Assembly (NCBI GenBank): GCA_041660165.1
Contig: JBAZWW010000002.1
Coordinates: forward strand, 132,074-196,073
DNA from: Patescibacteria group bacterium
Lineage (GTDB): Bacteria > Patescibacteriota > Patescibacteriia > UBA9934
Length of the DNA stretch: 64,000 bases
Direction of reading: 5' to 3'
This document shows, one piece after another, positions 1 to 64,000 of the stretch. Each line of letters starts with the position of its first letter. The stretch's first letter is position 1. Both the position numbers and the translations under genes were made by a program. The notes beneath the pieces are model-generated. The model did no database searches. It was not told where the DNA came from and saw nothing but the letters and a program-made list of their open reading frames with translations.

Positions 1-814
1 CTATTCTACGGAGCACGGTGCTCACTTGTTCATCATGGTCAGCGGATAGGCCGTGGATGCGCCGAGGCAACTCCGTTACGCGCAGGCCGAGTACATCATA
101 GACCTCGGCGCTGGCCCGCAACACGGCAGTAGAGAACCGGCGCGCGTGCTCGGTTGGAATAGACGCCCATTTCTGCGCGTTGCCGAAGGGCAACAAGTAG
201 GGAGCTCCGGTATTAGGCAAGTTCGCCAGCGTCCGGCCAGACATGGGAGCACCCGGAAAGAAATCGCGTTCGCAGACTTCATCCAGCACCTCCGCAAACG
301 ACCGCACGGCGTGAACGTCAATGTTGTCGAGCTTCAGCCGGTTAGCTCCTTCGCCAATTGCCACGCCCGCGTACACGCGCCGAACCGCTACGCCGTGCTT
401 GGCAAACGCGCTGATAATTTGCGCCATCATGGCCCCGCTAAAGACGACGTCATCAACGAGCGCAATTTCTGGTTCGCCTACCAGGCGAGCAATTTCTCTA
501 ATCTCCTCGGCCAGATCTAATTGGCGTCCGTCGCGCAGGCCATAGCCCGCATCAGCGCCATTCTTGTCCACCAGGCGCGTGATATTGAGCGCCAGCGGAC
601 GGGGCGCGTAAACGGGGTCAAGGCTGACGATCAGCATCGGACAGGCCTTGAGTAGATGCGCGAGGCCATCAACCATTTCTGTTTCTGCCACCCACTCGCA
701 GTTTCCCACGCTTTCTTCAAGAACCTGTGTCAGCGTCCGGCGGAAGTCAGCTAGCAAGTCGGGAGAAATATCAAGCAACAGCGAAAGATCCGCAGAAATG
801 ACGTACGAATTCAT
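1..814 (-). CDS. Phosphoribosyltransferase-domain protein, 3'-truncated by the window start. ATG at 814-812; no in-frame stop before position 1.
   Basis: My own minus-strand translation (MNSYVISADLSLLLD...) contains a PRPP-binding-like motif EIALVDDVVFSGAMM (hydrophobic-DD-hydrophobic-SG). It is absent from the ORF track, presumably because it runs off the window edge. The exact frame at the 3' end was not fully verified. Confidence 0.4.
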   Translation of the reverse strand, partial: MNSYVISADLSLLLDISPDLLADFRRTLTQVLEESVGNCEWVAETEMVDGLAHLLKACPMLIVSLDPVYAPRPLALNITRLVDKNGADAGYGLRDGRQLDLAEEIREIARLVGEPEIALVDDVVFSGAMMAQIISAFAKHGVAVRRVYAGVAIGEGANRLKLDNIDVHAVRSFAEVLDEVCERDFFPGAPMSGRTLANLPNTGAPYLLPFGNAQKWASIPTEHARRFSTAVLRASAEVYDVLGLRVTELPRRIHGLSADHDEQVSTVLRRI

Positions 815-857
815 TTAGCACCTCTGATTTTATTTTCACCTTCCAATTAGTCCCTCC

Positions 858-1415
858 CTACAAGGAGGGGATTGTATGTTTTGCGTAGACTGCTTTGATG
901 GCCATTGTCACGGCATCGGCTGGTGTCTCAGCGATTTCAACGCGTACGCGTTCGCGCTGATCAATAAAACTTCCCGCCAAACGCTCGCTCCAGCCCCCGG
1001 TATTTTTAAGGGCGATGATTGGAATATTGGCCTGATAGGCAATCGCTATTTCTGTCAGCGTTCCTGACCCGCCGTTCACGCAGATGATTGCGTCGCAAGA
1101 AGAAACGAGCACGAATTCACGTCCGCCCCCTCGGCCCATACCGGCGGTAATAATCGCGTCTGCATTTTTTTCGATAACGCCGTCAATGGTTGCTCCATAG
1201 GTAATGCCGAGTGCTAATCCGCCATTGCGTTTAGCTCCTCTGCAGGCCGCTGAAGAGAGCGAGTCAAGGTCTTTCTCCGCGCCAAAGAGCAGGACAGCAC
1301 CAGCTTTAGCGATTTCTTCGCCAATCTTTTCAGCCAGCATCTGGATCTGGTTCGAGTATTGAAGATCCGCGCAAGAACCCATAACGCCAAGCTGTATCTT
1401 TCGTTCAATAGCCAT
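858..1415 (-). CDS. LOG/TIGR00725-family Rossmann-fold protein (lysine-decarboxylase-like, nucleotide phosphoribohydrolase family)
   Basis: 185 aa ORF with GGSGTLTE and a GRGGG glycine-rich loop typical of the LOG/DprA-like Rossmann family. Confidence 0.6.
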   Translation of the reverse strand: MAIERKIQLGVMGSCADLQYSNQIQMLAEKIGEEIAKAGAVLLFGAEKDLDSLSSAACRGAKRNGGLALGITYGATIDGVIEKNADAIITAGMGRGGGREFVLVSSCDAIICVNGGSGTLTEIAIAYQANIPIIALKNTGGWSERLAGSFIDQRERVRVEIAETPADAVTMAIKAVYAKHTIPSL

Positions 1416-1440
1416 ATGCGATGTAAGGATTGTTAGGAGA

Positions 1441-1470
1441 AATAAAAAGACCCGCAGATAAGCGGGCTTC
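1441..1470 (-). terminator. Intrinsic terminator on the minus strand (stem GCCCGC / GCGGGT followed by TTTTTATTT)
   Basis: Plus-strand sequence aaaaagacccgcagataagcgggc. On the minus strand this is a GC stem followed by a U-tract, lying between a 22-codon small ORF and the LOG gene. Confidence 0.6.
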
Positions 1471-1509
1471 TTTACAGTTATTCAAGGGAATAACGTCAAG
1501 CAATCCCGC

Positions 1510-1578
1510 TTAGGCATGGCGGGTATGATGAGAGATGTTGTAAGTGGCGCTCTTTGATTCCATATCGATGATGAGCAT
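1510..1578 (-). CDS. Candidate 22-aa leader peptide MLIIDMESKSATYNISHHTRHA
   Basis: ATG is preceded by AAGGA 7 nt upstream. The stop is immediately followed by alternative hairpins and the terminator at 1441-1470. It is below the length cutoff of the ORF track. Confidence 0.25.
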   Translation of the reverse strand: MLIIDMESKSATYNISHHTRHA

Positions 1579-1884
1579 AACAGATCCTTTACTCACTTTC
1601 AAGTTTTCAATGTTTTGAGTTTGTCTCCTTCTTTATCCCCAGCGCTGTCGGCACCCGCCGGCACGCTTTTGTCATAGCAGGATTGCGGATTCTGAAAAGG
1701 TGTCGGACACCTCCGACATGAATTGGGCGGGGCGTAATTGAGCGCTTCTTTATTTCTGATGAAATGTCTTTAGGACGTTCCAAGCCAGCCGGCCAGCTGG
1801 CAATCGCATCTGATCATCTGACATGCCCTGAACGAGCAAAAGGGAAGGGCATAACGGAGCGCAGAAGCGAATACATGTGATCTA

Positions 1885-1924
1885 GGGGATCAGGATTTTG
1901 CTGGGGAGTTGAATCCTGATCCCA
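1885..1924. promoter_or_regulatory. Perfect 13-bp inverted repeat GGGGATCAGGATT-N14-AATCCTGATCCCC, about 110 nt upstream of the M23 peptidase gene
   Basis: Read directly from the sequence; candidate operator or RNA stem-loop. Confidence 0.4.
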
Positions 1925-2030
1925 GTTTTCGGACAGAGCGGTGACGGTATTTTCCCCTCGAATGCTGGTGCGTACTCCCACGGCATTCGGGGCGAGAATC
2001 AACTCGCTCCAAGAAAGTTTGGAGGTCCAG

Positions 2031-3773
2031 ATGGACCGTAAGTCACCGATCGTTGTGTTCGTTTCCATGTTCCTTCAGGGTTGTTACGGGTCACAGGCTC
2101 AGCTTGACCGAGCGCTCGAACAGCAGAACGGCGAGGGCGGAGGCACGGACGTCATCACGACGGATATGCCGTTTTCCGCCGGCTACGGAAGCCGTTGTGT
2201 GCAGGGGGCGAACGGTTCGTACTCGCATCAGTTTGTGAGCACGAAGTATGACCTTGACCTTGATACCCCGAACGACGTGAATGATCTGGTCTACGCGCCC
2301 ATGAGCGGGACGGCCTATGTGCATGATGACGGTTCGCACGGCTTTGGCCGGCACGTGAACCTGGATCTGCATGACGGCACGTACCTCATCATGGGCCACC
2401 TGAAAGAGGTGTTTGCGGGTAACGGCACGGACGTGGCGGTCGGGCAGATCCTGGGGTTTGAAGGAACCACCGGGAATTCTACCGGCGATCACGTGCATTT
2501 TGGCCGGCATTCGGGCGACGCCAAGAAAGCCGGGGGCTTGGGCGCCAGCCTGGAGGGACTTCAGGTCAAAATGTTCGACGCCACGACTGGTACTGACGCG
2601 GAAGTCATGACCACGGACGCGGTCTGCGGGCTCACGGGCGGACATCTGTACAAATCGGAACTGCCAACCGCTCACTGGCATCCGGTGGGCACGTTTCTCA
2701 AGCGTCCCGGGGATTTGCTCGTGTTCGAGCGGACCTCCGGCAACGGCGTGCTGGCTTACATGAACGAAGACGCGTTCTTGAGCCGTGGGAACAGCTTCAC
2801 GAATGTGGCGCTGATCTCAGATGAGGAGCTGGCGTGTTACTCGCGCGCGGTCCCGGTGTACAGCCTGGGTTACGTGCGCGCTTTGCGGGATTCCGCGGGC
2901 GATGCCTGGATCCTCCTTGGCCAGGCCACGGACCCGGAACGCAAGCGTTTGCGGGTGGATGAAACCGGCGTGGCGGGCGTTCTGCAGAGCTACGGCATCA
3001 CTGCGTATTCGTACGACGACATTGACCATGGGGCCGATTCGGACATTCATTCCTACCCGAACGCGGGGCGGGCCGGCTACCGGGACGGAACGCTCTTGAG
3101 CCAGGCGGGCAAGAGCGACGTGTATGTCATGAACGCGGGGGTGGCCATGCCCATTCGGGACTGGGACACGTACTTGCTCATGGGGTTCGGCGGGCGGGAC
3201 ATCATCCGGGTCACGTCTGATGAGCTGAACACGAACATTCTGGTCAAGGGCAACTGCGCCACGGACACGTACTGTGTGACGCATGAAGACGTAACCACTT
3301 GTGGCGGAAACGCCAGTGAGGAGAACGGAAATGACACCGAAGAAGGCAGTCAAGAAACGGGAGAATTACCCGGGGATGCGGACACGGGAGTGGATGCAGA
3401 TCAGCCGGTGGATGCGGAAACGCTCACCGTTTCCTGGTCCACGCCCGGGAACGTCCGTGCCGATTGGATCACCATTGCCGGCACGTACCTGACGGCTTCC
3501 GGGGTTTCTACGCCTTGGAATCCCGTCCTGGCAGAAGGCCACAGCGCCACGGCCGTGGTCTACAGCCGGTATGACGCTACGCACGGTGACCGTTTCCGTT
3601 TTTCCGGGGCCTACGGCCTTGGCAACGTGGAAAATTGGTCCTGCGTGGCCCCGTTCCCGCCCGGCATCTTGCAGGGAACTGTCCGCGCCACGGTCAACGG
3701 GATCGCTGTCCCGGTTTCAGCCACGGCGGATCCTGACAGCCAAGGATGCCAGTTGCAAATCGACGTGCCGTGA
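2031..3773 (+). CDS. M23-family (LytM-like) metallopeptidase lipoprotein with a long C-terminal domain
   Basis: HxxxD and HVHFGRH (HxH) motifs of M23 peptidases. Signal peptide with lipobox LQGC starts at an internal Met (MDRKSPIVVFVSMFLQGC) preceded by GGAGG. The ORF track starts earlier, at 1941. Confidence 0.75.
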   Translation: MDRKSPIVVFVSMFLQGCYGSQAQLDRALEQQNGEGGGTDVITTDMPFSAGYGSRCVQGANGSYSHQFVSTKYDLDLDTPNDVNDLVYAPMSGTAYVHDDGSHGFGRHVNLDLHDGTYLIMGHLKEVFAGNGTDVAVGQILGFEGTTGNSTGDHVHFGRHSGDAKKAGGLGASLEGLQVKMFDATTGTDAEVMTTDAVCGLTGGHLYKSELPTAHWHPVGTFLKRPGDLLVFERTSGNGVLAYMNEDAFLSRGNSFTNVALISDEELACYSRAVPVYSLGYVRALRDSAGDAWILLGQATDPERKRLRVDETGVAGVLQSYGITAYSYDDIDHGADSDIHSYPNAGRAGYRDGTLLSQAGKSDVYVMNAGVAMPIRDWDTYLLMGFGGRDIIRVTSDELNTNILVKGNCATDTYCVTHEDVTTCGGNASEENGNDTEEGSQETGELPGDADTGVDADQPVDAETLTVSWSTPGNVRADWITIAGTYLTASGVSTPWNPVLAEGHSATAVVYSRYDATHGDRFRFSGAYGLGNVENWSCVAPFPPGILQGTVRATVNGIAVPVSATADPDSQGCQLQIDVP

Positions 3774-3780
3774 GAATCGT

Positions 3781-3820
3781 GGGGGGTGCTCATGGGAAAC
3801 CATGAGCGCCCCTCTTTTAC
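3781..3820 (+). terminator. Intrinsic terminator after the M23 peptidase gene
   Basis: ggggggtgctcatgg-gaaa-ccatgagcgcccc stem followed by TCTTTT. Confidence 0.55.
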
Positions 3821-3844
3821 ATCTCACTCACTTTCTCACTCTCG

Positions 3845-3853
3845 TGTTATAAT
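3845..3853 (+). promoter_or_regulatory. Extended -10 element TGTTATAAT lying 9 nt before the ATG at 3863 (candidate leaderless transcript)
   Basis: Sequence motif only. Confidence 0.3.
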
Positions 3854-3862
3854 CACACCGCT

Positions 3863-6800
3863 ATGCACCTCATTCCGCTTCTGCGGACAGGTTTGCAAAA
3901 ATATTTTAAGTTTCAAGGAGCCCTCTTCTTGGTGTTTTTTATTACCTTTGGCGTTTTTCTTATTCCGCAGGCTCATGTTTTTGCCGACTGCGCTTCTGAT
4001 TGTAGCGCGAACACAGCTCTGAATCCCGGAGATCCAGCCATCGCGGCGTGTGTGGCCGCTTGTCCTGCTAATCCCTCAACCACCACTCCCGCTTCATCAG
4101 ATGCTGTTACCGGCCCAACATGGGCACTTGATGTAGTGCTGACTCCGCTCACCACCATTCTTGATTACATCGCCGCGGGCATCGTGAAATTGACGCTCGT
4201 GATCATGGAAATGATCCTCATTCCAATTTTGAACTACAACTCATTTTCTACCAGTCCGATCATTGGCCTTGGCTGGTCTCTAGTCAGAGACGTGATGAAC
4301 ATGTTTGTCATTATCTCCCTTCTCTTCATTGCCATTTTTACCATTGTTGGCAATCACCGCGCACATTGGGAACAGCAGTTACCTCAGCTTTTCCTGGCTG
4401 TCATTTTCATGAATTTTAGTAGGACTATCTGCGGTATTTTAATTGATATCAGCCAAGTGGTCATGTTTACGTTTGTGAACGCGCTTCTTGATATTGCGGC
4501 TGGAAACTTTGCCCAGCTTTTTGGCCTCCAGGAATTTGGCAAATACGCCAATCAAGATATTCTGACGTCCATTAACAATGGAACGGGTCTCAGTACGTCA
4601 TCGCAGTTTGTGGCTGCTTTTTTACGTATTCCATTATACGGAGCGATTTTTGCCATCCTTCTTTTACTCGCCCTTGCTTTCCTCTACCGCATTGTCATTC
4701 TCTGGGTCTTGGTTATTCTTTCCCCGGCCACGTTTCTCCTTGGCGGTCTCAAAGGCGTCTTTGGCCAGGCCGCGGGTGATCACGCTCAGTGGTGGGGAAA
4801 GTTTACGGGGGCGCTTCTCATGGGCCCGATTCTCACATTTTTCTTGTGGCTTTCGCTGGCTGCCGCTTCTTCTGGTTCTATTGCCCAATCTGAAAATTTC
4901 CCCACTCCGCAAAACGCGCAGTCTTACGGCTTATCGCTTGAGGTCTTTGATTCAAGCCATCTGACAAGTTTGATCCTGGCTTTGATTCTCCTCATTGCCG
5001 GCATGCAGATAGCTGGCGAGCAATCAAGCAAGGTGGGCGGTTTGGCCGGCCAAATGATTAACGAAGGGATGGGCCAGCGCGTGGTGAGCGGAGCGCTCCG
5101 GGCGCCGTTCCAGGCAGGCGCCTATGCCGGCAGGAAGGCTGACGTGTATGCCGGAAATAAACTTGAGATCGGAACACTCCGTGAAGGTCTTGGTAAGGGT
5201 ATCATTGGCGCCGGAGAAAGGCTGGCGCAAACCGGCGGAGTTGGTATGTATCTTGGCCGGGCAGTGGCTGCTGCCGGCGGAAATATTGAGCTTCAGGGCG
5301 AGCATCTGCGCGCTGAGCGCACGAAGGCCGCTACAGAGCGCGTGGGTAAGATGAGCGATTCTGAAAAAGCCATGCACATGGGCTTGCTGGCTACCGGCCA
5401 GAAGTCAAACATTCTTTCTACCAAAGAAGACTTTGACGCCGTGGCTCTTGATTTCATGAGCGATAAGGTGCAGGACGAAACCAAAGAGCACATTGCCCAC
5501 AATTTGGGTATCCATAAGAATACAGGCGAGAGCGATAAGGACTTTGAAGACCGTAAGGAGAGGGAGGTTGCTCCAGCCTTTAACAGGATGATGGCTCAGA
5601 CGCTGGAGTTTGCTAATAAACAGAAGAAGGCTGGTAAGCTTGATGATTCCGCAAAGAGCAAACTCACTTCGCTCAATACTAAGTACGCTGATCTTTTGAA
5701 GGATCCAGCGGAGACAGCCAAGTGGGTGGATGATGAAAAGTTCAACATGAATGACGCTCGTAAGCGTCCGGAGGTGGTTAATAACCCGGCCTTTAGAGAG
5801 GCGGCAAAAAGAAAGGTACTCAGAACCACAAAGGACAAAGATGGAGTTTCCAGGCCTGTTTACCTTTGGGATGAAATCAAGAAGGGCGTGTACGGTGACA
5901 AACTGAAGAAAGCTGCTGACAGTGTTGAGACTCCGCGGGCAACGACTGCCCAGAGGGTGGGCGAGGCTTTGAATGTGAGCAGAACGCCTCAGGAGGATCT
6001 TGAAAAGCATTTGAACTCTAAGACTGATGCGGTGAATATCGTTGGTGGTCTAAGAAATCCAGAAAGTGGTACCGGCCCGCAGGAAATGGTTCAGCCCATC
6101 CTTCAGCCAGCTGACCTTACGGGGAGCAGGGGTAAGGAAATCGGCGGAGCGATTATCAATTCAGAAGTGGATATTGCAAGCTCGCCCATTAAGACGGAGA
6201 TTGTCCAGAACATTGTTTCCACCCAGCCGGCAGAAACCATTGGCAAAGCGTTTAAGAATGAGCAGGTTAAACCGGCAGATATTCCGGCCAGCGCCTTTGC
6301 GTCTACAAACACGAACCGTCCAGCAGTGGTGGAGAGCGTCATCAAGGGCAATGTTGATGTGAAGTTCATGACTGCTCCTGCACAGGCTTCCTATAAGACG
6401 GCGCTTGAGGAGCTGAACACAAGCGGGGGCGTTAGTTCAAAGGATTATGTATCTGCCAAGTCTTCGCTTCTTGAGGCGGGCAGGCTCCAGCCGGGGAATA
6501 CGATTGATTCCGTTGTCTCTGGCATTACCAGAAATCCTACTACCGGCGCGGTTGCGCTTGATCCCTCAGCTTCAAGAGAGGTGAAACAAATTTTTGAGCA
6601 GAAGCCGGAGAATTATAAGTTTGTTGAACAGGAGATTCCTGCGTCTCCAACGGAGGTGAATGACTTTACGCAAGCTGTCGTTCAGACCGCTTCAGGCAAG
6701 AAAATCCAGGATCTTTCTGAGGCTTGGAAGAGCGCCAAGGGCCAACAGAAGACAGATCTCAAGAGCGCCATGGACGTGATTCATGAGTCTCTGGAGCGCG

Positions 6801-6898
6801 AGATCGCTAGCCGAGTGAACCCAAGGGTTCAGACAAAACAACAGATGCAGAACACGCTTGATGAGAGCGTGACCATTAGGACCAGGCTTGGCTTCTAG
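3863..6898 (+). CDS. Polytopic membrane protein, VirB6/TrbL/PrgH-like, with a signal peptide, at least six TM helices and a ~600-aa hydrophilic Lys/Glu-rich C-terminal tail
   Basis: Hydrophobic segments IAAGIVKLTLVIMEMILIPIL, IISLLFIAIFTIVG, ILIDISQVVMFTFVNALLDIAAG, YGAIFAILLLLALAFLYRIVILWVLVILSP and others. It sits directly upstream of VirB3- and VirB4-like genes, in pCF10 prgH-prgI-prgJ-like order. Confidence 0.5.
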   Translation: MHLIPLLRTGLQKYFKFQGALFLVFFITFGVFLIPQAHVFADCASDCSANTALNPGDPAIAACVAACPANPSTTTPASSDAVTGPTWALDVVLTPLTTILDYIAAGIVKLTLVIMEMILIPILNYNSFSTSPIIGLGWSLVRDVMNMFVIISLLFIAIFTIVGNHRAHWEQQLPQLFLAVIFMNFSRTICGILIDISQVVMFTFVNALLDIAAGNFAQLFGLQEFGKYANQDILTSINNGTGLSTSSQFVAAFLRIPLYGAIFAILLLLALAFLYRIVILWVLVILSPATFLLGGLKGVFGQAAGDHAQWWGKFTGALLMGPILTFFLWLSLAAASSGSIAQSENFPTPQNAQSYGLSLEVFDSSHLTSLILALILLIAGMQIAGEQSSKVGGLAGQMINEGMGQRVVSGALRAPFQAGAYAGRKADVYAGNKLEIGTLREGLGKGIIGAGERLAQTGGVGMYLGRAVAAAGGNIELQGEHLRAERTKAATERVGKMSDSEKAMHMGLLATGQKSNILSTKEDFDAVALDFMSDKVQDETKEHIAHNLGIHKNTGESDKDFEDRKEREVAPAFNRMMAQTLEFANKQKKAGKLDDSAKSKLTSLNTKYADLLKDPAETAKWVDDEKFNMNDARKRPEVVNNPAFREAAKRKVLRTTKDKDGVSRPVYLWDEIKKGVYGDKLKKAADSVETPRATTAQRVGEALNVSRTPQEDLEKHLNSKTDAVNIVGGLRNPESGTGPQEMVQPILQPADLTGSRGKEIGGAIINSEVDIASSPIKTEIVQNIVSTQPAETIGKAFKNEQVKPADIPASAFASTNTNRPAVVESVIKGNVDVKFMTAPAQASYKTALEELNTSGGVSSKDYVSAKSSLLEAGRLQPGNTIDSVVSGITRNPTTGAVALDPSASREVKQIFEQKPENYKFVEQEIPASPTEVNDFTQAVVQTASGKKIQDLSEAWKSAKGQQKTDLKSAMDVIHESLEREIASRVNPRVQTKQQMQNTLDESVTIRTRLGF

Positions 6899-6906
6899 GC
6901 TGGCGT

Positions 6907-8496
6907 ATGTCCATGCAACAACTGCTCAATATCTCGACCGCTAGAAAATTCCTCATTGAAGATCCCATCCTTAAAACGTACCGCAGGATCTTTGAGGAGC
7001 GCGGATTACCCGTTGAACGTCGGTCTGAGCTTTTGGATTTGACGAACGCGATTATTGATGGGGCGTTACCTCCGGCGGATGCCTCGGCCATCATTGAGAG
7101 CGCCTTTGGGCTTGATGAGGAAAAAGCAAAACAATTAACGTGCGACGTGCTCGGCTATGGCGTGTTGCCGCTTGAAAAGTTTATTCCAGGCATTCCTGAG
7201 GCCATTACCGCGCTCGGGGGCGAGGTGGAAAAGTATCCGGCTGTTCGTGTAGAGAAGGACAGGGTTTCGGCCTTTGCGTGGTCAGAGCGCCTGCAGAAAG
7301 AGGCGAACATTCAGTTTTCTGACGTGCTCACTAAACGACTGGCGCTTCTTTTGGAAGGCCGAATGAAGGGCGAGAAGAATGCGGAATCCTTACGGACATA
7401 CTTCGGCCGGTCACTCACAATTGGGGGCCTGGCGCTTCTGAAGGAACAAATTGACGCCCTGGCTACGGCCATTGAAGGAGAGGCGCCATTTGTAGAGCTG
7501 GTGAGTGATGAGGAATGGAAGAAGATGCAGGAGCCCGCGCCTGTGGTGGAGGGGTTTGACGACGCCAAACCCGTACGCGCGGGCGAGATTGAGATCCCGC
7601 CCGGCCATGAATTGGCCGCGGAGGTGCCGGTATTGGAATGGAGGGGAAGGACGGACGCTCGATTAGCAGAAGCGGTTGAGGCCTGTGTTGAGTCAGCGAA
7701 ACCGATTTTGCTCGACAAAAATATTGCGCTTCCAAAGTTCCGCGACCTGGCTGAAAAGAATATCCGCGGGGTTCGTGATCCAGGCAAGACGCGGGATATT
7801 TTGGAGAAGGAGTATGCGCTCTCCGGAGCCGATCTTCGCGTGGTCCTAGACGCGTTGTCTGCGGGGAAGAAAAAGTATGATGGAGAGAAAAGGCCGGCAG
7901 AGGATGGAGAGGGGAAAGAGGAAGGAGAGGGAACTGTAGAGCTGAGAGAATCAGACGCCATGGATGCAAAATTCTTGGCACTGACCAAGACCACGCCAAC
8001 GGAAAGTATTGCGCCTATCATGCCTGGATCAAGGGTGTCGGCTGCTAGAGAGGCCGGAACCGCTACCGTGAAAATGCTACGGCCAAAGCCTGCCAAGGCT
8101 GAGCTGACCGTGGGCAGTGTCTCGCCTACCTCGCCGGAAAGAAAAGTGACGGATGTAGTGCAGGCTTCCAGGCTGATGGGGCCGGCTGAACAGCTGAAGA
8201 ACATGAGTCCGCTAGTCTTTCGCCGGATGTCCTCTGACCCCGCAGAGGCCGCACAAAAGATTGATGACCTGTTGTCTTCGCTGGCGGTTGGTGGGTATGA
8301 GGACAAGGTGCACGGCATCAAGGCTTGGCGCGAGAGTCCCATGAACCAGCTGTATCTGACCATCGCGGAAGAGGCGCTTGGCGCCGGTCTTTCAGTGCCC
8401 GAGGTGGCAAGTAGGCGCAGAAAAGAGGGGAAAGACAGCCTCAGTCCCGCGGAAATTAAGGCGCTCGTTTCATTAAATGCGAAACTGCGTTTCTAG
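6907..8496 (+). CDS. Hypothetical acidic soluble protein (529 aa) within the T4SS-like cluster
   Basis: Long ORF with coding-like composition and no recognisable motif. Confidence 0.6.
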   Translation: MSMQQLLNISTARKFLIEDPILKTYRRIFEERGLPVERRSELLDLTNAIIDGALPPADASAIIESAFGLDEEKAKQLTCDVLGYGVLPLEKFIPGIPEAITALGGEVEKYPAVRVEKDRVSAFAWSERLQKEANIQFSDVLTKRLALLLEGRMKGEKNAESLRTYFGRSLTIGGLALLKEQIDALATAIEGEAPFVELVSDEEWKKMQEPAPVVEGFDDAKPVRAGEIEIPPGHELAAEVPVLEWRGRTDARLAEAVEACVESAKPILLDKNIALPKFRDLAEKNIRGVRDPGKTRDILEKEYALSGADLRVVLDALSAGKKKYDGEKRPAEDGEGKEEGEGTVELRESDAMDAKFLALTKTTPTESIAPIMPGSRVSAAREAGTATVKMLRPKPAKAELTVGSVSPTSPERKVTDVVQASRLMGPAEQLKNMSPLVFRRMSSDPAEAAQKIDDLLSSLAVGGYEDKVHGIKAWRESPMNQLYLTIAEEALGAGLSVPEVASRRRKEGKDSLSPAEIKALVSLNAKLRF

Positions 8497-8513
8497 CGTG
8501 GTAAAATACTGTC

Positions 8514-8954
8514 ATGCCCCGCAATCAATTCGTTGTCCCGCAGTTTCTTGACGTGGAGCCACGCATCATTGGCCCGATTACTGCTCGGCAATTTTTAATC
8601 ATGCTGACCGTCGTATTGGTAGACTTTGCCCTGTATCGCATTTTCATCAAGAGCATTCCAGGAATCCTGGTGACTGCCTTGCCGGTAACGCTTATTGGCT
8701 CGGTCTTTGCCTTTGGAAGAATGAACGGCCAGCCGTTTCATGTGATTGCTCTTAACGTTTTGCAGACCGTGCGCCGTCCGGCTAAGCGCGTGTGGGACAA
8801 GACCATGTCAGATATGGACCTGCGCGTGCTTATGAAAAAGGAGGAAGCTCCGCCATCCATCGTTCGCCACACCAAGGCCCCGCTTGAGCAGTCACGGTTG
8901 TCTGAACTGACACTCGTTGTAAATACCGGCGGTGTCTACAGCGGTGAGGAGTAA
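8514..8954 (+). CDS. Small two-TM membrane protein, PrgI/VirB3-like
   Basis: 146 aa with two hydrophobic helices near the N-terminus (FLIMLTVVLVDFALYRIF, ILVTALPVTLIGSVFAF). It lies immediately upstream of the VirB4 homologue, as VirB3/PrgI does. Confidence 0.4.
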   Translation: MPRNQFVVPQFLDVEPRIIGPITARQFLIMLTVVLVDFALYRIFIKSIPGILVTALPVTLIGSVFAFGRMNGQPFHVIALNVLQTVRRPAKRVWDKTMSDMDLRVLMKKEEAPPSIVRHTKAPLEQSRLSELTLVVNTGGVYSGEE

Positions 8955-8956
8955 TT

Positions 8957-9652
8957 ATGGCCAACGCAAAAAACAATCTAGCAAAACCAAAAGCGGGACC
9001 GCCAACCCAGCGGTATTTGGATATTGCGGAGATTAGGGAAGACTGCGTGGTCTTAAAAGACGGCACGCTCCGTTCAGTATTGCTTGTATCGAGTATTAAC
9101 TTTGCCCTCAAAAGCGAAGATGAACAGCAGGCCACCATTCAGGGGTACATGCAGTTTTTGAATGGGCTTGATCACCCTATCCAAATCACTATTCAGTCCC
9201 GCCGGATGAACATTGACGCCTACATGGGGAAGCTGAAGGCGCAGGAAGAAACGATTCCGAATGAACTGTTGCGCGGACAGATTAGGGACTACATGTCCTT
9301 CGTCAAAGAGCTGGTTGAGCTGGGTGAGATCATGCAGAAGCGGTTTTTCGTCATCATTCCGTATGATCCGGCTGAGGGCGGGAAACAGCACGGTTTTTTT
9401 CAGAAACTGTCGGCGGCTATTTCACCGGCCGCAATTATCAAGCTGAATGCCAAACAGTTCGGTGAGCGCAAAGAATATCTCATGCAACGCGTAGGAAATA
9501 TTGCCGGCGGTCTGCAGAGCATGGGGCTTCAGGCGATTATGCTTGATACACAGGGGCTGATTGAGCTGTATTACAATTCCTACAACCCTGACGTTTCTGA
9601 GGTGCAAAAATTGGCTCCCATTGAAAAAATCCAGGTAGAAACCCGTTTCTAG
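8957..9652 (+). CDS. VirB4/TraE-family ATPase, N-terminal domain fragment (231 aa)
   Basis: YLDIAEIREDCVVLKDGTLRSVLLVSSINFALKSEDEQ resembles the conserved N-terminal region of Gram-positive VirB4 (PrgJ/TraE-type). It ends TAG one nucleotide before the ATG of the next ORF, which is in a different frame. Confidence 0.6.
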   Translation: MANAKNNLAKPKAGPPTQRYLDIAEIREDCVVLKDGTLRSVLLVSSINFALKSEDEQQATIQGYMQFLNGLDHPIQITIQSRRMNIDAYMGKLKAQEETIPNELLRGQIRDYMSFVKELVELGEIMQKRFFVIIPYDPAEGGKQHGFFQKLSAAISPAAIIKLNAKQFGERKEYLMQRVGNIAGGLQSMGLQAIMLDTQGLIELYYNSYNPDVSEVQKLAPIEKIQVETRF

Positions 9653-9653
9653 T

Positions 9654-11567
9654 ATGGCTTTTAACATTGATGAACTGAAAAAACAGCAGACCGTAGCTCC
9701 CATCAGGAGCGAGCGGAAACTTTCCTCTGCGGAAATGAGATCCCAGGAAGAGCGGGCCACGCTTGAAGAAGAGCGCTCGTTCAGGAGAGGCACCGTGTCC
9801 GTTCGTGATCTTATTGCGCCGGCGGCCTTTGAAGTCCAGCCCACGCATTTGGTACTTGGCGATAGATTTGTCCGCACGCTTTTTGTGACTACTTATCCGC
9901 GCTACGTTGGTATTGGCTGGGGCGCGCCGGTTATTAACTTCAAAGGAACAATTGATATCGGGATGTTTGTGTATCCCGTGAAGTCAGAGGTGATCTTGAA
10001 GCAGTTGCGTGATAAAGTGGGACAGATTGAAGCGCAGATTGTGTCTGATAATGAATCCGGACGGCCTCGCGACCCAATTCAAGAAACGGCGCTCCGCGAC
10101 GTTGAGCAACTGCGCGATGACCTTACACAGGGCATTGAGCACTTTTTCCAATTTGCGTTTTATGTGACGCTCTACGCGTCAAGCAAGGTAGACCTTGATA
10201 AGCGGACAGAGGAAGTTGAGGCGATCTTTGGCGGAAAACTTATCTACAGCAAACGCGGGCTGTACCAGGCCGAGCAGGGCTTTAACTCCACGCTTCCTTT
10301 GTGTAATGACGAGCTGATGGTTACGTTCAACATGAACACTAGCCCCATCGCTAGTTCATTCCCATTTATTTCTTCCGATGTTTCAAGCGATAACGGCATT
10401 TTGTACGGCATCAACCGCCATAACAACTCGCTCATTTTGTTCGACCGCTTCTCATTGCAAAATGCGAATGCCGTGGTCTTTGCTACGTCTGGCGCAGGAA
10501 AAAGCTATGCGGTGAAGCTGGAAATCCTGCGTTCCATGATGATGGGCACGGATGTCATTGTTATTGACCCGGAAATGGAATACCGCCAGCTGTCTGATGC
10601 CGTGGGCGGGACGTACGTGAACGTTTCGCTGGCGTCTGAGGCGAAGATCAATCCCTTTGATCTGCCCAGGCCAAAGGGCGAGGAATCTTCCGTTGAGGAC
10701 ATTTTGCGTAGCGCCGTCATTACGATTAAGGGTTTGCTCCGCATCATGATTGGTAAACCCATGGGGGAGAAGTCAGTCCTTGGCTTCACGCCGGAAGAGG
10801 ATAGTTTGCTTGATCGAGCCCTTCTTGAAACGTACGCCAAGAAAGACATCACGCCTGATTTGCCAAGTTTGGCGGAGATTACCGATTATCCTATTCTGAA
10901 TGATCTGTTGGAAATTCTTGAGGGCATGCAGGGCGGTGAGAATTTGGTTGCTCGTCTGACAAAGTTTACAACGGGAACATTTTCCGGATTACTCAACTCA
11001 CCAACTACGGTGGAGATGCGCAATCAGCTGGTCATTTTTTCTGTGCGGGATCTTGAGGACGAATTGCGCGCCATGGCCATCTACACCATCGTCAACTACA
11101 TCTGGAACGTGGTGCGTTCAGAGCGGAAGAAGCGTTTGCTGACCATTGATGAAGCGTGGTGGCTCATGCAGAATGAGGACAGCGCCAAGTTCATTTTCGC
11201 CCTTGTGAAGCGCGCCCGCAAGTATTATCTTGGCGTGACCACCATCACGCAGGACGTGAATGACTTTTTGTCGAGTTCGTACGGCCAGGCGATTGTGACC
11301 AACTCCCAACTGCAGATTCTCATGAAGCAGTCATCGGCCGGCGTGGACGTAATTGCCAAGACGTTTAACCTGACGCAAAGCGAAAAATATCTGTTGCTTG
11401 AAGCCGGCGTGGGCGAGGGCATCTTCTTTGCCGGCCAGAAGCACGCGGCCATCAAGATTGTTGCTTCATACACGGAAGATCAAATCATTACCACGAATCC
11501 TGAGCAGTTACTTCAAATTGAGCGCGCCAAGGAAGAATTCCAGAAGTCCTTACAGCCACCCAAGTAA
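9654..11567 (+). CDS. VirB4/TraE-family conjugal-transfer-type ATPase, C-terminal ATPase part (637 aa)
   Basis: Walker A ATSGAGKSY, Walker B-like DVIVIDPE and LLTIDEAWWL, and the YPRYVGIGW region typical of VirB4. Confidence 0.75.
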   Translation: MAFNIDELKKQQTVAPIRSERKLSSAEMRSQEERATLEEERSFRRGTVSVRDLIAPAAFEVQPTHLVLGDRFVRTLFVTTYPRYVGIGWGAPVINFKGTIDIGMFVYPVKSEVILKQLRDKVGQIEAQIVSDNESGRPRDPIQETALRDVEQLRDDLTQGIEHFFQFAFYVTLYASSKVDLDKRTEEVEAIFGGKLIYSKRGLYQAEQGFNSTLPLCNDELMVTFNMNTSPIASSFPFISSDVSSDNGILYGINRHNNSLILFDRFSLQNANAVVFATSGAGKSYAVKLEILRSMMMGTDVIVIDPEMEYRQLSDAVGGTYVNVSLASEAKINPFDLPRPKGEESSVEDILRSAVITIKGLLRIMIGKPMGEKSVLGFTPEEDSLLDRALLETYAKKDITPDLPSLAEITDYPILNDLLEILEGMQGGENLVARLTKFTTGTFSGLLNSPTTVEMRNQLVIFSVRDLEDELRAMAIYTIVNYIWNVVRSERKKRLLTIDEAWWLMQNEDSAKFIFALVKRARKYYLGVTTITQDVNDFLSSSYGQAIVTNSQLQILMKQSSAGVDVIAKTFNLTQSEKYLLLEAGVGEGIFFAGQKHAAIKIVASYTEDQIITTNPEQLLQIERAKEEFQKSLQPPK

Positions 11568-11570
11568 GCT

Positions 11571-12128
11571 ATGAATAAGAAAGTGGAAATTGGGATTGCG
11601 GTTGGCATACTCGTCCTTCTGCTGATTGTGCTGGCGGTGCTTTTGCGCGCCAAACCGAATACGGTTAGCACGAAACCCGTGCAGGAGCAGATTCCAAACG
11701 CACAAACTAATCCCGGCAGTGTGCCGGTTGTTCCCGTGGTGGTCGCTCCCCCAGAACCGGCCGGACCGCAGACCACGGCCAGCATTTTTGTGGCCAGATT
11801 TGCCAGCTATTCATCTGAATCCGATTTTTCTAACGTGGCTGACGTGCTGGTTCTGGCGACTAAAACATTTCAGGCAAAACTGCAGGGCATTGCCCAGGAT
11901 CAGCGGACGCGAGATCTTTCCACCGCGTATTACGGCCTCTCCACAAAGGTAATTGGCAGTTCAGTTGTTCAAGAGGCAGAAACTTCTGCAGAGATCAAGC
12001 TTATGACCCAACAACAGGTATCTGTTGGCAGTCCGGGCAATACTACGGTGCAGTATAAGAACATTACTGTTGATCTGGTTAAAGAAGGAGATACATGGAA
12101 AGTGAACGGCTTTGCTTGGGAGAGCTAA
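11571..12128 (+). CDS. N-terminally anchored protein, possibly VirB8/PrgL-like with an NTF2-like domain
   Basis: Single N-terminal TM helix, a Pro-rich linker, and a ~130-aa C-terminal domain ending in ...EGDTWKVNGFAWES. The position after VirB4 matches prgL/virB8. Confidence 0.3.
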   Translation: MNKKVEIGIAVGILVLLLIVLAVLLRAKPNTVSTKPVQEQIPNAQTNPGSVPVVPVVVAPPEPAGPQTTASIFVARFASYSSESDFSNVADVLVLATKTFQAKLQGIAQDQRTRDLSTAYYGLSTKVIGSSVVQEAETSAEIKLMTQQQVSVGSPGNTTVQYKNITVDLVKEGDTWKVNGFAWES

Positions 12129-12736
12129 CCAGCTGGTTTTTAAACGCGGTCTTCCCGCGTTTTTGTCTGTCCTGCAAAACGGAAGGCGCTCTGCTTTGTC
12201 CGGCCTGTTTGCGTGCTTTTGATGATCGAGTATTCAGGGAGACTGACGGCCACCTGGCCCTCTTTGCGTACGGCAATCCGGCGATCCGAAATCTCATCCG
12301 CGCTTGGAAGTATGACTTTGATCAATCGGGATTCTCGACGCTCATGAAATTAGCTGAGCCAGGACACTCGACCATCAGAACTTTTATAGATAAGGCAGTG
12401 ATTATCCCGATACCATTATCTGATCTTCGAACAAGAGAGAGGGGCTTCAATCAGGCGGTCGTGCTTGGCGAGTGGGTTGCTGAGGTTTCGGGAAGTGAAA
12501 TGAGGGAGCTTTTAAAAAGGGGAGAAGCGAAGGGACACCAAGCTGAAAGAACTGAGGAGGAGAGAAAAAGAGCCATGGAGAAGAGTCCGTTCCTTTTAAA
12601 GGGGGGGAAGGTGCCAGAAAAGATTGTACTTGTTGATGATGTGTGGACAACAGGGTCAACCATGAGAGCGGCGGAGAGAACTTTGAAGGAAGGGGGAGTA
12701 AAAGAGGTGAAGTTTTTGACTATCGCGAAGGGGTAG
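12095..12736 (+). CDS. comFC: ComF-family phosphoribosyltransferase (ComFC)
   Basis: N-terminal CxxC...CxxC zinc finger (FCLSCKTEGALLCPAC) and the C-terminal PRTase motif KIVLVDDVWTTGSTM. The start is uncertain because it overlaps the previous gene. Confidence 0.8.
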   Translation: MESERLCLGELTSWFLNAVFPRFCLSCKTEGALLCPACLRAFDDRVFRETDGHLALFAYGNPAIRNLIRAWKYDFDQSGFSTLMKLAEPGHSTIRTFIDKAVIIPIPLSDLRTRERGFNQAVVLGEWVAEVSGSEMRELLKRGEAKGHQAERTEEERKRAMEKSPFLLKGGKVPEKIVLVDDVWTTGSTMRAAERTLKEGGVKEVKFLTIAKG

Positions 12737-12769
12737 GGTTCTCTGTTATGAACATGCTCATTTGCTAAA

Positions 12770-12782
12770 GCTACAATGTAGC
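12770..12782. promoter_or_regulatory. Perfect palindrome GCTACA-A-TGTAGC 17 nt upstream of the Fur-family regulator gene (candidate autoregulatory operator)
   Basis: Read from the sequence; an imperfect palindrome ATGAACATGCTCAT also lies about 20 nt further upstream. Confidence 0.3.
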
Positions 12783-12798
12783 GTTAGTATAGAAGGGT

Positions 12799-13242
12799 AT
12801 GCGCAAGATGACAGATGCCAGCGAGTACCTCATTGCGGAAATGCAGGATGAAGGGCACAGGGTGCGCCCTCTTAGGCGAGGCTTGGTTGAGATCTTCGCA
12901 ATGAGAAGGAGCCCCCTTACTTTAAAAGAAATTCAGGACATTCTTGGAAAGAAAAGAATTGTTCATCATCGAGTATCTCTGCACAGGGAACTGCGTTTTC
13001 TGCTTTCCTGGCACATTATTGCTCCAGTTACCTTTGCGGATGGATCTACGAGGTACGAATCTAATACACATGGTCATCACCACCATCTTATCTGCACTGG
13101 CTGTTCCGAGGTGGTGGATATCGAGATACCGGAAGGTGATCTTATAAAGATGGGTACAAAATTCGCTGACGAGCACTCCTTTTCTATAAATGAACATTCT
13201 TTAGAATTCTTCGGCCTATGCAAAAAGTGCAAGCGTTCCTAA
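12799..13242 (+). CDS. Fur-family metalloregulator, Zur-like by genomic context
   Basis: HHHHLICTGC and a C-terminal CKKCK metal-binding motif; lies immediately upstream of a metal ABC transporter. Confidence 0.75.
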   Translation: MRKMTDASEYLIAEMQDEGHRVRPLRRGLVEIFAMRRSPLTLKEIQDILGKKRIVHHRVSLHRELRFLLSWHIIAPVTFADGSTRYESNTHGHHHHLICTGCSEVVDIEIPEGDLIKMGTKFADEHSFSINEHSLEFFGLCKKCKRS

Positions 13243-14123
13243 TTGGCGGGGCGGTTATTGCGTGCGTGGCTATTGGCGTTGTTTGGCGCTGGCGGTCTTT
13301 GCCGAGCGTGCCGGCTGTTGCGGATAGCCGGTTATCCGTGGTGGCTACGTTTTATCCGTTGGCCGAGTTTGCCAAGCAGGTGGGGGGCGAGGATATTCAA
13401 CTAGAGCAGATGGTGCCAGACGGCGTAGAGCCTCATGAGTATGAGCCAACCAGCAAGCAGATCGCTTCGGCGAGTTCAGCTGACGTTTTTATCATGAACG
13501 GCGGGGGAGTAGACGCTTGGGCGGATGACGTGGCGGCCTCAGTGCGAGAGCATGGCGGGCTGGTTTTGAAAATGACGGAGGTTATTGAGACGAATCTGAA
13601 TGATCCGCATATCTGGCTTGATCCAAGCAAGGCCAAGGCCATGGTTGGCGAACTTGAAGGCCCGTTTATTTCGAGGGATGGGGATCATCGAGACGCCTAC
13701 GCTTTACGCTCGAAAGACTATCTGACAAAGCTTGATATGCTCGATGTAAGTTATTCGTCAGGCCTGGCAAAGTGTAGTTTGCGAGAGATCATTGTCTCGC
13801 ATGATGCGTTCGGCTACCTTGGCGCGCGGTATACTTTCATTGTCCACGCCATTCTCGGGCTTTCGCCGGAGGCCGAACCGTCCGTGAAAGCCATCGCAGA
13901 TTTGACCGAGTTGGCAAAACGATCGCATATCACCACGATCTTTTTTGAAACCCTCGTCTCACCCAAGCTGGCGCAAACCCTTGCCGGCGAGGTTGGAGCA
14001 AGGGCCGAGGTGTTGAATCCGGTTGAGGGATTAACCGCCGAGGAAAGAACAGCCGGAAAAGATTACCTTGACCTCATGAATGATAATTTGCTCGCCCTAA
14101 AAACCGCCATGCTGTGCCAGTAG
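13218..14123 (+). CDS. Metal ABC transporter substrate-binding protein (ZnuA/TroA family)
   Basis: N-terminal signal anchor and VVATFYPLAEFAKQVGG typical of cluster-9 solute-binding proteins. Confidence 0.8.
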   Translation: MQKVQAFLIGGAVIACVAIGVVWRWRSLPSVPAVADSRLSVVATFYPLAEFAKQVGGEDIQLEQMVPDGVEPHEYEPTSKQIASASSADVFIMNGGGVDAWADDVAASVREHGGLVLKMTEVIETNLNDPHIWLDPSKAKAMVGELEGPFISRDGDHRDAYALRSKDYLTKLDMLDVSYSSGLAKCSLREIIVSHDAFGYLGARYTFIVHAILGLSPEAEPSVKAIADLTELAKRSHITTIFFETLVSPKLAQTLAGEVGARAEVLNPVEGLTAEERTAGKDYLDLMNDNLLALKTAMLCQ

Positions 14124-14830
14124 AAAAAACAAAAATAGTGTACTCGCTTAAAGATGTTGGCTTCTCCTATGGGGAGAATGTTGTGCTTGACGGCGTCACG
14201 GCTGATATTCATGAAGGGGATTACTTGGGGATCATCGGCCCGAACGGGGGAGGCAAAACCACCATTTTGAAAATATTACTCGGGTTGCTTTCACCAAGTG
14301 AAGGCTCGGTCGAGTTGTTCGGCAAGTCCATTGCCCGCAATCAAGAGCGTGCCAGGGTGGGCTACGTTCCCCAGCGCGCTAATGCGGTGGGCGAGCATTT
14401 TCCAGCCACAGTTTTTGAAATTATTGAAAGCGGTCAGACGCCAATCTTAAAGAACGCTCGAACGCTAAAGCGAGCCATTGAAGCCGCCGGCGTGAAACAT
14501 TTGCTCGGTCGTCTCATCGGTTCGCTCTCAGGCGGGGAACGTCAGCGCGTGCTCATTGCCCGCGCCCTGGCGTGCGACCCGAAGGTGCTCATACTCGACG
14601 AGCCAACCAGTGCAGTTGATGCCAAAGGCCAGGAAAAGTTTTACGAATTCATTCATGAGATTAGGGAGAAACTTCATTTGACGGTGATCCTTGTTTCTCA
14701 CGACATGGACATTGTGGCCCATGAAGTGGACACCGTCTTGTGCTTGAATCGCCATCTGATTTGCCATGGTCCGGCGGAAGAAATTATGCATCATCCCCAT
14801 CTTATCCACGGCCATAAACCCGTTAAATAA
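14114..14830 (+). CDS. Metal ABC transporter ATP-binding protein (ZnuC-like)
   Basis: Walker A GPNGGGKTT, ABC signature LSGGERQRV, Walker B ILDEPTSAVD. Confidence 0.85.
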   Translation: MPVEKTKIVYSLKDVGFSYGENVVLDGVTADIHEGDYLGIIGPNGGGKTTILKILLGLLSPSEGSVELFGKSIARNQERARVGYVPQRANAVGEHFPATVFEIIESGQTPILKNARTLKRAIEAAGVKHLLGRLIGSLSGGERQRVLIARALACDPKVLILDEPTSAVDAKGQEKFYEFIHEIREKLHLTVILVSHDMDIVAHEVDTVLCLNRHLICHGPAEEIMHHPHLIHGHKPVK

Positions 14831-14831
14831 T

Positions 14832-15938
14832 ATGCGCAAATTTCTGCTTGCCCTGGTTTTGCTGACTGCGCTCACGGTTCCCTTTGTTGCTTTTGCGGGG
14901 AATAATTCAGTGTATGTGCGCGGAAAAGTACTGGATATTATTGCTGAAGGAGAACGCGATTTGGGCGATGGGAGTATCGACAGATATCAGACAGTATCGG
15001 TTGAGTTCCTGAGCGGAACAGAGGCGAAAAAAGTGGTGACGATTGAGTTTACCGCTATGAAGCCGGGGTTTGAGCAGAAAAAGCTATACAAAGGGGAGAC
15101 GATTGTGGTTGGACAGACAGATGATGTGCGGGGGAGAACATATTATGTGCAGGACGCATTTCGTTTGCCGATTGTGGCCGTGTTCCTCATCCTCTTTTTT
15201 GTCCTTGCGACCGTCTTCGGCCGGGGCCAGGGCGCGCGTTCAGTTTTAGGCCTGGGCGTCAGTTTGTTGATTCTCATGGTCTTTGTGGTCCCGCGTATTT
15301 TTGCTGGCGAGAGCCCGCTTCTTATTTGTGCCATCGGCTCATCTATCATTGCGGTTGTTTCTATTTTATTAGCTCACGGTTTGCACCGGCGGAGTTTTGT
15401 GGCCCTGCTGGCTACGCTTTTGGCTCTGGTGATGGCCTTCATTTTTGCTTCTCTAGCTGTTCACTTTACTACTCTTTCTGGCAGTGGAACTGAGGAGGCG
15501 GTGTTTTTACAGCTCAATTATCTCTCCGGTATTGATCTGCGGGGACTATTGCTTGGCGGTATGGTTATTGGCGCTCTTGGCGTGCTTGATGACGTTACAA
15601 CTGCTCAGGTGGCGGCCATTGAAGAGATTCATAATGCCGATGCATCGCTTGATGCGCGCGAGCTTTACGCGCGGGGTTCATCCGTTGGCCGTGAACACAT
15701 CGCCTCGCTCGTGAACACGCTAGCGCTCGCGTACGTGGGGGCTTCATTTCCCATCTTTCTGCTTTTTTCAGCGCCGGATAATCCACCGCTGTGGGTTCTC
15801 TTAAACAGCGAGCAGATCATGGAAGAAGCTGTTCGAGCACTCGTGGGAGGCTCCGCGCTCATCCTGGCCGTTCCTATTTCAACAGCCTTTGCCGCCTTTA
15901 TCTTCTCGCGTCTGCCAGCCAAGAAAAAATATGTTTGA
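14832..15938 (+). CDS. YibE/F-family integral membrane protein, inserted inside the metal transporter operon
   Basis: Signal peptide MRKFLLALVLLTALTVPFVAFA followed by about seven TM helices. The ORF track start at 14766 overlaps znuC, so an internal Met is used here. Confidence 0.55.
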   Translation: MRKFLLALVLLTALTVPFVAFAGNNSVYVRGKVLDIIAEGERDLGDGSIDRYQTVSVEFLSGTEAKKVVTIEFTAMKPGFEQKKLYKGETIVVGQTDDVRGRTYYVQDAFRLPIVAVFLILFFVLATVFGRGQGARSVLGLGVSLLILMVFVVPRIFAGESPLLICAIGSSIIAVVSILLAHGLHRRSFVALLATLLALVMAFIFASLAVHFTTLSGSGTEEAVFLQLNYLSGIDLRGLLLGGMVIGALGVLDDVTTAQVAAIEEIHNADASLDARELYARGSSVGREHIASLVNTLALAYVGASFPIFLLFSAPDNPPLWVLLNSEQIMEEAVRALVGGSALILAVPISTAFAAFIFSRLPAKKKYV

Positions 15939-16731
15939 TATTCTTCATTACGCTTTTTTTGTTCGAGCACTCCTGGCCGGACTTTGTATTGGCGCGGCCG
16001 CCCCCTTGCTTGGCATGTTCGTTACGGTTAGGCGCCAGTCCCTCATTGCCGATACGCTTGCACATGCCTCTCTGGCTGGCGTGGCCATTGGCGCCGCGCT
16101 TGGCATTGACCCGCTCCTGGCCGCCGCCGTCTGCGCCGTCTTGGCCGCGGTCGTGATCGAGCGTCTGCGCGTGAACGGCAAGCTGTCTGGCGAATCCACG
16201 CTTGCAATTGTTCTTTCGGGAAGCCTAGCGCTCGCAGTTGTCATCATGAGCGCCACGGGGAATCTTAACGCTGGCGTTATCAGTTATCTCTTTGGCGGGA
16301 TTACTACCGTAAGCCAGCTTGATCTCTACTCAATCGCTATTATTTCCGGCATCGCCGTCCTGTTTTATCTGGCTACGCACAAAGTATTATTTCTCATTGC
16401 CTTTGACGAAGACATCGCCCGCGCCCAAGGCGTTCCCGTGGATCGCTTCAGTCTGTTCCTCGCTATTTTGACCGCGGCCATTGTAGCCGTTGGCATGCGA
16501 GTAGTGGGCGTCCTGCTTGTCGGCGCTCTTATGACCGTGCCCGTACTCGCCGCCGTCCAATTTGGCCTCAGTTTCAAAAAAACCGCCGTCTTGGCCGTTC
16601 TCTTCTCTGTGCTCAGTGTTCTCATCGGCCTCTTCGCAAGTTCATACCTTGATCTGGCTGCCGGCGGAACAATCGTCCTTCTTGCCATGGGCTTTTTCCT
16701 GGCCGGACTTTTGTACAAGTCAGCAAAGTAG
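15931..16731 (+). CDS. Metal ABC transporter permease (ZnuB/ABC-3 family)
   Basis: Start taken at MFDILHYAFFVRALLAGL; multi-TM ABC-3 permease pattern. Confidence 0.8.
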   Translation: MFDILHYAFFVRALLAGLCIGAAAPLLGMFVTVRRQSLIADTLAHASLAGVAIGAALGIDPLLAAAVCAVLAAVVIERLRVNGKLSGESTLAIVLSGSLALAVVIMSATGNLNAGVISYLFGGITTVSQLDLYSIAIISGIAVLFYLATHKVLFLIAFDEDIARAQGVPVDRFSLFLAILTAAIVAVGMRVVGVLLVGALMTVPVLAAVQFGLSFKKTAVLAVLFSVLSVLIGLFASSYLDLAAGGTIVLLAMGFFLAGLLYKSAK

Positions 16732-16743
16732 TAATCACAAAAA

Positions 16744-16770
16744 CACGACCCGTAAGGGTCGCATTTTTGT
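16744..16770 (+). terminator. Intrinsic terminator after the permease gene
   Basis: cgacccgtaagggtcg hairpin followed by CATTTTTGT. Confidence 0.55.
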
Positions 16771-16918
16771 GGCGGAGGGAGAGAGATCCTAACTACGTGG
16801 GTCGCCCCACATACATTTTGTCTAATGTTAGCCAAGCCGTTTTCAGTTTTATGGCCACGACTTGCCGAGACTTTGTTAATCATATATAATCTCCCATAGT
16901 CATAGTATAAGATTATCT

Positions 16919-17971
16919 ATGGATCCACGAAGCAATCGAATCGGCAATATCCCCGAATCTGTCTGGTCCCTCATTAACCAAATCGACCATCTGAAGGGCC
17001 AATGGATCGGCGGTGCCAAACTGAACCCGCAAGCACTTGGTCGCTTGAAGCGGTCGGTTTTGGTGACATCGACTGGCGCGTCAACCCGTATCGAAGGATC
17101 GAAGCTGTCCGATGAGGATGTTGAGAAGTTCATGCGCGGTTTATCGCTACAAAAATTTACCGATCGGGATAAGCAGGAAGTGCAGGGGTACTTCGAGCTG
17201 CTCGAAAATATCTTTACCTCGTGGAAGCACATTCCGTTTACGGAGGGCGTTATCAAACAACTACACCGGGAATTATTGAAGTATGCGGACAAGGACGAGC
17301 GACATCGTGGAGAGTACAAAAAAATGGAGAACTCCGTGGAGATGTTCGATGAGTCAGGAAAGTCTGTCGGCATCATTTTTGAAACGACCCCCGCCTATCT
17401 CACGCCGAAGCGAATGGAGGAGCTCGTTGAGCGGACAGCGGGCGCGCTAAAGCAAGGCGAAAGTCATCCACTAGTCGTCATCGGAAACTTTCTTGTCGAA
17501 TTTCTTGCGATTCATCCGTTCCAAGATGGGAACGGGCGCCTTTCGCGCATTCTCACGAATTTACTACTGCTGAAGGCGGGATACGAATATGTGCCCTACG
17601 TCTCGCACGAGAAACTTGTCGAGGACAACAAGGCGGATTACTACGTCGCTCTCCGCAAGAGCCAAACTTCGCTCGGAACCGGGCGTGAGAATATCACGCC
17701 TTGGTTGGAGTTTTTTTTGACCATCTCGCTTGAACAGGCGCGACAAGCGATTGAGTTATTGTCGCACGAAAATATTGAGAAGATTCTCTCGCCCAAACAG
17801 CTCGCGGTGTGGCGGCATTTTGAACTCGTCCCTGAGGCGACTGCGGGTGATATCGCTAAGGCTACCGATGTTGCACGTCCGACCGTCTCACAAGCAATCG
17901 ATGTCTTGCTACGGTTGAAAAAGATTGAGCGTATCGGCCAAGGACGAACGACACGGTATCGGAAAGTGTAA
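16919..17971 (+). CDS. Fic-family protein (class II, with an N-terminal intramolecular inhibitory motif and a C-terminal wHTH-like tail)
   Basis: Canonical HPFQDGNGRLSR motif. An (S/T)xxxE(G/N) motif, STRIEG, is present near the N-terminus. A TTGCCG-N17-TATAAT promoter lies upstream. Confidence 0.85.
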   Translation: MDPRSNRIGNIPESVWSLINQIDHLKGQWIGGAKLNPQALGRLKRSVLVTSTGASTRIEGSKLSDEDVEKFMRGLSLQKFTDRDKQEVQGYFELLENIFTSWKHIPFTEGVIKQLHRELLKYADKDERHRGEYKKMENSVEMFDESGKSVGIIFETTPAYLTPKRMEELVERTAGALKQGESHPLVVIGNFLVEFLAIHPFQDGNGRLSRILTNLLLLKAGYEYVPYVSHEKLVEDNKADYYVALRKSQTSLGTGRENITPWLEFFLTISLEQARQAIELLSHENIEKILSPKQLAVWRHFELVPEATAGDIAKATDVARPTVSQAIDVLLRLKKIERIGQGRTTRYRKV

Positions 17972-17980
17972 AGGCTGCGT

Positions 17981-18268
17981 ATGGGCAAACCCGTCAAAGC
18001 GCTTCATGCACTGAATTGGTACTACGGAAATATTTGTAGTCGCCAATGCCCGGAAGAGAAACAGCGTGAACATTATGAGCAGATGCGAGAGATCATTAAA
18101 GACCACGAGAATTTCATGATCACACACAAGATGTTCGTCAAAGTTATGCAGGAGAAGCACTGTGTATGCGAATCGTCAAACCTCCAACAGTCGCATCGAA
18201 GCTTCTGGAAACTCGATCATTCTGGCTGTCAGGATTTCTATCGTCATCTGTATGATCTCAGCCACTGA
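17981..18268 (+). CDS. Hypothetical small Cys/His-rich protein (95 aa)
   Basis: ORF lying between the Fic and helicase genes, overlapping the helicase start by 17 nt. The coding call is uncertain. Confidence 0.25.
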   Translation: MGKPVKALHALNWYYGNICSRQCPEEKQREHYEQMREIIKDHENFMITHKMFVKVMQEKHCVCESSNLQQSHRSFWKLDHSGCQDFYRHLYDLSH

Positions 18269-20408
18269 AGATCAGTTGAACTTGTACCTCTCCTTATTTC
18301 GTGGTCGAACGGACGTCTACGCCAGACGATGGGAGAAGGAAGGAAAGTCTGGTTACTCGCCGGCGTATGATTTTGATTGGAACGAATTCCTCGCACATAA
18401 GCGCCGTGGCGGAACAATGACAACCTTCGAAAAGAAGACGGCGATTCCGCTCACTCCAGATATCATCCGTAAGCACCTTGTCGGTCAACACGTCGTCGGT
18501 GTCTATCCGCTCCTTGAAAATAACTCTTCGTATTTTATCGCGGCAGATTTTGATGGCGACCGAGCATTTGATGAAGCAAAGAGTCTCATTTCGGTCTGTC
18601 AAGAAATCGGACTCCCTGCATATCTCGAACGCTCGCGTTCCGGGAACGGCGCGCACGTTTGGTTGTTCTTCGAAGAGCAATATCCTGCCGCGCGAAGTCG
18701 GGTGATCATGCTCGAGTGTGTCCGTCGCGCACTTGGCTTGTCTGCCTTCGATAAAGAAGTATCGTTTGATCGTCTATTTCCAAACCAAGATGCTCAGAGC
18801 GGTAAGGGATTCGGGAATTTGATCGCCCTGCCTTTGCAGGGAATATCCGTCGAACGTAGCAATGCCATTTTTATCGATCCTGACAATTTGGTCGCGTTTC
18901 CCGACCAATGGGATTTTCTTGCGAAGGTGAAAAGAATTTCGCCCCACGATCTTGATGCCGCATTCGCTCAGCTCACCGACCAATCAACCAATGAAGTAAC
19001 GACAGACTCAAAGAACCTCGTTTTGATACTTGGCTCAGGCATTCGTCTACAGAACAATTTGCTCGATAAGGCCACGGTCAACTTTATCCGGGAAGAGTTG
19101 AATTTTTCAAATTTGGATTACTGGCTAAAGAAGCGACTCGGCAAAAGTGTTTACCAGACGGAAAAGTTTTTCCGTTTGATTGAGGAAGTTGGCGAACATA
19201 TCCTCCTGCCGCGAGGTTTTTTGACGAAGCTGACCGGTCATCTCCGTACCCGAGGCATACCATTTCTGATTCGTGATGAACGCACTGCCTTGCCCGATGC
19301 CACGTTTACCTCGACGATTGAGCTACGACCGGAACAGACGGACGCCGTCAATCTCGCTATGGCGGTCGAGCAAGGCGTGATCGTTGCCCCTCCAGGCAGC
19401 GGAAAGACCATTATGGGACTCGAACTCATTGCACGTCGTGGACAACCCGCATTGATCCTCACGCACCGTAAGCAGATCATGGATCAGTGGGTCGATCGGA
19501 TTCAGTCTTTTCTTGGAATCGCCAAGGCGCACATTGGACGAATCGATGGGGTCAAGAAATCCGTTGGCGACAAGGTGACCGTCGCCATGATGCAGAGTCT
19601 CGCCCGACGGGAGGATCTGTCGGATCTGCGAGGCAAGTTCGGACTGGTCATCGTCGACGAGTGTCATCACATTCCCGCAAAAACGTTTCGCAAGGTTATA
19701 TCTTCCATCGACGCAAAATATTGCTACGGACTCACCGCAACGCCCGAACGGAAGCATAAAGACGAAAAGCTGATCTATCTGTTTATTGGAGACATCGTCA
19801 CCGAATTGCACGAAGAACACGCGAAAGAATCCGCTCCATCGAAATATCGCCCGGTCGAACCAACAAAGAACGTGATCGTCCGAGCCACGCAACTCGCCGT
19901 TCCGTTCTCTTTCACAGCCGACAACTATCAGATTCTTGCCCGCATTGTTTCTTTCGACCAAGCGCGGAACCGGTTGGTCCTTGAGGACATCAAACGTTCC
20001 GTGGCGGCGGGATGGAAGACGCTCGTTCTCAGCGAACGCAAGGAGCATCTTGAAGTACTTAGCATGTATCTCAAAGGAAGTTGCGAAGCTATCCTGGTGA
20101 CGGGTGACGATTCTGCCGTTTCGCGTAAAAGTAAATTCGCACAAATCGCGTCGGGACATTATCAGGTCATATTGGCGACGGGCCAGCTCGTCGGGGAAGG
20201 AATGGACGTTCCTGATATCCAGGCCGTCGTCTTGGCGTTTCCCCTCGCTTTCGAAGGCAAGCTCGCCCAGTACATTGGTCGTATTCGTGGGGCGCAAAAG
20301 ACAGTCTGCGATTACCATGATGGTAGGACGCCGTTCCTCGATCGTCAATTTAAAAAGCGGAAGAAGTTTTACGAGAAGAGTGGATTTCGGATAACCGAAG
20401 AGAGCTGA
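18252..20408 (+). CDS. Fusion protein: N-terminal archaeo-eukaryotic-primase-like (PrimPol) domain plus C-terminal superfamily-2 DEAD/DEAH helicase
   Basis: AEP motifs AADFDGD (DxD), SGNGAHVWLFF (sGxGxH) and GNLIALPLQG. Helicase motifs PPGSGKT (I), DECHH (II), TATPER (III), a helicase-C region with QYIGRIRGAQ, and an arginine finger. The start is placed at an internal Met (MISATEDQ...); the ORF track starts at 18162. Confidence 0.7.
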   Translation: MISATEDQLNLYLSLFRGRTDVYARRWEKEGKSGYSPAYDFDWNEFLAHKRRGGTMTTFEKKTAIPLTPDIIRKHLVGQHVVGVYPLLENNSSYFIAADFDGDRAFDEAKSLISVCQEIGLPAYLERSRSGNGAHVWLFFEEQYPAARSRVIMLECVRRALGLSAFDKEVSFDRLFPNQDAQSGKGFGNLIALPLQGISVERSNAIFIDPDNLVAFPDQWDFLAKVKRISPHDLDAAFAQLTDQSTNEVTTDSKNLVLILGSGIRLQNNLLDKATVNFIREELNFSNLDYWLKKRLGKSVYQTEKFFRLIEEVGEHILLPRGFLTKLTGHLRTRGIPFLIRDERTALPDATFTSTIELRPEQTDAVNLAMAVEQGVIVAPPGSGKTIMGLELIARRGQPALILTHRKQIMDQWVDRIQSFLGIAKAHIGRIDGVKKSVGDKVTVAMMQSLARREDLSDLRGKFGLVIVDECHHIPAKTFRKVISSIDAKYCYGLTATPERKHKDEKLIYLFIGDIVTELHEEHAKESAPSKYRPVEPTKNVIVRATQLAVPFSFTADNYQILARIVSFDQARNRLVLEDIKRSVAAGWKTLVLSERKEHLEVLSMYLKGSCEAILVTGDDSAVSRKSKFAQIASGHYQVILATGQLVGEGMDVPDIQAVVLAFPLAFEGKLAQYIGRIRGAQKTVCDYHDGRTPFLDRQFKKRKKFYEKSGFRITEES

Positions 20409-20420
20409 TCGGTAGATAGC

Positions 20421-20446
20421 AAAATGACTCCGAAAGGAGTCATTTT
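20421..20446. terminator. Perfect hairpin AAAATGACTCC-GAAA-GGAGTCATTTT (bidirectional terminator) after the helicase gene
   Basis: Read from the sequence. Confidence 0.6.
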
Positions 20447-20517
20447 GGCATGGGGACAATGCCTTATGGGTCGCCCCGTCGCCATCGGCACACGGGTTGC
20501 ACGATAAGAAATTGTCC

Positions 20518-20606
20518 TGGCGGAGGGGGCGAGATTCGAACTCGCGGAGGCTATTAACCTCGACGGTTTTCAAGACCGTTACCTTAAACCGCTCGGTCAC
20601 CCCTCC
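20518..20606 (-). tRNA. tRNA-Ser (anticodon UGA), with long variable arm and encoded CCA
   Basis: Minus-strand fold: acceptor GGAGGGG/CCCCTCC, anticodon loop cuUGAaa, long variable arm, T-loop TTCGAAT, 3'-GCCA. Confidence 0.8.
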
Positions 20607-20674
20607 CGTTTATCAGCTACGGCTGCGTGGGGCATTCTACGCGGTTTTGTTCAGTTTGTCTATGTGCACATGCT

Positions 20675-20703
20675 ATACAAAAATACGACCTTTACGGGTC
20701 GTA
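20675..20703 (-). terminator. Minus-strand intrinsic terminator downstream of tRNA-Ser(GCU)
   Basis: ACGACC-tttac-GGGTCGT stem followed by a U-tract on the minus strand. Confidence 0.45.
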
Positions 20704-20709
20704 TCTTTG

Positions 20710-20799
20710 TGGCGGAGAGGAGAGGATTCGAACCTCCGGTACCCTTTCAGGTACGCAGGTTTAGCAAACCTGTGCCTTAAGCCACTCGGCCACCTCTCC
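20710..20799 (-). tRNA. tRNA-Ser (anticodon GCU), with long variable arm and encoded CCA
   Basis: Minus-strand fold: acceptor GGAGAGG, anticodon loop ttGCTaa, long variable arm, T-loop TTCGAAT. Confidence 0.8.
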
Positions 20800-21057
20800 G
20801 GGTGGGTGGAAAGCTCCTAAAATCGTTTTCTGCTGTGTCGGCTCTCCGGTCCTCGTTCAACGTACCTGCTGGTACGTCTCACTTCGGTCCTCGCGCCTCC
20901 TTGCATAAAGCGATTTTATTAGCTTTCCAAATGCACGCGCCGTTCGCCTTGGCCTCGCTACGCTCGGCCAGCACGAAACGGTTAAATTCGACTCTGATAA
21001 GAACGCGGGTACACTACCTGAATCGGGAGTCTTTTTCAAGCTCGTCCATGTTATACT

Positions 21058-21597
21058 GTGGGAAAGCATATGGCAAAGGAGGCGAAAAAACGAGCGGTTC
21101 CGTTAGAGGAACATGAACATATTGATGTTGGAAACGTCATCAGTATGTGGGAAACGTGGGAATTCCCGCCTACTACCCGAACTACCAGCTGGTATGCCGT
21201 GGCTGGCACCCTGGGGCTCATCATGCTTTTGTATGCGCTTTTTACGGCCAACTTTGTCTTTGCCGTTATCATTCTCATGTTTGCCGTCATTCTTCTTCTT
21301 AGGGACTTGAAAAAGCCGGGCCGGGTAAATGCCTACGTAACTACGTCCGGCATTGTGCTCGGCGACGAATTCTATCCGTATAACGGCCTCAAGGATTTTT
21401 CCATCTCTTATGAACCGCCGGATGTAAAGTACTTGTACGTCACGTTTCAAAGTCGAACCCAGCCCATGCTTTCAATTCACTTGGACGACAAGAATCCTAA
21501 CGAAGTCCGCCAGGCCCTGCTTCCTTACGTTTTTGAGAATCTTGAGCGCGAAGGTGAAAGTTTGACAGATACCCTCCGTCGCGTGTATAAATTGTAA
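21058..21597 (+). CDS. Hypothetical membrane protein with two TM helices
   Basis: 179 aa ORF with two hydrophobic helices; the start could alternatively be 21070. Confidence 0.55.
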   Translation: MGKHMAKEAKKRAVPLEEHEHIDVGNVISMWETWEFPPTTRTTSWYAVAGTLGLIMLLYALFTANFVFAVIILMFAVILLLRDLKKPGRVNAYVTTSGIVLGDEFYPYNGLKDFSISYEPPDVKYLYVTFQSRTQPMLSIHLDDKNPNEVRQALLPYVFENLEREGESLTDTLRRVYKL

Positions 21598-21630
21598 GGT
21601 TTTTAGGACATTTTATAGCTTTCCAAGTAT

Positions 21631-21707
21631 GCGCGCGTAGCTCAGCTGGATAGAGCATCAGCTTGCGGAGCTGAGGGTCGTAGGTTCAAATCCTGCCGCG
21701 CGCACCA
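21631..21707 (+). tRNA. tRNA-Arg (anticodon GCG by my hand fold, tentative), with encoded CCA
   Basis: Cloverleaf: acceptor GCGCGCG, D-arm GCTCAGCTGGATAGAGC, anticodon stem TCAGC/GCTGA with loop TTGCGGA, T-arm GTAGGTTCAAATCCTGC, 3' ACCA. Confidence 0.75.
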
Positions 21708-21713
21708 CAAACC

Positions 21714-21742
21714 GATCCCTTCACTGGGGTCGTTTTGTTTTT
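21714..21742 (+). terminator. Intrinsic terminator after tRNA-Arg
   Basis: CGATCCC-ttcact-GGGGTCG followed by TTTTGTTTTT. Confidence 0.6.
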
Positions 21743-21804
21743 CCTAATAGCAAAAGGAGCCGCGGGGCTCCTTGAGGACGGTTACGGCGAACGGTGCGCT
21801 TTGG

Positions 21805-22143
21805 CTAGCGCGGGGCGGAGGGCTGGAAGAAGGTTTCCGGCACCTCCGTCAGGATGCACCTGGCCTCGTCTTCGCCGGTCTCACGGCCCTGGTAACTGCC
21901 TACCCACATCCCGGCGTGGTGCCGGAAGCGGTACTTGATCTGGTCCGTCCGGTGGGCGTAGCGCTTGGTGAAGCACAGCTCCTCCGCGGTCAGCACCACG
22001 TCGGTGATGATCGCAGTGCCGAAGTTGTCCCGCATCTCGCCATCGCCCGCGTCTCCGTCCGTCTTGATGACGCCGAAGAAGGTGAATGGACTCGGCCCCC
22101 CAATGTTCTGGAAAAAGACTCCATTGATCAGAAACAGCTTCTT
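21805..22143 (-). CDS. Hypothetical protein (~112 aa) in a locally high-GC segment
   Basis: GGAGG lies 5 nt upstream of a GTG start (MKKLFLINGVFFQ...). The local GC of about 60% is well above the flanking regions. The opposite-strand ORF in the track looks like antisense noise. Confidence 0.35.
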   Translation of the reverse strand, partial: KKLFLINGVFFQNIGGPSPFTFFGVIKTDGDAGDGEMRDNFGTAIITDVVLTAEELCFTKRYAHRTDQIKYRFRHHAGMWVGSYQGRETGEDEARCILTEVPETFFQPSAPR

Positions 22144-22264
22144 CACGGATACCTCCGGTCCTGTTGGCTGCTCGGCTGAGCCGGAATACACTACAGTATT
22201 TTCTATTTGTTGTACAGTACCTCTTCATGATCAATCGTAGTACCATAAGGTTGAACCTAGCTAT

Positions 22265-23107
22265 ATGAAAAATAATCCCAACTCGTTAGCTATTTTTGAG
22301 GATTTCAATATTCGTCGAATTTATGACGAGAAAAAGGAGATCTGGTACTTTTCGGTGATCGATATCGTTGCCGCTTTAACTGAGCAAACGAATTATAATC
22401 GAGCTAAAAGTTACTGGACTACGCTGAAAAATCGACTAAAGTTAGAAGGAAGTGAAGTGGTCACAAAATGTGACCAGTTGAAAATGCTGGCTCAAGACGG
22501 AAAAATGCGAGAGACGGACGTGGCTGACGTGGAGTCGTTATTACGCATTATTCAGTCCGTTCCCTCGAAAAAAGCCGAACCAATCAAACTCTGGTTGGCG
22601 AAGGTCGGATATGAGCGAATGCAAGAAATGACTGATCCAGAGAGGGCCCTGGATCGCAGTCGGGGGTATTGGCAAAAACAAGGTAGAAGTGAGAAGTGGA
22701 TTCAGCAACGGATGACGGGACAAGAGACGAGAAATAAATTAACAGATTATTGGAGCGATCATGGCGTAGAACAGGGCGAGGAGTTCGCTATACTCACAAA
22801 CATAATTCACGAGGAGTGGACGGACTTGTCAGTGAAGAATCATAAAAGTTTGAAAGGATTAAGAACGCAAAACCTTCGCGATCACATGAGTGAAGAAGAG
22901 CTGATTTTTACGGCTCTCGCAGAGCTCTCAACTAGAAGAATAGCGGAAACTGACGAAGCTGAGGGATTAGAAGAAAATAAGATTCCGGCCAAGAAAGGCG
23001 GAAAGATTGCCAGGGATGCACGACTGGCTCTTGAAATAAGAACGGGAAAATCAGTAATAACCGGAGAAAACTTTCTACCAAAAAAGAAGTCTCCAAAATT
23101 GTTATGA
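22265..23107 (+). CDS. DinD/BRO-N-like DNA-damage-inducible-protein-D-family protein
   Basis: Architecture and several conserved stretches resemble E. coli DinD, which has a Bro-N-like N-terminal region and a basic C-terminus. Confidence 0.5.
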   Translation: MKNNPNSLAIFEDFNIRRIYDEKKEIWYFSVIDIVAALTEQTNYNRAKSYWTTLKNRLKLEGSEVVTKCDQLKMLAQDGKMRETDVADVESLLRIIQSVPSKKAEPIKLWLAKVGYERMQEMTDPERALDRSRGYWQKQGRSEKWIQQRMTGQETRNKLTDYWSDHGVEQGEEFAILTNIIHEEWTDLSVKNHKSLKGLRTQNLRDHMSEEELIFTALAELSTRRIAETDEAEGLEENKIPAKKGGKIARDARLALEIRTGKSVITGENFLPKKKSPKLL

Positions 23108-23658
23108 ACCGTCCCAGCTTCCTCAAGACTTTTTTAAAGGACCTCTTTGTGGCCTCAGTTACGCCCACCTCTAACCATGCCGTTCGCAAGATTTGTGACC
23201 AGCTATCTTTTGAGAGATCGGGCATGGTGGTAGTTGAGTACGGCGCGGGCAATGGGGCCGTTAGCCAGGAATTACTCCGCCGATTGCCCGCCGATGGGAA
23301 ATTATTTCTGGTCGAGCGCAACGCCGAGTTTGCCGAGCACTTGCGCAAGACCGTGCTCGATCACCGCGTGACAGTGTTCACTGAGTCAGCCGAAAAGATC
23401 GATGAACTCCTGGCTTCACAGGGTGTCTCTAAGATAGACGCCGTTATATCGAGCATTCCGTTCACATTTTTCACGCCGGCGATTGCCCAGTCGATCATTT
23501 TCAAAACTCGACAGCTTCTAAAGCCAGACGGTGTTTTTGTGGTCTTCCAATTTACCCCCAGAGCTAAACATTTTCTTAAGCAACATTTTTCCAAGATCGA
23601 GACGAAGATCATCCTTCTCAACATTCCTCCGCTCTTGGTGTGGAGGGCCGGGGCTTGA
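23104..23658 (+). CDS. Class I SAM-dependent methyltransferase
   Basis: Motif I VVEYGAGNGAVS; about 184 aa. Confidence 0.65.
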   Translation: MNRPSFLKTFLKDLFVASVTPTSNHAVRKICDQLSFERSGMVVVEYGAGNGAVSQELLRRLPADGKLFLVERNAEFAEHLRKTVLDHRVTVFTESAEKIDELLASQGVSKIDAVISSIPFTFFTPAIAQSIIFKTRQLLKPDGVFVVFQFTPRAKHFLKQHFSKIETKIILLNIPPLLVWRAGA

Positions 23659-23672
23659 TCTTTTTTGGATAG

Positions 23673-25769
23673 TTGGTATACTCCGCGGAACTTATGGCGT
23701 TCCACCTCAAGGACTCCATCGCCTCCGTGGCGACTATTGGCTCAGCCAAGGCAAAAGACTTTGCTAGGCTTGGCATCAATACTCTGCATGAAGCGTTGTT
23801 TGATTTCCCGTTCCGCTATGATGATTTGTCCCACGCGGTCATGATTGAGGACGTGAAGCCGGGGCAGAAGGTGACAGTCCAGGGAACTATCATGAGTATT
23901 GATAATCGCCGAAGCCAGAAGTCCTTCCGCATGATGGTGACGGAGGCAACTATCGAGGATGGGACTGGCGGGATCAAGGCCATTTGGTTTCACCAAGGAT
24001 TCTTGACGAAGATTTTGAAGCCCGGCCAAATTGTATCCCTCGCCGGCAAGGTAGATGACCGCTATGGTTTGTCACTCGTCAACCCTGCCTACGAAGTTGT
24101 CGGCAGTGGCAAGGTGGGGAAGGAGACGGGCAGAATTGTTCCTATTTATAAATTGACGGGCGCGCTTACTCAGAAGATTCGTCGGAAGGTGGCCGAGGCC
24201 TCTCTCGCCGCGGTGAACGAGGTGGAAGAATGGATGCCGGAGCGAATCATGAGGGAGGTTGAGTTAATCGGACTCGACCACGCCATTACTGAGCTTCACT
24301 TTCCTTCAGGCAATGAGGCAAAGGACAAGGCGCTCCGCCGTTTAAAGTTTGACGAGTTTTTCTTGCACCAGCTTTTGCACGCTAAGAGCCGTAGAGAACT
24401 CAAAACTCGCAAAGCGCCAAAGGTGCCGTTCCGTGAGGATTTGATGCGAGAATCGGTGGCGAATTTGCCATTTGCACTGACGGGGGCGCAGAAGAAAGCG
24501 GTCTGGGCGATCATTAAGGACATGAACCGTCCAGAGCCGATGAATAGACTGCTCGAAGGCGATGTAGGAAGCGGTAAGACCGTGGTGGCGGCACTTGTGG
24601 CTATGAACGCCTCACACGATGGCTGGCAGTCCGCTATGCTCGCCCCAACGGAAATTTTGGCCGAGCAACACGCGCAGACTTTGCAGAAGCTCTTTGGTGA
24701 TAAGCTGACCATTGGTCTCTATACTAGAACAAAACGCCGGGTAGGCGGTAAGGAAGTGACCAAGGCCCAGCTTCTCTCGGCCCTCAAGAATGGCGCAGTC
24801 AATCTCGTGGTCGGCACGCACGCGCTCTTAACTGGCGAGGTTTTATTTGATCGCCTCGGCTTGATTGTGGTTGATGAACAGCATAGGTTCGGCGTTCGCC
24901 AGCGTCAGGCGCTTAAAGATAAACAGGGGGATCTCGATGGTATTCCGCATTTGCTTTCAATGACCGCTACGCCGATCCCTCGATCATTGGCGCTGGTTCT
25001 ATATGGCGACCTCGACCGCTCAATTTTGAACGAGTATCCAGCCGGCCGAAAACCCATTCTTACCGAAGTGGTCGAGCTTGGTCGTGAGGAACCAATTTAC
25101 GAAATGATGCGCGAGCAGATGGATGCCGGCCGTCAGATTTTTGTGGTCTGTCCGTTGATTGAGGAATCAGACGCCCTCGGCGTAAACTCGGTGCATGAGG
25201 TCTACAAGGAATTCGTGACTGAGGGCTTCAAAGGCTATCGCGTTTCGATGTTGCACGGCCGGATGAAGACCAAGGAGAAAGATGACGTCATGCGTGCGTT
25301 TGCCAATGGCGAATCTGACATGCTGATTTCAACTACGGTGGTTGAGGTTGGTGTGGATGTGCCGAATGCTACCGTCATGTATGTTGAGGGCGCTGAGCGT
25401 TTTGGTCTGGCCCAGCTTCACCAGCTTCGCGGACGGGTTGGCCGTGGCGAGCACCAGAGCTACTGTTATTTGCATCCATCCGGCATCCTTGGCGATGTAG
25501 CCCACGAGCGCATGAAAGCCATTGAGAATAGCCAGGACGGATTTGATCTGGCTGAACGAGACCTCCAGCTCCGTGGCCCTGGCAGTATTTTTGGCACCGA
25601 GCAATCCGGCTTCGAGCAGTTCAAACTCGGCACCATGCATGACATTGACCTGATGAGCCACGCCAAGGATTTTGCTAAGGAGATGCTCGATGAAAGCCCG
25701 GATCTGGAGACGTTCCCGAAACTGAGAGAGCGATTGTATACGTATGTGAATGAGGTGCACTTTGAGTGA
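23673..25769 (+). CDS. recG: ATP-dependent DNA helicase RecG
   Basis: N-terminal wedge domain, DVGSGKT, DEQHRFGV, and a C-terminal TRG-motif region; 698 aa. Confidence 0.9.
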   Translation: MVYSAELMAFHLKDSIASVATIGSAKAKDFARLGINTLHEALFDFPFRYDDLSHAVMIEDVKPGQKVTVQGTIMSIDNRRSQKSFRMMVTEATIEDGTGGIKAIWFHQGFLTKILKPGQIVSLAGKVDDRYGLSLVNPAYEVVGSGKVGKETGRIVPIYKLTGALTQKIRRKVAEASLAAVNEVEEWMPERIMREVELIGLDHAITELHFPSGNEAKDKALRRLKFDEFFLHQLLHAKSRRELKTRKAPKVPFREDLMRESVANLPFALTGAQKKAVWAIIKDMNRPEPMNRLLEGDVGSGKTVVAALVAMNASHDGWQSAMLAPTEILAEQHAQTLQKLFGDKLTIGLYTRTKRRVGGKEVTKAQLLSALKNGAVNLVVGTHALLTGEVLFDRLGLIVVDEQHRFGVRQRQALKDKQGDLDGIPHLLSMTATPIPRSLALVLYGDLDRSILNEYPAGRKPILTEVVELGREEPIYEMMREQMDAGRQIFVVCPLIEESDALGVNSVHEVYKEFVTEGFKGYRVSMLHGRMKTKEKDDVMRAFANGESDMLISTTVVEVGVDVPNATVMYVEGAERFGLAQLHQLRGRVGRGEHQSYCYLHPSGILGDVAHERMKAIENSQDGFDLAERDLQLRGPGSIFGTEQSGFEQFKLGTMHDIDLMSHAKDFAKEMLDESPDLETFPKLRERLYTYVNEVHFE

Positions 25770-25770
25770 G

Positions 25771-25844
25771 GGGAAACAAAAATCCTGTTCAGAAATGTGG
25801 TCGGATTACCTCCCAACATTTCTTCACAGGAATTTTTGTTTCCC
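25771..25844. terminator. Long imperfect hairpin (GGGAAACAAAAATCCTGT ... ACAGGAATTTTTGTTTCCC) between the convergent recG and surface-protein genes
   Basis: Read from the sequence; contains a nested inner stem. Confidence 0.5.
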
Positions 25845-25851
25845 TCACTTG

Positions 25852-27552
25852 CTAGAAACTGAGCGTGTGGCCGGTGATGGGGAGGGCTTGGATGTACGTG
25901 CCGTTGATGTTGGTTGCGCCTGTGTCAGCGTCATCCCAGAGGATGGCGGGGAACACAATGGTATTTGCGGTCAGCTCGCTTGGAATAGAAGCCTGGATGA
26001 TGTCGTCTGTGCTGGCGCCGGACGTATCAAGGAAAAGTGCGAACGTGGTAGCGCTTGAGCTTTGCGGGAGAATGACGTCCGAAATGCCAAGCGCGGCGAA
26101 TCCTACTGGTGCTGTACTTCTGCCACAGGGAGTTCCATCCACCGCTAGGAATGCGGCATCACTGAACATTTCAGTCACACCATTTGAAAGATTTTTTAGC
26201 TGCCACCGTGCTCCAGAGCCAAGTTTGCCAGCTCCACATCTGTTCCAGCCTGTTCCTCCAGCATCTGAGGAGCTCAGTTGGATCATGACGCGGTTTAATT
26301 TCACGAAACCTCCCGGAGCCACGTTCACGTTAAAGCGGAGCACCTCAGCAAAGGCACCGGGTTGGGTTGGTGCTGTGGTGCCGGACGGGGAGGACGTAGA
26401 GAGCGTGAAGGCCGGGCGAGTCTTCCTGAGTACCATGGTGTTCGCATGAAGGTTGGATTCCAGCCACGCACCGGTTATGACGCGTCCGGAGGTGCGTGCC
26501 GTAGCTATAAAGCCCCCGGTTGTACCAAAGTCCAGATCAAATCCGAAGGTCATGTTTGAACGAGCAGGGCTGGTGGCCGTAATGGGAGCAGTATCAACAG
26601 CCACATCCACAACTGAACTGCTTGACGCGCCGGCCGGTACGTACATGTTAAGGCCAGTGAACTTGGCCGAGTGGTTTGAGAGCATGGCGCTCCTCACTAC
26701 CGTTGCGCCAAGCTGATCGAGATATTTGATTTTAACCGCCTGAATGGCCTGGTCATCACCCACATTTTTCAAGGTGAGGGTTTGGATGGTGAACGGCTCG
26801 TTCGTAGCGGTGAAAACGTAGGAGGCGGTGTTAACAAGTGGGGTGCCGGCTAGCGCGATATCTGCGCTCGGTGTGGTGCCGGAAAGTGAAGCGCTCAGCG
26901 TACCTGAATCACGGAGGGTGATGGAAACAGACGGTGGAACGTTTACGCCCGGGTCCGTTGCTCCGCCTATCTGCACTCGGCTTCCGCTCATTTGCCGTCC
27001 CGTGTAATCCTTTGCGGAAACGCTGGCATCATTCTTGAGCGAGAAAGCGTAAATGTCTGGATTGGTTCCGTCCACGGGAACGCTGGCAAAGGAACAGTTC
27101 ACGCTGTAATTGGCGCTCGTGTTGGCTTTGAGGATAATTGGCAGGCCTGTGAATGAGACGTTACCTAGGCGGTCCACAACTCGGCCCTGGCCAAGCGGAT
27201 GGCCTTGGCTGTCATTCAGAGCGCAGAGGCTGATGTGATCTGCCGGAGCAACGTTGTTTTCAATACTCGCAAATGATCCGTCAGTATCCGCGGTTACGGC
27301 AAACGTCAGGCGGTCAACGCGCACTGCCTGGTTTTGTGCCTGGAGGTTTACCAGGAAGACCGGTTCAAGCGTGGCGCCAGCCACGGTGGCGTGCGAGGTG
27401 AGCGCACTGCCAGTTTTGATAACCAGGATTGAGCCCGTGTTATTCGCCGCGATCATGAATCCGGCCGCTGCCGCTAGCCCGGCCGCCGCCATGATGGAAA
27501 GTCCCACTAACGTATTGGTTGTCGTTTGGACAACAGTGGATGATTTTGTCAT
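25852..27552 (-). CDS. Secreted Thr/Ser/Gly/Ala-rich surface protein, paralog 1 of 5
   Basis: Conserved N-terminal signal ...LAGLAAAAGF(M/L/V)IA, a beta-rich low-complexity body, and conserved C-terminal ...G(G/H)TL(V/S)(F/Y). Confidence 0.8.
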   Translation of the reverse strand: MTKSSTVVQTTTNTLVGLSIMAAAGLAAAAGFMIAANNTGSILVIKTGSALTSHATVAGATLEPVFLVNLQAQNQAVRVDRLTFAVTADTDGSFASIENNVAPADHISLCALNDSQGHPLGQGRVVDRLGNVSFTGLPIILKANTSANYSVNCSFASVPVDGTNPDIYAFSLKNDASVSAKDYTGRQMSGSRVQIGGATDPGVNVPPSVSITLRDSGTLSASLSGTTPSADIALAGTPLVNTASYVFTATNEPFTIQTLTLKNVGDDQAIQAVKIKYLDQLGATVVRSAMLSNHSAKFTGLNMYVPAGASSSSVVDVAVDTAPITATSPARSNMTFGFDLDFGTTGGFIATARTSGRVITGAWLESNLHANTMVLRKTRPAFTLSTSSPSGTTAPTQPGAFAEVLRFNVNVAPGGFVKLNRVMIQLSSSDAGGTGWNRCGAGKLGSGARWQLKNLSNGVTEMFSDAAFLAVDGTPCGRSTAPVGFAALGISDVILPQSSSATTFALFLDTSGASTDDIIQASIPSELTANTIVFPAILWDDADTGATNINGTYIQALPITGHTLSF

Positions 27553-27561
27553 ATTTTGCGC

Positions 27562-29283
27562 TTAGTATACCAGCGTTCCGCCAACGATGCTTGGGGAAGT
27601 AATGTATTGGCCGTCAATGTTCGTGACGCCGGTATCCGCATCTGTCCAGCGGATGGAGTCGTTATTTGTGGCGTTGGCTGTCAGCTCGTCTACAATTTCA
27701 AGACGTATTGTGTCATCTTGAGAACTGCTGGCGCCGGTGCTGTCAAACCAGACTGAGAGCGCCTTTGCCCCAGAAGATGAGGTAGGAATGGCTAAGAGAC
27801 CGCCAGTGGCTTGATTGAAGGTCACGATGGCATATGTAGCGATGCCTGGATTTGAAGCGTTACACGCTGTTCCGTCAGCGGACAGGATGCGCCAGTTGCT
27901 GGCATCGCCAAGAGCAGTGCCCGTACTGAAGTCACGAATTTGCCAGCGGTTTGCATCACCCCCAAAGTTACTGCAAGCGTTCCAGCCCCGGGCCTCATTG
28001 CTCGTGCTCATGAGGCGGAACATGATTTGCTGGAGCGCCACCGGACCGCCGGGAGCTGTCCAAATGTTAAACCTAAGGACCTCGCTCCGGCCTGGAACTG
28101 AGGCTCCGGATGGCGAGGCAGAGGAGAGCGAAAGATAGGGGCGAGTTTTTCTGAGGGTGAGCGTGTCTGCATGGATGCTTGCACCCATTGAGGACTCAGT
28201 GACAGTGTGTCCAGAGGTTTGAGCCACGGCCTTGAAGCCGTTAGCGGTGGTGAAATCAAGATCTAGTCCGAAGATCATGCCTGAGCGAGCCGAACCGGTT
28301 GCAGTAATTGGCGCGGTGTCTACAGCTACGTCGATAACAGCTTTGTTAGAGGCGCCGGCCGGTACATAGGCGTTAAGACCGGTGAATTTCGCGAGGTGAT
28401 TTGAGAGAGTGGCCGTTTTCACAACTTGCGCGCCAAGCTGGTCAAGGTATTTGATCTTGACTGTTTGCACGGCCGTATCATCGCCAGTGTTTTTGAGGGT
28501 GAGCGTCTGGATGATGAACGGTTCGTTCGTGGCGCTGAAGGCGTAGGAGACAGTGTTGACGAGCGGGGTGCCGGCCAGGGCGATGCCTGTGCCAGGGGTG
28601 GAGTAAGGACCGGCACTGAGCGTCCCTCCGTCCCGGACCGTCACCGCAATGTTAGGCGGGAAGTTGACGCCGGGATCATTTGGACCGCCAATATTGATGC
28701 GGTTTCCGGGAAGAATCGCTCCTCGATCAGTGTGTGCATCAACGCTAGCATCGGTTTTGATGGAGAAGGCGTAAATGTCTGCATTAGCGCCATCCGTTGG
28801 GACATTGGCAAAGGTGCACCAGAGCCTGAACGTTCGGGTGACATTGGCTGGAATTGTTTGGGCAAGATTGGTAAAGGAAATATTTCCCTGATTATCAGGA
28901 ATCTGGCCTTGGCCAACTAATGCGCCTTGGGCGTTGTTCAAGACGCAGGAGCTGAGATGGTCACCTGCGTTAATGTTATTTTCAATGCTCGAAAAAGTTC
29001 CGTCAGTATCGGCCGTGGCCGTGAACATCAGACGGTTAACGGTGACCGGTTTGTTCTGCGCCAGCAGACTGAAGCTAAGAACCTGTTCAAATGAACCAGC
29101 CACGGTGGAGTGCGAAGCTGGATTGGGCAACGCTTTAATGACCAGGACAGGTAGTGTATTCCTGGAAGCGATCAGAAACCCCGCCGCCGCCGCTAAACCA
29201 GCGAGAGCGACTATCCCGATGCCGATTTTAGTCGAGGTTTTTGTTTGAGTTTGTGTCTGTGTAGCCGTTGATAGGTTGTCCAT
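27562..29283 (-). CDS. Secreted surface protein, paralog 2 of 5
   Basis: N-terminus MDNLSTATQTQTQTKTSTKIGIGIVALAGLAAAAGFLIA; about 75% identity to paralog 1 over the central region. Confidence 0.8.
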   Translation of the reverse strand: MDNLSTATQTQTQTKTSTKIGIGIVALAGLAAAAGFLIASRNTLPVLVIKALPNPASHSTVAGSFEQVLSFSLLAQNKPVTVNRLMFTATADTDGTFSSIENNINAGDHLSSCVLNNAQGALVGQGQIPDNQGNISFTNLAQTIPANVTRTFRLWCTFANVPTDGANADIYAFSIKTDASVDAHTDRGAILPGNRINIGGPNDPGVNFPPNIAVTVRDGGTLSAGPYSTPGTGIALAGTPLVNTVSYAFSATNEPFIIQTLTLKNTGDDTAVQTVKIKYLDQLGAQVVKTATLSNHLAKFTGLNAYVPAGASNKAVIDVAVDTAPITATGSARSGMIFGLDLDFTTANGFKAVAQTSGHTVTESSMGASIHADTLTLRKTRPYLSLSSASPSGASVPGRSEVLRFNIWTAPGGPVALQQIMFRLMSTSNEARGWNACSNFGGDANRWQIRDFSTGTALGDASNWRILSADGTACNASNPGIATYAIVTFNQATGGLLAIPTSSSGAKALSVWFDSTGASSSQDDTIRLEIVDELTANATNNDSIRWTDADTGVTNIDGQYITSPSIVGGTLVY

Positions 29284-29291
29284 AGATTTTT

Positions 29292-31343
29292 TTAGAAGAC
29301 CAGCGTTCCGCCGTTCACGGTGAGGTAATGAACCAGGTACGCGCCCCAGTATTCCTGGTAGCTTGTGCCCACGCCAGGTGTACCGTCATCCTGCCAGAGA
29401 ACAGATCCTGGCAGACGAACCACGTTTTGGCCGGTGATAGGACGCAGAATGTTCGTACCCAAGTAGCCCCTGGCAAAACTGACATCATTCCCGTTGACCG
29501 CAGTGACGAGCGCCCTTTCCTCGGTGGCCTCGCACGTGGTGTTCGTGCCGGAGAAACAGGCAGTGTCTCCTACGGAGAAGCCGGCTCCTTTGGCCAGGGT
29601 GATGATGGAATCGTTTCTTGTTAGGCTGGCGTCGTTAATGGTTGATCCCGGAAGGAAGGTGCTGACGATGGGGTCAGCAACGATGTCAAAACGTACGGAG
29701 TCGTCGCTTGATGAGCTGGCGCCTGTAGAGTCAAAGTACAGCGCGTATGCGTACGATTGGCCTCTTGGAATGACCTGCGGAACGGGGAAGGCGATACCAG
29801 CAAAGCCAAGTGTTGCACCCGTGCTATCACAATTTGCTCCGGTGGTTTTGTAGAGCGTCCAGTTGTTATCAGCTGTATCAAGAGTTTGCGAAGTGCTCTC
29901 GAGCGTCAGGTTATAGAGGTCAAAATCGCTGGCGGTGGTGACGCCTGAGGTGGCGTCTGTATCGCAGTCATTCCAATGTGTTGTTGGGTAAGTGTTATCC
30001 GTTGAACTTATTTTGAACATCAGCTTTGAGAGCACGGCATCTTCATTTACCCCCGCGGTTACGCTGAAACGAATGACTTCGCCTCGGCCGACAACTGCAC
30101 TGCCCGAAGGAGAAGAGTTACTGAACGAAACGGTCGGTTTCGTTTCGCGAACCACGAAAGTAGAAATTTTGTCCGTGCTGAATGCGTCATCGCCAATAGG
30201 ATTCTGTGCCCTATCATCAAGCACCGTGCCGGATGTCATGCCGACAACTTTGAAATTGTCCTTATTGGCTTTATCTACGAATAATCCCATACGGACCTTC
30301 TCGTTTGAGGTCGCTAGTCCGCCTGAGTTGTGGTCGCTTGTTGGTACGTCGATAGATACGGTGACATCCTTGGGATAGCCCTCAGCTACGTACATGTCGA
30401 GTCCGCTAAACTTGGCTTCATTGCCGGACATGGCCGTGGTAGCTGAGCCGGTTGTGCCGTCAGCTTTTGGATATTGGATTTTGACAAGTGAAATATTGTT
30501 CGTGTAGGCATTTGAATCAGCTGTCCCCGTATCATCTTCTGCCTGTTCTTCAGAGAAGGTCAGCGTTTGAACGTTAAATGGTTCACGCGTTGCGGTGAAG
30601 CGGTATTTTGCCACTTCATTGTTAGCGCTTGGAGCCAGGAGAATATCAGCAATCGGCCAGTTCGGAGCGGATTCAATCGCCAGGTCCCCATGTTCAATAA
30701 CCGTCACATTCACTCGCCGGCCATTCAGATTGATGCCCGGATCACGCGGTCCGCCAAGGTGGATTCTTTGTTCAGGAATGGCCGTGCCGTTATTGACTTG
30801 TTCGGCGGTCACAGATCCGTTCCCTATGAGCTGGAGCGCAAACATGTCCGGGTTGCCATTGAGCGGGGCGGTGGCTGGGATGTCGCACTTCACAATGTAA
30901 GAATTGACGGAGTTTGTGCTTACCGCCAGGGCGACGTTGCCGAACGTCAGACGCTGTTGCGCATCAACTGGTGCCGGGCCGGCCATGAGCGTGGAACCGT
31001 TATAGAGGCTACAGCTGGTGACGAGCTCCGATAGGTGAAGATCGTTTTGGATAGTGGTAAATGATTTATCATCATCAGCTAGGCCGGTGAGGACAAGTTT
31101 TGTCACCATGATGTCCTTATTTTTTGCCGAGAGTAAAAAGTTCAGCACATTGGCTCCCCGTGCTCCGCCAACTGCCACTTGGCTTGGAACCGCAGATCCT
31201 AACTGGACACTCAGCACCGGCTCGCTGGTGGTTGCGATCAGAAATCCGGCCGCCGCGGCTAATCCGGCCAGAGCGATGACCCCGATGCCAACTTTGGTCG
31301 AGGTCTGTGTTTGCGTCTGCGTGGCTGTTGATATTTTTTTCAT
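29292..31343 (-). CDS. Secreted surface protein, paralog 3 of 5 (longest, 683 aa)
   Basis: N-terminus MKKISTATQTQTQTSTKVGIGVIALAGLAAAAGFLIA; C-terminus NGGTLVF. Confidence 0.8.
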   Translation of the reverse strand: MKKISTATQTQTQTSTKVGIGVIALAGLAAAAGFLIATTSEPVLSVQLGSAVPSQVAVGGARGANVLNFLLSAKNKDIMVTKLVLTGLADDDKSFTTIQNDLHLSELVTSCSLYNGSTLMAGPAPVDAQQRLTFGNVALAVSTNSVNSYIVKCDIPATAPLNGNPDMFALQLIGNGSVTAEQVNNGTAIPEQRIHLGGPRDPGINLNGRRVNVTVIEHGDLAIESAPNWPIADILLAPSANNEVAKYRFTATREPFNVQTLTFSEEQAEDDTGTADSNAYTNNISLVKIQYPKADGTTGSATTAMSGNEAKFSGLDMYVAEGYPKDVTVSIDVPTSDHNSGGLATSNEKVRMGLFVDKANKDNFKVVGMTSGTVLDDRAQNPIGDDAFSTDKISTFVVRETKPTVSFSNSSPSGSAVVGRGEVIRFSVTAGVNEDAVLSKLMFKISSTDNTYPTTHWNDCDTDATSGVTTASDFDLYNLTLESTSQTLDTADNNWTLYKTTGANCDSTGATLGFAGIAFPVPQVIPRGQSYAYALYFDSTGASSSSDDSVRFDIVADPIVSTFLPGSTINDASLTRNDSIITLAKGAGFSVGDTACFSGTNTTCEATEERALVTAVNGNDVSFARGYLGTNILRPITGQNVVRLPGSVLWQDDGTPGVGTSYQEYWGAYLVHYLTVNGGTLVF

Positions 31344-31350
31344 ATTTGTA

Positions 31351-33087
31351 TTAGAAGACCAGCGTCCCGCCGGTAAGGGGAAGCGTTTTTACGTTTAGAC
31401 TGTTGGCATTGCACTGGAGACCGGCGTCACACCAGATGAGGTCAAGCGAGCTGTAGTTGGCCGGGGAGTAGGGGATACTCGCGCTTACGGAGTCTCCTGG
31501 TTTTGCTCCTGCGGTGTCCAGCATGAGCGAATAGGTGTGGGTAGTCCCGGCGCTGACAAGGAACTCGCTATGGAGCGAAGAATCCAGGAAATTTACGTTG
31601 ATGGTGTCTACCACGGCGTTATTATCGTATCCGCAATGGTGTATTCCATCAGGCGTCATACCAAAGAGCTCCGTGGTGAAGGTGTGCCCGGTTGTGAGAT
31701 CAGTGACCGTGGCTGGCCGTCCGTTGGTGGTGAACGGTCCGCACGAATTCCATCCGCTGTTCGTGGTGTCTGTTGAGTGGATGTTGAACCTGAGATTAGT
31801 AACCGTAACATCTCCCGTTGGCGCCGCCGAAACATTAAAGCGCAGAATTTCGCTATAGCCATGGGCATCTGGTCGAGCCGGTCCAGAGGGCGAGGCGGAG
31901 CTCAGTGTAATCGTCGGGCGAGTTTTGCGCAGGATGAAGGTTCCGCTTGGTTGAAAATTACTCATGCTCGATTCCGTGACGGTAAACCCGCTCGTGGCGG
32001 CCACCGCTTGGAAGCTTCCGGGGGCAGTAAAATCCATCGTTATGCCCAATTGTCTGCCGGAATCATATGGCGTAATGACTGGCGGGGTATCAACGCCCAC
32101 GTCAATCCTGGCCGCGTTGGCTGCTCCGGTGGGCACGTACATGTCTAGGTTTGAAAACTGGAGAAAGTGGTTTGAGAACGTGCCTGTTTTTGTGACCGCG
32201 ATTCCTGATTGATTGTTATAGGTGAGGGATACAAGCTTGATAGCTGCGTCATCCCCCCAATTCTTCAGCGTGAGTTTTTTGACGGTGAAGGTCTCATTTA
32301 CGGCGGTGAGTGAAAAATCGGCCACTCGGTTATTGTTCGTGTTGCCAATGATAATATCCCCGACTGGGGAGAAGCGGTAATCGTTATCTGCGCTCAGTTT
32401 TCCGTGATCGCGGACGGTGACGGTGGTCGGACCCACAAAATTATGAAGAATATTCACGCCGGTGTCCTGTTCATTCCCAACATAAATCCGACTGCCGGGT
32501 AGGGAATTTCCTTGAGGACCAAGCGCAGTGACATAGCTTGGATCGCCAATGAGTGCAAGGGCCATGATGTATTTACCGGTGGCAGAAGAATTTGCCAGAT
32601 CACAGGAGACGGTGAATGGAGTGACGGAATTTGCCGGGAGTGAAAATCTATCACTGAAGGTGAGTATATTTCCATTTGAAATGACGGGCGCCGGGCCAGC
32701 CCAAACGGCTCCTGTACTATTATTCTTGAGGACGCATGAGGTGACAAGATCGCCCCCCGAGAGGTCATTCTCTATAGTGGCAAAATTGCCATCACTGTCA
32801 AAGAAGGCCGCGAAGGATAGTTTTTGTACGGTGATACTGGCATTTTTTGCTTGAAGCTTTATGCCAAGGATGGGCTCATTTTGTGCACCCATGATTGCGC
32901 TGTGGGCCGTGGGTTCAGGAGCGCTAGTCATGATGAGAAGCGGGTGTAGTATGGAAATCGGCCGTTTTTCTGACGCTATGACAAACCCCGCGGCCGCCGC
33001 TAGTCCGGCCAGGCCAAGGAGGGCAAGGCCGACTTTGGTTGAAGTCTGCGTTTGGGTTTTGACGGTCGTGGCTGACGAAGTTTTCAT
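31351..33087 (-). CDS. Secreted surface protein, paralog 4 of 5
   Basis: Start placed at the internal Met giving MKTSSATTVKTQTQTSTKVGLALLGLAGLAAAAGFVIA; the ORF track extends to 33180. Confidence 0.75.
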   Translation of the reverse strand: MKTSSATTVKTQTQTSTKVGLALLGLAGLAAAAGFVIASEKRPISILHPLLIMTSAPEPTAHSAIMGAQNEPILGIKLQAKNASITVQKLSFAAFFDSDGNFATIENDLSGGDLVTSCVLKNNSTGAVWAGPAPVISNGNILTFSDRFSLPANSVTPFTVSCDLANSSATGKYIMALALIGDPSYVTALGPQGNSLPGSRIYVGNEQDTGVNILHNFVGPTTVTVRDHGKLSADNDYRFSPVGDIIIGNTNNNRVADFSLTAVNETFTVKKLTLKNWGDDAAIKLVSLTYNNQSGIAVTKTGTFSNHFLQFSNLDMYVPTGAANAARIDVGVDTPPVITPYDSGRQLGITMDFTAPGSFQAVAATSGFTVTESSMSNFQPSGTFILRKTRPTITLSSASPSGPARPDAHGYSEILRFNVSAAPTGDVTVTNLRFNIHSTDTTNSGWNSCGPFTTNGRPATVTDLTTGHTFTTELFGMTPDGIHHCGYDNNAVVDTINVNFLDSSLHSEFLVSAGTTHTYSLMLDTAGAKPGDSVSASIPYSPANYSSLDLIWCDAGLQCNANSLNVKTLPLTGGTLVF

Positions 33088-33092
33088 AGATT

Positions 33093-34823
33093 TTAGAAGA
33101 CCAGCGTTCCGCCAGTGACAGGAACCGCGTACACGCCGGCGCCGTCCAGGAGGTCTTGGCCGTGAAGTGTTTCGCGCCACTGCAGGTTATGCAGAAGAGG
33201 GGAGAGATTGGCGGGGTCGGTCGGGATGCTGACGGAAATCTTGTCATCGAGTGACGAGCTGGCGCCCGTGGTGTCCACCGTCAGTGAGAAAGTGTGTGTT
33301 GTGCCTGCGGGAATGTTGTTATTAAGCAAGTTAACCAGGGCATAGACAACTGGGTCTTGTTGCCTATCATCTGGCCCGCAGCGTGTTCCGGAGTTGTCCG
33401 CTATGTACCAAGATAAAGCATTAGTTTCGACGTTTCCTGACGTTATGTCCTTAAGCTCCCACTTGGAAACATCGCCAAGTTTGTTGCCGTACGTTCCGCC
33501 CCCGCAACTTGCCCAATAGTTATTTGCATTATCGGTCGCGTTAATTTTGAACGTAAATTGCGACATGCTCACATCTCCGCCTGGATCAGCCGCTACGTTG
33601 AATCGTAATACCTCCTCGCGTCCAGGAATTGAAGCGCCAGATGGTGAGCTGGTGCTGAGAGAGACGGTGGGTTTGGTTTTGTAAAGCTTGAAGGGATTCC
33701 CGTAAAGGCTGGAGCCCATGCCTGCTTCAGTTTGCGTGTGACCAGATGTGTTGGCGACTGCGCTGAAACTTCCGGGTGTGGCAAAATCAAGCGAGGCTTC
33801 AATGGTCATGCCTGAGGTGGCACCGGTCGTGGCGTTGATGGCCGGGGCGCTGACGGAGACGTCGAGTAGCTGGGCATTAGCGGCGCCGGCTTGAATTGGC
33901 ATGGCCATGCCGGTGAATCTAGCGACGCCATTTACAAACGCCATGGAGTTTGTGCCAAGAGTTCCATCAGGGTATCTGTAGGAAAGGTAGGCGTACGCCA
34001 CGGCTTGCGCTTGGCCTGCTTGTTTGATGGTAAGTGTCCGAACGGTGTAATCCTCATTTGTGCTTGAAAGAGTGAATGAAGCAACTTTGGTTGGCCTGGT
34101 TTGATCACCGGCTACCACAATGCCAATCCACGGCGAGGTGGCGCTCATTCCTGCGCTCAGCACGCCGTAATCTTTTACGGTAACCGTGGTGGCGAGTGCG
34201 GTGTTCACGCCCGGGTCTGTTTGCCCGCCAAGGTAAATTCGACTGCCGGGAATGGAATTTCCTTGAGGACCAACCGCGGTAACATCAGCATCATTTTTGA
34301 GCGAAAAGGCGTAGATGTCTGGCGAGCTGCCGTCAGGATAGGCATCGGAAAAAGTACAACGAAGACGCATGGTTTTTCCGCTATTTGCTGGAATGTTGAG
34401 GCCAAGATTGGTAAAAGTGACGCGTCCGGAACTATCGATAATTTGTCCTTGGCCAATGAGATGGCTTGACGCGTCGTATATTCCGCACAGCGAGATGTGG
34501 TCAGCGGGGGATACGTTGTTCTCCACGCTTGCAAACGTTCCGTCAGTATCGCTAGTTGCGGTGAACACAAGGCGGTTAACCTTCATGGCGATATTTTGTG
34601 CCTGGAGCGTGAAGCCAAGAACGGGATCGAGTTCTGTTCCGCTCGTGATGACATGGGACGCAGGCTGAGGCGTCATTCTGATGATTAGCGTTGGCTGAGC
34701 GGCGGAGGCGATCACAAATCCTGCAGCCGCTGCCAGGCCGGCCAGGCCAAGGAGAGCCACGCCGACTTTGGTTGAAGTTTGCGTTTGGGTTGTTGTTTGA
34801 ACCGCTGTTGATGTTGGTTTCAT
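33093..34823 (-). CDS. Secreted surface protein, paralog 5 of 5
   Basis: N-terminus MKPTSTAVQTTTQTQTSTKVGVALLGLAGLAAAAGFVIA; C-terminus TGGTLVF. Confidence 0.8.
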   Translation of the reverse strand: MKPTSTAVQTTTQTQTSTKVGVALLGLAGLAAAAGFVIASAAQPTLIIRMTPQPASHVITSGTELDPVLGFTLQAQNIAMKVNRLVFTATSDTDGTFASVENNVSPADHISLCGIYDASSHLIGQGQIIDSSGRVTFTNLGLNIPANSGKTMRLRCTFSDAYPDGSSPDIYAFSLKNDADVTAVGPQGNSIPGSRIYLGGQTDPGVNTALATTVTVKDYGVLSAGMSATSPWIGIVVAGDQTRPTKVASFTLSSTNEDYTVRTLTIKQAGQAQAVAYAYLSYRYPDGTLGTNSMAFVNGVARFTGMAMPIQAGAANAQLLDVSVSAPAINATTGATSGMTIEASLDFATPGSFSAVANTSGHTQTEAGMGSSLYGNPFKLYKTKPTVSLSTSSPSGASIPGREEVLRFNVAADPGGDVSMSQFTFKINATDNANNYWASCGGGTYGNKLGDVSKWELKDITSGNVETNALSWYIADNSGTRCGPDDRQQDPVVYALVNLLNNNIPAGTTHTFSLTVDTTGASSSLDDKISVSIPTDPANLSPLLHNLQWRETLHGQDLLDGAGVYAVPVTGGTLVF

Positions 34824-34826
34824 AGG

Positions 34827-35822
34827 TTAGGTTTTGGCTGTTCTATTTTTGGCGGCTTCCGTGTGTGCTCGCCACTGGTTGACTACGTCCTCAACGTCTT
34901 CTTTTTGCACGGCGGGATGTTTTGTCTGTTTAGCCGCTCCGTGGACCAGACCTAAGTGTTTGCCGTGGTGTTTGTCCGAGTACTCGATAGAAACTTTGGC
35001 CGCTGCTTCATCTATCAGGTCAATCGCTTTGTCCGGCAGGAACCGCCCGCGAATATACTTGTCAGAGAGCCTGACGGCTTCTTTTAACACCTCGTCAGGA
35101 ATCGTCACCTTGTGAAACGCCTCATACTCCGGCCTGAGCGTTTGCAGCATTCGTACCGCCTGTTCAGGCTTTGGCTCATCCACGAGTACTGGTTGGAAGC
35201 GTCTGTCGAGGGCCGCATCAGTCTTGATGTACTTGGCGTACTCGTCCCAGGTGGTGGCCCCAATAATATGCAAATCGCCCCTGGCTAGGGCGGGTTTGAA
35301 GATATCCGTGACGTTCAGTGCTCCTTCCGTTCCGCTGGCCTGGACGATCATGTGAACCTCGTCAATAAACAAAATAGTTTCGCGGGATTCTTTTTCCAGC
35401 TCGGCCAAAAAGTCCTGCAGGCGTTTTTCAAGTTCTCCCCGGAACTTCGTTTCGCCGAGTACAGCTGCCAGATTAAGCGCATAGAGCGACTTATCTCTGA
35501 GCGAATCCGGCACGTTGCCATCAGCTATGCGTTGGGCGAGTCCGTGAACAATGGCCGTTTTGCCTACGCCAGGCTCGCCAATCAAGAGGGGATTGTTCTT
35601 TGATCGGCGCATCAAAATATGAATAGTCCGGTCAACTTCCGGTTCCCGTTCGCTAAAAGGATCAAGTTTTTTGTCTTTTGCCTGCTTTACTAAATCTGTA
35701 AAATAATCCTGCTTACGGCTTTTTTTGCCGGCAGTCTTGGGTTGATATTTATTCTGATAAATAATACTGCCTCCGATGATCGCTAAAACCATCGCTATGC
35801 CCCAGAGGACATTTGGATTCAT
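34827..35822 (-). CDS. Membrane-anchored AAA+ ATPase homologous to the D1 nucleotide-binding domain of ClpB/ClpC only (no N-domain, no D2)
   Basis: N-terminal TM helix [15 protein letters not shown], Walker [12 protein letters not shown], Walker B ILFIDEVH, arginine-finger region [11 protein letters not shown]. Its stop lies 3 nt from the ATG of paralog 5. Confidence 0.7.
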
Positions 35823-35870
35823 AAGCCAAGTTATTCCTGGCTATTATAACATCAAAAAATGCCCGCCTAG

Positions 35871-37232
35871 CTACTTTCCTAGCTCCTTTACATGTTTTGT
35901 ATTCTTGGGCGTCAACGATGCGGGCATGCCGAGTCTTTCGGCCTCCTTTAGGCGCCTCTCTAGGAAGGGGACTGAGCGGACTTCACCGCCCAAACCAAGC
36001 TCGCCAAGGATAATCATATCGGCAGGGAAGGTCTTTTCGTTGATCGCCGAAATGATGGCTGCGGCCACCGCTAGGTCAGCGGCGTGCTCGTCAATTTTTA
36101 TTCCGCCGACTACGTTCACATACACATCTTGATCATACACTTTGATGCCGGCGCGTTTAGAGATGATCGCGAGCAACATTTGGAGTCTCGACGCATCATA
36201 ACCGCTGGTTCGGCGAACAGGATTCGGGAAGAAGCTCTTGTCCACGAGCGCTTGGATTTCGACCAGGAATGGTCTCGAACCCGCCATGATACACGTCACG
36301 ACCGAGCCCGGCCCCGGCACCCGTTCTTTCAGAAACCTCGCCGAGGGATTTTCAACGGCGATCAGGCCCTTTTCAGTCATTTCGAAAACTCCGATCTCCT
36401 CGGTGCTCCCGAACCGGTGTTTTTCTGCTCGTAGAATTCTATAGGCCGAGTCTGGATCGCCTTCGAGTGTGAGCACGGTATCGACTAAGTGTTCGAGCGT
36501 TTTCGGTCCGGCGATAGATCCTTCCTTGGTTACTTGGCCGATAATAAGCACAGGAATCCCCGTCGATTTCGCAAATCCTATTAGTTCGGTGGTGGCCGCT
36601 CGCACGGCCGTTGGTGTCCCCGGGAACGAATCAGCCTCGGCCACCATCATCGTCTGGATTGAATCTACAATAACGATACTCGGTTTCTCTGCCTTGGCCG
36701 CTGCCACAATCGCGCCCACGTCAACCGCGTTCGAGAATAGAATGGTCGAAGGATTTATGCCGAGTCTCTCAAAGCGCATCCGTACCTGTCCCTCAGATTC
36801 CTCGCCGGAGGCGTAGTAGGACGTCACCATCCTGAGCGAGAGCGAAGGATCCGACTTTCTCTTGTGAGGGTCGGACCCCTCGGTTGCAACCTCGGGGCGG
36901 GAGGGGATCGAAGTGAAGGATGTTGCGATCTGTGCTACGAGCGTCGATTTTCCAATTCCAGGCTCGCCAGCCAGCAAGGTCACTGAGCCTGGCACAATGC
37001 CTCCGCCAAGCACTCGATCAAGTTCGGATAATCCTGTAGAAACAGGGGAGACCATGGCCCCTGTTGCGTCGCCTAGTTTGAGGGTTTGTGCGGGTTTGCT
37101 CGACGATGTTTTTTTGGATAACGAAGACAGCGCCGTGGCGCCGTCCTCCGAAAGCGTGCCCCATTTCCCGCATTCCAGGCAACGGCCGGACCATCTCAGG
37201 ACTTGCGTGTCGCAGTGTGAACAGCTGAACAT
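35871..37232 (-). CDS. radA: DNA repair protein RadA/Sms
   Basis: N-terminal C4 zinc finger CSHC...CLEC, Walker A GEPGIGKST, and a Lon-like C-terminal domain. It carries an extra ~26 aa between the Walker A helix and the GEES motif. Confidence 0.9.
   Translation of the reverse strand: MFSCSHCDTQVLRWSGRCLECGKWGTLSEDGATALSSLSKKTSSSKPAQTLKLGDATGAMVSPVSTGLSELDRVLGGGIVPGSVTLLAGEPGIGKSTLVAQIATSFTSIPSRPEVATEGSDPHKRKSDPSLSLRMVTSYYASGEESEGQVRMRFERLGINPSTILFSNAVDVGAIVAAAKAEKPSIVIVDSIQTMMVAEADSFPGTPTAVRAATTELIGFAKSTGIPVLIIGQVTKEGSIAGPKTLEHLVDTVLTLEGDPDSAYRILRAEKHRFGSTEEIGVFEMTEKGLIAVENPSARFLKERVPGPGSVVTCIMAGSRPFLVEIQALVDKSFFPNPVRRTSGYDASRLQMLLAIISKRAGIKVYDQDVYVNVVGGIKIDEHAADLAVAAAIISAINEKTFPADMIILGELGLGGEVRSVPFLERRLKEAERLGMPASLTPKNTKHVKELGK
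36828..36905. repeat. Copy C of the palindromic repeat family, inserted in frame inside radA
   Basis: ATCCTGAGCGAGAGCGAAGGATCCGAC...GTCGGACCCCTCGG matches the intergenic copies at 43880 and 49091. Its right end has diverged. Confidence 0.6.
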
Positions 37233-37235
37233 AAT

Positions 37236-38798
37236 TTACGGTGCTTTATCGCTGACACAGACGTCTTCTTTGAAGTTCCAGCGCCCGCAAGTGGCCGGGG
37301 GATTATGTGGTGTCCCGCCTCTGGTGTACGCAGAAGTGGTGTTGGTAATAGAACAAGAAGAAGAAACCTTCTTGTCATTGATTTCAAAGTGCCAGGCCTC
37401 TGCGCTTAATCTGCAGAAACCAGCGGCCACCATAGCTTGCATGAGTTTCACTTGGCAGTCCACATCTGCGGTGAAATTCCCGCTTCCTTCGCACCAGACA
37501 TCTACGGCCACGCGGGAGGTATGCGGGCAACGGCTTAAATCCGCATGGGACACAATCCCGCTGATGATGAGGTTGGGATCCGTTACTCCGGCCAGATCTC
37601 CTACAAGAGTGTATCTCCCGCCCACTTTTTTCACTACAGATGAATCCGCGGGGTTGCAGGTAACCGGACTGCAGACTCCGCCATGCGCCAGACAGCCCTT
37701 ATAAAAGAGCGTGGCCTGTTTAGTGAGATCGCGGTCTGCGGAACTAACCACCACGTTTTTGCCGGTCATGGTAAAGAAAGCGTCCGCCGCCTGGATGAGC
37801 ATGGGCCCGCCTTCAGGATCAATGTTAATCGGTCGATGGCCGCTGATGGCGTTAATGATGTGCGTTCCCTCAACTGGCGCGAAGGCTCCCGTGAGTGCAG
37901 AGTTTGCTGTTCCTTGTTCTTCTTCTTCAACTCCCGATGTATCTAGCGATACTCCGCGTATATCAATAAGCGACAGCGGACCAAAGGTCACCGTGGCGGG
38001 GTCAAGCAGGAAAGCGATATCGTAGGCAGCGAAAAGAAGGATAAGGCCAATGACCGCGTTTTTGATTCTCGTCTTTGCCTTTTCTACGCGCTTGGCGCTG
38101 CCACCAGAAATAGTATATTCGAGTCCGCCAATCATGAGCATGACCACCGCAATGAGGGACATGGCTACGAGCAGAAATCTGTACACGGCTTGAATGTAGA
38201 GGCCCAAGAAGTTTGAGGTGACTGTTCCTGTCTCGGTATTCTGAAAAAGCGAGTTGGCAAAATCTAACCCCGGAATAGGCACGTTGAGAATCGGAATGAC
38301 TGGATCGCGTTTTGGCGCGATGGGTTCCGCCAGCGGGGGAGCTGAGGGAGCGGCGATGCACTTGAAAGATATGAGGCCGCCAACGCCACAGGTTGTTTGG
38401 CAGGCGTCTTCTGTGAGGGGCCCGAAGAGTCTTACATCCTGTGAAGCAATAGAAGCGCGGCACATACAACGAAAGTCCGCCGGATTTGTAGTACAAACGC
38501 TGTATGTAGTGCGGTTTTCGAGCGCGGTGTTAGCACCGAGACTTAGTTCCGTTCCTATGCATTCGTTGAATTGGTAGGAAACGCCATTCAAATTATCGCA
38601 ATCCGCTTCACAATCAATAGCCGTATCGGTTGTGGTGGTGATTATGTCTTCTGGTCCGGCAGGCTGACCGCCGGTGTCGAGAAAGCACATGCATTCGTTA
38701 CTGTCGGGATTGTTTGTGCAATCAAGCGCCGCAAATGAAAGCTTCGGGATGAAGAGGAGGAAGAAGCCGGCAACCATGATCGAAAGAAGATATTTCAC
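37236..38798 (-). CDS. Secreted protein with Cys-rich N-terminal region, one internal TM helix, and a C-terminal M15/VanY-like (LAS) peptidoglycan peptidase domain
   Basis: Signal peptide MKYLLSIMVAGFFLLFIPKLSFA, many Cys, TM segment LLVAMSLIAVVMLMIGG...VIGLILLFAAY. HxxxxAVD and WHFE motifs typical of M15 peptidases. Confidence 0.6.
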   Translation of the reverse strand: MKYLLSIMVAGFFLLFIPKLSFAALDCTNNPDSNECMCFLDTGGQPAGPEDIITTTTDTAIDCEADCDNLNGVSYQFNECIGTELSLGANTALENRTTYSVCTTNPADFRCMCRASIASQDVRLFGPLTEDACQTTCGVGGLISFKCIAAPSAPPLAEPIAPKRDPVIPILNVPIPGLDFANSLFQNTETGTVTSNFLGLYIQAVYRFLLVAMSLIAVVMLMIGGLEYTISGGSAKRVEKAKTRIKNAVIGLILLFAAYDIAFLLDPATVTFGPLSLIDIRGVSLDTSGVEEEEQGTANSALTGAFAPVEGTHIINAISGHRPINIDPEGGPMLIQAADAFFTMTGKNVVVSSADRDLTKQATLFYKGCLAHGGVCSPVTCNPADSSVVKKVGGRYTLVGDLAGVTDPNLIISGIVSHADLSRCPHTSRVAVDVWCEGSGNFTADVDCQVKLMQAMVAAGFCRLSAEAWHFEINDKKVSSSCSITNTTSAYTRGGTPHNPPATCGRWNFKEDVCVSDKAP

Positions 38799-38800
38799 AA

Positions 38801-39436
38801 TTATTTGAGGATAGCGTCTATGGCGCGTTTGAGAACGCTGGTGGACAGATCGCCCGAATAGCGGACGTTATTGAGATAGATGGTTGGCGTGGTAGTTATT
38901 TGCAGGAGCGTGCCTTCATCATAGCCCCTTTGGACAAGCGGGAGCGTTTCTTGGCTCGTGAAGCACCGGCTGAACTTATTCACATTCAGTTTGAGGTCCG
39001 TGGCAATTTTTGTATAGAGGTCCGTGCCAAGGAGCGACTGATTCATCATGAGGGCCGAATGAAATTCCCAGAACTTTTTTTGCTTTTCCCCGCATCGGGC
39101 GGCAATGGCGGAAGAAATTGCTTCACCATGCGCGCCGGAGTTCGGCATATCCTTCCACACAATCCGCAGTTTATCCCCATACTGATCGCGCAGATCTTTG
39201 AGGGTGGACTCGAACAAGGCGCAGGCTTGGCACTGATAGTCTCCGTAGTTCACAATAGTGACCGGTGCATTTTGTGGTCCAAGCGAAGGATCAGCAATAG
39301 TAATCTCCGGAACGGTAGGCGCTTGCTTGTCCGTGAAGGTGATGTGGTTTCTGACGGGAAGCGAGAGAATGAAAAAAACAAAGATGACCGCTGTTACTCC
39401 CGCCAAGATGGCAAATCCCTGCCAGAAGTATTTCAT
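38801..39436 (-). CDS. DsbA/BdbD-family thiol-disulfide oxidoreductase, membrane-anchored
   Basis: N-terminal TM helix and thioredoxin CQAC active site. Confidence 0.75.
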   Translation of the reverse strand: MKYFWQGFAILAGVTAVIFVFFILSLPVRNHITFTDKQAPTVPEITIADPSLGPQNAPVTIVNYGDYQCQACALFESTLKDLRDQYGDKLRIVWKDMPNSGAHGEAISSAIAARCGEKQKKFWEFHSALMMNQSLLGTDLYTKIATDLKLNVNKFSRCFTSQETLPLVQRGYDEGTLLQITTTPTIYLNNVRYSGDLSTSVLKRAIDAILK

Positions 39437-39438
39437 AG

Positions 39439-40662
39439 TTACTTTAATCTGAGGAGGTTGAGCCGTCCGCTTTTATCAGAGTAATAGAGCGCATCTCCGG
39501 CCGGCGTGATGGACAGATTGAACATCTGTGTGGGCACGGCGGGAATAGCTACCACGCTGGTATTCATGGTGTTCAGATCAACTTTGAAAAGCGTGTCATT
39601 CGCGGTAATTAGATCAGGAGCGCTTCCTCCGCCTGCGGGCATGACGGCTGGCACGGCGCAGTACGCCACGGTTGAGGTTGAGAATGTGCACTTACTGGCC
39701 AGCGTTTGGAGAGGAATCTGGCGTCTGGCGGATCCTTTGCGGTCCCCATCTTTGTCAGCGTACCAAAGCGTAGCGCGATAATCTTGCGAATCATCGGCAA
39801 CTGAGTAGATGAGGTGTGATGAATCAGGGGTCCACTTTGCGGTAAAACTTGATCCGTTCACAATGAGTACGCCTGCATCCTTGCCGTTCTTATCAATCAT
39901 GTAGATCTCATTTTGGCCAAAGGCGCTCCCGCCAGGGCCGGTTGCTGAAAAGCCTACAACGCTTCCGTCTGGCGACCAATTCACGCCAACTTTGTCCTGG
40001 TTTGCGCCAAGCGCGGCAATAGGCGTGGCAGAAGAACCGTCAGCGGAGGAGATGACCAGCGCTCTGGCAGAAGGATCTACAGCCACGCTTTTGGCGGCCA
40101 CCTGGCTTCCGTCTTGAGAGAAGGAAAAGCCTTCCCAGTGTGCAGGAAGCGTAGACTGCGTGCTTTTTTCAAAGTTATAAACCACGTTGCTTCCATCAGG
40201 AAACTCCACCGCGGCTTCCGTACCGGATCCTGAAAACGTCACATTTGAGGCTTGGGGAAACTTGGCTTGTGAAAGAGCGGTGGCTGTTCCGTTTTGATCT
40301 ATTGAGTAGAATTTTCCGTCCGCCGGGTCATAGTACGCAATGGAGCCATTTGCCATGACCGTTGGCTGGCGGACTGCTGAGGTAGTGAGCGTGAAGGTGG
40401 AGGTTTTTCCGCCATTGGCAATTTGAGAGATCGGAAGCGTGCCGGTCCCCGTGCCGGGCGTAGTGCCTGAGCCGGGAATAATAGGGATTCCAGCACCTGC
40501 GGTTGGCAGACTGCCCGTTCCAATAGCTGGCGGGGGGGTGACAGCGACTGGTATCACGCTTGGTCTGGCGCGGAAGAAGAGGAAATACATGCCCGTGCCT
40601 ATTGCCAGGGTGATGAGAAGCAATCCGCCAAGACGGACGAACATTTGTGTGCGTTCAGACAT
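39439..40662 (-). CDS. N-terminally anchored beta-propeller protein (TolB-like / PD40-type repeats)
   Basis: TM helix followed by a Gly/Thr/Pro-rich linker and repeated ...DGS..A/V..S.DG... strands. Start chosen at the internal Met MSERTQ, which avoids overlap with the upstream gene; the ORF track starts at 40710. Confidence 0.5.
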   Translation of the reverse strand: MSERTQMFVRLGGLLLITLAIGTGMYFLFFRARPSVIPVAVTPPPAIGTGSLPTAGAGIPIIPGSGTTPGTGTGTLPISQIANGGKTSTFTLTTSAVRQPTVMANGSIAYYDPADGKFYSIDQNGTATALSQAKFPQASNVTFSGSGTEAAVEFPDGSNVVYNFEKSTQSTLPAHWEGFSFSQDGSQVAAKSVAVDPSARALVISSADGSSATPIAALGANQDKVGVNWSPDGSVVGFSATGPGGSAFGQNEIYMIDKNGKDAGVLIVNGSSFTAKWTPDSSHLIYSVADDSQDYRATLWYADKDGDRKGSARRQIPLQTLASKCTFSTSTVAYCAVPAVMPAGGGSAPDLITANDTLFKVDLNTMNTSVVAIPAVPTQMFNLSITPAGDALYYSDKSGRLNLLRLK

Positions 40663-40666
40663 ACAT

Positions 40667-41566
40667 TTATGAAGGAATATGGGAAATAATGACGGTTGCA
40701 ATTGGTCCAAAGCCAGGGAAAAAATCGTATACTTTCTGTGCGGTCAGAACAATGGAAATAAAGATGAAGAGGAGAATGGTGACGGCTACCATGGCCATGA
40801 TGGCTTCAAACAGGAAATAGGCAAAGTCTCCCGGTTCTTTGAGCGGATGGTATGGCGGGACAATGGTGTGAATGAACGTTTTAGCGGCAGATTTTGCTAG
40901 CTGGTTTTTCACGAAGTCCTTGCGGGATTCGTAGCGGGACTGCTTTGTCTGCTGATATTGTTGGAGGAAGGAAGGCTCAATTTCTTCGGGAACAAGAATG
41001 GTGACCGCACCGCGCAGAAGGTCATAGGTGTAGGAAATAAAGAACGTGATCCAGCCGTCTTCTCCCGGCGCGTCTAATGCGTTTGCTCCGTGGCCGATGA
41101 TCTTCGCTGCCCAGCGCGTAAGTTTTTTTGTGCCTTCTTTTGCCATTTTTTGCGCCTGTTCTTTTGCCTGTTCTCCGGCTCGTTGCCCGGCCTGATTGGC
41201 TGCCTGCTTCAGCCGTCCCCGGATTCCGCCCAGCTGTGAAACGCCAAGATTGCGGGATTCATTTCTGAGTGATTGTTCCTGGCCAGCCAGAGTGTCCATG
41301 GCCGATTCTTCACCTCCGGTTGGGCCAGTTGGAATAGTCAAAGAAGAGCGGGCCAGCTCCGCCATTTTATAGCGTTGTCGTTCTGCTGACCACTTATTTT
41401 CTGGTGGAAGGTTTTGTTCGGCTTGGATAACGTTTCCCGGAAGATCCTCGCTAATGCTGGGCGCATCTTGAAGCTGTGCTTGAGACCTGGCGGCCACTTG
41501 GCTTTTATGCAAAATATCCGCGGCTGTCCGCGGGTCAAATGCTTGGGCTGTGGCCACACTCGCCAT
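40667..41566 (-). CDS. Hypothetical protein with a C-terminal TM helix (299 aa)
   Basis: ORF with a Gln/Ala-rich N-terminal half and a hydrophobic C-terminus. Confidence 0.55.
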   Translation of the reverse strand: MASVATAQAFDPRTAADILHKSQVAARSQAQLQDAPSISEDLPGNVIQAEQNLPPENKWSAERQRYKMAELARSSLTIPTGPTGGEESAMDTLAGQEQSLRNESRNLGVSQLGGIRGRLKQAANQAGQRAGEQAKEQAQKMAKEGTKKLTRWAAKIIGHGANALDAPGEDGWITFFISYTYDLLRGAVTILVPEEIEPSFLQQYQQTKQSRYESRKDFVKNQLAKSAAKTFIHTIVPPYHPLKEPGDFAYFLFEAIMAMVAVTILLFIFISIVLTAQKVYDFFPGFGPIATVIISHIPS

Positions 41567-41574
41567 ATAGGCGA

Positions 41575-43842
41575 TTATAGCACGATGACGCTTCCTTTTT
41601 TGCTAACCTTCACCTTATAGCTCCCGTGTTTTCGGCCGATGTTTTCTAAAACCTTCTCGGCGAGTGGTCTTTCAATCTGTTCTTCAATCACTCGGCGTAG
41701 GTCTCTGGCGCCGAATTTCTTATTCACGGCTTTGGCGAGTATAGGCAGTGCTCGCGCTTCTGAAGTCAGGGCAATCCCGTGATTTTTTAGACGCTGGCCA
41801 AGCTCGGCGAGTTCTTTTTTGGCAATTTGCATCAAGTGATCCTCGTTCAACGGCCTGAAGAGACAGACCCGGTCAATGCGGTTCAGGAGCTCGGTCTTGA
41901 ACGAGTCTTCGAGGATATTGCGTACGTCGAGTTTCTCACTTTTCTCGTTTGTGAAGCCAACCGCTCCGCGTTCAAATCGTTCGCGTCCGGCGTTGCTCGT
42001 CATAATGATGATCGTGTTCCTGAAATTCACCGGCGCGCCCGTGGCATCGGTGAGGGTTCCTTCGTCGAGTATTTGGAGCAGGAGGTGATGGATTTCTCTA
42101 TGTGCCTTTTCTATTTCGTCGAACAGAATAACGGCGTGGGGTTTGGCTTTTACGGCATCGGTCAATAATGCTTGATCCCTATAACCAACGTATCCGGGAG
42201 GGGAGCCGATGAGTTTGCTGACCGTGTGCGGTTCAGCGAATTCGCTCATGTCCAGACGGATGAGCGACTTGTTGTCGCCGAATACTTCCTCGGCTACGGC
42301 CTTGGCGAGTGCAGTTTTGCCCACACCCGATGGGCCGACAAAAAGAAACGAGACGAGCGGACGTTCCGGTTTGGTGAAGCCAAGTCTGGCGCGGGTGATC
42401 GCACCAACGACTGACTCAACTGCATCATCCTGCGCTACCACACGACGGGCTAATCTCTCGCCGAGAGTTTTCAGTTCGAAGGCTCCGTGGACATTCAATC
42501 GTTCAACCGGAATGCCCGAAATTCGCGAGGCTACTTTGGCAATGAACTGCTCGTCGATCGCGGTTGTACTTGAGCTCTTGCCTGCACTGCCGGCTTCATC
42601 AAGGAGATCAATCGCCTTATCGGGAAATTTTTTGTGCGGGAAATAGCGCGCCGTGATTTCAATGATCGCTTTCAAGGCCTCGGCCGAGTACTTTACGGCA
42701 TGGTGTTTTTCATATCCACCAGCCAGGCCTTTCAAGATGACGAGCGTTTCTTCGGCGCTTGGTTCCCCTACGTTAATACTCGCGAATCTTCGAGCGAGTG
42801 CGCCGTCTTGCTCGATATGTTTTTTGTATTCCTCGCGCGTAGTGGCGCCAATGACGCGGATTTCTCCACGGGCCAGCGCGGGCTTGAAAATGTTTGAGGC
42901 ATCAAGCGCTCCACCGCCAGCACCGGCGCCCATGATGGTATGGAGCTCGTCAATAAAGAGGATTGCTTCTTTGTGTTCCTTGAGATCATCAATCACATCA
43001 AGCAAGCGCGCCTCAAAATCGCCCCGGTACATGGCGCCAGCCACAATAGACGCCATGTCTAGCATGTAAATTTTCTGGCCCTTGAGCGCCGGGGGAGCGG
43101 TGTCCTCCACAATGCGTTTCGCTAAGCCCTCAACAATGGCCGTTTTGCCAACGCCGGGATCGCCAAGCAGAAGCGGATTGTTTTTCGTTCGCCGGCAAAG
43201 AATGTGCGAGAGCCGGTCAATTTCTGCACTTCGGCCAACCAGTGCATCCGCTTTTTTCACTCGGTCAGGGGCAGTGAGTTCTACGCAGAAAAATTCAAGC
43301 GCGGTTTTTTCTTCAGCCTCATTTGCATCATGCGTCTCTCCGCAGTGCTCGCACTTTTCAACTGGCTTTGCTTCAACCTTGGCCGGTGTTTGCTTTTGAA
43401 AGGCGGCGGTTAAGTGGCGCTCAAGAAAAGCGTGCGTTACTTTATTGCCCTCAAGAAATTTGTTGATTTCCGGTTGTTTGAGCGACAGGATGCCGTAGAG
43501 CAGATGTTCGGTACCGATCATTTGATGGCCGTGCATGGAGGCGGTGAGGAGCGCTTTTTCAACTGCCCGGTGTGATTCCTGGGAGAGGTGCGGACTGATG
43601 TCTTTCGGTTCGTGTTTCTTAAGCGCCACCGCCGGCATTCCGCCCATGAACTTCATGACGGATTCGCGTTGAATCCCCGCGTGCCCAAAAACCGTTTCTG
43701 CAAAAGAACCCGGCTCCGTGGTAATGGCCCACAGCAAATGGCGGGGCGTAATGAACTGACTTTCCTCATCCAGCGCAAAAGCCAGCGCTCTAGTGAGCGA
43801 GGTTTTGAGATGTTCAGAGAATTTGTCGAATGCTTCGGACAT
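41575..43842 (-). CDS. clpC: Clp ATPase with two nucleotide-binding domains (ClpC/ClpB-family chaperone)
   Basis: Clp N-domain repeats, D1 [16 protein letters not shown]2 GPSGVGKTALAKAV, and the sensor motif GARDLRRVIE; 755 aa. Confidence 0.8.
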   Translation of the reverse strand: MSEAFDKFSEHLKTSLTRALAFALDEESQFITPRHLLWAITTEPGSFAETVFGHAGIQRESVMKFMGGMPAVALKKHEPKDISPHLSQESHRAVEKALLTASMHGHQMIGTEHLLYGILSLKQPEINKFLEGNKVTHAFLERHLTAAFQKQTPAKVEAKPVEKCEHCGETHDANEAEEKTALEFFCVELTAPDRVKKADALVGRSAEIDRLSHILCRRTKNNPLLLGDPGVGKTAIVEGLAKRIVEDTAPPALKGQKIYMLDMASIVAGAMYRGDFEARLLDVIDDLKEHKEAILFIDELHTIMGAGAGGGALDASNIFKPALARGEIRVIGATTREEYKKHIEQDGALARRFASINVGEPSAEETLVILKGLAGGYEKHHAVKYSAEALKAIIEITARYFPHKKFPDKAIDLLDEAGSAGKSSSTTAIDEQFIAKVASRISGIPVERLNVHGAFELKTLGERLARRVVAQDDAVESVVGAITRARLGFTKPERPLVSFLFVGPSGVGKTALAKAVAEEVFGDNKSLIRLDMSEFAEPHTVSKLIGSPPGYVGYRDQALLTDAVKAKPHAVILFDEIEKAHREIHHLLLQILDEGTLTDATGAPVNFRNTIIIMTSNAGRERFERGAVGFTNEKSEKLDVRNILEDSFKTELLNRIDRVCLFRPLNEDHLMQIAKKELAELGQRLKNHGIALTSEARALPILAKAVNKKFGARDLRRVIEEQIERPLAEKVLENIGRKHGSYKVKVSKKGSVIVL

Positions 43843-43879
43843 AGTGAGAGGGAAGTCAGGTTTTAGGTGTCAGGTATCA

Positions 43880-43965
43880 GGTTCCCATCCCATCCTGAGC
43901 AATAGCGAAGGATCCGCCCCTCACCGGTGAAAGTCGGACCCTTCGCATGGCTCAGGGTGGGAACC
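43880..43965. repeat. Copy A of the palindromic repeat family (intergenic, between the htpX stop and the clpC start)
   Basis: GGTTCCCATCCCATCCTGAGCAATAGCGAAGGATCCGCCCCTCACCGGTGAAAGTCGGACCCTTCGCATGGCTCAGGGTGGGAACC. The two halves are mutually reverse-complementary (terminal inverted repeats). Confidence 0.7.
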
Positions 43966-43966
43966 A

Positions 43967-44839
43967 TTAGCCTCCCATGCTTCGCAATCGTTTTATCCTC
44001 TCCTCAACCGGCGGATGAGTGGAAAAGAGTTTCGAAGCTTTTCCGGCGAATGGATTCATAATGAACAAATGGGCCGTGGCCTGATTCGCTTGTTGCATCG
44101 GGATATTCGCCTGTGAAATTTTTTCGAGGGCGGAGGCCAGCCCTTCCGGGTATCTCGTCAAAAGCGCACCGGAAGCATCGGCCAGGTATTCGTGACTGCG
44201 GGAGACAGCGAGTTTGATGAGTTGCGCGATGAGTGGCGAGAGCACGGAGAGGAGAACACCGACGAGCATGAGAACGATCATGGCGTCACCGCCCTTGCGG
44301 GATCCTCGGAATCTTGTATGCAGGAAGATGTTCGCCAGAAGCGTGAGCGCGCCAACGAGGACTACTACAAGTGTCATGACACGAATGTCGTAATTCTTCA
44401 CGTGCGACAGCTCGTGGGCCGCCACTCCTTGGAGTTCTGACTTTTCGAGAATGGCCAGGAGGCCGGTTGTGAACACTATGGCCGAATGCTCAGGATCTCG
44501 TCCCGTGGCAAAAGCGTTCGGCGAGGGGTCTTCGATAATATGCACCGTCGGCATCGGTACGCCGTCCGTGATGCAGAGATTCTCCACCAAGTTCCAAAGT
44601 TCCGGATTGTCCGCTTTCTGGATCTGTTTTGCCCCGCTTGTCGATAAAGCAATCCTCGCCGAAAGATAATAACTGATGAGCGAGTAGACGCTGGCAATCA
44701 TGGTACCAATGACAATTGAGGACCCAATGTCCAGGTCGTACGCCACTCCAAAGACAGCGCTAAAGACGACTATCACTGCACAGGCAATGAAGATAAGAAT
44801 CCACGTCTTTCGCTTATTGGCAGTGATTGCAGAGTACAT
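43967..44839 (-). CDS. htpX: Zinc metalloprotease HtpX (M48 family)
   Basis: HELSHV zinc-binding motif and multiple TM helices; 290 aa. Confidence 0.85.
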   Translation of the reverse strand: MYSAITANKRKTWILIFIACAVIVVFSAVFGVAYDLDIGSSIVIGTMIASVYSLISYYLSARIALSTSGAKQIQKADNPELWNLVENLCITDGVPMPTVHIIEDPSPNAFATGRDPEHSAIVFTTGLLAILEKSELQGVAAHELSHVKNYDIRVMTLVVVLVGALTLLANIFLHTRFRGSRKGGDAMIVLMLVGVLLSVLSPLIAQLIKLAVSRSHEYLADASGALLTRYPEGLASALEKISQANIPMQQANQATAHLFIMNPFAGKASKLFSTHPPVEERIKRLRSMGG

Positions 44840-44841
44840 GT

Positions 44842-45390
44842 TTAGAACTTCACTTCAGGCACAGCATTTGCTTCCTCAGGCGCATCATAGAAATCGTACT
44901 TCTTGAAGCCCAAGGAATTTGCAATGAGATTATTCGGGAAGACCTGGATCTTGGTGTTGAAGTCGCGGGTCTGGCCATTGTAGAACCGGCGGGAAGCCTG
45001 GATCTTGTCTTCGGTATCTACCAACTCGGTCTGAAGCTGGCGAAAGTTCTCATTCGCCTTCAAGTCCGGATAGCTTTCTGCCACGGCGAACAATGATTTG
45101 AGCGTGCCCGTGAGTTGGTTTTCAGCCTGCGCATGTTCCGCGGGCGTATTAGCTTGCATGGCTTTACTCCTAGCCTCTGTCACTTTGGTGAAGACCGAGT
45201 CTTCATGCTGGGCATAGCCCTTTACGGTGTTGACGAGGTTTGGAATGAGGTCATACCGTCGCTTCAGCTGGACCTCAATATCGCCCAGCGCTTCCTCTAC
45301 TCTATTCTTGAGTGTGATGAGTCCGTTGTAGATGAACACAAGCCAGAGAACACCGGCTATGATGACGAGCAAAAGGATGGGCATGAACAT
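44842..45390 (-). CDS. lemA: LemA-family membrane protein
   Basis: N-terminal TM helix, then the conserved NGLITLKNRVEEALGDIEVQLKRRYDLIPNLV LemA region. Confidence 0.85.
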   Translation of the reverse strand: MFMPILLLVIIAGVLWLVFIYNGLITLKNRVEEALGDIEVQLKRRYDLIPNLVNTVKGYAQHEDSVFTKVTEARSKAMQANTPAEHAQAENQLTGTLKSLFAVAESYPDLKANENFRQLQTELVDTEDKIQASRRFYNGQTRDFNTKIQVFPNNLIANSLGFKKYDFYDAPEEANAVPEVKF

Positions 45391-45481
45391 ATGCGTTGCT
45401 TCCTTAGATAAAGAGTATTACTATTAGAGTAGTTTTATTGAGCTGTGCTGTCAAAGAAAATATTCTCTTTTTCGCTAACTT

Positions 45482-46813
45482 ATGCAGATCCCCGAACATA
45501 TTTTTCACGTTAATGATGTCAGGGGCCTGCTTGGCGAAGTCACCGCAGAGGTGGCCTACCTGTCCGGCCGGGCGCTCGTCCGTAAGACTGGCGCAAAAAC
45601 CGTGGTGGTTGGCCGTGATATGCGGTCTACCAGCCCCCTTCTCCAGGAGGAAGCTATCAAGGGCGTCATGAGCCTGGGCGCAAACGTCATTGATATCGGC
45701 CTCACCTCAACCTCAATTTACAATTTTGCCACCAGCAGTTTGGGCGAGGCTGAGGCGGGCATCATGATCACCGCTTCGCATAATCCTTCAGAGTATAACG
45801 GCATCAAATTTGCGGATAGCACGGGTTTGCCCATTTCCGGCTTGGACATTCTTTCAGCCATCAAAGAAGATGATGGAAAGATAGAGGTTTTCTCAACGGT
45901 CATGAAGAGGGACGTTATTCCTGTTTACGTTGACGCGTGTATTGCGCATATGGGGCCAGCGGATGTGAAGGGCATGAAGATAGCTGTTGATTATGGGAAC
46001 GGCATGGGCGCGCTCGCGCTTCGTCCGCTCGCCCAAAAACTTGGCGTTGAGCTGACGGAGTTATATGCAGAGCCTGATGCGCGATTTCCAAATCATGACG
46101 CTAATCCCGTGAAGCGTGAGACGCTGGCGGATCTGCAAAAACTGATGAAAGAGGGCGGTTTTGCTTTTGGCGTGGCGCTTGACGGGGACGCTGACAGAAT
46201 AGGTTTCCTTGATAATTTGGGCGAGCCTCTGCGCGGAGATGAGGCGCTCGCCCTGTTTGCCGGGGATGAGCTTGAGCGCCATCCCGGCGCCACGATTATT
46301 TATCAGCCGAACCATTCGTGGGCCACGATCAAGGCCATCCAGGACCACGGCGGGCGCGGAGTGCTCCGGCCCATTGGCCGGGCCAGGGTAGTTGAAGGCA
46401 TGCGGACGGAAAAAGCGCGCTTGGGCGGGGAAGTTTCCAGTCATTTCTTTTTTATCGAGTTTGGCGGGCTCGAATCCGTTGATTTTGCTTTTTGCCGGAT
46501 GCTTGCGCTCCTGGCGAAATCTGGAAAATCACTCGTTGAGTTGGCCTCGCCAATTCGAGCGTTTGCCAATAGTTGGGAAGTGAATTTTGAGGTGGCGGAT
46601 AAAGCCAAGGCGGTGGCCAGAGTAGAGGCAAAATACGCGCCTCTCGCTACGGATACGAATCGTATGGACGGCATCCGCATGGAGTTTGGCCATGACTGGT
46701 GGTTTATTCTCAGGGCCTCAAACACTGAGCCAGTGCTTCGTTTAACCGTTGAAGCAACCTCAAAGGAATTGATGGAAAAACGGCGTGATGAGATTTCCGG
46801 GCTGTTGTTCTAG
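45482..46813 (+). CDS. Alpha-D-phosphohexomutase (phosphomannomutase / phosphoglucomutase / GlmM-like)
   Basis: Active-site loop TASHNPSEYNGIKF and a Mg-binding DGDADR motif; 443 aa. Confidence 0.8.
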   Translation: MQIPEHIFHVNDVRGLLGEVTAEVAYLSGRALVRKTGAKTVVVGRDMRSTSPLLQEEAIKGVMSLGANVIDIGLTSTSIYNFATSSLGEAEAGIMITASHNPSEYNGIKFADSTGLPISGLDILSAIKEDDGKIEVFSTVMKRDVIPVYVDACIAHMGPADVKGMKIAVDYGNGMGALALRPLAQKLGVELTELYAEPDARFPNHDANPVKRETLADLQKLMKEGGFAFGVALDGDADRIGFLDNLGEPLRGDEALALFAGDELERHPGATIIYQPNHSWATIKAIQDHGGRGVLRPIGRARVVEGMRTEKARLGGEVSSHFFFIEFGGLESVDFAFCRMLALLAKSGKSLVELASPIRAFANSWEVNFEVADKAKAVARVEAKYAPLATDTNRMDGIRMEFGHDWWFILRASNTEPVLRLTVEATSKELMEKRRDEISGLLF

Positions 46814-46839
46814 TCTGTGTTCGAGTACAATTCGCCCGT

Positions 46840-47922
46840 ATGATTTTTACGATTTTTATCTTCTTGGCTGTTCTGTCGATTTTAGTTTTGGCGCACGAAT
46901 GGGGGCATTACGCCGCCGCGCGGAAAATGGGAATCGGGATTGAGGAATTTGGCATTGGCTTTCCGCCCAGGTTATTCGGCAGGAAAAATAAAAACGGCAT
47001 GCTCTGGAGCGTGAACCTGATTCCGCTTGGCGGGTTTGTCCGCATCAAGGGTGAAAACGGAGAGCGCCGGCATGAACATGATGCGTTTGCACAGAAGAGC
47101 ATTCCGGCCAGGATTTTTGTTTTGCTGGCCGGCGTTATGATGAACCTGTTGGTAGCTTGGGTCTTGTTTAGCGCGGGTTTTGCTTTTGGCCTGCCGGCGG
47201 TGGTTGAGGATTGGACGGACAAGTCGGCGATTGTTTCAAACTTGTCTGTTGATGTTGTACAAATTGTACAAAACTCGCCCGCCTCAGTTGTCGGTCTTAA
47301 AGAAGGCGATAAAATTTTGCAGATTGACGGACAGGCATACACGGATGGCGTGTTGGCGCGTTCGGCTCTGGCTCCGCATGCAGATGGTTCGCCCATTGCC
47401 ATCACGTATGAACGGGAGGGTGTTCGCGCGCATGTGAGCGTGACGCCGGCGTATGTGGATGAGCTTGGCAAGGCGGGCGTAGGCGTAGCCTTGCTTGGCA
47501 CCGGCAATGTCCGTTACCCGCTCTACCTGGCGCCCGTCAAAGGCGCAGAAACAACTATCAGCATGACCATTCAGGTGGTTGGCGCGTTTGTGGGTTTGCT
47601 CTCTGCGCTCTTTCACCATGAAAATGTTTCGGCCAATCTTTCCGGCCCCATTGGCATTGCCACGCTCACGGGCCAGGTGGCTCGCTTGGGCTTCTTCCAT
47701 CTTCTGCAATTCACCGCCATGCTCTCTGTAAACCTTGCGGTTTTGAACGCGCTTCCGTTCCCGGCGCTGGATGGCGGGCGAGTGTTCTTTGTGCTCGTTG
47801 AGGGCATTCGCAGAAAACCCAACAGCCTCACCTTTGAGCAAACCGCCCACACCATTGGCTTTGCACTATTGATCTTGCTGGTATTGTTTGTTACATATAA
47901 GGATATTGTGAAACTGTTTTGA
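46840..47922 (+). CDS. rseP: RIP site-2 metalloprotease RseP
   Basis: HEWGH (HExxH) in the first TM, an internal PDZ domain, and NLAVLNALPFPALDGG in the last TM. Confidence 0.85.
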   Translation: MIFTIFIFLAVLSILVLAHEWGHYAAARKMGIGIEEFGIGFPPRLFGRKNKNGMLWSVNLIPLGGFVRIKGENGERRHEHDAFAQKSIPARIFVLLAGVMMNLLVAWVLFSAGFAFGLPAVVEDWTDKSAIVSNLSVDVVQIVQNSPASVVGLKEGDKILQIDGQAYTDGVLARSALAPHADGSPIAITYEREGVRAHVSVTPAYVDELGKAGVGVALLGTGNVRYPLYLAPVKGAETTISMTIQVVGAFVGLLSALFHHENVSANLSGPIGIATLTGQVARLGFFHLLQFTAMLSVNLAVLNALPFPALDGGRVFFVLVEGIRRKPNSLTFEQTAHTIGFALLILLVLFVTYKDIVKLF

Positions 47923-47999
47923 GTCGTTGGATCCTTATCCCACTCCATCCCACCCCGACGACAGGAGGGGTAGGGCGGGATGGAACATAAGAATGAACT

Positions 48000-49070
48000 A
48001 TGATAAAGAAATTGCAAGAACTAGAAACAGAATGTCTCAAAGCATTTTCGAGCATCTCAACTTCCGCCGAACTTGAGGCTTCTCGGGTCGCTTATTTGGG
48101 ACGCAAGGGTAGACTCGCAGACATCCTGGCTGATCTGCCGAAATTGTCGAACGACGAAAAGCGTTCGGCCGGCCAGAAGGCCAATGAAGTGAAGTCGGCT
48201 ATTGAGGGAGCATTTGAGGCGGCCGTGGCGCGCATTGACTCGGCCCAATCCGCCAAGCGCGCAGAAAAAGAGTGGCTGGATATTTCTCTGCCAGGTTCAG
48301 AGCCGTCAGTCGGCCATCTTCATTTGACAAGTCAAGCGATTGAGGAAATTTCGGATATTTTTTCCCGCCTTGGTTTCGTTCGCGCTCGTCACCCCGAAGT
48401 AGACTGGGATTATTATGCGTTCGAATCCTTGAACATGCCGAAGGACCATCCCGCTCGGGATGATTGGGAAACGTTTTTTGTCGAGGGTGAAAATAATCGC
48501 GTGGCCGAGGGAGAAAAAGGCAAAATCGTGCTCACTCCGCACACCAGCAACGCGCAGGTGCGGGAGATGGAAAAGGGGCAGTTGCCGATCCGCATGATCA
48601 ATATCGGTAAGTGCTACCGCCGGCAATCAACGGCCAGACATCTGACCATGTTCCATCAGTTTGAAGGATTGGTAATTGACAAAACGGCGACCGTTACAGA
48701 ACTCAAAGGGGTGTGCGATTATTTTGCGAAAGCTTTTTTTGGCGAGGGCCGGGTAACTCGTTTACGCCCCTACCATTTCCGTTTTACGGAGCCGAGTTTT
48801 GAGCTCGATGTCTCGTGCGCCGTGTGCGATGGTTCTGGTCTCGTTGCCGGGGCGAAATGCAAGCTGTGCAAAGGCGGTTGGCTTGAGCTCGGCGGAGCCG
48901 GCATGGTGCATCCAAATGTTTTGAAAGCCGGCGGACTCAATCCGAAAGAGTATCAAGGTTTCGCTTTCGGTTGGGGTGTCGAGAGAACCGCCATGATGCG
49001 TTCCGGTCTGAACATTGATGATATTCGGATCATGTATAAGAATGATCTGAGATTCCTCCAGCAATTTTAG
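48000..49070 (+). CDS. pheS: Phenylalanine--tRNA ligase alpha subunit
   Basis: Class II aaRS motifs and the FGWGVERTAMM region; 356 aa. Confidence 0.9.
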   Translation: MIKKLQELETECLKAFSSISTSAELEASRVAYLGRKGRLADILADLPKLSNDEKRSAGQKANEVKSAIEGAFEAAVARIDSAQSAKRAEKEWLDISLPGSEPSVGHLHLTSQAIEEISDIFSRLGFVRARHPEVDWDYYAFESLNMPKDHPARDDWETFFVEGENNRVAEGEKGKIVLTPHTSNAQVREMEKGQLPIRMINIGKCYRRQSTARHLTMFHQFEGLVIDKTATVTELKGVCDYFAKAFFGEGRVTRLRPYHFRFTEPSFELDVSCAVCDGSGLVAGAKCKLCKGGWLELGGAGMVHPNVLKAGGLNPKEYQGFAFGWGVERTAMMRSGLNIDDIRIMYKNDLRFLQQF

Positions 49071-49090
49071 AGTTAGAGTTTGTTTATCTC

Positions 49091-49193
49091 TATCCTGAGC
49101 GAGAGCGAAGGATCCGACTCCTCGGGCGTAGCCCTACGGGCGAGCCTCACCGGTGAAAGTCGGACTCTTCGCATGGCTCAGAGTGGGACCATT
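49091..49193. repeat. Copy B of the palindromic repeat family (intergenic between pheS and pheT), carrying an extra nested hairpin insert
   Basis: ATCCTGAGCGAGAGCGAAGGATCCGAC ... CTCACCGGTGAAAGTCGGACTCTTCGCATGGCTCAGAGTGGGACCATT. Confidence 0.7.
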
Positions 49194-49206
49194 CACCAAT
49201 CTTTCT

Positions 49207-51615
49207 ATGAACATCCTCGCCTCATATAACTGGATCTGCGAATACCTCGATACAACATTGTCGGCGGACGAATTTGCCAAGGAGCTTTCGCTGAAGTCCA
49301 TGTCCGTTGAGAAAATCGACAAGCTGGGCGATAAGTTTGACCACATGGTGGTGGGCCTCATCAAAGAAATCAAAACGCACCCAAATGCGAACAAGCTTCG
49401 TATTGCCGTGACTGATATTGGCGAGAAGACGGTTGAGATCGTGTGCGGAGGATCGAACCTCGAGGTCGGTCAACGCGTGTTCGTCGCTCTCCCCGGTGCC
49501 AAGGTGAAATGGCACGGCCAAGGCGAGGATATCATCCTCGCAGAGGCTGAAATTCGCGGAGTTAAAAGCATCGGCATGATTTGTGCGCCTGCGGAAGTGG
49601 GATTTGACAAACTGCCAGCGGGCGAGCACGAAATTTGGGATCTCTCAGCGGTTACGAACGCGAAGGCCGGTACTCCGATCGTTGAAGCGCTTGAGCTCAA
49701 CGATACAATTTTCGACATTGAAATCACTACGAACAGACCCGACTGCATGAGTATCATTGGCCTAGCCCGTGAAGGCGCCGCCGTGGTAGATGGGCGTTCC
49801 CCCTCTTTCCAAGAGGGGGCTACGGGGGAGTCTCAGGGTGGCCTCGACGTCAAACTCGAATCCTCAAAGTGCTCCCGCTACATGACGGCTACGGTGAAGA
49901 ACGTCAAAGTTGGCCCTTCGCCATGGTGGCTTCAGAAGAAACTTTTGCTCGCCGGCCACAGACCGATCAATAACATTGTTGATATTACGAATTTAGTTTT
50001 GCACGAGTACGGCCAACCGCTTCATGCATTTGACTCGGCAAAAATCCACGGCGGAAAAATTATTGTGCGCGAGGCCATGAAAGGGGAGAAGCTCAAGGCG
50101 CTGGACGGCAAAGAATACGAGTTGTCTCGTAAGAACCTGATCATCGCGGACGCAGAGGGAGCTCTCGCCGTGGCCGGTGTGATGGGCGGACTCGAGTCCG
50201 GAACGTCGAACGCGACCACGACGGTCATTTTCGAGTCAGCCACATTTGACGCCGTGTCCGTTCGCCGGACGGCAAGAGATTTGAACCTTTACTCGGACTC
50301 CCAGCTCGTTTTCGAAAAGGGTCTCTCGACCGAAGCTTTGCCGAGTGCGTTGGCACGAGCGGTCGAACTCGCAAAAGAGATTGCGGGCGGTACACTCGAC
50401 GGAGTAACTGATGCTCAGCCAAAGCCGTACAAGCATCGAACGTATAAGACCTCGACCAAAAAGATTCGCGCGCGGATCGGCGTGGAAATTTCTGACGAGG
50501 AGATCGAGAAGATTTTGTCGAAACTTGGCTTCGCACTCGAAAAGAAGGGACATGTCATCACAGCCACGGTGCCGTACTGGAGAGATCATGACATCGAGTC
50601 GGAAATTGACCTGACCGAGGAAGTTGCGCGCATTTACGGCTATCACCGCATGCCATCCCGGCTTCCCGCCATTCAACCGCCGGCCGCGGTGAATGATGTT
50701 TCGCTCTCGTGGGAGCGCTCGCTCAAACGCGCGCTGGCAGGACTTGGCTATACGGAATTTTTCGGCTTATCGCTCGTTGATGCAAAGGATCTGGAGCACT
50801 ATGGCCTTTCGCCCGTTGATGCGATCAAGCTTTTGAATCCGCTGACGGAGGATTTGAGCTACCTTCGCCCTTCGCTCATGCCGTCGCTTTTGAAGAGCAT
50901 CGAAAGAAACCAAGCAAACGTCCCCTCGGCCCGTGTTTTCGAACTCGCTCGAGTGCACATGGCGTCTGTCATCCCGAGTGACAACGAGGGATCTGCATTG
51001 CCCGACGAACGCCTGCGCCTGGTCATCGCGGAATTCGGCTACGACAGCGCAGAGTCAGCCTTCATGCATCTCAAAGGAACATTGTCAGAGCTTGGCCGGA
51101 ACACCGGCGTCAGCTTCACGCTCAAGCGCGTAGATGACGAACCGCATTATCACCCCGGTCGTTCGGCGAGTATCCATGCCACGAGTGCAGGCGCTAGCAT
51201 CATTGCCGGTTCCATGGGCGAGCTTGCCCCGGAGTTCGCGCGAGCATTCGGCCTCGCGGGTTCGGTGTTCGTGATCGATCTTGATCTCGAAGCGCTCATC
51301 CCGCATATGCGCAAGAGCCTGCGCTATGAACCCATGGGCGAGTTCCCAACCTCCCGTCGAGACCTGTCATTTGTGGTGAACGAGCGCACGGCGTATGAGG
51401 ATATTGTGACAGCTATCAAGACTCCCTTGCTCTCAGACACCGCACTCGCTGACATTTACCGCGGGGCCGGCGTAGATGACGGCAAGAAATCCCTCACGCT
51501 TTCTCTGACCTTTGGCTCTCTTGATCGCACCCTCACCGGCGAGGAAGTAGAAACGGCCATCAAGGCTATCATTGTTACCCTTGAGGGCAAATTCGGCGCA
51601 GTGTTGCGCGGGTAG
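49207..51615 (+). CDS. pheT: Phenylalanine--tRNA ligase beta subunit
   Basis: Start at MNILASYNWICEYL (canonical PheT N-terminus), followed by tRNA-binding, B3/B4, B5 and FDX-ACB domains in order. The ORF track starts 54 nt upstream. Confidence 0.9.
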   Translation: MNILASYNWICEYLDTTLSADEFAKELSLKSMSVEKIDKLGDKFDHMVVGLIKEIKTHPNANKLRIAVTDIGEKTVEIVCGGSNLEVGQRVFVALPGAKVKWHGQGEDIILAEAEIRGVKSIGMICAPAEVGFDKLPAGEHEIWDLSAVTNAKAGTPIVEALELNDTIFDIEITTNRPDCMSIIGLAREGAAVVDGRSPSFQEGATGESQGGLDVKLESSKCSRYMTATVKNVKVGPSPWWLQKKLLLAGHRPINNIVDITNLVLHEYGQPLHAFDSAKIHGGKIIVREAMKGEKLKALDGKEYELSRKNLIIADAEGALAVAGVMGGLESGTSNATTTVIFESATFDAVSVRRTARDLNLYSDSQLVFEKGLSTEALPSALARAVELAKEIAGGTLDGVTDAQPKPYKHRTYKTSTKKIRARIGVEISDEEIEKILSKLGFALEKKGHVITATVPYWRDHDIESEIDLTEEVARIYGYHRMPSRLPAIQPPAAVNDVSLSWERSLKRALAGLGYTEFFGLSLVDAKDLEHYGLSPVDAIKLLNPLTEDLSYLRPSLMPSLLKSIERNQANVPSARVFELARVHMASVIPSDNEGSALPDERLRLVIAEFGYDSAESAFMHLKGTLSELGRNTGVSFTLKRVDDEPHYHPGRSASIHATSAGASIIAGSMGELAPEFARAFGLAGSVFVIDLDLEALIPHMRKSLRYEPMGEFPTSRRDLSFVVNERTAYEDIVTAIKTPLLSDTALADIYRGAGVDDGKKSLTLSLTFGSLDRTLTGEEVETAIKAIIVTLEGKFGAVLRG

Positions 51616-51633
51616 TGGTATTATTGAGTCAAT

Positions 51634-51945
51634 ATGTTGGGAACCCAAGACATCCTCTTCATCGTTCTCGCTTTTTGCGCGCTGTGGTTCACGGCCTTTC
51701 TTTGCTGGTTGTTATTCCAAGCGGCCAGTTTGCTCAAGCGCCTGCATGGCTTAGTTGATGAAGTCAAAGTAAAAATTGATGAACTCCAGCAGTCCATTGT
51801 TGGCATGAAGCGTAAGTTTGACGGCAACGTAGCCCTCATCACCGGCATTGCCGATGGTGTTCGCAGAATCATGGAAGCGCTGAAAGCCATGGACGGGATG
51901 GGGAGAAAAAAGACGTACAAGAGCGAAGATGAGGAGATGATGTAA
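51634..51945 (+). CDS. Small membrane protein with a coiled-coil C-terminal half (hypothetical)
   Basis: 103 aa with an N-terminal TM helix. Confidence 0.5.
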   Translation: MLGTQDILFIVLAFCALWFTAFLCWLLFQAASLLKRLHGLVDEVKVKIDELQQSIVGMKRKFDGNVALITGIADGVRRIMEALKAMDGMGRKKTYKSEDEEMM

Positions 51946-51953
51946 ACTCTGGC

Positions 51954-52358
51954 ATGTTAAAGCAAGATGAACTACTGGATCTAGCGAAGACTCGGTTCGC
52001 TGAGGCGCGTGTGCTTCATGAAAACGGCAAGCATGACGGCGCCGTCTATCTTTGCGGTTATGCGATTGAGCTGGCCTTAAAATGGGTTATTTTGAAAGAC
52101 AAACTTTGGGGATTTCCTGATGAACCGGAAGAGTTCAAGCTATATGAAGAAGTAAAAACGCATGACTTAGAAAAGTTGCTGACTATTGCAAATAGACAAC
52201 AAATGCAGAATGATAGAGTATTCTCCATACCTTGGGGGTATATCAAAAACTGGAGATCGGAGTTTCGTTATCGGCCGATTGGCATGGTCAAAGAGGTAGA
52301 CTCTTCCCAAATGTTGTCATCTGTGGATGCTATCATGAAAGCGCTTGGAGTAGCCTAA
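51954..52358 (+). CDS. HEPN-like domain protein
   Basis: AVYLCGYAIELALK and THDLEKLL resemble HEPN helices. A canonical Rx4-6H motif is not evident. Confidence 0.4.
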   Translation: MLKQDELLDLAKTRFAEARVLHENGKHDGAVYLCGYAIELALKWVILKDKLWGFPDEPEEFKLYEEVKTHDLEKLLTIANRQQMQNDRVFSIPWGYIKNWRSEFRYRPIGMVKEVDSSQMLSSVDAIMKALGVA

Positions 52359-52359
52359 T

Positions 52360-52740
52360 ATGGATCAGTTGATGAAAGATAAATTGCAGAAGATAGCGTT
52401 AGCCCTCGAATCAACGAAGGGAGAATTAAAATTGCTTGCCTGCGTTTGGAGGGATGATGTAAAAAAATGGGATATTTTGGTCAGTGCTAATTGGATTAAT
52501 TACAGCAAACTTCAAGAAGATATTGGGGTTATTTTTGACGAGTTTAAAAAGGAATTCAATGGGGAATTCGCTCTTCGTTTTTCAGGAATTTTTCCGTTGT
52601 CAACTACTGAACCCTTCGTGAATCAAATAACTCAACTGATTTCTGTTACTTCCGGAACCGTCGAACTTAAGGAGATACGCATCGGGGAGGTAAAAGTTGA
52701 TAAGATCGCCCTGATTGTTTCGAGGCCTGTTGTGGCTTAA
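52360..52740 (+). CDS. Hypothetical protein translationally coupled to the HEPN-like gene; possibly a degenerate nucleotidyltransferase-like partner
   Basis: The start lies 2 nt after the preceding stop. There is no GS...D.D motif; only a KKWDILVSA stretch. Confidence 0.4.
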   Translation: MDQLMKDKLQKIALALESTKGELKLLACVWRDDVKKWDILVSANWINYSKLQEDIGVIFDEFKKEFNGEFALRFSGIFPLSTTEPFVNQITQLISVTSGTVELKEIRIGEVKVDKIALIVSRPVVA

Positions 52741-53005
52741 CGGTTGGTGGTAAAAATATGTTTACAGGCATTTTTTCAGCATTACGCCCAGCATCCGCTG
52801 GAGGTTCAAGCGACTTTTCCAAATTCTTCCGAGAGGCATCTTCCCGTGAAAAGAAGAGAGTCTTTTTGGACGTCGCTAGAAAGGCAAGCAAAGAACAGCG
52901 GGACGTCATCCAAGCCTCTCAGAGAACACGTTAGAAAAAAAGCAGTCCTGCCAGAGATGGCTGGGCTGTTTATTTTTTTGTCCGAATATGGCACAGTAGC
53001 CCTAT

Positions 53006-56000
53006 ATGCTGACGCCAGAAAAAGCACAGATTGCCGTAAATGAGTACTTTTCTGCGTTGGCAGAGAAATTTCGTACAGGACAGGCGCGCGAGCACGCGTA
53101 CAGGCCAGTGCTTGAGAAATTGATGAAGGACCTTGATCAGTCGCTGAACGTTTTGAATGATCCGGCCAGAAGCGAGCACGGAAATCCCGACTTCATCTTT
53201 TTACGCGGTGACATCATGGTGGGTCATGCTGAGACAAAGGATATTGGCGTATCGCTCAGTAAGACAGAGAACTCCGAACAGCTCAGTCGTTATTTTGGTT
53301 ATGCGAACCTTTATCTCACGGACTATCTGGAGTTTCGGTTCTTCAAAAATGGCGCCAGATCAAACGAACCCATTGTGATCGGGACGATCAAAGACGGCCA
53401 GCTCGTGGCTCATCCTGAGCGCTTTGCTGAGCTAGCCACTGCGTTGGCCGATTTCGTGCAGGGCAAGCCTCAGCCCATCAAAAGCGGGAAACGACTCGCG
53501 GAAATTATGGGTGGCAAGGCCCGCCGGCTTCGGGACAATGTCCAGCAGTTTCTTGGGACTGAGTCTGAGAAGAACGCGGAGCTGATGCGTATTTATGAGA
53601 CGATCAAGAAACTTCTTGTTCATGATCTTTCCATAGAAAAGTTTGCGGATATGTACGCTCAGACGCTTGTCTACGGCCTCTTTGTGGCCCGTTACAATGA
53701 CAACACGCCGGAAAACTTTTCACGCCAGGAAGCGCGCGAGTTAGTTCCTGAAAGCAATCCCTTTTTACGCGAATTTTTTGACCACATTGCCGGCACTCGT
53801 TTTGATAAGCGTCTGGGCTTCATTGTAGATGAGCTCTGCGCAGTTTTTACGGTCAGCGATTTGAAGGAAATTGTTCACAGGCATCTCAAGGTAGAAGAGG
53901 ACGGAAAGGATGAGAAGGATCCCATCATCCATTTCTACGAAGATTTTTTGCACGAGTACGATCCGGCAGAGCGCAAGAAAATGGGCGCGTACTACACTCC
54001 GCTTCCCGTTGTCCGTTTCATTGTCCGCGCGGTTGATGAGGCGTTAAAGCGTGATTTTGGCTTGCCCAAGGGTTTGGCTGACACCTCAAAGCGCAAAGTG
54101 ACTGTTACGACTCAGGGCATGAAGCCAAAAGAAGTGGAGATACACCGCGTGCAAATCCTTGATCCCGCCGTTGGTACCGCTACGTTCTTGAATGAAATCA
54201 TTAAGCACGTGGCTAAGGATTTTAAGGGCCAGGAAGGACGCTGGTGTTCCTACGTGGAATCTGACCTCATGCCCCGTCTTCACGGGTTTGAGCTCATGAT
54301 GGCTCCCTACACGATCGCTCACCTCAAGCTAGCGATGACCCTGCAGGAAGCCGGTTGCGGTCATCTCAATCAGCGCCTTGGCGTTTATCTCACAAACACC
54401 CTTGAAGAAGGTGTGAAAGTTGATGACACTCTCTTTGGTCTTGGCCTCTCAGATGCCATCGCCAAAGAAGCCGAAGCTGCCGGCAAAATCAAGCACGAAA
54501 AACCCATCATGGTCATTGTCGGCAACCCGCCGTACAGCGGCGAGTCTTCAAACAAAACCGATTACGCCATGAGTCTTGTGGCGAAATATAAATTCGAGCC
54601 GGGCGGGAAAGAAAAGCTCAAGGAACGCAACCCAAAATGGATCAATGACGATTACGTTAAGTTTATCGCCTTTGCGGAAGACATGATTGAGAAAACCGGC
54701 GAGGGCATTGTGGCCATGATCACAAACCACGGCTACCTCGACAACCCCACCTTCCGCGGTATGCGTTGGCACCTCGCCGAGACATTCGACAAACTTTACA
54801 TTTTGGATTTGCACGGGAATGCCAAGAAGAAAGAGACTTCTCCGGATGGAAGCAAGGATGAGAACGTATTCGCGATTCAACAGGGAGTGTCAATCATCGT
54901 GGCTGTTAAAACAGGTAAGAAAAAGATTGGTGCTCAGGCCGCGGTCATGCACGCGGATCTTTTTGGCACACGGGTGAATAAATTCTCAACACTGAATGAA
55001 GATCGTATTTGTTGGATAGAAATTAAGCTTGATGAGAAGTTTCTATTCTTTGCTAATAAAAATACTGAGGGTAAGGAAGAATACGACCGAGGGATATCAA
55101 TCACCGACCTCTTTCTGGAAAACAGTGTCGGCATTGTTACTGGACGAGACGAACTGACGATTGATTATTCCCGAGAGGATCTCTGGAGAAGGGTTCAAAG
55201 ATTCGCCGATCTTGACGTTGAGGACGCTAGATCAGAGTTCCATCTTGGAAAAGACGCGCGTGATTGGCAGGTAGATCTGGCGCAGAAGGATATCAGAAGT
55301 AACTTCTCTGAAACGAAATTAGAGTCGATATATTATCGGCCATTCGACGTTCGTTGGACGTATTACACCGGCAACTCTCGTGGGTTCTATTGTTATCCGC
55401 GGTACGAAGTCATGCAACATTTTTTGAAAGGGGAGAATGTTGGACTTGATATTTGTCGTCAAAATATCTCGCAAGAATTTTCTCATGTTTTTGTTACTGA
55501 CAGAATCGCCGATGACTCGTATGTATCCAATAAATCCCGTGAGCGCGGATACGTGCTTCCGTTGTTCATCTATCGAGAAGACGGCGAGCGAGTAGCTAAC
55601 TTTGATCCGGAAACAATCAAACAATTCACGGCGAGTTTAGAAGAGTTATTTGACCCGGAAAATGTATTGGATTATATCTACGCAATTTTGTACAGTCCCG
55701 CCTACAGGACAAAGTACATGGAATTCTTGAAGACCGACTTCCCTCGGGTTCCCGTGCCAGAGAACGACAAACAGTTCCACGCACTTGCAGAGTTCGGCAA
55801 ACAATTACGAGAGCTTCATCTGCTCACATCGCCCAAGGTACATGATTTCATCACCACGTATCCCAAGGAGGGATCAAATCTTGTAGAAAAGCTAGCGTAT
55901 AAAGACGGGAACGTCTGGATCAATGCCAACCAGTACTTTGGCGGTGTGCCGGAGATAGCTTGGAACTTCTACATTGGTGGTTATCAGCCAGCTCAGAAGT

Positions 56001-56140
56001 GGTTGAAAGACAGAAAGGGAAGAGCGCTTGAGAATAAAGACATTGAGCATTATCAACAGATGATCGTGGCATTGGCAGAGACCGATAAGATTATGAAGGA
56101 AATTGATACGGTTGCTTTTGTCAGGCTGAACACAGTATGA
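53006..56140 (+). CDS. Fused N-terminal PD-(D/E)xK endonuclease plus gamma-class N6-adenine DNA methyltransferase with a C-terminal target-recognition region (MmeI-family Type IIL / PglX-like)
   Basis: N-terminus NPDFIFLRG...GHAETKD (D...ExK), MTase motif I ILDPAVGTATFL, motif IV VIVGNPPYSG; 1044 aa. Confidence 0.75.
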   Translation: MLTPEKAQIAVNEYFSALAEKFRTGQAREHAYRPVLEKLMKDLDQSLNVLNDPARSEHGNPDFIFLRGDIMVGHAETKDIGVSLSKTENSEQLSRYFGYANLYLTDYLEFRFFKNGARSNEPIVIGTIKDGQLVAHPERFAELATALADFVQGKPQPIKSGKRLAEIMGGKARRLRDNVQQFLGTESEKNAELMRIYETIKKLLVHDLSIEKFADMYAQTLVYGLFVARYNDNTPENFSRQEARELVPESNPFLREFFDHIAGTRFDKRLGFIVDELCAVFTVSDLKEIVHRHLKVEEDGKDEKDPIIHFYEDFLHEYDPAERKKMGAYYTPLPVVRFIVRAVDEALKRDFGLPKGLADTSKRKVTVTTQGMKPKEVEIHRVQILDPAVGTATFLNEIIKHVAKDFKGQEGRWCSYVESDLMPRLHGFELMMAPYTIAHLKLAMTLQEAGCGHLNQRLGVYLTNTLEEGVKVDDTLFGLGLSDAIAKEAEAAGKIKHEKPIMVIVGNPPYSGESSNKTDYAMSLVAKYKFEPGGKEKLKERNPKWINDDYVKFIAFAEDMIEKTGEGIVAMITNHGYLDNPTFRGMRWHLAETFDKLYILDLHGNAKKKETSPDGSKDENVFAIQQGVSIIVAVKTGKKKIGAQAAVMHADLFGTRVNKFSTLNEDRICWIEIKLDEKFLFFANKNTEGKEEYDRGISITDLFLENSVGIVTGRDELTIDYSREDLWRRVQRFADLDVEDARSEFHLGKDARDWQVDLAQKDIRSNFSETKLESIYYRPFDVRWTYYTGNSRGFYCYPRYEVMQHFLKGENVGLDICRQNISQEFSHVFVTDRIADDSYVSNKSRERGYVLPLFIYREDGERVANFDPETIKQFTASLEELFDPENVLDYIYAILYSPAYRTKYMEFLKTDFPRVPVPENDKQFHALAEFGKQLRELHLLTSPKVHDFITTYPKEGSNLVEKLAYKDGNVWINANQYFGGVPEIAWNFYIGGYQPAQKWLKDRKGRALENKDIEHYQQMIVALAETDKIMKEIDTVAFVRLNTV

Positions 56141-56304
56141 CGCCCGATGAAATAAAAGAAAAACGAGCAGAGTTTCTCCGATTAACGCGTCAAGCCCAAG
56201 AAATAAGGGACCGTCTTATTGCGCGTGCTGAAGTGTTGATGAAGGAGCTGGATATTTCTTTTGATGAGGCGCTGAACTATATTCGGAATGTGGACACAAA
56301 GTAG
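56137..56304 (+). CDS. Small ORF (55 aa, MTPDEIKEKRAEFLRLTRQAQEIRDRLIARAEVLMKELDISFDEALNYIRNVDTK) overlapping the MTase stop in ATGA fashion
   Basis: Translationally coupled small ORF found by my own translation; it is below the ORF-track cutoff. Confidence 0.3.
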   Translation: MTPDEIKEKRAEFLRLTRQAQEIRDRLIARAEVLMKELDISFDEALNYIRNVDTK

Positions 56305-56352
56305 CGAATGGTGCTTTGTGTGGTTACGCTAGCTACTTAGTTGGAACGTGGT

Positions 56353-57993
56353 TTAGAATGTTGGGTCGGGCATCATGCCTGTCGCCGGCGATTTTAGTTC
56401 GCGCCAGATAGCCACCATGGCGTAAGTGTCACGCCCGCAGTATTTTCTCAAATTTTGGGAGATTTTCATTTTTTCTTCTTGAGAGATAGAGCCGTAAATC
56501 ATTTCATACCAAGCTTCGATAGCTTCTACGCCATTTTGAATTTCTAGTTCCTTGTAGGTCAGAGAGGGTACCATTACGGGCAGAACATTCTTGATCGATG
56601 TTTTTCCTCTAAATTCGGGATGGACGTAAAACTGTTTTTGAAAGATGTCTTTCAGATCGTAAATCCTATCGTTGATGTTTTCGAGGTAGTCAGCATAGTC
56701 GGGATTTCTCTCGGCTAATTGAGAGTTGATCATTCGTTCAAAAGGTTTATGCCAGACGATGATCGTTCCTTCTGGTCCGATGGTGTCGTGCAGCTTCTTG
56801 ATAATCGTTAATGAGGGGTCAGAGGCCTCTTCGTGTAGGTACTCAAAATGTTCTAAATCAGCTCCAGGTGTAGGGATCATGTCGAGAGAGAATTGAAATG
56901 GAACCTGTTGATATGGTTTAAAGCCTTTAAAGAGAGGGATAGCCGGAGGGTAACTTTCGTAGTCGAGAAAAAATAAGGGGAATGACAACGAAGCAAGCTC
57001 TACTCTGATGGCGATGGGGTCGATGATTGATTTCTTCATCTTGTGGACGGTGACCTGATTCTTTTGGATATCAGAGAGTTTAAAATCCTCAGGGACGTCA
57101 TTCAGATCAAAGATGCCCGATTCGACTAGAGATTCTAACTTCTTTTTGCTTAGGCCGATGCGCGATAAATCATGAACGGAGTAAGGGGGAACTTGTGGAT
57201 GAGAATAATTAAACGTACTGCAATGCGAGCTACGACCTGCAAAGAGACATTCGCATGTTAACGCCTTTTCATCTGTCTGGGTGAGCGCGAGCTTCGCTTT
57301 TTGCATGTTATCTCGTGTTGCGACGAGCCTCGTATGGACCTTATCCGTGACATCATCACACACGAACAGTTCGGCGGCATTTATAGTGTCCCCGCGTGCA
57401 TATTCTTTATTGAGATGGATGATGAAGATGCGACCTAGTTTTATGCCAGCGTCTTCTACGACAACAGCTTGAAAGGCGGCGTCCTCTACATGATCTCTGC
57501 CATCCTCCTTTTCATTCATGGAGTTTGTGCCCTTCACCTCGTGGAGATCCCAACAGTCATTTATGGCGTCGTAAGCTAAAACATCATTGCGTACCAAGAA
57601 TCCGTCATAGATAAAGGTTGCCTGGAAAATAACGGGAGTCTTTTTATCCACGAGCACCTTTGTTACCTGCGCCGCATATTCTCCTGCGCTCTCGATTAGC
57701 GTGCCATCAGGAAAAAGTTTCCGTGCCCATTCTTCGACAAGGTTGCCTTTTGCTAGGAGGCTTAGCTCGAACTCAGACAAAGTAAACATTGATTGAAGCT
57801 CTGGCTTATAGAGCTTGAGCCAAGTATTTTTACCACAGGCCAGGAACTCGAGATAGAGGGTCTTAGTAATGTAGTTCATATACCCAGCCATATTTAAAGC
57901 CATCGGTTTGGCGTTTTCCAGAAGATACGCGTCCAACAATATTTTTATCTGGCTTGGAATAAAGCAAGCCGACTTGTCGGGTTTTGAGTCCAA
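56353..57993 (-). CDS. Putative PD-(D/E)xK-family nuclease domain protein with a C-terminal Cys cluster
   Basis: N-terminal FQATFIYDGFLVRNDVLAYD...DLHEVKG (D-x(n)-ExK) and a later C-x-C...C cluster. The start is probably at an internal Met, because the track ORF overlaps the SNF2 gene end by 131 nt. Confidence 0.45.
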   Translation of the reverse strand: MDSKPDKSACFIPSQIKILLDAYLLENAKPMALNMAGYMNYITKTLYLEFLACGKNTWLKLYKPELQSMFTLSEFELSLLAKGNLVEEWARKLFPDGTLIESAGEYAAQVTKVLVDKKTPVIFQATFIYDGFLVRNDVLAYDAINDCWDLHEVKGTNSMNEKEDGRDHVEDAAFQAVVVEDAGIKLGRIFIIHLNKEYARGDTINAAELFVCDDVTDKVHTRLVATRDNMQKAKLALTQTDEKALTCECLFAGRSSHCSTFNYSHPQVPPYSVHDLSRIGLSKKKLESLVESGIFDLNDVPEDFKLSDIQKNQVTVHKMKKSIIDPIAIRVELASLSFPLFFLDYESYPPAIPLFKGFKPYQQVPFQFSLDMIPTPGADLEHFEYLHEEASDPSLTIIKKLHDTIGPEGTIIVWHKPFERMINSQLAERNPDYADYLENINDRIYDLKDIFQKQFYVHPEFRGKTSIKNVLPVMVPSLTYKELEIQNGVEAIEAWYEMIYGSISQEEKMKISQNLRKYCGRDTYAMVAIWRELKSPATGMMPDPTF

Positions 57994-60900
57994 GTCTAGT
58001 CTTGACTTGGATGCACGCGGCTACACATTGCCCATTGGGAGACAGCTGCGCAGACTCAACTTCGCAGTTTCCACCTCCGATCGCTAAGGTTGCCTTTTCG
58101 GCTATTTCCTTCCAGGATTCTTGCTCCTCACTCGTTCTCTGTATCCCTCCTAGTAGGCGGACAAGCGATTCAAGACGAAACGGTGCCTCCGCTGTCATAT
58201 ATTCGGAACGGATATCCAATCCCGTCAGGTAACAGCTTCTTAAGTCGTTAGGGTGTGATGGCTTTCCACTCCAAGCGCATAGCCTAGCTTCGATGGGAGT
58301 ACAGAACTTTCCATCTACCGATCTTATGGCTTCCGTTTCTAGTAAACGAACTGACGACAGGCTACTGGAGACAAATAGTTTCTTTAATGCCAATTTGCCT
58401 GAAACCGCAGATTTTTCGAGTTCCGCAGGCATTACTTTTTTGCCTGTCACCCCGCATATCTCCAGAATACCGGGCATTACTATCTTGCCGGTCATTTCGC
58501 ATATTTCAGCTTCTCCGGGAAGGAGTTTTTGATTTGTTTCTGCGCAAGAAATAAACTCCTGTATATGTCCTTTCTTACCGCTTATTACCGAGCGAGCTTG
58601 CTCATCATGTCGGTATGGTTTTCCGGATACTTCACTTGTAGCTGATTCGTTAACAAGCATGTCTGACGAACTAAATACACATTTGATAAATTGATTTGGC
58701 TCGGCTCGTTTGCCACTCACCGCAGATGTCAAAAGCATCTCGGTAACTACATTCTTTCCTGTGGTATCGGACTTCGTCATCTCGCTCAAGAGGGCGCGTT
58801 TATTTGTCAGGGAGCAGATCCCTATGTGTTCCGGAAGGGCAAGTTTTCCACTTATTTCGGAATTGCTTAGCAGGTGACGGAGAACTCGCACGTTACTGAC
58901 CTGGCATGTTTCTAGGCATTCGATCGGAACATTGGAGCCAGTCTGAGTACATGAGCCCATCTCAGGTACGACAATAGCGCCACTGGATGGAGTCACTGAG
59001 ATGGAACTTGAGTATTCGAAGGTATTTCCAATCTTGTATCGAATGTTGAAATCAAGAAGTCTTTGCACCGTCCCACTAAGACCGACCAATGTGATCTCAA
59101 CTCTTGGGGTGAGGTCATCCTGAATCTTCTTCTTTCTGTATTCACTCGCTCCTGCCGCAGGGAGTTCTTGAGTTAGTCGTTCACGATAAAAGCGGCCAAA
59201 TTCTGTAACACCCGGGTCAAGTAGTGCTTTCGATACTACGTAATCTGGGACAAGTCCGATGGCGGAGGGGTTTTGGAATACATCACTAATCGGCTCGAGA
59301 CCAGGCCGCCCGATGCTCTTTTTATGTTCCTGGGGAGTGCACTCGACTTCTACGAGTCGCTCGTAGCTGTCATGGGCGACTGTGGTACGTATGAGTAACA
59401 AAACCGTACCTTCGTAGTTCCGCCAAACATCTGTGAGACTCAAATTGCTAGACGTCGCACCAAATCCTTCCACCCACTTTTTAGCGATTTCTTGTGCCTG
59501 AGGAAGAGGGTCTTTATCGATATCTCGAATTTGGTGTTTGCCGTATTTAGCGATCTTATCTGCAAGTTTTTGAAAGGCGGGAGTGCCCTGGGAATAGGTC
59601 GTGGCGGTAATTCCAGTACTGTCGTTGAAGTTGATTAATTTATTTTCACCGTCAAGCGACAGCTCAAATTGTCCAGACGGCTTCTCTACAAGGTCAGCAC
59701 CAAGGCTATTCAAGCCTGACATCACAAAACTACGTTCGTCGATAGAGTACGAAATTGGTGGCAGCTTTGGGCTTAGGGGACCAGAGTCGTCAGAACCATT
59801 GCTGCCAAGAGTCGCATTGATTGTTTCTTCATCGCGTTCTAGTTGGAGTTTGGCTTCAGCTATGTTTTTCTCAGCCAGACGAGTCGCAGCCTCTATGTTC
59901 TTTCCAGCCAGAGACGCGCCAACCAACTTAAGAATTTTGTCCTCTAGGCTTTCACCTTCTTCGCCCATGCCCGCCGCTTCCAATAACGCCTCCACATCGC
60001 CGACTGCATGAGATGCCATCTGCAATTTCTCCAATAGCCTCGCGACAATATATTCTTCAAATGTTCCCTCAAGAACCATGTTAAATATGCAGACGCTGGA
60101 ATGCTGAGATCCAAGGCGTTGTACACGACCAATACGCTGTTCAACAATCATTGGATTCCAGGGGAGATCGTAGTTAACCAGAACATTGGCCGCTTGGAGG
60201 TTGACGCCCTCCGACCCCGCCTCAGTAGAAACGATAACGTGAATTTCTGGAATGTCCTTTTTAAACTTCGCGATTGTCTCTTGGTTCCTTGGCCCCGACG
60301 TCCCGTTGATAAGCCCGCATGTAATCTTTTTATCGGAAAGATGTTCAGCAATGACAGCCTGAGTTTCTTTTCTACAGGTAAAAATAACGACTCTCCATTT
60401 GTCAGGATTCTCAGCCCTTAGCTTCTCGATGAGGGTAGAAAGACCGTGAAGTTTTGCTGTTGTACCGATACGATTCACGACCTCACGAACGTCCACGGCT
60501 AGTGGCTTCTCGATAGTTTGATTTATTGCCATGTTTTCTAGTTGCACGGCTAGGGCTTGGGGGCTGCTGACGAGGGCTTGAGCAATCGAGATTTGACTGA
60601 GACGATTCATTTTTGAGAACTCCTTTTCAATAAGAGAGAAGAGTTCGTCTTCTTCCGCTGTCGGTCTTACCTTGTATAGCTCTACCTTTCGATCTGGAAA
60701 ATCTAAATCGGCGTCTGCGCGCCGAAAGCGAGACATGTAGCTATAAACGATGCTACGGAATTCGTCTCTTTTTTCCGGTTTTAGTTTTCTAGCTTGTATC
60801 TGGTCACCTTCGATAAATTTCCGAGCAAAAGAGCTTTCGCTCCCGAAAGGATTCTCGTGTCCTCGCGCTCCAGTGAGCAAATCAACGAGTGAATAGAGAT

Positions 60901-61585
60901 CCCACAGGCGATTTTGAATTGGAGTGGCCGTGAGCATCAATACGTACCTGAAGAGTCGGTCGGTTAGGGCTTTCTTGAAACGCTTGGCTACTTCTGGCGG
61001 TTTCTCGGTACCGAAAAGATTACGTAATTTATGAGCTTCATCGAGGATGAGCATGTCAAAACCCATCTCGCCTAATTCATCTAAGTATTCCCTGGCTGAA
61101 TGGTAGGTAGTGATGAGAGCGCCTCGGTCTTCTGGAAGTTCGACCTTGAGAATCTTAGAACCCGTTTCTCCTATGCTCGAAATGGCAAATTTAGTCTCGA
61201 GTTCCTCCTTCCACTGAGGGATGAGAAGTTTAGGGCACACAACTAAGACCTTATTAACCCTTCCTCTGGCCATGAGTTCACTGACCACTAGGCCGGCGCT
61301 AATGGTTTTTCCAAGACCCACGTCGTCAGCGAGAAGAGTCACCGGTAACCGACGACAAAAATTCATCAGATTCGAAACCTGATGGCGGTATGGTTTGATC
61401 AGTTCTTTCCAGACTCTTTTGGATCGGAGATCTTCCGGCTTATCTATGATGATCGGGGCTATAAGTCCGTACTCCAGAGCTGCACGATATAGTTTGTACT
61501 CGGCGTCGCTAGTTGCTAGTCGCAATGTTTTAGTTTGGAAGGACGGCTTCGAAGAATCCATACTATAAATGAGACCCTTCATCAA
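57863..61585 (-). CDS. SNF2-family helicase (1240 aa) with a ~600-aa C-terminal extension that includes about 10 tandem degenerate 13-17-aa SGK repeats
   Basis: SNF2 N-terminal motifs LADDVGLGKT and ILDEAHKLRN (DEAH), LMLTATPIQN, and helicase-C STEAGSEGVNLQ...QRIGRVQRLGS. The repeats are of the form SEISGK, TTGK, AVSGK, EVSGK, VISGK, MTGK, VTGK, AVSGK, VDGK, WSGK. Confidence 0.8.
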   Translation of the reverse strand: MMKGLIYSMDSSKPSFQTKTLRLATSDAEYKLYRAALEYGLIAPIIIDKPEDLRSKRVWKELIKPYRHQVSNLMNFCRRLPVTLLADDVGLGKTISAGLVVSELMARGRVNKVLVVCPKLLIPQWKEELETKFAISSIGETGSKILKVELPEDRGALITTYHSAREYLDELGEMGFDMLILDEAHKLRNLFGTEKPPEVAKRFKKALTDRLFRYVLMLTATPIQNRLWDLYSLVDLLTGARGHENPFGSESSFARKFIEGDQIQARKLKPEKRDEFRSIVYSYMSRFRRADADLDFPDRKVELYKVRPTAEEDELFSLIEKEFSKMNRLSQISIAQALVSSPQALAVQLENMAINQTIEKPLAVDVREVVNRIGTTAKLHGLSTLIEKLRAENPDKWRVVIFTCRKETQAVIAEHLSDKKITCGLINGTSGPRNQETIAKFKKDIPEIHVIVSTEAGSEGVNLQAANVLVNYDLPWNPMIVEQRIGRVQRLGSQHSSVCIFNMVLEGTFEEYIVARLLEKLQMASHAVGDVEALLEAAGMGEEGESLEDKILKLVGASLAGKNIEAATRLAEKNIAEAKLQLERDEETINATLGSNGSDDSGPLSPKLPPISYSIDERSFVMSGLNSLGADLVEKPSGQFELSLDGENKLINFNDSTGITATTYSQGTPAFQKLADKIAKYGKHQIRDIDKDPLPQAQEIAKKWVEGFGATSSNLSLTDVWRNYEGTVLLLIRTTVAHDSYERLVEVECTPQEHKKSIGRPGLEPISDVFQNPSAIGLVPDYVVSKALLDPGVTEFGRFYRERLTQELPAAGASEYRKKKIQDDLTPRVEITLVGLSGTVQRLLDFNIRYKIGNTFEYSSSISVTPSSGAIVVPEMGSCTQTGSNVPIECLETCQVSNVRVLRHLLSNSEISGKLALPEHIGICSLTNKRALLSEMTKSDTTGKNVVTEMLLTSAVSGKRAEPNQFIKCVFSSSDMLVNESATSEVSGKPYRHDEQARSVISGKKGHIQEFISCAETNQKLLPGEAEICEMTGKIVMPGILEICGVTGKKVMPAELEKSAVSGKLALKKLFVSSSLSSVRLLETEAIRSVDGKFCTPIEARLCAWSGKPSHPNDLRSCYLTGLDIRSEYMTAEAPFRLESLVRLLGGIQRTSEEQESWKEIAEKATLAIGGGNCEVESAQLSPNGQCVAACIQVKTRLGLKTRQVGLLYSKPDKNIVGRVSSGKRQTDGFKYGWVYELHY

Positions 61586-61770
61586 TTAAAATGCTTGTGC
61601 CAAGCTTAGCCTCATTATAGCTTGTTGTAAAATGAGCCGACACCAAAAGCTCCTTAATGGGCCCTATCTAAATAACAACTTTGACAAAATATAAACGTAA
61701 TATAGGAAATAACTTAGAGCGGTGCTGATGAGTCATTGTTAGCAAAACGGAACAAAGAAGTAATGAACAA

Positions 61771-61796
61771 GCCCCGCCGTTATGGCGGGGTTTTTT
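61771..61796 (+). terminator. Intrinsic terminator (CCCCGCC-gttat-GGCGGGG-TTTTTT) on the plus strand with no plus-strand gene upstream
   Basis: Read from the sequence; lies 25 nt before the bcp start. Confidence 0.55.
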
Positions 61797-61820
61797 GGGC
61801 TGGTGTAGGATTGAATAAGT

Positions 61821-62291
61821 ATGAGCACATTAAACGTTGGCGACAAAGCACCGGAGTTCTCGCTCCCCGATCAAAACGGCACGGTTCACAGCCTCGCCCA
61901 AAATAAGGGGAAGTGGGTTTTGTTGTATTTCTATCCCAAGGACATGACGCCGGGCTGTACGGTTGAGGCTTGTGAGCTTAGAGATGCCTGGCAGGATTTT
62001 GCGAAAGTTAATGCGGTAGTTTTCGGCGTCAGTGCAGACTCGGTGAAGAGCCACAAGAAGTTTGAAGAGAAGCACTCTCTGCCGTTTCCAATTCTTTCGG
62101 ATGAGGACAAGACAGTCATCAATGCCTACGGCGCCTGGGGCAAGAAGAAATTCATGGGACGGGAGTATGAGGGGATTTACCGCTGGTCGTTTTTGATAAA
62201 TCCCACAGGGATGATTGAGAAGATTTACAAAGACGTGAAGCCAAAAGAACATGCGCGGGAGGTGCTTAAAGATTTACACGCCGGCGTATGA
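61821..62291 (+). CDS. bcp: Thiol peroxidase Bcp/PrxQ (peroxiredoxin)
   Basis: FYPKDMTPGCT peroxidatic-Cys motif; 156 aa. Confidence 0.85.
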   Translation: MSTLNVGDKAPEFSLPDQNGTVHSLAQNKGKWVLLYFYPKDMTPGCTVEACELRDAWQDFAKVNAVVFGVSADSVKSHKKFEEKHSLPFPILSDEDKTVINAYGAWGKKKFMGREYEGIYRWSFLINPTGMIEKIYKDVKPKEHAREVLKDLHAGV

Positions 62292-62821
62292 ACTTGCTTG
62301 ATACTCAATACGGCAGAGGCCCGCGCCGGGAAACTGAGCCTGAGGCACGGCGGTCACGATTCCCTCGCTGGCAGTCAGCTGAACGGCTTAATGAAATTTG
62401 GCAAGAGGCGCCAGATTCACTGGGTGCATTTGATAAGGTGGTGGATCGGCCGATTGTTTCTTCGGCTCTTGAACAGGCGAAAGGCCTGAGCAGGGAGGAG
62501 CTGGCTCTGCGATTAGCTGATGGCCTGCGCTCGGCCTTTTTGGCGCTTGGCGAAGATGCTCCAGAGACATTGAATGATCTTGATGATCGCGCAAAGCTCG
62601 CCGAACGTTCCGGCGTGCTTACCGGTACCGCACGCGATTATTTGGCCCAGCGGTTAATGGCCATTTCCGGACCGCTTCAGTTTTTGGACAGAGGAATGAA
62701 AATATCGCCTTCACAAGAAGCCTTTCTCCGGAAGGAGGCTGATCGTCTGGCAGTTTTTCTGACGGCGCTTGAACGGGAGGAGCACGTCGAGCCAGCTCAA
62801 GAATCACTCGCGGCAAAATAG
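62288..62821 (+). CDS. Hypothetical protein (177 aa, Arg/Glu-rich, locally GC-rich)
   Basis: ATGA overlap with the bcp stop. Confidence 0.45.
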   Translation: MNLLDTQYGRGPRRETEPEARRSRFPRWQSAERLNEIWQEAPDSLGAFDKVVDRPIVSSALEQAKGLSREELALRLADGLRSAFLALGEDAPETLNDLDDRAKLAERSGVLTGTARDYLAQRLMAISGPLQFLDRGMKISPSQEAFLRKEADRLAVFLTALEREEHVEPAQESLAAK

Positions 62822-62832
62822 TAGAGTCCAAA

Positions 62833-62863
62833 AACCGCCTGGCCCGTGCGCGGGCTGGCGGTT
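62833..62863. terminator. Nested perfect hairpin AACCGCC-TG-GCCCG-TGCG-CGGGC-T-GGCGGTT between convergent genes
   Basis: Read from the sequence. Confidence 0.5.
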
Positions 62864-63254
62864 ATGCGTCACTGGACGCAGCGAGGGTGTAGACGATGTG
62901 TGTCACGTTGAAGTACTTGATGATGTTATTGCCGTAGGCGACACCAAGGCCGTACTTGAATGCCGGCAGACGCCGATTGGCGGAATTGCGCACAGACTCG
63001 AACATGGCCTTGAGCCCCCGTGTGCCAAGCATGAGCGGACCTACGCGGTCTTCCATGAGTCCGTGGATTTCAAGCAGGACTTGCGTGGGATCTGCCAGCG
63101 TGTCGGCGTGGACGTACTCGACTAGTGGAACGAACTCCCTGGTTCCCACGCGTTCAAGCACCGGAAACCCCAGGTAATTCACCCCGCCTTTGTACCTATC
63201 CGGGTCAGTAAACGTGATTCTGAGCCTTTCTCCAGGCTCAAGGTTATTGAACAT
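62862..63254 (-). CDS. Hypothetical protein (~130 aa)
   Basis: Start at MFNNLEP with GGGGAGG 5 nt upstream; the ORF track starts 36 nt earlier. Confidence 0.5.
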   Translation of the reverse strand: MFNNLEPGERLRITFTDPDRYKGGVNYLGFPVLERVGTREFVPLVEYVHADTLADPTQVLLEIHGLMEDRVGPLMLGTRGLKAMFESVRNSANRRLPAFKYGLGVAYGNNIIKYFNVTHIVYTLAASSDA

Positions 63255-63482
63255 TTGAGCCTCCCCGGAAAGAGAGTAGCACAAAACCAAATCCCCCCGT
63301 AGCTCGCAGAGCTAAGGGGGATTGGTGGTCCCGGGCCTAGGGTATTTCACCAAATGGACCCAACGGGATTCGAACAACTACTGTCCAAAGTCTCATAATT
63401 TACAGTAAACTTAGGGTAAGAATCATCAAAATACCCTATGAGAGGAGGAGCTCTAGGTGTCCGTGCGAGCGAGGTTATCAAT

Positions 63483-64000
63483 ATGGTTCCCGACGAGCTT
63501 CTCGACAGGTTGGCAGATGAGACTGGCGTCGATTACTCGGTACAGAAACTTCATGGTAAAACACTTTTTAAACTTTTTCTTTTTGGATTACTGCAGGAGG
63601 GCGATGTGTCATTGCGTGTCCTCGAAACAATCTTTTCATCACGACGATTCCAGACACTCTTTCCAACAAAGGTTTCAGGCGTAAAACATTCGAGCATCGG
63701 CATGCGATTAGAGAATATCAAGTACGCATATTTTGAGCGCATCTTCGAATCATTACTCACGCACCCCGAGCTACAACAAATATGTTTTGGAGACAAAAAG
63801 ATCCAAACGCACAAGATAGATTCTACCTTCGTCGGCATCGCGGAAAAGCTGCTAACAATTGGCGTAAGAAACGGTCGCAGCGCAGATAGGAAGCATCTAA
63901 AATATAGTGTAGCGATCTCTGGAAGTATTCCCGTTAACATCGTGCTCTATACTGAGCGTTCGGCAGTGAGCGAGGATATCGCTCTGCCACCGCTAGTAAA
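63483..64000 (+). mobile_element. IS4/IS5-superfamily DDE transposase gene, N-terminal part (runs off the window end)
   Basis: My own translation MVPDELLDRLADETGVDYSVQKLHGKTLFKLFLFGLLQEGDVSLRVLETIF...KIDSTFVGI. The HGKTLFKL...SLR.LE helix-turn-helix region and the hkIDSTfv first-D region are typical of IS4-family transposases. Confidence 0.6.

Follow-up and report, generated by a model that had tools for sequence, protein, structure and literature searches.

A T4SS operon with comF as its last gene on a Patescibacteria chromosome, very likely of the class ABY1 layout

Organization of the operon

The locus lies near the beginning of a 64,000-nucleotide window (the whole stretch of DNA that was analysed) from a Patescibacteria group bacterium. 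Between positions 2031 and 12736 eight genes are counted on the plus strand, both from the open reading frames and from the gene calls of the source contig, in place of the ten consecutive genes described in a sequence-only reading of this DNA. The first gene (2031..3773, +) encodes an M23 peptidoglycan hydrolase lipoprotein, a functional analogue of VirB1, identified by the Peptidase_M23 domain (PF01551, E 4.4e-12) and by a lipobox-like FLQGC motif downstream of the protein start at 2031. Behind it, a terminator-like hairpin (3781..3814, +) is found, with a 15-bp stem containing 10 G-C pairs and a run of T residues after it. The hydrolase gene, which is present in 29 of 80 relatives and only in the closer ones, is thus probably a transcription unit of its own, located just upstream of the operon.

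The operon itself is tightly packed and extends from 3863 to 12736. It comprises, in this order, the genes of a VirB6-like polytopic membrane protein (3863..6898, +; the gene caller places the start at 3929), a conserved cytoplasmic orphan protein with three helical domains (6907..8496, +), a PrgI/VirB3-like protein with two TM segments (8514..8954, +), a TrsD-like protein (8957..9652, +), a VirB4 ATPase (9654..11567, +), a VirB8/PrgL-like bitopic protein (11571..12128, +), and ComF of the ComFC type (12095..12736, +), which is the terminal gene. The order from the VirB6-like gene to comF is kept in ~70 of 80 related genomes (species-level genomes of Uhrbacteria and Magasanikbacteria), far beyond chance, so the cluster noticed from the sequence is real. 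The G+C content over the T4SS operon is ordinary (0.51–0.53), and reaches 0.59 in the region of the M23 gene (2001–4000).

The resemblance to the gene order of pCF10 that had been proposed for the cluster is partial. The overall H-I-J-L succession is present, whereas the position of the hydrolase is different and two genes, those of the 529-aa orphan and of the TrsD-like protein, have no counterpart in pCF10.

Components of the secretion machine

The PrgI/VirB3-like protein matches PrgI (PF12666) with 36.8 bits, above the curated cut-off of 27, and its gene occurs in 77 of 80 loci. The ATPase is a VirB4 of the MPF_FATA type without the N-terminal domain. It scores 333.6 bits against NF045971 (the CD1110 family; curated cut-off 325) and matches PF19044 with an E value of 1.4e-27; both the Walker A (SGAGKS) and the Walker B (LLTIDE) motifs are intact. 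The profile searches thus bear out the earlier assignments of VirB3 and VirB4. The identity of the ATPase to the VirB4 proteins of 80 Patescibacteria MAGs is 68–89%. Its best alignment is that with TrsE of pSK41, over the full length (E 1.8e-42), and with PrgJ of pCF10 the alignment starts only at residue 222. A weak match to the archaeal CedB (E 8.2e-11) reaches 41 bits, where the cut-off is 700.

The missing part of VirB4 is found in the preceding gene. The TrsD-like protein is the equivalent of the N-terminal domain of a full-length VirB4: it aligns with the N-terminal positions of VirB4 profiles, matches NF041427 (E 1.4e-5, below the curated cut-off), and carries a precomputed annotation as PF26593, TraC-like. 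The two open reading frames are adjacent, one base apart and in different frames, and had been described as a VirB4 split in two, which could be taken for a frameshifted gene in a decaying, non-functional remnant of a system. This is scarcely credible, as the same two-gene arrangement, with identical sizes, is present in 80 of 80 relatives and also in the functional plasmid pSK41, and the Walker motifs of VirB4 are preserved. The pair is a normal TrsD and VirB4 pair, and a frameshifted VirB4 or pseudogene is ruled out by the separate genes in all 80 relatives.

The product of the gene at 11571–12128 is anchored by a TM helix, which is followed by a linker and an NTF2-like domain. It has no direct Pfam match; its proposed VirB8/PrgL-like nature is confirmed by the fold and by profile comparison (hhalign against PrgL, E 1.4e-6).

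Unlike the other components, whose identities are established, the VirB6-like protein can be assigned only weakly, its topology, position and weak transitive matches being suggestive of VirB6. Approximately eight hydrophobic segments are located within residues 1–400, and the tail (residues 430–1011) has 28% charged residues. The TM core (residues ~90–400) is conserved among relatives, the charged tail is variable, and the orthologues range in length from 737 to 1547 aa. The TrbL/VirB6 family (PF04610) is matched by 7 of 64 orthologues (best E 1.5e-5), and 7 orthologues match NCBIfam families of Gram-positive conjugation membrane proteins. The window protein itself has no match, and nothing significant was obtained with hhalign against PrgH, TrsL and TrwI, in a profile search of PDB sequences, with tblastn against plasmids, or in a local HMM search of the pCF10, R388 and pSK41 ORFs. 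Of the VirB6/PrgH-like description given earlier, the polytopic character and the charged tail stand, while the direct profile comparisons gave it no support.

The orphan protein (529 aa) has 87 acidic and 76 basic residues, no TM segment, no Pfam match and no known relative. It is a helical protein and a constant member of the ABY1 locus.

The terminal comF gene

The defining features of the ComF family are an N-terminal four-cysteine zinc finger and a C-terminal phosphoribosyltransferase-like domain with a PRPP loop. The zinc-finger cysteines of the window protein (C24, C27, C35 and C38) do not vary across 70 sequences; the PRPP loop (IVLVDDVWTTGST) of the phosphoribosyltransferase-like domain is invariant too. 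The match to TIGR00201 (E 2.7e-23) covers model positions 13–190 of 190, with 82.9 bits, which is below the curated value of 233. A profile search of the PDB retrieved the generic PRPP loop only and is non-discriminating. On the zinc finger and the PRPP loop, the protein is classed as a ComF/ComFC-type protein.

The comF gene overlaps the VirB8-like gene by 34 nt in the window, and the two genes adjoin in 63 of 65 loci, where the median distance between them is -22 nt. The linkage of comF to the T4SS genes is therefore strongly conserved. Overlapping neighbours are common in this compact genome, and the overlap of comF alone is no proof of a shared complex.

Genomic surroundings

The context was analysed over the 64-kb window and 10 kb upstream of it, within a 257-kb contig; on the downstream side the window reaches the end of the contig. 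The flanking genes are housekeeping genes (SerRS, CysRS, RecG and RadA). Neither a relaxase nor VirD4 was found in the scanned ORFs of the window (≥120 aa) or in the 10 kb upstream, and neither a T4CP nor a relaxase among the conserved neighbour families of the 80 loci searched with Pfam, which returned SerRS and unidentified large proteins. The absence of both proteins, noticed before in the window, thus holds over this wider range. An integrase was likewise not found over the 64 kb of the window and the 10 kb upstream.

It might be argued that the operon belongs to an integrative conjugative element, with the relaxase, VirD4 and integrase encoded beyond the window. Its VirB4 is of the family found in Gram-positive conjugative elements and, according to the literature, T4CP genes can sit far from virB4. 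This is very unlikely in view of the gene order and the position between housekeeping genes, which are kept in ~70 species-level genomes, the ordinary G+C content of the operon, the lack of integrase, relaxase and T4CP in the window and 10 kb upstream, and the reported rarity of relaxases in Patescibacteria. A conjugative element is rejected on the conserved housekeeping flanks together with the mobility genes not found nearby, and the T4SS is neither a conjugative element nor a decayed one.

Further downstream, a conserved small TM protein without a Pfam match is encoded (21058..21597, +); it follows comF in relatives (22 of the 41 loci long enough to show it), and its membership in the system is uncertain. 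The RecG helicase (23673..25769, +; Pfam RecG_wedge and helicase domains) is a conserved neighbour in the T4SS loci of ABY1, found in 17 of the 41 loci with enough sequence. RadA/Sms (35871..37232, -; Pfam KaiC/AAA_25/ChlI/Lon_C) is another, present in 16 of these 41 loci, and its gene comes directly after recG in relatives. Both recG and radA are possibly mere housekeeping neighbours.

Beside radA, in 16 of the 41 loci, there is the gene of a secreted Cys-rich protein (37236..38798, -) with a signal peptide, two TM segments and an embedded VirB2-like pilin hairpin (PF18895 T4SS_pilin, E 1.9e-9, residues 202–258). The adjacent gene encodes a DsbA-like protein of the thioredoxin fold (38801..39436, -; PF13462, E 4.5e-23), and this proximity is conserved in 9 loci. 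The pilin-domain protein is probably the pilin or another surface component of the T4SS, to which the DsbA-like partner probably also belongs, despite a distance of 25 kb from the operon. In the genome of the window the pair is separated from the operon by two insertions. The description of the system as minimal does not hold, as the VirB2-like pilin-domain and DsbA-like genes at 37–39 kb are in the same conserved neighbourhood.

Relationship to other T4SS

The cluster is very likely a chromosomal, non-conjugative T4SS of the kind described for ultra-small Patescibacteria, with the class ABY1 layout, in which comF is the last gene of the operon. T4SS of Patescibacteria were surveyed by Quiñonero-Coronel et al. 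(Microb Genom 2025; PMC12102498), who reported the co-location with comF, recG and radA in ABY1 and put forward the hypothesis of DNA import; the kind of system, its linkage and the import idea are thus already published. The published ABY1 systems and the window share the MPF_FATA VirB4 with a separate TrsD, the PrgI/VirB3 and VirB8-like proteins, a tentatively assigned VirB6-like protein, the VirB2-like pilin domain, the lack of a relaxase and of a nearby T4CP, and the presence of comF, recG and radA in the locus. Nothing essential differs. According to that survey, VirB8-like components are almost restricted to ABY1, and in other classes of Patescibacteria the T4SS adjoins unrelated housekeeping genes, e.g. 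dnaA and dnaN. The details added here to the description of ABY1 are the overlap of comF with the VirB8-like gene, the constant 529-aa orphan, and the splitting of the locus by two insertions.

By ancestry, this is a monoderm MPF_FATA system and not a ComB system. The earlier description of a Gram-positive-type T4SS gene set is borne out by the MPF_FATA VirB4 and by PrgI/VirB3; the description as ComB-like has to be abandoned as far as descent is concerned. The ComB system of H. pylori belongs to the diderm MPF_T type and includes VirB7/9/10 and, as of 2026, a VirB11 ATPase (ComB11), whereas no VirB7/9/10 or VirB11 domains were found in the window. In H. pylori, comF lies outside the comB operons, and here it is inside the T4SS operon. 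Common to both are a T4SS without relaxase and VirD4 and a proposed partnership with ComF-type proteins. ComB remains a functional precedent for inward DNA transport, to which any similarity would be convergent.

Among the conjugative systems, the staphylococcal Trs system of pSK41/pGO1 (MPF_FATA, TrsD subclass) has the same order of trsC (VirB3-like), trsD and trsE (VirB4). pSK41 is a plasmid, with a relaxase, VirD4 (TrsK), a topoisomerase and SSB, whereas the window locus is chromosomal and has none of these. With the enterococcal Prg/Pcf system of pCF10 the window shares homologues of PrgI (by Pfam) and PrgL (by hhalign) in addition to the gene order. PrgJ of pCF10 is a full-length VirB4, in contrast to the window protein, and no similarity is detectable between PrgH and the VirB6-like protein. 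The PrgK hydrolase, which is of another enzyme class, is encoded between J and L, whereas the M23 gene of the window is upstream, behind the hairpin. pCF10 also has adhesins, PcfC (VirD4) and the PcfG relaxase. The crenarchaeal Ced system (CedA/CedB) has in common with the window a VirB4/HerA-like ATPase, a polytopic membrane protein and the lack of a relaxase, but it is archaeal and pilus-assisted and has another accessory set.

Possible function of the system

For the assembly, the direction of transport and the substrate we infer a scheme in which VirB4 with TrsD, tethered by VirB3, would supply the energy for putting together a channel in the membrane, made of the VirB6-like and VirB8-like proteins. 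Possibly with a pilus-like structure, this channel would cross the wall opened by the hydrolase and contact another cell.

The sequence-only reading had proposed DNA uptake, which is a plausible hypothesis and one already stated in the literature. The T4SS may pull DNA through the envelope to ComF, with ComEC encoded elsewhere, for transformation or for nucleotides; we hold this to be possible, short of probable. In favour of it, comF closes the operon in 63 of 65 relatives, the neighbourhood with recG and radA is conserved, neither a relaxase nor a T4CP was detected over the window and 10 kb upstream, ComB and ComFC of H. pylori provide a precedent, and import of DNA or macromolecules is proposed by the authors of the 2025 survey (PMC12102498). 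However, the system is unrelated by descent to ComB, with an MPF_FATA VirB4 and without the VirB7/9/10 and VirB11 that ComB needs, and the window contains no comEC, comEA or dprA.

A further argument against it comes from Southlakia epibionticum, the only Patescibacterium studied genetically, in which competence depends on ComEC. Its T4SS is an essential system; ComEC, ComF and DprA, by contrast, were not among the fitness genes and are dispensable for growth. The essential role of the T4SS in that organism is therefore not Com-coupled uptake, and these data, the only experimental ones, speak against an essential role that depends on Com proteins. The authors of that study favour protein export or another role. 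Accommodating these results, the T4SS may serve the interaction with the host bacterium, either by delivering proteins or other molecules into it or by taking up material other than DNA from it, and comF, recG and radA would then be inherited synteny. We regard this too as a tentative reading. Besides the essentiality of the T4SS, and not of the Com genes, for epibiotic growth of Southlakia, it is consistent with the absence of the relaxase and coupling protein needed by conjugative DNA transport, with the contact organelle suggested by the VirB2-like pilin-domain surface protein and the Cys-rich/DsbA pair, and with the dnaA/dnaN-type housekeeping neighbours of the T4SS in other classes. On the other hand, no candidate effector or secretion signal was identified, and the overlap between comF and the VirB8-like gene, kept at VirB4 identities down to 68%, is more than loose synteny.

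ComFC is described as binding ssDNA at the membrane and linking transport to recombination. Import of DNA, possibly taken from a host cell, for recombination or for nucleotides, may be the single most likely substrate assignment in class ABY1, with a chance we would place below even, because in all systems studied so far ComF is a membrane-located ssDNA-binding protein, comF is the co-translated last gene, and recG and radA are adjacent. In a more specific version, which we consider unlikely, ComF would have been recruited in ABY1 as a cytoplasmic T4SS subunit that handles the substrate in lieu of VirD4, which is missing, perhaps with the 529-aa protein, and the machine would import ssDNA directly from the host cell in a Ced-like manner, with or without ComEC.

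No T4SS before that of Patescibacteria had been shown to be essential for the survival of its owner. The kind of system seen in the window is not new; what the window offers is a clean, well-delimited example with a parts list that includes a constant orphan protein. The comF gene joined to the ABY1 operon is the strongest genomic hint of a DNA cargo. If such a cargo were shown, it would explain how bacteria unable to make nucleotides feed on their hosts, and the system would follow ComB and Ced as a third conjugation machine to have become an importer independently.

Gene content of the T4SS locus

Between 2031 and 12736 lie eight plus-strand genes (ORFs and gene calls on the source contig), not ten as counted in the sequence-only reading, which identified the correct cluster but erred in the gene number and in details of the order. 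In the NCBI annotation, the source-contig proteins WC802_02150 and WC802_02170 are hypothetical. The locus was compared with those of 80 VirB4-containing species-level MAGs (relatives), labelled Candidatus Uhrbacteria, Magasanikbacteria, Falkowbacteria or 'Patescibacteria group', with VirB4 protein identities of 68-89%. GTDB class ABY1 includes Uhrbacteria and Magasanikbacteria.

The first gene (2031-3773) encodes the expected M23 hydrolase lipoprotein, with a Peptidase_M23 domain (E 4.4e-12) and an N-terminal lipoprotein-like signal ending in FLQGC. It is present in 29/80 relatives, closer ones only, and a strong terminator-like hairpin (3781-3814) is found directly 3' of it.

The following gene (3863-6898) encodes a 1011-aa protein with ~8 hydrophobic segments in residues 1-400 and a 580-residue tail (28% charged), in agreement with the VirB6/PrgH-like layout and ~600-aa charged tail described earlier. 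The kinship itself is less clear: the window protein matches no family, and direct comparison with PrgH, TrwI and TrsL gave nothing significant (the best was TrsL, E 0.0028, probability 11%). Among 64 orthologues, 7 match Pfam TrbL/VirB6 (best E 1.5e-5), the sole family matched more than once, and 7 match NCBIfam families (CD3337/EF1877, pLS20_p028, Mbov_0396, MMCAP2_0566) of membrane proteins carried by conjugative elements of Gram-positives or mollicutes. The protein is 737-1547 aa long in relatives, with a conserved membrane core and a tail variable in both length and sequence. From topology, position and the transitive matches of its orthologues, it can tentatively be described as VirB6-like.

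The remaining assignments are confirmed for VirB3, VirB4/TrsD, VirB8 and ComF. The acidic hypothetical noted before is a mildly acidic, soluble 529-aa protein (6907-8496) matching no family. PrgI (8514-8954), the VirB3-like component, scores above the Pfam threshold (36.8 bits vs 27), and the VirB8-like protein (11571-12128) has a single N-terminal transmembrane (TM) helix and no direct family match. ComF (12095-12736) covers the whole TIGR00201 model (E 2.7e-23) and carries a four-cysteine zinc finger and the PRPP loop IVLVDDVWTTGST.

The TrsD and VirB4 pair

The two ORFs regarded earlier as a split VirB4 do exist, but they form a normal TrsD and VirB4 pair. The TrsD-like protein (8957-9652; TrsD family, E 1.4e-5) corresponds to the N-terminal part of VirB4 profiles, and VirB4 (9654-11567), with intact Walker motifs, reaches 333.6 bits for the CD1110 family (VirB4-like conjugal ATPases), above the NCBI curated cut-off of 325. 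Separate TrsD-like (226-235 aa) and VirB4 (620-640 aa) ORFs, a few bases apart, are found in 80/80 relatives; pSK41 TrsE aligns with the window VirB4 over its full length (E 1.8e-42), whereas the alignment of pCF10 PrgJ begins only at residue 222; and the pSK41 order trsC (VirB3-like), trsD, trsE is that of PrgI, TrsD-like and VirB4 here. A frameshift is therefore ruled out. TrsD is the most abundant T4SS-associated component in Patescibacteria (PMC12102498).

Residues 35-132 of the TrsD-like protein also match the N-terminal part of phrog_2666, a phage terminase large-subunit family (E 8.4e-10), which hints at an old kinship between VirB4 and terminase N-terminal domains, or at a mis-clustered PHROG.

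Operon conservation and genomic neighbourhood

The intergenic gaps along the operon, beginning at the VirB6-like gene and ending at comF, are 8, 17, 2, 1, 3 and -34 nt. TrsD is present in all 80 loci, PrgI in 77, comF in 73 and, at the ORF level, the VirB8-like gene in 69. Synteny with comF is conserved in related genomes: comF directly follows the VirB8-like gene in 63/65 cases (median gap -22 nt) and lies 0.44-1.1 kb from VirB4 in 71/73 loci with enough room.

A conjugative element is very unlikely. In agreement with the earlier reading, no relaxase or VirD4/TcpA-type coupling protein, and also no integrase domain, was found in the scanned ORFs of the 64-kb window; nor were these present in the upstream 10 kb of the source contig, where the first two might have revealed an integrative element (the genes there encode GNAT, CysRS, a radical-SAM enzyme and a giant CBM protein), or among the families that recur next to the operon in relatives (SerRS, large unknown proteins). 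On its downstream side the window runs to the end of the contig. The G+C content is ordinary over the operon (0.51-0.53 at 4-12 kb) and higher, 0.59, in the M23 gene region (2001-4000).

In relatives, the operon is followed by a small TM protein gene and recG and then, on the opposite strand, by radA and genes for a protein with a VirB2-like pilin domain, a DsbA-like protein and one more conserved protein. All are also present in the window, separated by two insertions. The first (12.8-21 kb) sets comF apart from the genes that come next in relatives. It contains a zinc-uptake operon (12799-16731; Fur, ZnuA, ZnuC, ZnuB) whose ATPase and permease genes are separated by one for a YibE/F-family membrane protein, a layout kept in the closest relatives (L001-L003, L006), and a block (16919-21707) with a Fic-domain protein, a TOTE conflict-system AEP primase-helicase (PF22548, E 4e-78), two tRNA-Ser and one tRNA-Arg, probably a tRNA-gene hot spot for insertions. 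The second (25852-35822, minus strand) lies between recG and radA, neighbours in relatives, and comprises a tandem array of five paralogues (566-683 aa, identity 31-52%), each with an N-terminal TM anchor sharing the motif GLAGLAAAAGF and no Pfam match, and, adjoining the fifth, a membrane-anchored AAA+ ATPase (34827-35822; AAA and AAA_lid_9). Since its genes occur in 0/80 related loci, this block appears to be a variable array of surface proteins whose insertion is lineage-specific.

The pilin-domain protein (37236-38798, minus strand; 520 aa, signal peptide) has a VirB2-like hairpin at residues 202-265 (PF18895, E 1.9e-9), flanked on both sides by Cys-rich domains, the C-terminal one with a weak M15 peptidase match. 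The adjoining gene encodes a DsbA-like oxidoreductase (pair at 37236-39436), and the protein is an unusual large 'pilin' for which disulfide formation is probably needed.

Further away, the low-G+C region 51954-61585 (0.45-0.48 vs 0.51-0.55 elsewhere) is likely a defence island gained by horizontal transfer: it encodes a HEPN protein, a restriction-modification enzyme of Type ISP (PF18135, E 4e-90), a DUF2779 protein and an SNF2-type helicase of 1240 aa. The giant upstream gene (2975 aa; ~8-10 kb before the window, 18531-20558 in source-contig locus L081) has a faint CBM_4_9 match and adjoins a faint Y1 (IS200-like) transposase match. Epibiotic Patescibacteria typically have giant surface proteins.

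Possible substrates

A T4SS of this exact kind has been described by Quiñonero-Coronel et al. (Microb Genom 2025, PMC12102498): the Patescibacteria VirB4 clade is monophyletic and derived from MPF_FATA, TrsD, PrgI/VirB3, VirB6 and VirB2-like proteins are encoded in its vicinity, VirB8-like proteins are almost confined to class ABY1, relaxases are all but missing and T4CPs lie far away. Because these authors already concluded that DNA or other host macromolecules may be taken up through the T4SS, the DNA-uptake idea of the sequence-only reading is sound but not new; the interpretation as a whole is partly supported here.

DNA import by the window T4SS is possible, though short of probable. At the membrane, proteins of the ComFC type bind ssDNA, and they link ComEC-mediated import to recombination in H. 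pylori and pneumococcus, comF is tightly joined to the operon with recG and radA as neighbours, and ComB and Ced are inward-running T4SS-like machines; however, overlapping genes are commonplace in this compact genome, and ComB of H. pylori is of a different T4SS class requiring VirB7/9/10 and the VirB11 ATPase, none of which occurs here. Also against DNA import, the T4SS of Southlakia epibionticum is essential, whereas loss of comEC, comF or dprA does not affect fitness; the authors of that work propose protein export or another role, and a 2025 FEMS review states that ComEC interaction cannot account for T4SS essentiality. A non-DNA role in host interaction, comF being just a syntenic neighbour, is about as likely as DNA import. 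The window T4SS is a well-preserved example of a system already described, and the question of what it transports is what makes it of interest.

Follow-up and report, generated by a model that had tools for sequence, protein, structure and literature searches.

A VirB4-type ATPase very probably encoded by two adjacent genes in a member of the Patescibacteria

Two open reading frames, ORF A and ORF B, lie end to end within the window, which here denotes the whole stretch of 64,000 nucleotides analysed (positions 132,074 to 196,073 of contig JBAZWW010000002.1, assembly GCA_041660165.1). We consider it very probable that both are functional genes, jointly encoding a single VirB4-type ATPase unit, and that the break between them is ancient, maintained by selection and located at the position that separates TrsD from TrsE. 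The pair would serve a chromosomal type IV secretion system (T4SS) of the monoderm type (MPF-FATA-like) in a patescibacterial host close to Uhrbacteria and ABY1-like. The preliminary description of this DNA had reported a 231-aa ORF closed by TAG and followed in the +1 frame by a 637-aa ORF, and these coordinates are confirmed (Table 1); ORF B is in the +1 frame relative to ORF A because the offset between their starts is 9654 - 8957 = 697 = 3 x 232 + 1. The same description had offered three readings of the arrangement, namely a recent inactivating frameshift, a sequencing indel and a genuinely split, possibly frameshift-regulated ATPase. The genuine split is the one that is borne out, by separate genes at all species-level loci compared, by thousands of homologues and by purifying selection on both halves.

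Table 1. Features of the locus and its surroundings (positions in the window)
Feature	Position	Strand	Remarks
Polytopic membrane protein, 1011 aa, candidate VirB6-like channel subunit	3863..6898	+	Role assigned from position alone
PrgI/VirB3-like small membrane protein, 146 aa	8514..8954	+	Pfam PrgI, 5.7e-09, 36.8 bits (cutoff 27)
ORF A: TrsD-like protein, predicted to be the first VirB4 N-terminal sub-domain in detached form	8957..9652	+	ATG 8957, TAG 9650-9652, 231 aa
Junction TAG-t-ATG (ORF A stop, spacer base, ORF B start)	9650..9656	+	
ORF B: VirB4-family ATPase lacking the first N-terminal sub-domain	9654..11567	+	ATG 9654, 637 aa
185-aa protein, possibly a T4SS accessory	11571..12128	+	One N-terminal hydrophobic segment; starts 3 nt after ORF B
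comF	12095-12736		
recG	23673-25769		

Domain content of the two proteins and their neighbours

The profile matches of ORF A are weak; they involve VirB4 profiles, over their initial ~90-230 positions, and a 201-position TrsD/TraD model. Against the NCBIfam TrsD family (NF041427) it scores 25.0 bits (E 1.4e-5), far below the curated cutoff of 200, and its sequence places it as a remote TrsD homologue outside the staphylococcal subfamily as NCBI defines it. With E values as high as 10 allowed, ORF A had no match in a copy of Pfam without PF26593, and a search of the PDB sequences with the ORF A profile gave nothing meaningful. Homologues are nevertheless numerous, with 5,155 in a collection of 5.8 billion proteins. 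The best 120 of these 5,155 are free-standing proteins of 199-244 aa that are 69-100% identical to ORF A and mostly labelled Patescibacteria, and all 120 carry PF26593 ('TraC family protein') as a precomputed label. The structure of ORF A was modelled with AlphaFold2 from 83 diverse homologues, with a mean pLDDT of 89.3. In a Foldseek comparison of this model with the PDB, the top 14 matches are all R388 TrwK/VirB4 chains, with a probability of 0.97-1.00 and a query-normalised TM of 0.33-0.49, and the later matches are noise. The fold predicted for ORF A thus corresponds to the initial portion of the N-terminal domain of VirB4.

ORF B passes the curated threshold of a VirB4-like family of NCBIfam (NF045971, CD1110 family; 333.6 bits, cutoff 325) and also matches Pfam P-loop_TraG (E 1.4e-27, 96.8 bits, cutoff 25.8). 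Its residues 241-613 match the C-terminal domain of Thermoanaerobacter VirB4 (PDB 4ag5) with an E of 1.1e-46, and the translation contains a Walker A motif, GAGKS, at residues ~280-284 and a Walker B motif, IDEAWW, within LLTIDEAWW. With the curated threshold passed and both Walker motifs present, ORF B is identified from sequence comparison as a VirB4-type ATPase, and the earlier statement that the 637-aa ORF carries the ATPase core holds. A complete VirB4 N-terminal domain is not found within ORF B, as the NF045971 alignment covers only profile positions 166-730 of 752. A linker occupies residues 1-45 of the protein, what is left of the N-terminal domain follows at ~46-240, and the P-loop ATPase domain takes up ~241-613; the best 120 of its homologues all have similar lengths of 596-683 aa. 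The part of the VirB4 N-terminal domain that is missing from ORF B is supplied by ORF A. The earlier assignment of the VirB4 N-terminal domain to the 231-aa ORF therefore stands for the first sub-domain but not for the remainder, which is located in ORF B.

The genes around the pair belong to a tightly packed string. The PrgI/VirB3-like protein, which has hydrophobic segments at residues 18-36 and 43-62 in a hydropathy scan, is encoded only 2 nt upstream of ORF A, giving the order PrgI (VirB3-like)-A-B with spacers of 2 nt and 1 nt. The 1011-aa protein encoded further upstream in the same string shows ~8 hydrophobic segments within residues 1-390 and has no match in Pfam or NCBIfam; likewise, no Pfam or NCBIfam family matches the 185-aa protein encoded downstream. 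ORF B is thus encoded beside T4SS inner-membrane components, PrgI and the polytopic candidate VirB6-like protein. No relaxase is seen beside the T4SS locus of the window.

Split and fused forms among relatives

For comparison across species, 57 loci with 35-81% identity to ORF A were fetched from species-representative genomes of Uhrbacteria, Veblenbacteria, Komeilibacteria, Nomurabacteria, Parcubacteria and Saccharibacteria. The A gene is located directly upstream of the B gene, as a separate gene, in all 57 of them. An exhaustive HMMER search of 50%-identity cluster representatives found 2,326 ORF A clusters, and among the best 150 of these, 148 are not full-length VirB4. A comparison of orthologues for fused and split forms had been proposed in the preliminary description, and in it the N-terminal piece is found as a separate conserved gene, an outcome that the same description had named as a refutation. 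The selection acting on the two genes was assessed from the window and five close relatives. The nonsynonymous differences per site (pN) are 0.12-0.18 for A and 0.08-0.12 for B, and the synonymous ones (pS) are ~0.7-0.8, saturated, for both genes. As a result of the low pN relative to the saturated synonymous sites, dN/dS is below 0.1 for A and B, with values of 0.02-0.09 across both genes and of 0.02-0.04 for ORF B. Both genes are, by these substitution patterns, under strong purifying selection. The two-gene split is real and old, and it is maintained by selection.

These results bear directly on the suggestion that a recent inactivating frameshift converted a once-fused virB4 of the window's genome into a pseudogene. 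Such an event might be imagined from the single base that separates the two ORFs and from the occurrence of fused VirB4 proteins of the same family in a sister clade. However, the genes are split at every orthologous locus down to 35% identity, ORF A has the same length in the closest relatives (73-90% identity), ORF B has its own ATG, which is conserved and opens an M-A-F start in close relatives, and dN/dS is low in both halves despite the saturation of synonymous sites. A pseudogene of recent origin is left with almost no probability, and this reading is taken as refuted.

Two cluster representatives contain both parts in a single chain. P0249 (797 aa, Candidatus Colwellbacteria) matches ORF A over its residues 2-213 and P0267 (898 aa) over its residues 8-220, while ORF B, from residues ~43-46 onward, matches P0249 from residue 226 and P0267 from residue 323 with 50% identity. 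A search with P0249 found ~117 further fused 90%-identity clusters of 775-807 aa that are 59-90% identical to it; the fused form is therefore characteristic of a whole Colwellbacteria sister clade and not of an isolated protein. The alignment A3 contains fused homologues only; it took the place of a mixed alignment (A2: fused proteins, A-only proteins and locus-derived B proteins) whose fragment ends aligned badly. The model obtained for P0249 (pLDDT 76.6) overlays full-length R388 TrwK/VirB4 over ~870 alignment columns, with a TM of 0.64 and an E of 9e-28. In P0249 the Pfam model TraC_F_IV, which describes the N-terminal domain, extends over residues 169-394 and thus crosses the position of the break in the window. 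Together, A and B constitute the complete VirB4 architecture, and the break is located inside the N-terminal domain. The last ~16 residues of ORF A and the first ~45 of ORF B form a variable linker at the break, which accounts for a combined length of 868 aa that is greater than the 775-807 aa of the fused relatives (one has 898 aa). The earlier view that the two ORFs equal one canonical VirB4 of ~870 aa is accordingly right as to architecture, and as to length the pair is somewhat longer than most of its fused relatives.

The ATPase part was used for a neighbour-joining tree with midpoint rooting and no outgroup, which cleanly separates the uniformly fused Colwellbacteria proteins, the split ABY1/Parcubacteria proteins (including the window's), the split Saccharibacteria proteins and the lone fused P0267. 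Two events are needed in this tree whichever state is ancestral. Two short proteins of 600 aa, P0411 and P0507, are nested within the fused clade and have the appearance of recent fissions. For P0411 this was rejected, since a 100-N gap in its contig shows that it is an artefact. In terms of lineages, the split form is seen in ABY1, many Parcubacteria, Saccharimonadia and pSK41, and the fused form in the Colwellbacteria clade and P0267.

The junction and its translation

The geometry of the junction varies. Twelve different spacings, ranging from an 8-nt overlap to a 100-nt gap, are found among the 57 loci and the window. A 1-nt overlap (TAATG/TGATG) is present at 21 junctions, and an 8-nt overlap (ATGTTTGA) is present at 8. 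Gaps of 1-5 nt occur at 23 junctions (22 loci and the window, where the spacer is a single t at 9653); longer gaps of 7, 10, 32 and 100 nt occur once each and one of 17 nt twice. In the same set, 35 junctions have a relative frame of +2, 20 have +1 and 3 have 0. Variation extends to the nearest relatives of the window, where the gap is 2 nt in L001 and L002, 4 nt in L004 and 3 nt in L006. The frame is +2 in L001, L002, L003, L005 and L007 and +1 in L004, and L006 has both genes in one frame, separated by a stop.

Another reading, also raised in the preliminary description, is that one gene was divided artificially by an indel from sequencing or assembly, such as one in a homopolymer. In its favour, the sequence belongs to a metagenome-assembled genome, and there are an A5 run at 9606 and an A6 run at 9624. 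The frame of ORF B, however, is open only from position 9639, and a TAG at 9636-9638 closes it upstream. Both homopolymer runs are upstream of this TAG, so an indel in either of them would leave the frames apart. To join them, a change would have to fall within 9639-9652, where the longest run is no more than 3 bases. Each protein is moreover recorded on two contigs, ORF A in NCBI, JGI, Logan and ENA and ORF B in NCBI, JGI and ENA, and the independent assemblies of the 57 other species are split as well. The probability of an artefact of this kind is negligible, and the sequencing-error reading is likewise refuted by these observations.

The +1 relation also raises the possibility of programmed ribosomal frameshifting, in which a +1 shift where ORF A ends would yield some full-length fused VirB4 and so set a ratio of fused to split protein. 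With its +1 geometry and a stop codon in the A site, the junction does resemble recoding sites of the prfB type, and a +1 shift at TTC-TAG would read ...ETRF-SMAF.... Under standard decoding, UUC is read by a Phe tRNA with the anticodon GAA. The site has no slippery codon, as the Phe tRNA on UUC cannot re-pair on UCU, and neither a slippery X XXY YYZ heptamer, for which a search upstream of the ORF A stop had been recommended, nor a prfB-like CUU-UGA motif is present in the 14-nt overlap of open frames (9639-9652). No Shine-Dalgarno (SD) sequence is present 3 nt upstream of the putative shift site. The frame relation itself is not conserved, as close relatives are +2, +1 or in frame and many other loci overlap by 1 or 8 nt. 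Recoding is unsupported by these observations and is judged very improbable, as is the frameshift-regulated ATPase of the preliminary description.

ORF A has a strong SD sequence, GAGGAG, with a duplex energy of -8.1 kcal/mol, computed, like the other value given here, against an assumed generic anti-SD. For ORF B there is no SD-like motif within 20 nt upstream (duplex energy -2.9). The B genes of the non-saccharibacterial orthologues likewise have no SD, and in the saccharibacterial orthologues the SD of B is located inside the 3' end of A. Because ORF B has no SD and starts 1 nt past the stop of ORF A, it probably relies on translational coupling to ORF A in the lineage of the window. Ribosomes finishing ORF A would then go straight on to translate ORF B, and such termination-reinitiation would tie the amount of ORF B to that of ORF A. 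The two polypeptides may reassemble non-covalently into a VirB4-like protomer, in which ORF A, by analogy with R388, could act as an adaptor that docks the ORF B motor onto the PrgI/VirB3-like protein encoded upstream and onto the membrane.

A more far-reaching proposal, which we regard as unlikely, is that the break in the VirB4 N-terminal domain marks a border between functional modules rather than a neutral fission, the TrsD-like subunit being an adaptor between PrgI/VirB3 and the motor that is dosed or recruited separately. If so, the split would allow a stoichiometry or an order of assembly that is impossible for a single-chain VirB4, and the repeated switching between split and fused forms would reflect different regulatory needs.

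Comparison with known systems

When A and B are combined, their fold and domain order are those of the canonical VirB4 proteins, such as R388 TrwK, Agrobacterium VirB4 and F TraC. The canonical proteins differ in being single chains, whereas the window encodes two polypeptides, with the break falling within the N-terminal domain. The solved R388 structures show the N-terminal domains of VirB4 embedded in the membrane, where they connect the two protomers within a dimer and touch both VirB3 and VirB8 (reviewed in PMC12857230).

The TrsD/TraD and TrsE/TraE proteins of the staphylococcal plasmids pSK41/pGO1 (MPF-FATA subclass) show the same division, at a very remote level of sequence similarity to the pair in the window. 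The gene order in pSK41 (NC_005024) is a 135-aa small protein, TrsD of 227 aa, a 672-aa DUF87/VirB4-like protein, a membrane protein and a CHAP hydrolase, so that a small membrane protein, TrsD and a VirB4-like ATPase follow one another as in the window. TrsD of pSK41 is similar in size to ORF A, and hhalign aligns the 83-sequence profile of ORF A with it nearly end to end (ORF A residues 15-211 on TrsD residues 32-217 of 227; probability 81%, E 1.2e-5). Residues 52-602 of ORF B are colinear with residues 36-617 of pSK41 TraE/TrsE (25% identity, E 2e-43). As ORF B is colinear with the pSK41 ATPase and ORF A with TrsD, the break point is common to the window and the plasmid. pSK41 is a conjugative plasmid that carries a relaxase and a coupling protein. 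The two systems differ in this respect, as the one is a plasmid conjugation system and the other a chromosomal locus with no relaxase seen alongside. The locus in the window probably serves a purpose other than conjugation (Quinonero-Coronel et al. 2025, Microb Genom, PMC12102498).

The closest counterparts are the chromosomal T4SS of Patescibacteria themselves, in which a TrsD homologue of ~230 aa is encoded directly upstream of a VirB4 of ~640 aa and beside PrgI/VirB3. Among the T4SS components of Patescibacteria, TrsD homologues are given in PMC12102498 as the most abundant, 2,272 being counted and 1,664 of the 2,272 associated with virB4. In the same study the TrsD homologue of Southlakia epibionticum is described as essential, and comF and recG are named as typical of ABY1-class T4SS loci; the window is also chromosomal and has comF and recG nearby. 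The T4SS locus of S. epibionticum (SEML1_0006-0019) is essential for epibiotic growth and has neither a relaxase nor a coupling protein (Wang et al. 2023, PMC10633639). The two-gene VirB4 of Patescibacteria is thus already published and is a phylum-wide and ordinary arrangement (PMC12102498). A stop codon followed one base later by a start codon in another frame has the look of a broken gene but is here the normal, selected layout of an essential secretion motor across Patescibacteria; virB4 loci of the TAG-t-ATG kind should neither be flagged as pseudogenes nor be 'corrected' as if they were errors of assembly. Fused TrsD-VirB4 forms are not mentioned in the searched text of PMC12102498, where TrsD is treated as a remote homologue of the N-terminal part of VirB4; in the literature the relationship is given solely as one of remote homology. 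The sole increment of the present analysis is a direct demonstration, at the level of both sequence and predicted fold, that TrsD-like proteins represent the N-terminus of VirB4 in detached form, which follows from the fused relatives, the fold matches and the break point shared with pSK41. In all other respects the locus in the window is one more member of the patescibacterial TrsD and VirB4 loci and shows no substantive difference from them.

Fused TrsD–VirB4 proteins and the records of relatives

Across a whole Patescibacteria clade, comprising Candidatus Colwellbacteria and relatives, the TrsD-like and VirB4 parts form a single chain of 775–807 aa (homologs P0249 and P0393–P0511, all from outside the window). 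Clustered at 90% identity, the fused proteins of this clade fall into about 117 groups. Separate from these is P0267, a fused form of 898 aa with a Pro-rich linker of ~100 aa. Fused TrsD–VirB4 forms are not mentioned in the 2025 survey of T4SS as far as its text was searched (Quinonero-Coronel et al. 2025, PMC12102498).

One member of the fused clade, P0411, is a "short" VirB4 of 600 aa and was rejected as a genuine split. Its contig contains a stretch of 100 N (locus L058, 1200–1700), and the protein is short because residues ~90–192 of the N-terminal part are lost there.

The title "uncultured Gammaproteobacteria bacterium" stands on many species-representative MAG records in which the locus is of the Patescibacteria type (loci L002, L005, L007–L009, L013, L017, L027, L030, L031, L041, L046 and L057). 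In these deposited records the title is almost certainly a placeholder or a wrong taxonomic label.

Other genes of the window

Of the T4SS-cluster neighbours (Table), the M23 peptidase is possibly a VirB1-like cell-wall hydrolase and the 1011-aa protein is a VirB6-like candidate; the latter and the 529-aa and 185-aa proteins gave no family matches. Elsewhere in the window, the 748-aa primase-helicase protein is a TOTE conflict-system component, encoded just upstream of two tRNA-Ser genes. The five consecutive minus-strand ORFs, with zero Pfam matches at 1e-5, may constitute a tandem paralogous family.

Table. Coordinates of window features
Feature	Position	Strand	Remarks
M23 peptidase, 610 aa	1941–3773	+	T4SS-cluster neighbour
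1011-aa protein	3863–6898	+	T4SS-cluster neighbour; about 8 hydrophobic segments
Soluble protein, 529 aa	6907–8496	+	T4SS-cluster neighbour
Single-pass protein, 185 aa	11571–12128	+	T4SS-cluster neighbour
comF	12095–12736	+	adjoins T4SS cluster
748-aa protein	18162–20408	+	AEP-TOTE primase domain (PF22548, 4e-78) fused to ResIII/DEAD helicase
tRNA-Ser	20518–20606	-	
tRNA-Ser	20710–20799	-	
tRNA-Arg	21631–21707		near tRNA-Ser pair and TOTE gene
recG	23673–25769	+	adjoins T4SS cluster
Five ORFs (566, 573, 683, 609, 576 aa)	25852–34823	-	
Type ISP restriction-modification enzyme, single chain, 1044 aa	53006–56140	+	Type_ISP_C (4e-90) and N6 methylase domain

The comF and recG neighbourhood

The text of the same survey gives comF and recG nearby as a signature of T4SS loci in ABY1-class Patescibacteria (PMC12102498). 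The neighbourhood found here fits with Uhrbacteria as the closest relatives, and in having both genes beside it the T4SS cluster of the window matches that ABY1 signature.

Follow-up and report, generated by a model that had tools for sequence, protein, structure and literature searches.

What is the 3.7 kb of DNA that separates znuB from the tRNA-Ser(UGA) gene in this genome, and how could it have arrived there without an integrase? The host is an Uhrbacteria-like member of the Patescibacteria with a tiny genome, and the window (the whole stretch of DNA analysed) is 64,000 nucleotides long. A preliminary description had proposed that a small island had inserted itself at the 3′ end of a tRNA gene and left a partial tRNA copy at its far boundary.

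The cassette is inserted at tRNA-Ser(UGA)

The boundaries of the region are defined by the following features:
16746-16761, + strand: terminator hairpin T1, CGACCCGTAAGGGTCG followed by a T-run, which ends znuB (terminator scan)
16770-16794, no strand: left junction (attL-like) with TGGCGGAGGGAGAGAGATCCTAACT, which copies 25 nt of the tRNA-Ser 3′ end (alignment and shuffle test)
20518-20606, − strand: intact tRNA-Ser(UGA), the integration target (ARAGORN tRNA-Ser(tga); Rfam tRNA, 57 bits)
20634-20662, − strand: own promoter of tRNA-Ser(UGA), TAGACA-17-TAGAAT; context, outside the element (promoter scan)

The best local alignment pairs the left junction with the 3′ end of tRNA-Ser(UGA) (20518-20542), ungapped and with 21 of 25 positions identical. 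The copy spans the tRNA from the CCA end to the T-loop, and begins with a TGGCGG core at 16770-16775 (20518-20523 in the tRNA). The binomial probability of such a repeat, given the 187-nt intergenic region, is about 4e-7, and none of 20,000 shuffles reached 21 matches (their maximum was 18). The partial match reported in the preliminary description is therefore real, a direct repeat well above chance; the sequence it quoted, TGGCGGAGGGAGAGAGATCC, is present but located at 16770-16789, not 16776-16795.

In relatives (for example, locus L003) znuB, the terminator and tRNA-Ser(UGA) follow each other directly with nothing in between, and in both L003 and L016 the terminator abuts the tRNA 3′ end. 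The window has the same terminator, then the tRNA-end copy, the cassette and tRNA-Ser(UGA), so that the copy adjoins the znuB terminator at the position of the intact tRNA in relatives. Hairpins of the T1 type occur only here and at 20685-20701. T1 is the sequence that natively lies downstream of the displaced tRNA 3′ end, and thus belongs to the chromosomal flank rather than to the element. The 3.7 kb between the tRNA copy and tRNA-Ser(UGA) is a discrete inserted cassette, as had been proposed, and we place the element at 16776-20517, between the TGGCGG cores at 16770 and 20518.

The empty-site comparison succeeded with relatives, which lack these genes at the site, but gave no same-species empty site: all three samples with an identical ZnuB also carry the island, and these three contigs showed no polymorphism and no sign of a circular form. 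The GC content of the cassette is not atypical, and its base composition is that of its flanks. There was no integrase between the repeats, and no LSR (large serine recombinase) or other recombinase among the window ORFs tested.

A separate observation, absent from the preliminary description, is that terminator and fragment together (16737-16794) also align with the terminator and 3′ end of a second tRNA gene, tRNA-Ser(GCU), at 20676-20733. The alignment score of the left region is 62 to tRNA-Ser(GCU) and 30 to tRNA-Ser(UGA).

The cargo is a conserved operon

Three genes occupy the cassette, each as named in the preliminary description:
16919-17971, + strand: class II Fic protein with a C-terminal winged helix, 350 aa (PF02661, 1e-14; PADLOC SoFic, 2e-43)
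17981-18268, + strand: conserved small Cys/His-rich protein, 95 aa, helical (22 homologues, 59-82% identity)
18252-20408, + strand: AEP primase-polymerase and XPB/Rad25-like SF2 helicase in one fusion protein, 718 aa when started at the ATG at 18252 (PF22548, AEP-TOTE, 4e-78; ResIII, 1e-27; Helicase_C)

The Fic protein has the features of class II Fic AMP-transferases: the canonical HxFx(D/E)GNGRxxR motif (HPFQDGNGRLSR, aa 199-210), the N-terminal (S/T)xxxE(G/N) inhibitory motif (STRIEG, aa 55-60) and a C-terminal wHTH, a region with a weak MarR_2/DIP2311-like_C match. It matches PDB 8uqu (6e-39), and the PADLOC SoFic model covers residues 45-347. However, it scores only 44 bits on the NCBIfam SoFic equivalog, which has a cut-off of 550, and is therefore not a SoFic orthologue. 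SoFic is described as a single-gene system, whereas the cassette Fic is always operonic with the AEP-helicase.

The end of the 95-aa ORF overlaps the helicase start by 17 nt. In this protein C19 and C23 are invariant, and C63 and several His residues are near-invariant (at least 90%). Its structure was predicted with a pLDDT of 75; it had no PDB match and no recognised fold or family. The gene lies between Fic and helicase in L030, L037, L043 and L047, and is missing in L025, L027, L032, L039 and L048.

The AEP-helicase (homologues are about 717 aa; one, P0001, is identical at 718 aa) contains the AEP motifs DFD (aa 99-101), GNGAH (aa 131-135) and FDRLFP (aa 172-177), and the helicase motifs GSGKT, DECHH and QYIGRIRG. 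Its Pfam family is named ‘TOTE conflict system AEP domain’, where TOTE stands for TPR, OB, TBP, Effector (Aravind, Iyer et al. 2022, as given in PMC12458937). Domain searches found no TPR-OB or TATA-binding-protein component in any of the three cassette proteins, and we rejected a full TOTE system, the AEP-helicase being the sole shared component. The AEP domain also resembles CRISPR-associated primase-polymerases (PADLOC Cas-associated PrimPol, 1e-66; NCBIfam PrimPol_Msp, 2e-26; PDB 7nqd/7nqf, 8e-9) but, unlike these, has no cas genes or CRISPR array nearby and is fused to an XPB-like helicase. Across loci, the upstream partner of the helicase varies between Fic, RhuM, a YfjJ-like protein and unknown proteins.

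The ends of the cassette are conserved

Outside the genes, the cassette contains these elements:
16797-16810, + strand: conserved left-end motif, a small hairpin GTGGGTCGCCCCAC that holds an 11-mer at 16798-16808 (hairpin scan)
16818-16835, no strand: 18-bp near-palindrome TTGTCTAATGTTAGCCAA, conserved in the left end (alignment A4, consensus CATTTTGTCTAATATTAGCAAAG)
16862-16890, + strand: cassette promoter, TTGCCG-17-TATAAT (10/12 match)
16888-16914, no strand: conserved dyad AATCTC..ATAG....TAT.AGATT, located after the −10 box and before the Fic start codon (alignment A4)
20424-20443, no strand: bidirectional terminator hairpin ATGACTCCGAAAGGAGTCAT (read from the sequence)
20452-20517, no strand: conserved right end (RE), an imperfect palindrome GGGGACAAT...ATTGTCC, with a near-invariant CGATAAGAAATTGTCC and the 11-mer at 20467-20477 (locus comparison)

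The 11-mer, TGGGTCGCCCC, has just two copies in 64 kb, at 16798-16808 and 20467-20477; the preliminary description had the right copy correctly but put the left one at 16797. We rejected it as a second att repeat: it is a motif conserved at both ends of the element. At the left-end position, TGGGTCGC(C/A)CC is kept in L025, L027, L037, L039 and L055. The near-palindrome is a candidate protein-binding site. In alignment A4, CTTGC...TATATAAT of the promoter is invariant, and invariant columns cluster at the dyad, which may be the operator bound by the wHTH domain of Fic. At the other end, the hairpin terminates the helicase gene and, on the opposite strand, the tRNA-Ser transcript, and other loci have an equivalent hairpin ahead of the right end. 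The RE abuts the tRNA CCA end and forms the attR-side arm of the element. Conservation of the right end was 62-86%, compared to 66-88% for coding DNA.

The cassette recurs without a recombinase

The same cassette, with left and right ends conserved, was found in more than 12 other metagenomic loci. The 11 distinct right ends have the form ...GGTCGCC...CGATAAGAA(A/G)TTGTCC followed by TGGCGG, and copies always abut the CCA end of a tRNA (Ser(GGA), Ser(UGA) or Asp) or a tRNA fragment. At the left end, some 25 nt of tRNA-like sequence precede the 11-mer, which is followed by the conserved promoter. Fic lies directly upstream of the AEP-helicase at nearly all loci with upstream DNA (L025-L029, L032, L037, L039, L048, L052, L055-57, L066, L079-81), which bears out the earlier view of the cargo as a mobile module. 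One such locus is in a Lentisphaerae MAG (81% identity), and the module occurs in unrelated genomic contexts, where protein identity reaches 92% for Fic and 87% for the helicase. L055-57 retain only the last 88 aa of the helicase. In a distant clade, the cassette comprises a 160-aa gene and the helicase; a repeat of about 55 nt, taken from an SDR gene's 5′ end, flanks it, and it too lacks a recombinase. Full-length helicase homologues were found on large plasmids and islands with their own replicons; there were none in 50,697 phage records.

Left tRNA-like fragments occupy the equivalent place in L055, L027/L067, L037 and L048. They follow the local tRNA type, matching tRNA-Asp at 24 of 25 positions in L055 and tRNA-Ser at 21 of 25 in the window, and the Asp lineage (L027, L055) is separate from the Ser lineage, so that tRNA type tracks element phylogeny. 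The left pieces of L027, L055 and L039 have in common a T-loop variant not seen in their local tRNAs. The left piece may derive either from the target or from the element. The four mismatches in the window may mean that this copy is old and no longer mobile.

No copy, in the window or in the other loci, contains a recombinase, and extra cargo, where present, is not one either. The preliminary description had taken the lack of an integrase to suggest a decayed or satellite-like element. The lack stands, but the integrase-less state is a recurrent form with conserved ends.

The right end is shared with LSR elements

The RE motif also terminates islands and phage-like elements that encode a particular LSR (domains Resolvase, Recombinase and Zn_ribbon_recom). 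Cassette and LSR island stand in tandem in two genomes. In L067 the order is cassette, RE with TGGCGG, LSR-bearing island, and the same RE with TGGCGG; in L079/L077 it is cassette, RE, a 19-kb LSR island, a second RE and tRNA-Ser(GCU), the two REs being identical across the 30 nt compared. L072 and L074 have the LSR, an RE-like sequence and tRNA-Ser(UGA), and an LSR fragment adjoins the cassette in L025. A scan for the RE-TGGCGG pattern matched two IMG/VR viral contigs, and an independent scan for the LSR protein found the same two (90% and 75% identity); lysis genes also lie on these viral contigs. The left ends differ, being LE1 in the cassette and LE2 in the LSR islands, and the junction lies at 24-25 nt of the tRNA in the former and at 18-19 nt in the latter. 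Thus, one enzyme may not serve both.

Cis-mobilisable elements (CIMEs) and similar elements lack an integrase, are bounded by att sites and depend for their movement on an ICE, IME or phage resident in the same cell. The window cassette is alike in having att-like ends with no recombination module of its own, and in lying at a tRNA gene, elsewhere in tandem with a recombinase-bearing element that shares an att arm. It differs in its distinct left end and conserved cargo operon, and in its putative partner, an LSR found in Patescibacteria and Lentisphaerae. phiC31, Bxb1 and TP901-1 are types of LSR-integrating phages and islands. Here too, LSR genes lie near the right end of elements that close with the same RE-tRNA junction. 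In contrast, the window element has no LSR, and its junction keeps some 25 nt of tRNA-like sequence, a piece not required by LSR chemistry as such.

Alternative explanations

The recurrence of an integrase-less form with conserved ends, together with an RE shared with LSR elements, favours a non-autonomous element mobilised by another over a randomly decayed one. We therefore lean towards a non-autonomous integrative cassette that carries a probable conflict/defence module and is mobilised by the LSR family, acting in trans or in cis.

An unlikely alternative, though the best of those considered, is that the cassette is the remnant of an island or prophage that once integrated autonomously at tRNA genes by means of an LSR or a tyrosine integrase. 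Deletion would have removed the recombinase together with most other genes, leaving a fixed, immobile piece whose conserved ends happened to survive. The mismatches in the left copy, the presence of the island in every same-species contig, deletion derivatives such as L055-57 and the LSR fragment in L025 would all fit. However, the compact layout of left end, Fic, helicase and right end recurs with precise ends at different tRNAs and in different phyla, and independent deletions would not repeat identical boundaries; moreover, the non-coding ends are as conserved as the genes.

Could it be a minimal phage satellite, excised by the LSR of a helper phage and replicated by its own primase-helicase, with Fic serving addiction or interference instead of host defence? 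Among the replication modules of satellites and other mobile elements, primase-helicases are typical (PMC5862659), LSR homologues with the same right end lie on viral contigs with lysis genes, and the structured right end could act as an origin. We regard this as rather improbable: the cassette has no packaging, capsid-redirecting or regulatory genes, its helicase is an XPB-like SF2 translocase and not the SF3, SF4 or MCM usual in replicative fusions, and full-length homologues reside on large elements with their own replicons and are absent from the phage records.

The lack of a recombinase in every copy, the intact tRNAs at all sites with left pieces of the local type, and the distant SDR-gene clade could also suggest that the AEP-helicase, with or without Fic, inserts itself by novel priming or template switching, with a duplication of some 25 bp at the end of the target tRNA. 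This seems very improbable, since a right end shared with LSR elements, and tandem arrangement with them, offer an ordinary explanation; tRNA choice follows element phylogeny, as site-specific recombination predicts; and we know of no strand-transfer chemistry for AEP or Fic enzymes. Finally, that nothing was inserted, the genes being ancestrally adjacent to the tRNA cluster and the repeats due to chance or generic tRNA-like sequence, would suit the flank-like base composition but is refuted by the repeat statistics, the relatives without the genes and the unrelated contexts of the module.

Proposed function and movement

What would the cargo do? The operon of Fic-wHTH, the small protein (in some relatives only) and the AEP-XPB-like helicase may act as a conflict/defence module, in which a primase-helicase acting on nucleic acid would work alongside an AMP-transferase toxin or regulator that is autoinhibited. 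The module could repress itself through the winged helix bound to the promoter palindromes. Consistent with a defence role are the canonical Fic and inhibitory motifs, the Pfam family named for conflict systems, the PADLOC SoFic match and the changing upstream partner of the helicase. Against it, the PADLOC and NCBIfam matches are to single proteins only, and the NCBIfam scores lie far under their cut-offs. That the module serves replication is less probable. In Thermus thermophilus, ICETh2 carries a PrimPol and a helicase on an element at tRNA-Val, and the pair is dispensable for ICE replication and lowers transformation, its PrimPol limiting DNA uptake (PMC7693054). ICETh2 is likewise a small tRNA-integrated element with primase-polymerase and helicase, flanked by a tRNA 3′-end repeat, but it has its own tyrosine integrase and excisionase, a 47-nt exact repeat, and PrimPol and helicase as separate genes of other families, with no Fic.

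As the cassette shares end sequences with LSR-encoding elements, it probably moves by borrowing their enzyme. An LSR of this family, supplied in trans or by a tandem element, would catalyse insertion and excision, with the 25-nt left piece as an att half-site or a displaced tRNA end left by the reaction. The right end would give the tRNA a new structured trailer and terminator, and the target tRNA would thereby stay functional.

An insertion at the 3' end of tRNA-Ser(UGA)

The following features lie at and around the 3.7-kb island (tRNA genes from ARAGORN, the znuB stop codon by direct reading):

16731, znuB stop codon
16746-16761, terminator hairpin T1, after the znuB stop
16770-16794, tRNA-Ser 3'-end fragment TGGCGGAGGGAGAGAGATCCTAACT, downstream of T1
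20518-20606, minus strand, tRNA-Ser(UGA)
20710-20799, minus strand, tRNA-Ser(GCU)
21631-21707, plus strand, tRNA-Arg(GCG)

The fragment downstream of T1 is identical, without gaps, at 21 of 25 positions to the 3' end of tRNA-Ser(UGA) (20518-20542). The binomial expectation for such a match in the 187-nt intergenic region is ~4e-7, and 0 of 20,000 shuffles reached 21 identities (the best had 18). The direct repeat claimed in the preliminary description is therefore real and beyond chance, although the fragment had been placed 6 nt too high, its true start being 16770. An 11-mer also described there, TGGGTCGCCCC, is present at 16798-16808, 1 nt higher than reported, and at 20467-20477, and these are its sole copies in 64 kb. 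The right boundary of the cassette (20517|20518) adjoins the CCA end of tRNA-Ser(UGA). T1 plus the fragment (16737-16794) also aligns to the terminator and 3' end of tRNA-Ser(GCU) (20676-20733, score 62), and this type of hairpin occurs in only two places within the window, after znuB and after tRNA-Ser(GCU).

Comparison with relatives points to the ancestral arrangement. ZnuB is 56-62% identical to proteins from Uhrbacteria and Patescibacteria metagenome-assembled genomes (MAGs). In one of these loci (L003, ZnuB 57% identical), znuB and its terminator are followed directly by the 3' end of tRNA-Ser(UGA), the insert is absent, and Ser(GCU) and Arg(GCG) come next in the same order as in the window. 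In another (L016), a single unrelated ORF lies in between and a T1-like terminator again adjoins tRNA-Ser(UGA). From these two arrangements it follows that the junction T1|TGGCGG sits where the tRNA ended in the ancestor, and that the 3.7 kb were inserted. The repeat and the L003 arrangement together bear out integration at a tRNA 3' end with a partial tRNA copy at the far boundary, as had been proposed. Among the relatives compared, L003 lacks the insert, and within the species no empty site was found: all three contigs with identical ZnuB, from different samples, carry the island. Other relatives have the block of tRNA genes in inverted or broken form, so the locus is prone to rearrangement.

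Base composition was not atypical (GC 0.46-0.55 within the island vs 0.49-0.57 outside). The island contains only genes for Fic, a small ORF and a primase-polymerase (AEP)-helicase, and no integrase or recombinase, in agreement with the preliminary description. Nor was an integrase found elsewhere in the window, among ten further ORFs and in the precomputed Pfam table for 5931-26731.

T1 (16737-16775) and T2, the terminator after tRNA-Ser(GCU) (20676-20715), are paralogous, with 35/41 positions identical including flanks. The match is better still between the plus strand of T1 and the minus strand of T2, because the hairpin is palindromic. L016 has two adjacent Ser tRNAs with one similar terminator. 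These features suggest that a duplication or gene conversion took place, or that tRNA-Ser(GCU) is another site at which elements could attach. In an Uhrbacteria relative (L001, 11660-18053), tRNA-Ser(GCU) and tRNA-Ser(UGA) lie 6.4 kb apart, separated by a stretch in which a GIY-YIG-like ORF and the gene for a 1661-aa surface-type repeat protein are found. This is another indication that the two tRNA-Ser genes are a hotspot for insertion in this lineage.

Genes of the cassette

16919-17971, Fic gene (PF02661), with weak wHTH family matches at the C-terminus
17981-18268, small ORF
from 18252 (best start, ATG), AEP-helicase gene

The Fic protein matched the PADLOC SoFic model (2e-43) and PDB 8uqu (6e-39). 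It has the active-site motif HxFx(D/E)GNGRxxR (HPFQDGNGRLSR, aa 199-210) and, N-terminal to the Fic core, a putative inhibitory motif of the form (S/T)xxxE(G/N) (STRIEG, aa 55-60), recognised from its sequence pattern. The earlier assignment to class II thus stands.

The small ORF is a genuine gene: 22 homologues, 84-105 aa long, are 59-82% identical to it. Of its cysteines, Cys19 and Cys23 never vary, and Cys63 is kept in at least 90% of the sequences, as are several His residues. An AF2 model of the protein was helical, with four helices and a pLDDT of 75, and found no PDB match at E < 1.

Homologues of the AEP-helicase are ~717 aa long, and an identical 718-aa protein is on record. The PF22548 AEP domain (E = 3.7e-78, 228/230 profile positions) is followed by ResIII and Helicase_C. 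The AEP half is nearest to CRISPR-associated PrimPol structures and the helicase half to archaeal XPBII/Rad25. The catalytic motifs of both halves are intact.

Conserved ends of the element

A right end (RE) of ~64 nt lies downstream of the helicase terminator in eleven distinct loci; in searching for it, an anchored scan replaced a permissive regex scan that gave noise only. The consensus reads GGACAA..AT(C/G)GGTCGCC..short hairpin..CGATAAGAA(A/G)TTGTCC and is followed at once by TGGCGG, which belongs to the CCA end of tRNA-Ser(GGA), tRNA-Ser(UGA) or tRNA-Asp(GUC), or to a tRNA fragment. RE is as conserved as the Fic coding DNA. It is an imperfect palindrome in which two 16-nt arms are inverted copies, and it folds better on the minus strand, which is that of the tRNA (-13.5 vs -7.9 kcal/mol). 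Covariation was weak (1-3 compensatory pairs), so we make no claim for an RNA gene; in the element ends, Rfam matched only the tRNAs.

The left end lies upstream of Fic and comprises, in this order, ~24-25 nt resembling a tRNA 3' end, 3-4 nt, and TGGGTCGC(C/A)CC, followed by a palindrome, a conserved promoter and a dyad ahead of the start codon. Since it is present in the conserved left and right ends, the 11-mer is a motif of both element ends. Some cassettes carry extra cargo (DUF3024, a SEC-C protein, a RecQ-like helicase), but a recombinase is never present in this cargo or in the related cassettes.

Where does the left tRNA-like piece come from? It could be either the displaced end of the original tRNA (a target-site duplication) or a half-site borne by the element. 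Left fragments track the local tRNA type, as expected of a displaced end, and agree with the local tRNA at 24/25 positions in L055 (Asp), 21/25 in the window, 19/24 in L048 and 16/24 in L037. A half-site carried by the element would account for a T-loop variant that three loci (L027, L055 and L039) have in common and that is absent from their own tRNAs, and for the choice of tRNA following element phylogeny, with Asp-associated elements clustering.

A 1.6-kb deletion derivative of the cassette was found at tRNA-Asp(GUC) in three loci (L055, L056 and L057). It retains a complete Fic gene, only the last 88 residues of the helicase, and the two element ends together with the 24/25 copy of tRNA-Asp.

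The right end is shared with a large serine recombinase family

The same right end occurs in elements that encode a large serine recombinase (LSR). In a Lentisphaerae contig (L067), the cassette RE is followed by TGGCGG and 12 nt of tRNA-like sequence, and then by a second element, one that encodes two methyltransferases and an LSR. This element finishes with the same RE and TGGCGG, after which a third element begins. In a Patescibacteria MAG (L079/L077), Fic, small ORF, helicase and RE are followed by a 19-kb island encoding a UvrD-like helicase, methyltransferases, restriction enzymes and an LSR. The terminal RE of the island is identical to that of the cassette over the 30 nt compared, and adjoins tRNA-Ser(GCU).

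Two independent scans of IMG/VR gave the same association. Searching for CGATAAGAANTTGTCCTGGCGG returned two contigs, and searching with the L067 LSR protein returned six, including both of those with the RE motif (90% and 75% identity); in both, RE follows the LSR gene at a distance of 2.8 kb. A further two contigs show the order LSR, RE-like sequence, tRNA-Ser(UGA). The RE of the window is 69-75% identical to the LSR-linked REs. In Patescibacteria, LSRs of this family are very common and vary little in sequence. No LSR was detected among the ORFs tested in the window.

Both composite loci (L067 2955-14440; L079 8420-19751 with L077) are tandem arrays at one tRNA site, whose elements each end in the RE motif, TGGCGG and a short tRNA fragment. 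Elements of the second type start AG(G)TACC.., carry AAATGAGACAAATGAGACA repeats, and bring methyltransferases, restriction enzymes and the serine recombinase. The window lacks the left-end repeats of these second elements.

Distribution of the module

More than 8,000 proteins match the AEP-helicase at E < 1e-20, and its closest homologues, a Lentisphaerae MAG among them, are 81-87% identical. A Fic-wHTH gene (65-92% identical) lies directly upstream of the helicase in nearly all loci having upstream DNA, with the small ORF between them in a subset (L030, L037, L043, L047 and L079-81). More distant clades have other partners in the upstream position: RhuM in L065, an unknown 160-aa protein in L062, an unknown 183-aa protein in Massilia and, on plasmids of E. 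coli, a YfjJ-like protein. Full-length homologues were found on 98 plasmid records and in none of the 50,697 phage records searched.

The homologues on an E. coli O157:H7 plasmid (L060, 6154-9232) and a Massilia plasmid (L061) are full length at 33-36% identity and are preceded by a small YfjJ-like or unknown gene; those of E. coli lie in AlpA/YfjI-type island contexts. E. coli K-12 YfjK/AbpB, of the AbpAB (YfjL/YfjK) defence system, was considered as a homologue and rejected (BLASTP E = 0.22). The true E. coli homologue is a different protein of 786 aa, preceded by the YfjJ-like gene.

In the L062 clade (AEP-helicase 55% identical), the gene for the 160-aa protein and the helicase form a 3-kb unit flanked by a direct repeat of ~55 nt (5160-5229 and 8200-8262). 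It corresponds to the 5' end (Rossmann motif region) of a gene for a short-chain dehydrogenase, a target that differs from a tRNA. Again, there is no recombinase inside the unit.

Other loci in the window

Beside tRNA-Arg(GCG), around 21735-23107, a GC-rich stretch (0.58-0.59; approximately 21500-22250) has no convincing gene, and is followed by a GC-poor stretch (0.43-0.46) encoding a 280-aa protein with a weak Bro-N match. This region may be another small foreign insert at a tRNA. Directly upstream of the Fur-znu operon (6907-11567) is a type IV secretion-like gene cluster, comprising a 529-aa protein, PrgI, a TraC-like protein and a VirB4/DUF87-TraG P-loop ATPase; another copy of the cassette, in L080, has a comparable DUF87 ATPase nearby. 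A second defence-like locus (53006-61585) encodes a 1044-aa Type ISP restriction-modification enzyme (N6_Mtase and Type_ISP_C), which adjoins a 1240-aa SNF2-family helicase on the opposite strand.

Discussion

How does the cassette compare with known elements? Like a tRNA-integrated island, it has a tRNA 3'-end boundary and a direct repeat at the other boundary, but it differs in having no internal integrase or recombinase and no atypical base composition. The homology of its RE to the att arm of an LSR-encoding element, with both in one contig (L067, L079/L077), resembles the arrangement of CIME-like elements. Unlike phage satellites (PICI, P4, PLE-like), it has three genes only, with neither its own integrase nor genes for redirecting helper packaging. 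It recalls an integron gene cassette by the imperfect palindrome at its 3' end, but the RE arms read GGACAAT...ATTGTCC and do not match the attC RYYYAAC/GTTRRRY cores, no IntI was seen, and the site is a tRNA gene. TOTE conflict systems are composed of TPR, OB, TBP and Effector (PMC12458937). The AEP of the cassette belongs to PF22548, but Pfam and NCBIfam searches found neither a TPR-OB (cold-shock) nor a TATA-binding-protein component in the three proteins. We therefore rejected a full TOTE system; with only the AEP-helicase present, the cassette is not TOTE in the defined sense.

Most simply explained, the 3.7-kb insert is a non-autonomous integrative cassette that has att arms belonging to the system of the LSR family and was inserted at tRNA-Ser(UGA). 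Such a cassette would move only with a recombinase from another element, either a tandem neighbour, as in L067 and L079, or one at another place in the genome. Two differences between cassette and LSR islands make it less likely that a single enzyme acts on both: the junction comprises 24-25 nt of tRNA at the cassette vs 18-19 nt at the LSR islands, and their left ends differ. With four mismatches in its left piece and its presence in all same-species contigs, the copy in the window may be old and immobile.

A bolder reading, which we think improbable, makes the cassette the smallest "hitch-hiker" element. At 3.7 kb and with no integrase or packaging genes, it would spread through CPR bacteria and beyond via the att arm of an abundant LSR phage/island family, copy itself after excision with its own primase-polymerase-helicase, and direct Fic against the helper or rival invaders. 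If this were true, Fic and the AEP-helicase would be a new and widespread two-gene conflict system, with >8,000 helicase homologues and interchangeable upstream partners.

What might the operon do? We consider a role in conflict or defence more likely than one in replication. The Fic protein is SoFic-like and predicted to be autoinhibited, the AEP family is named for conflict systems, and the helicase is of the XPB translocase type, not of the replicative type. The interchangeable upstream partner, and homologues on large plasmids that have their own replicons, argue in the same direction. There is also a precedent in Thermus, where the PrimPol-helicase pair of a tRNA-integrated element is dispensable for replication of the element and restricts incoming DNA (PMC7693054).

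Taken singly, tRNA-site islands, LSR integration, partner-mobilised elements without an integrase, Fic toxins and PrimPol-helicase fusions are all known. In the literature on TOTE, AEP-TOTE and Fic with primase-helicase, we found no description of the cassette. What is new with respect to the literature searched is the combination, in Patescibacteria, of a precisely bounded, recombinase-less Fic/AEP-helicase cassette with an att arm common to an LSR family.

Few mobile elements or defence systems are recognised in Patescibacteria, whose genomes are tiny. From sequence, we have defined a compact family of cassettes with precise ends, which target the 3' ends of tRNA genes and have no recombinase of their own; a recombinase family by which they are probably moved, with the att arm common to both; and a conserved operon of Fic and a primase-polymerase/XPB-like helicase. 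This helicase has thousands of homologues, and in other phyla, E. coli plasmids included, it is paired with different upstream genes. A defence function would make the operon an uncharacterised system in which a primase is joined with an AMP-transferase. Mobilisation in trans would make the cassette a simple natural model of how serine recombinases choose their targets at tRNA genes.
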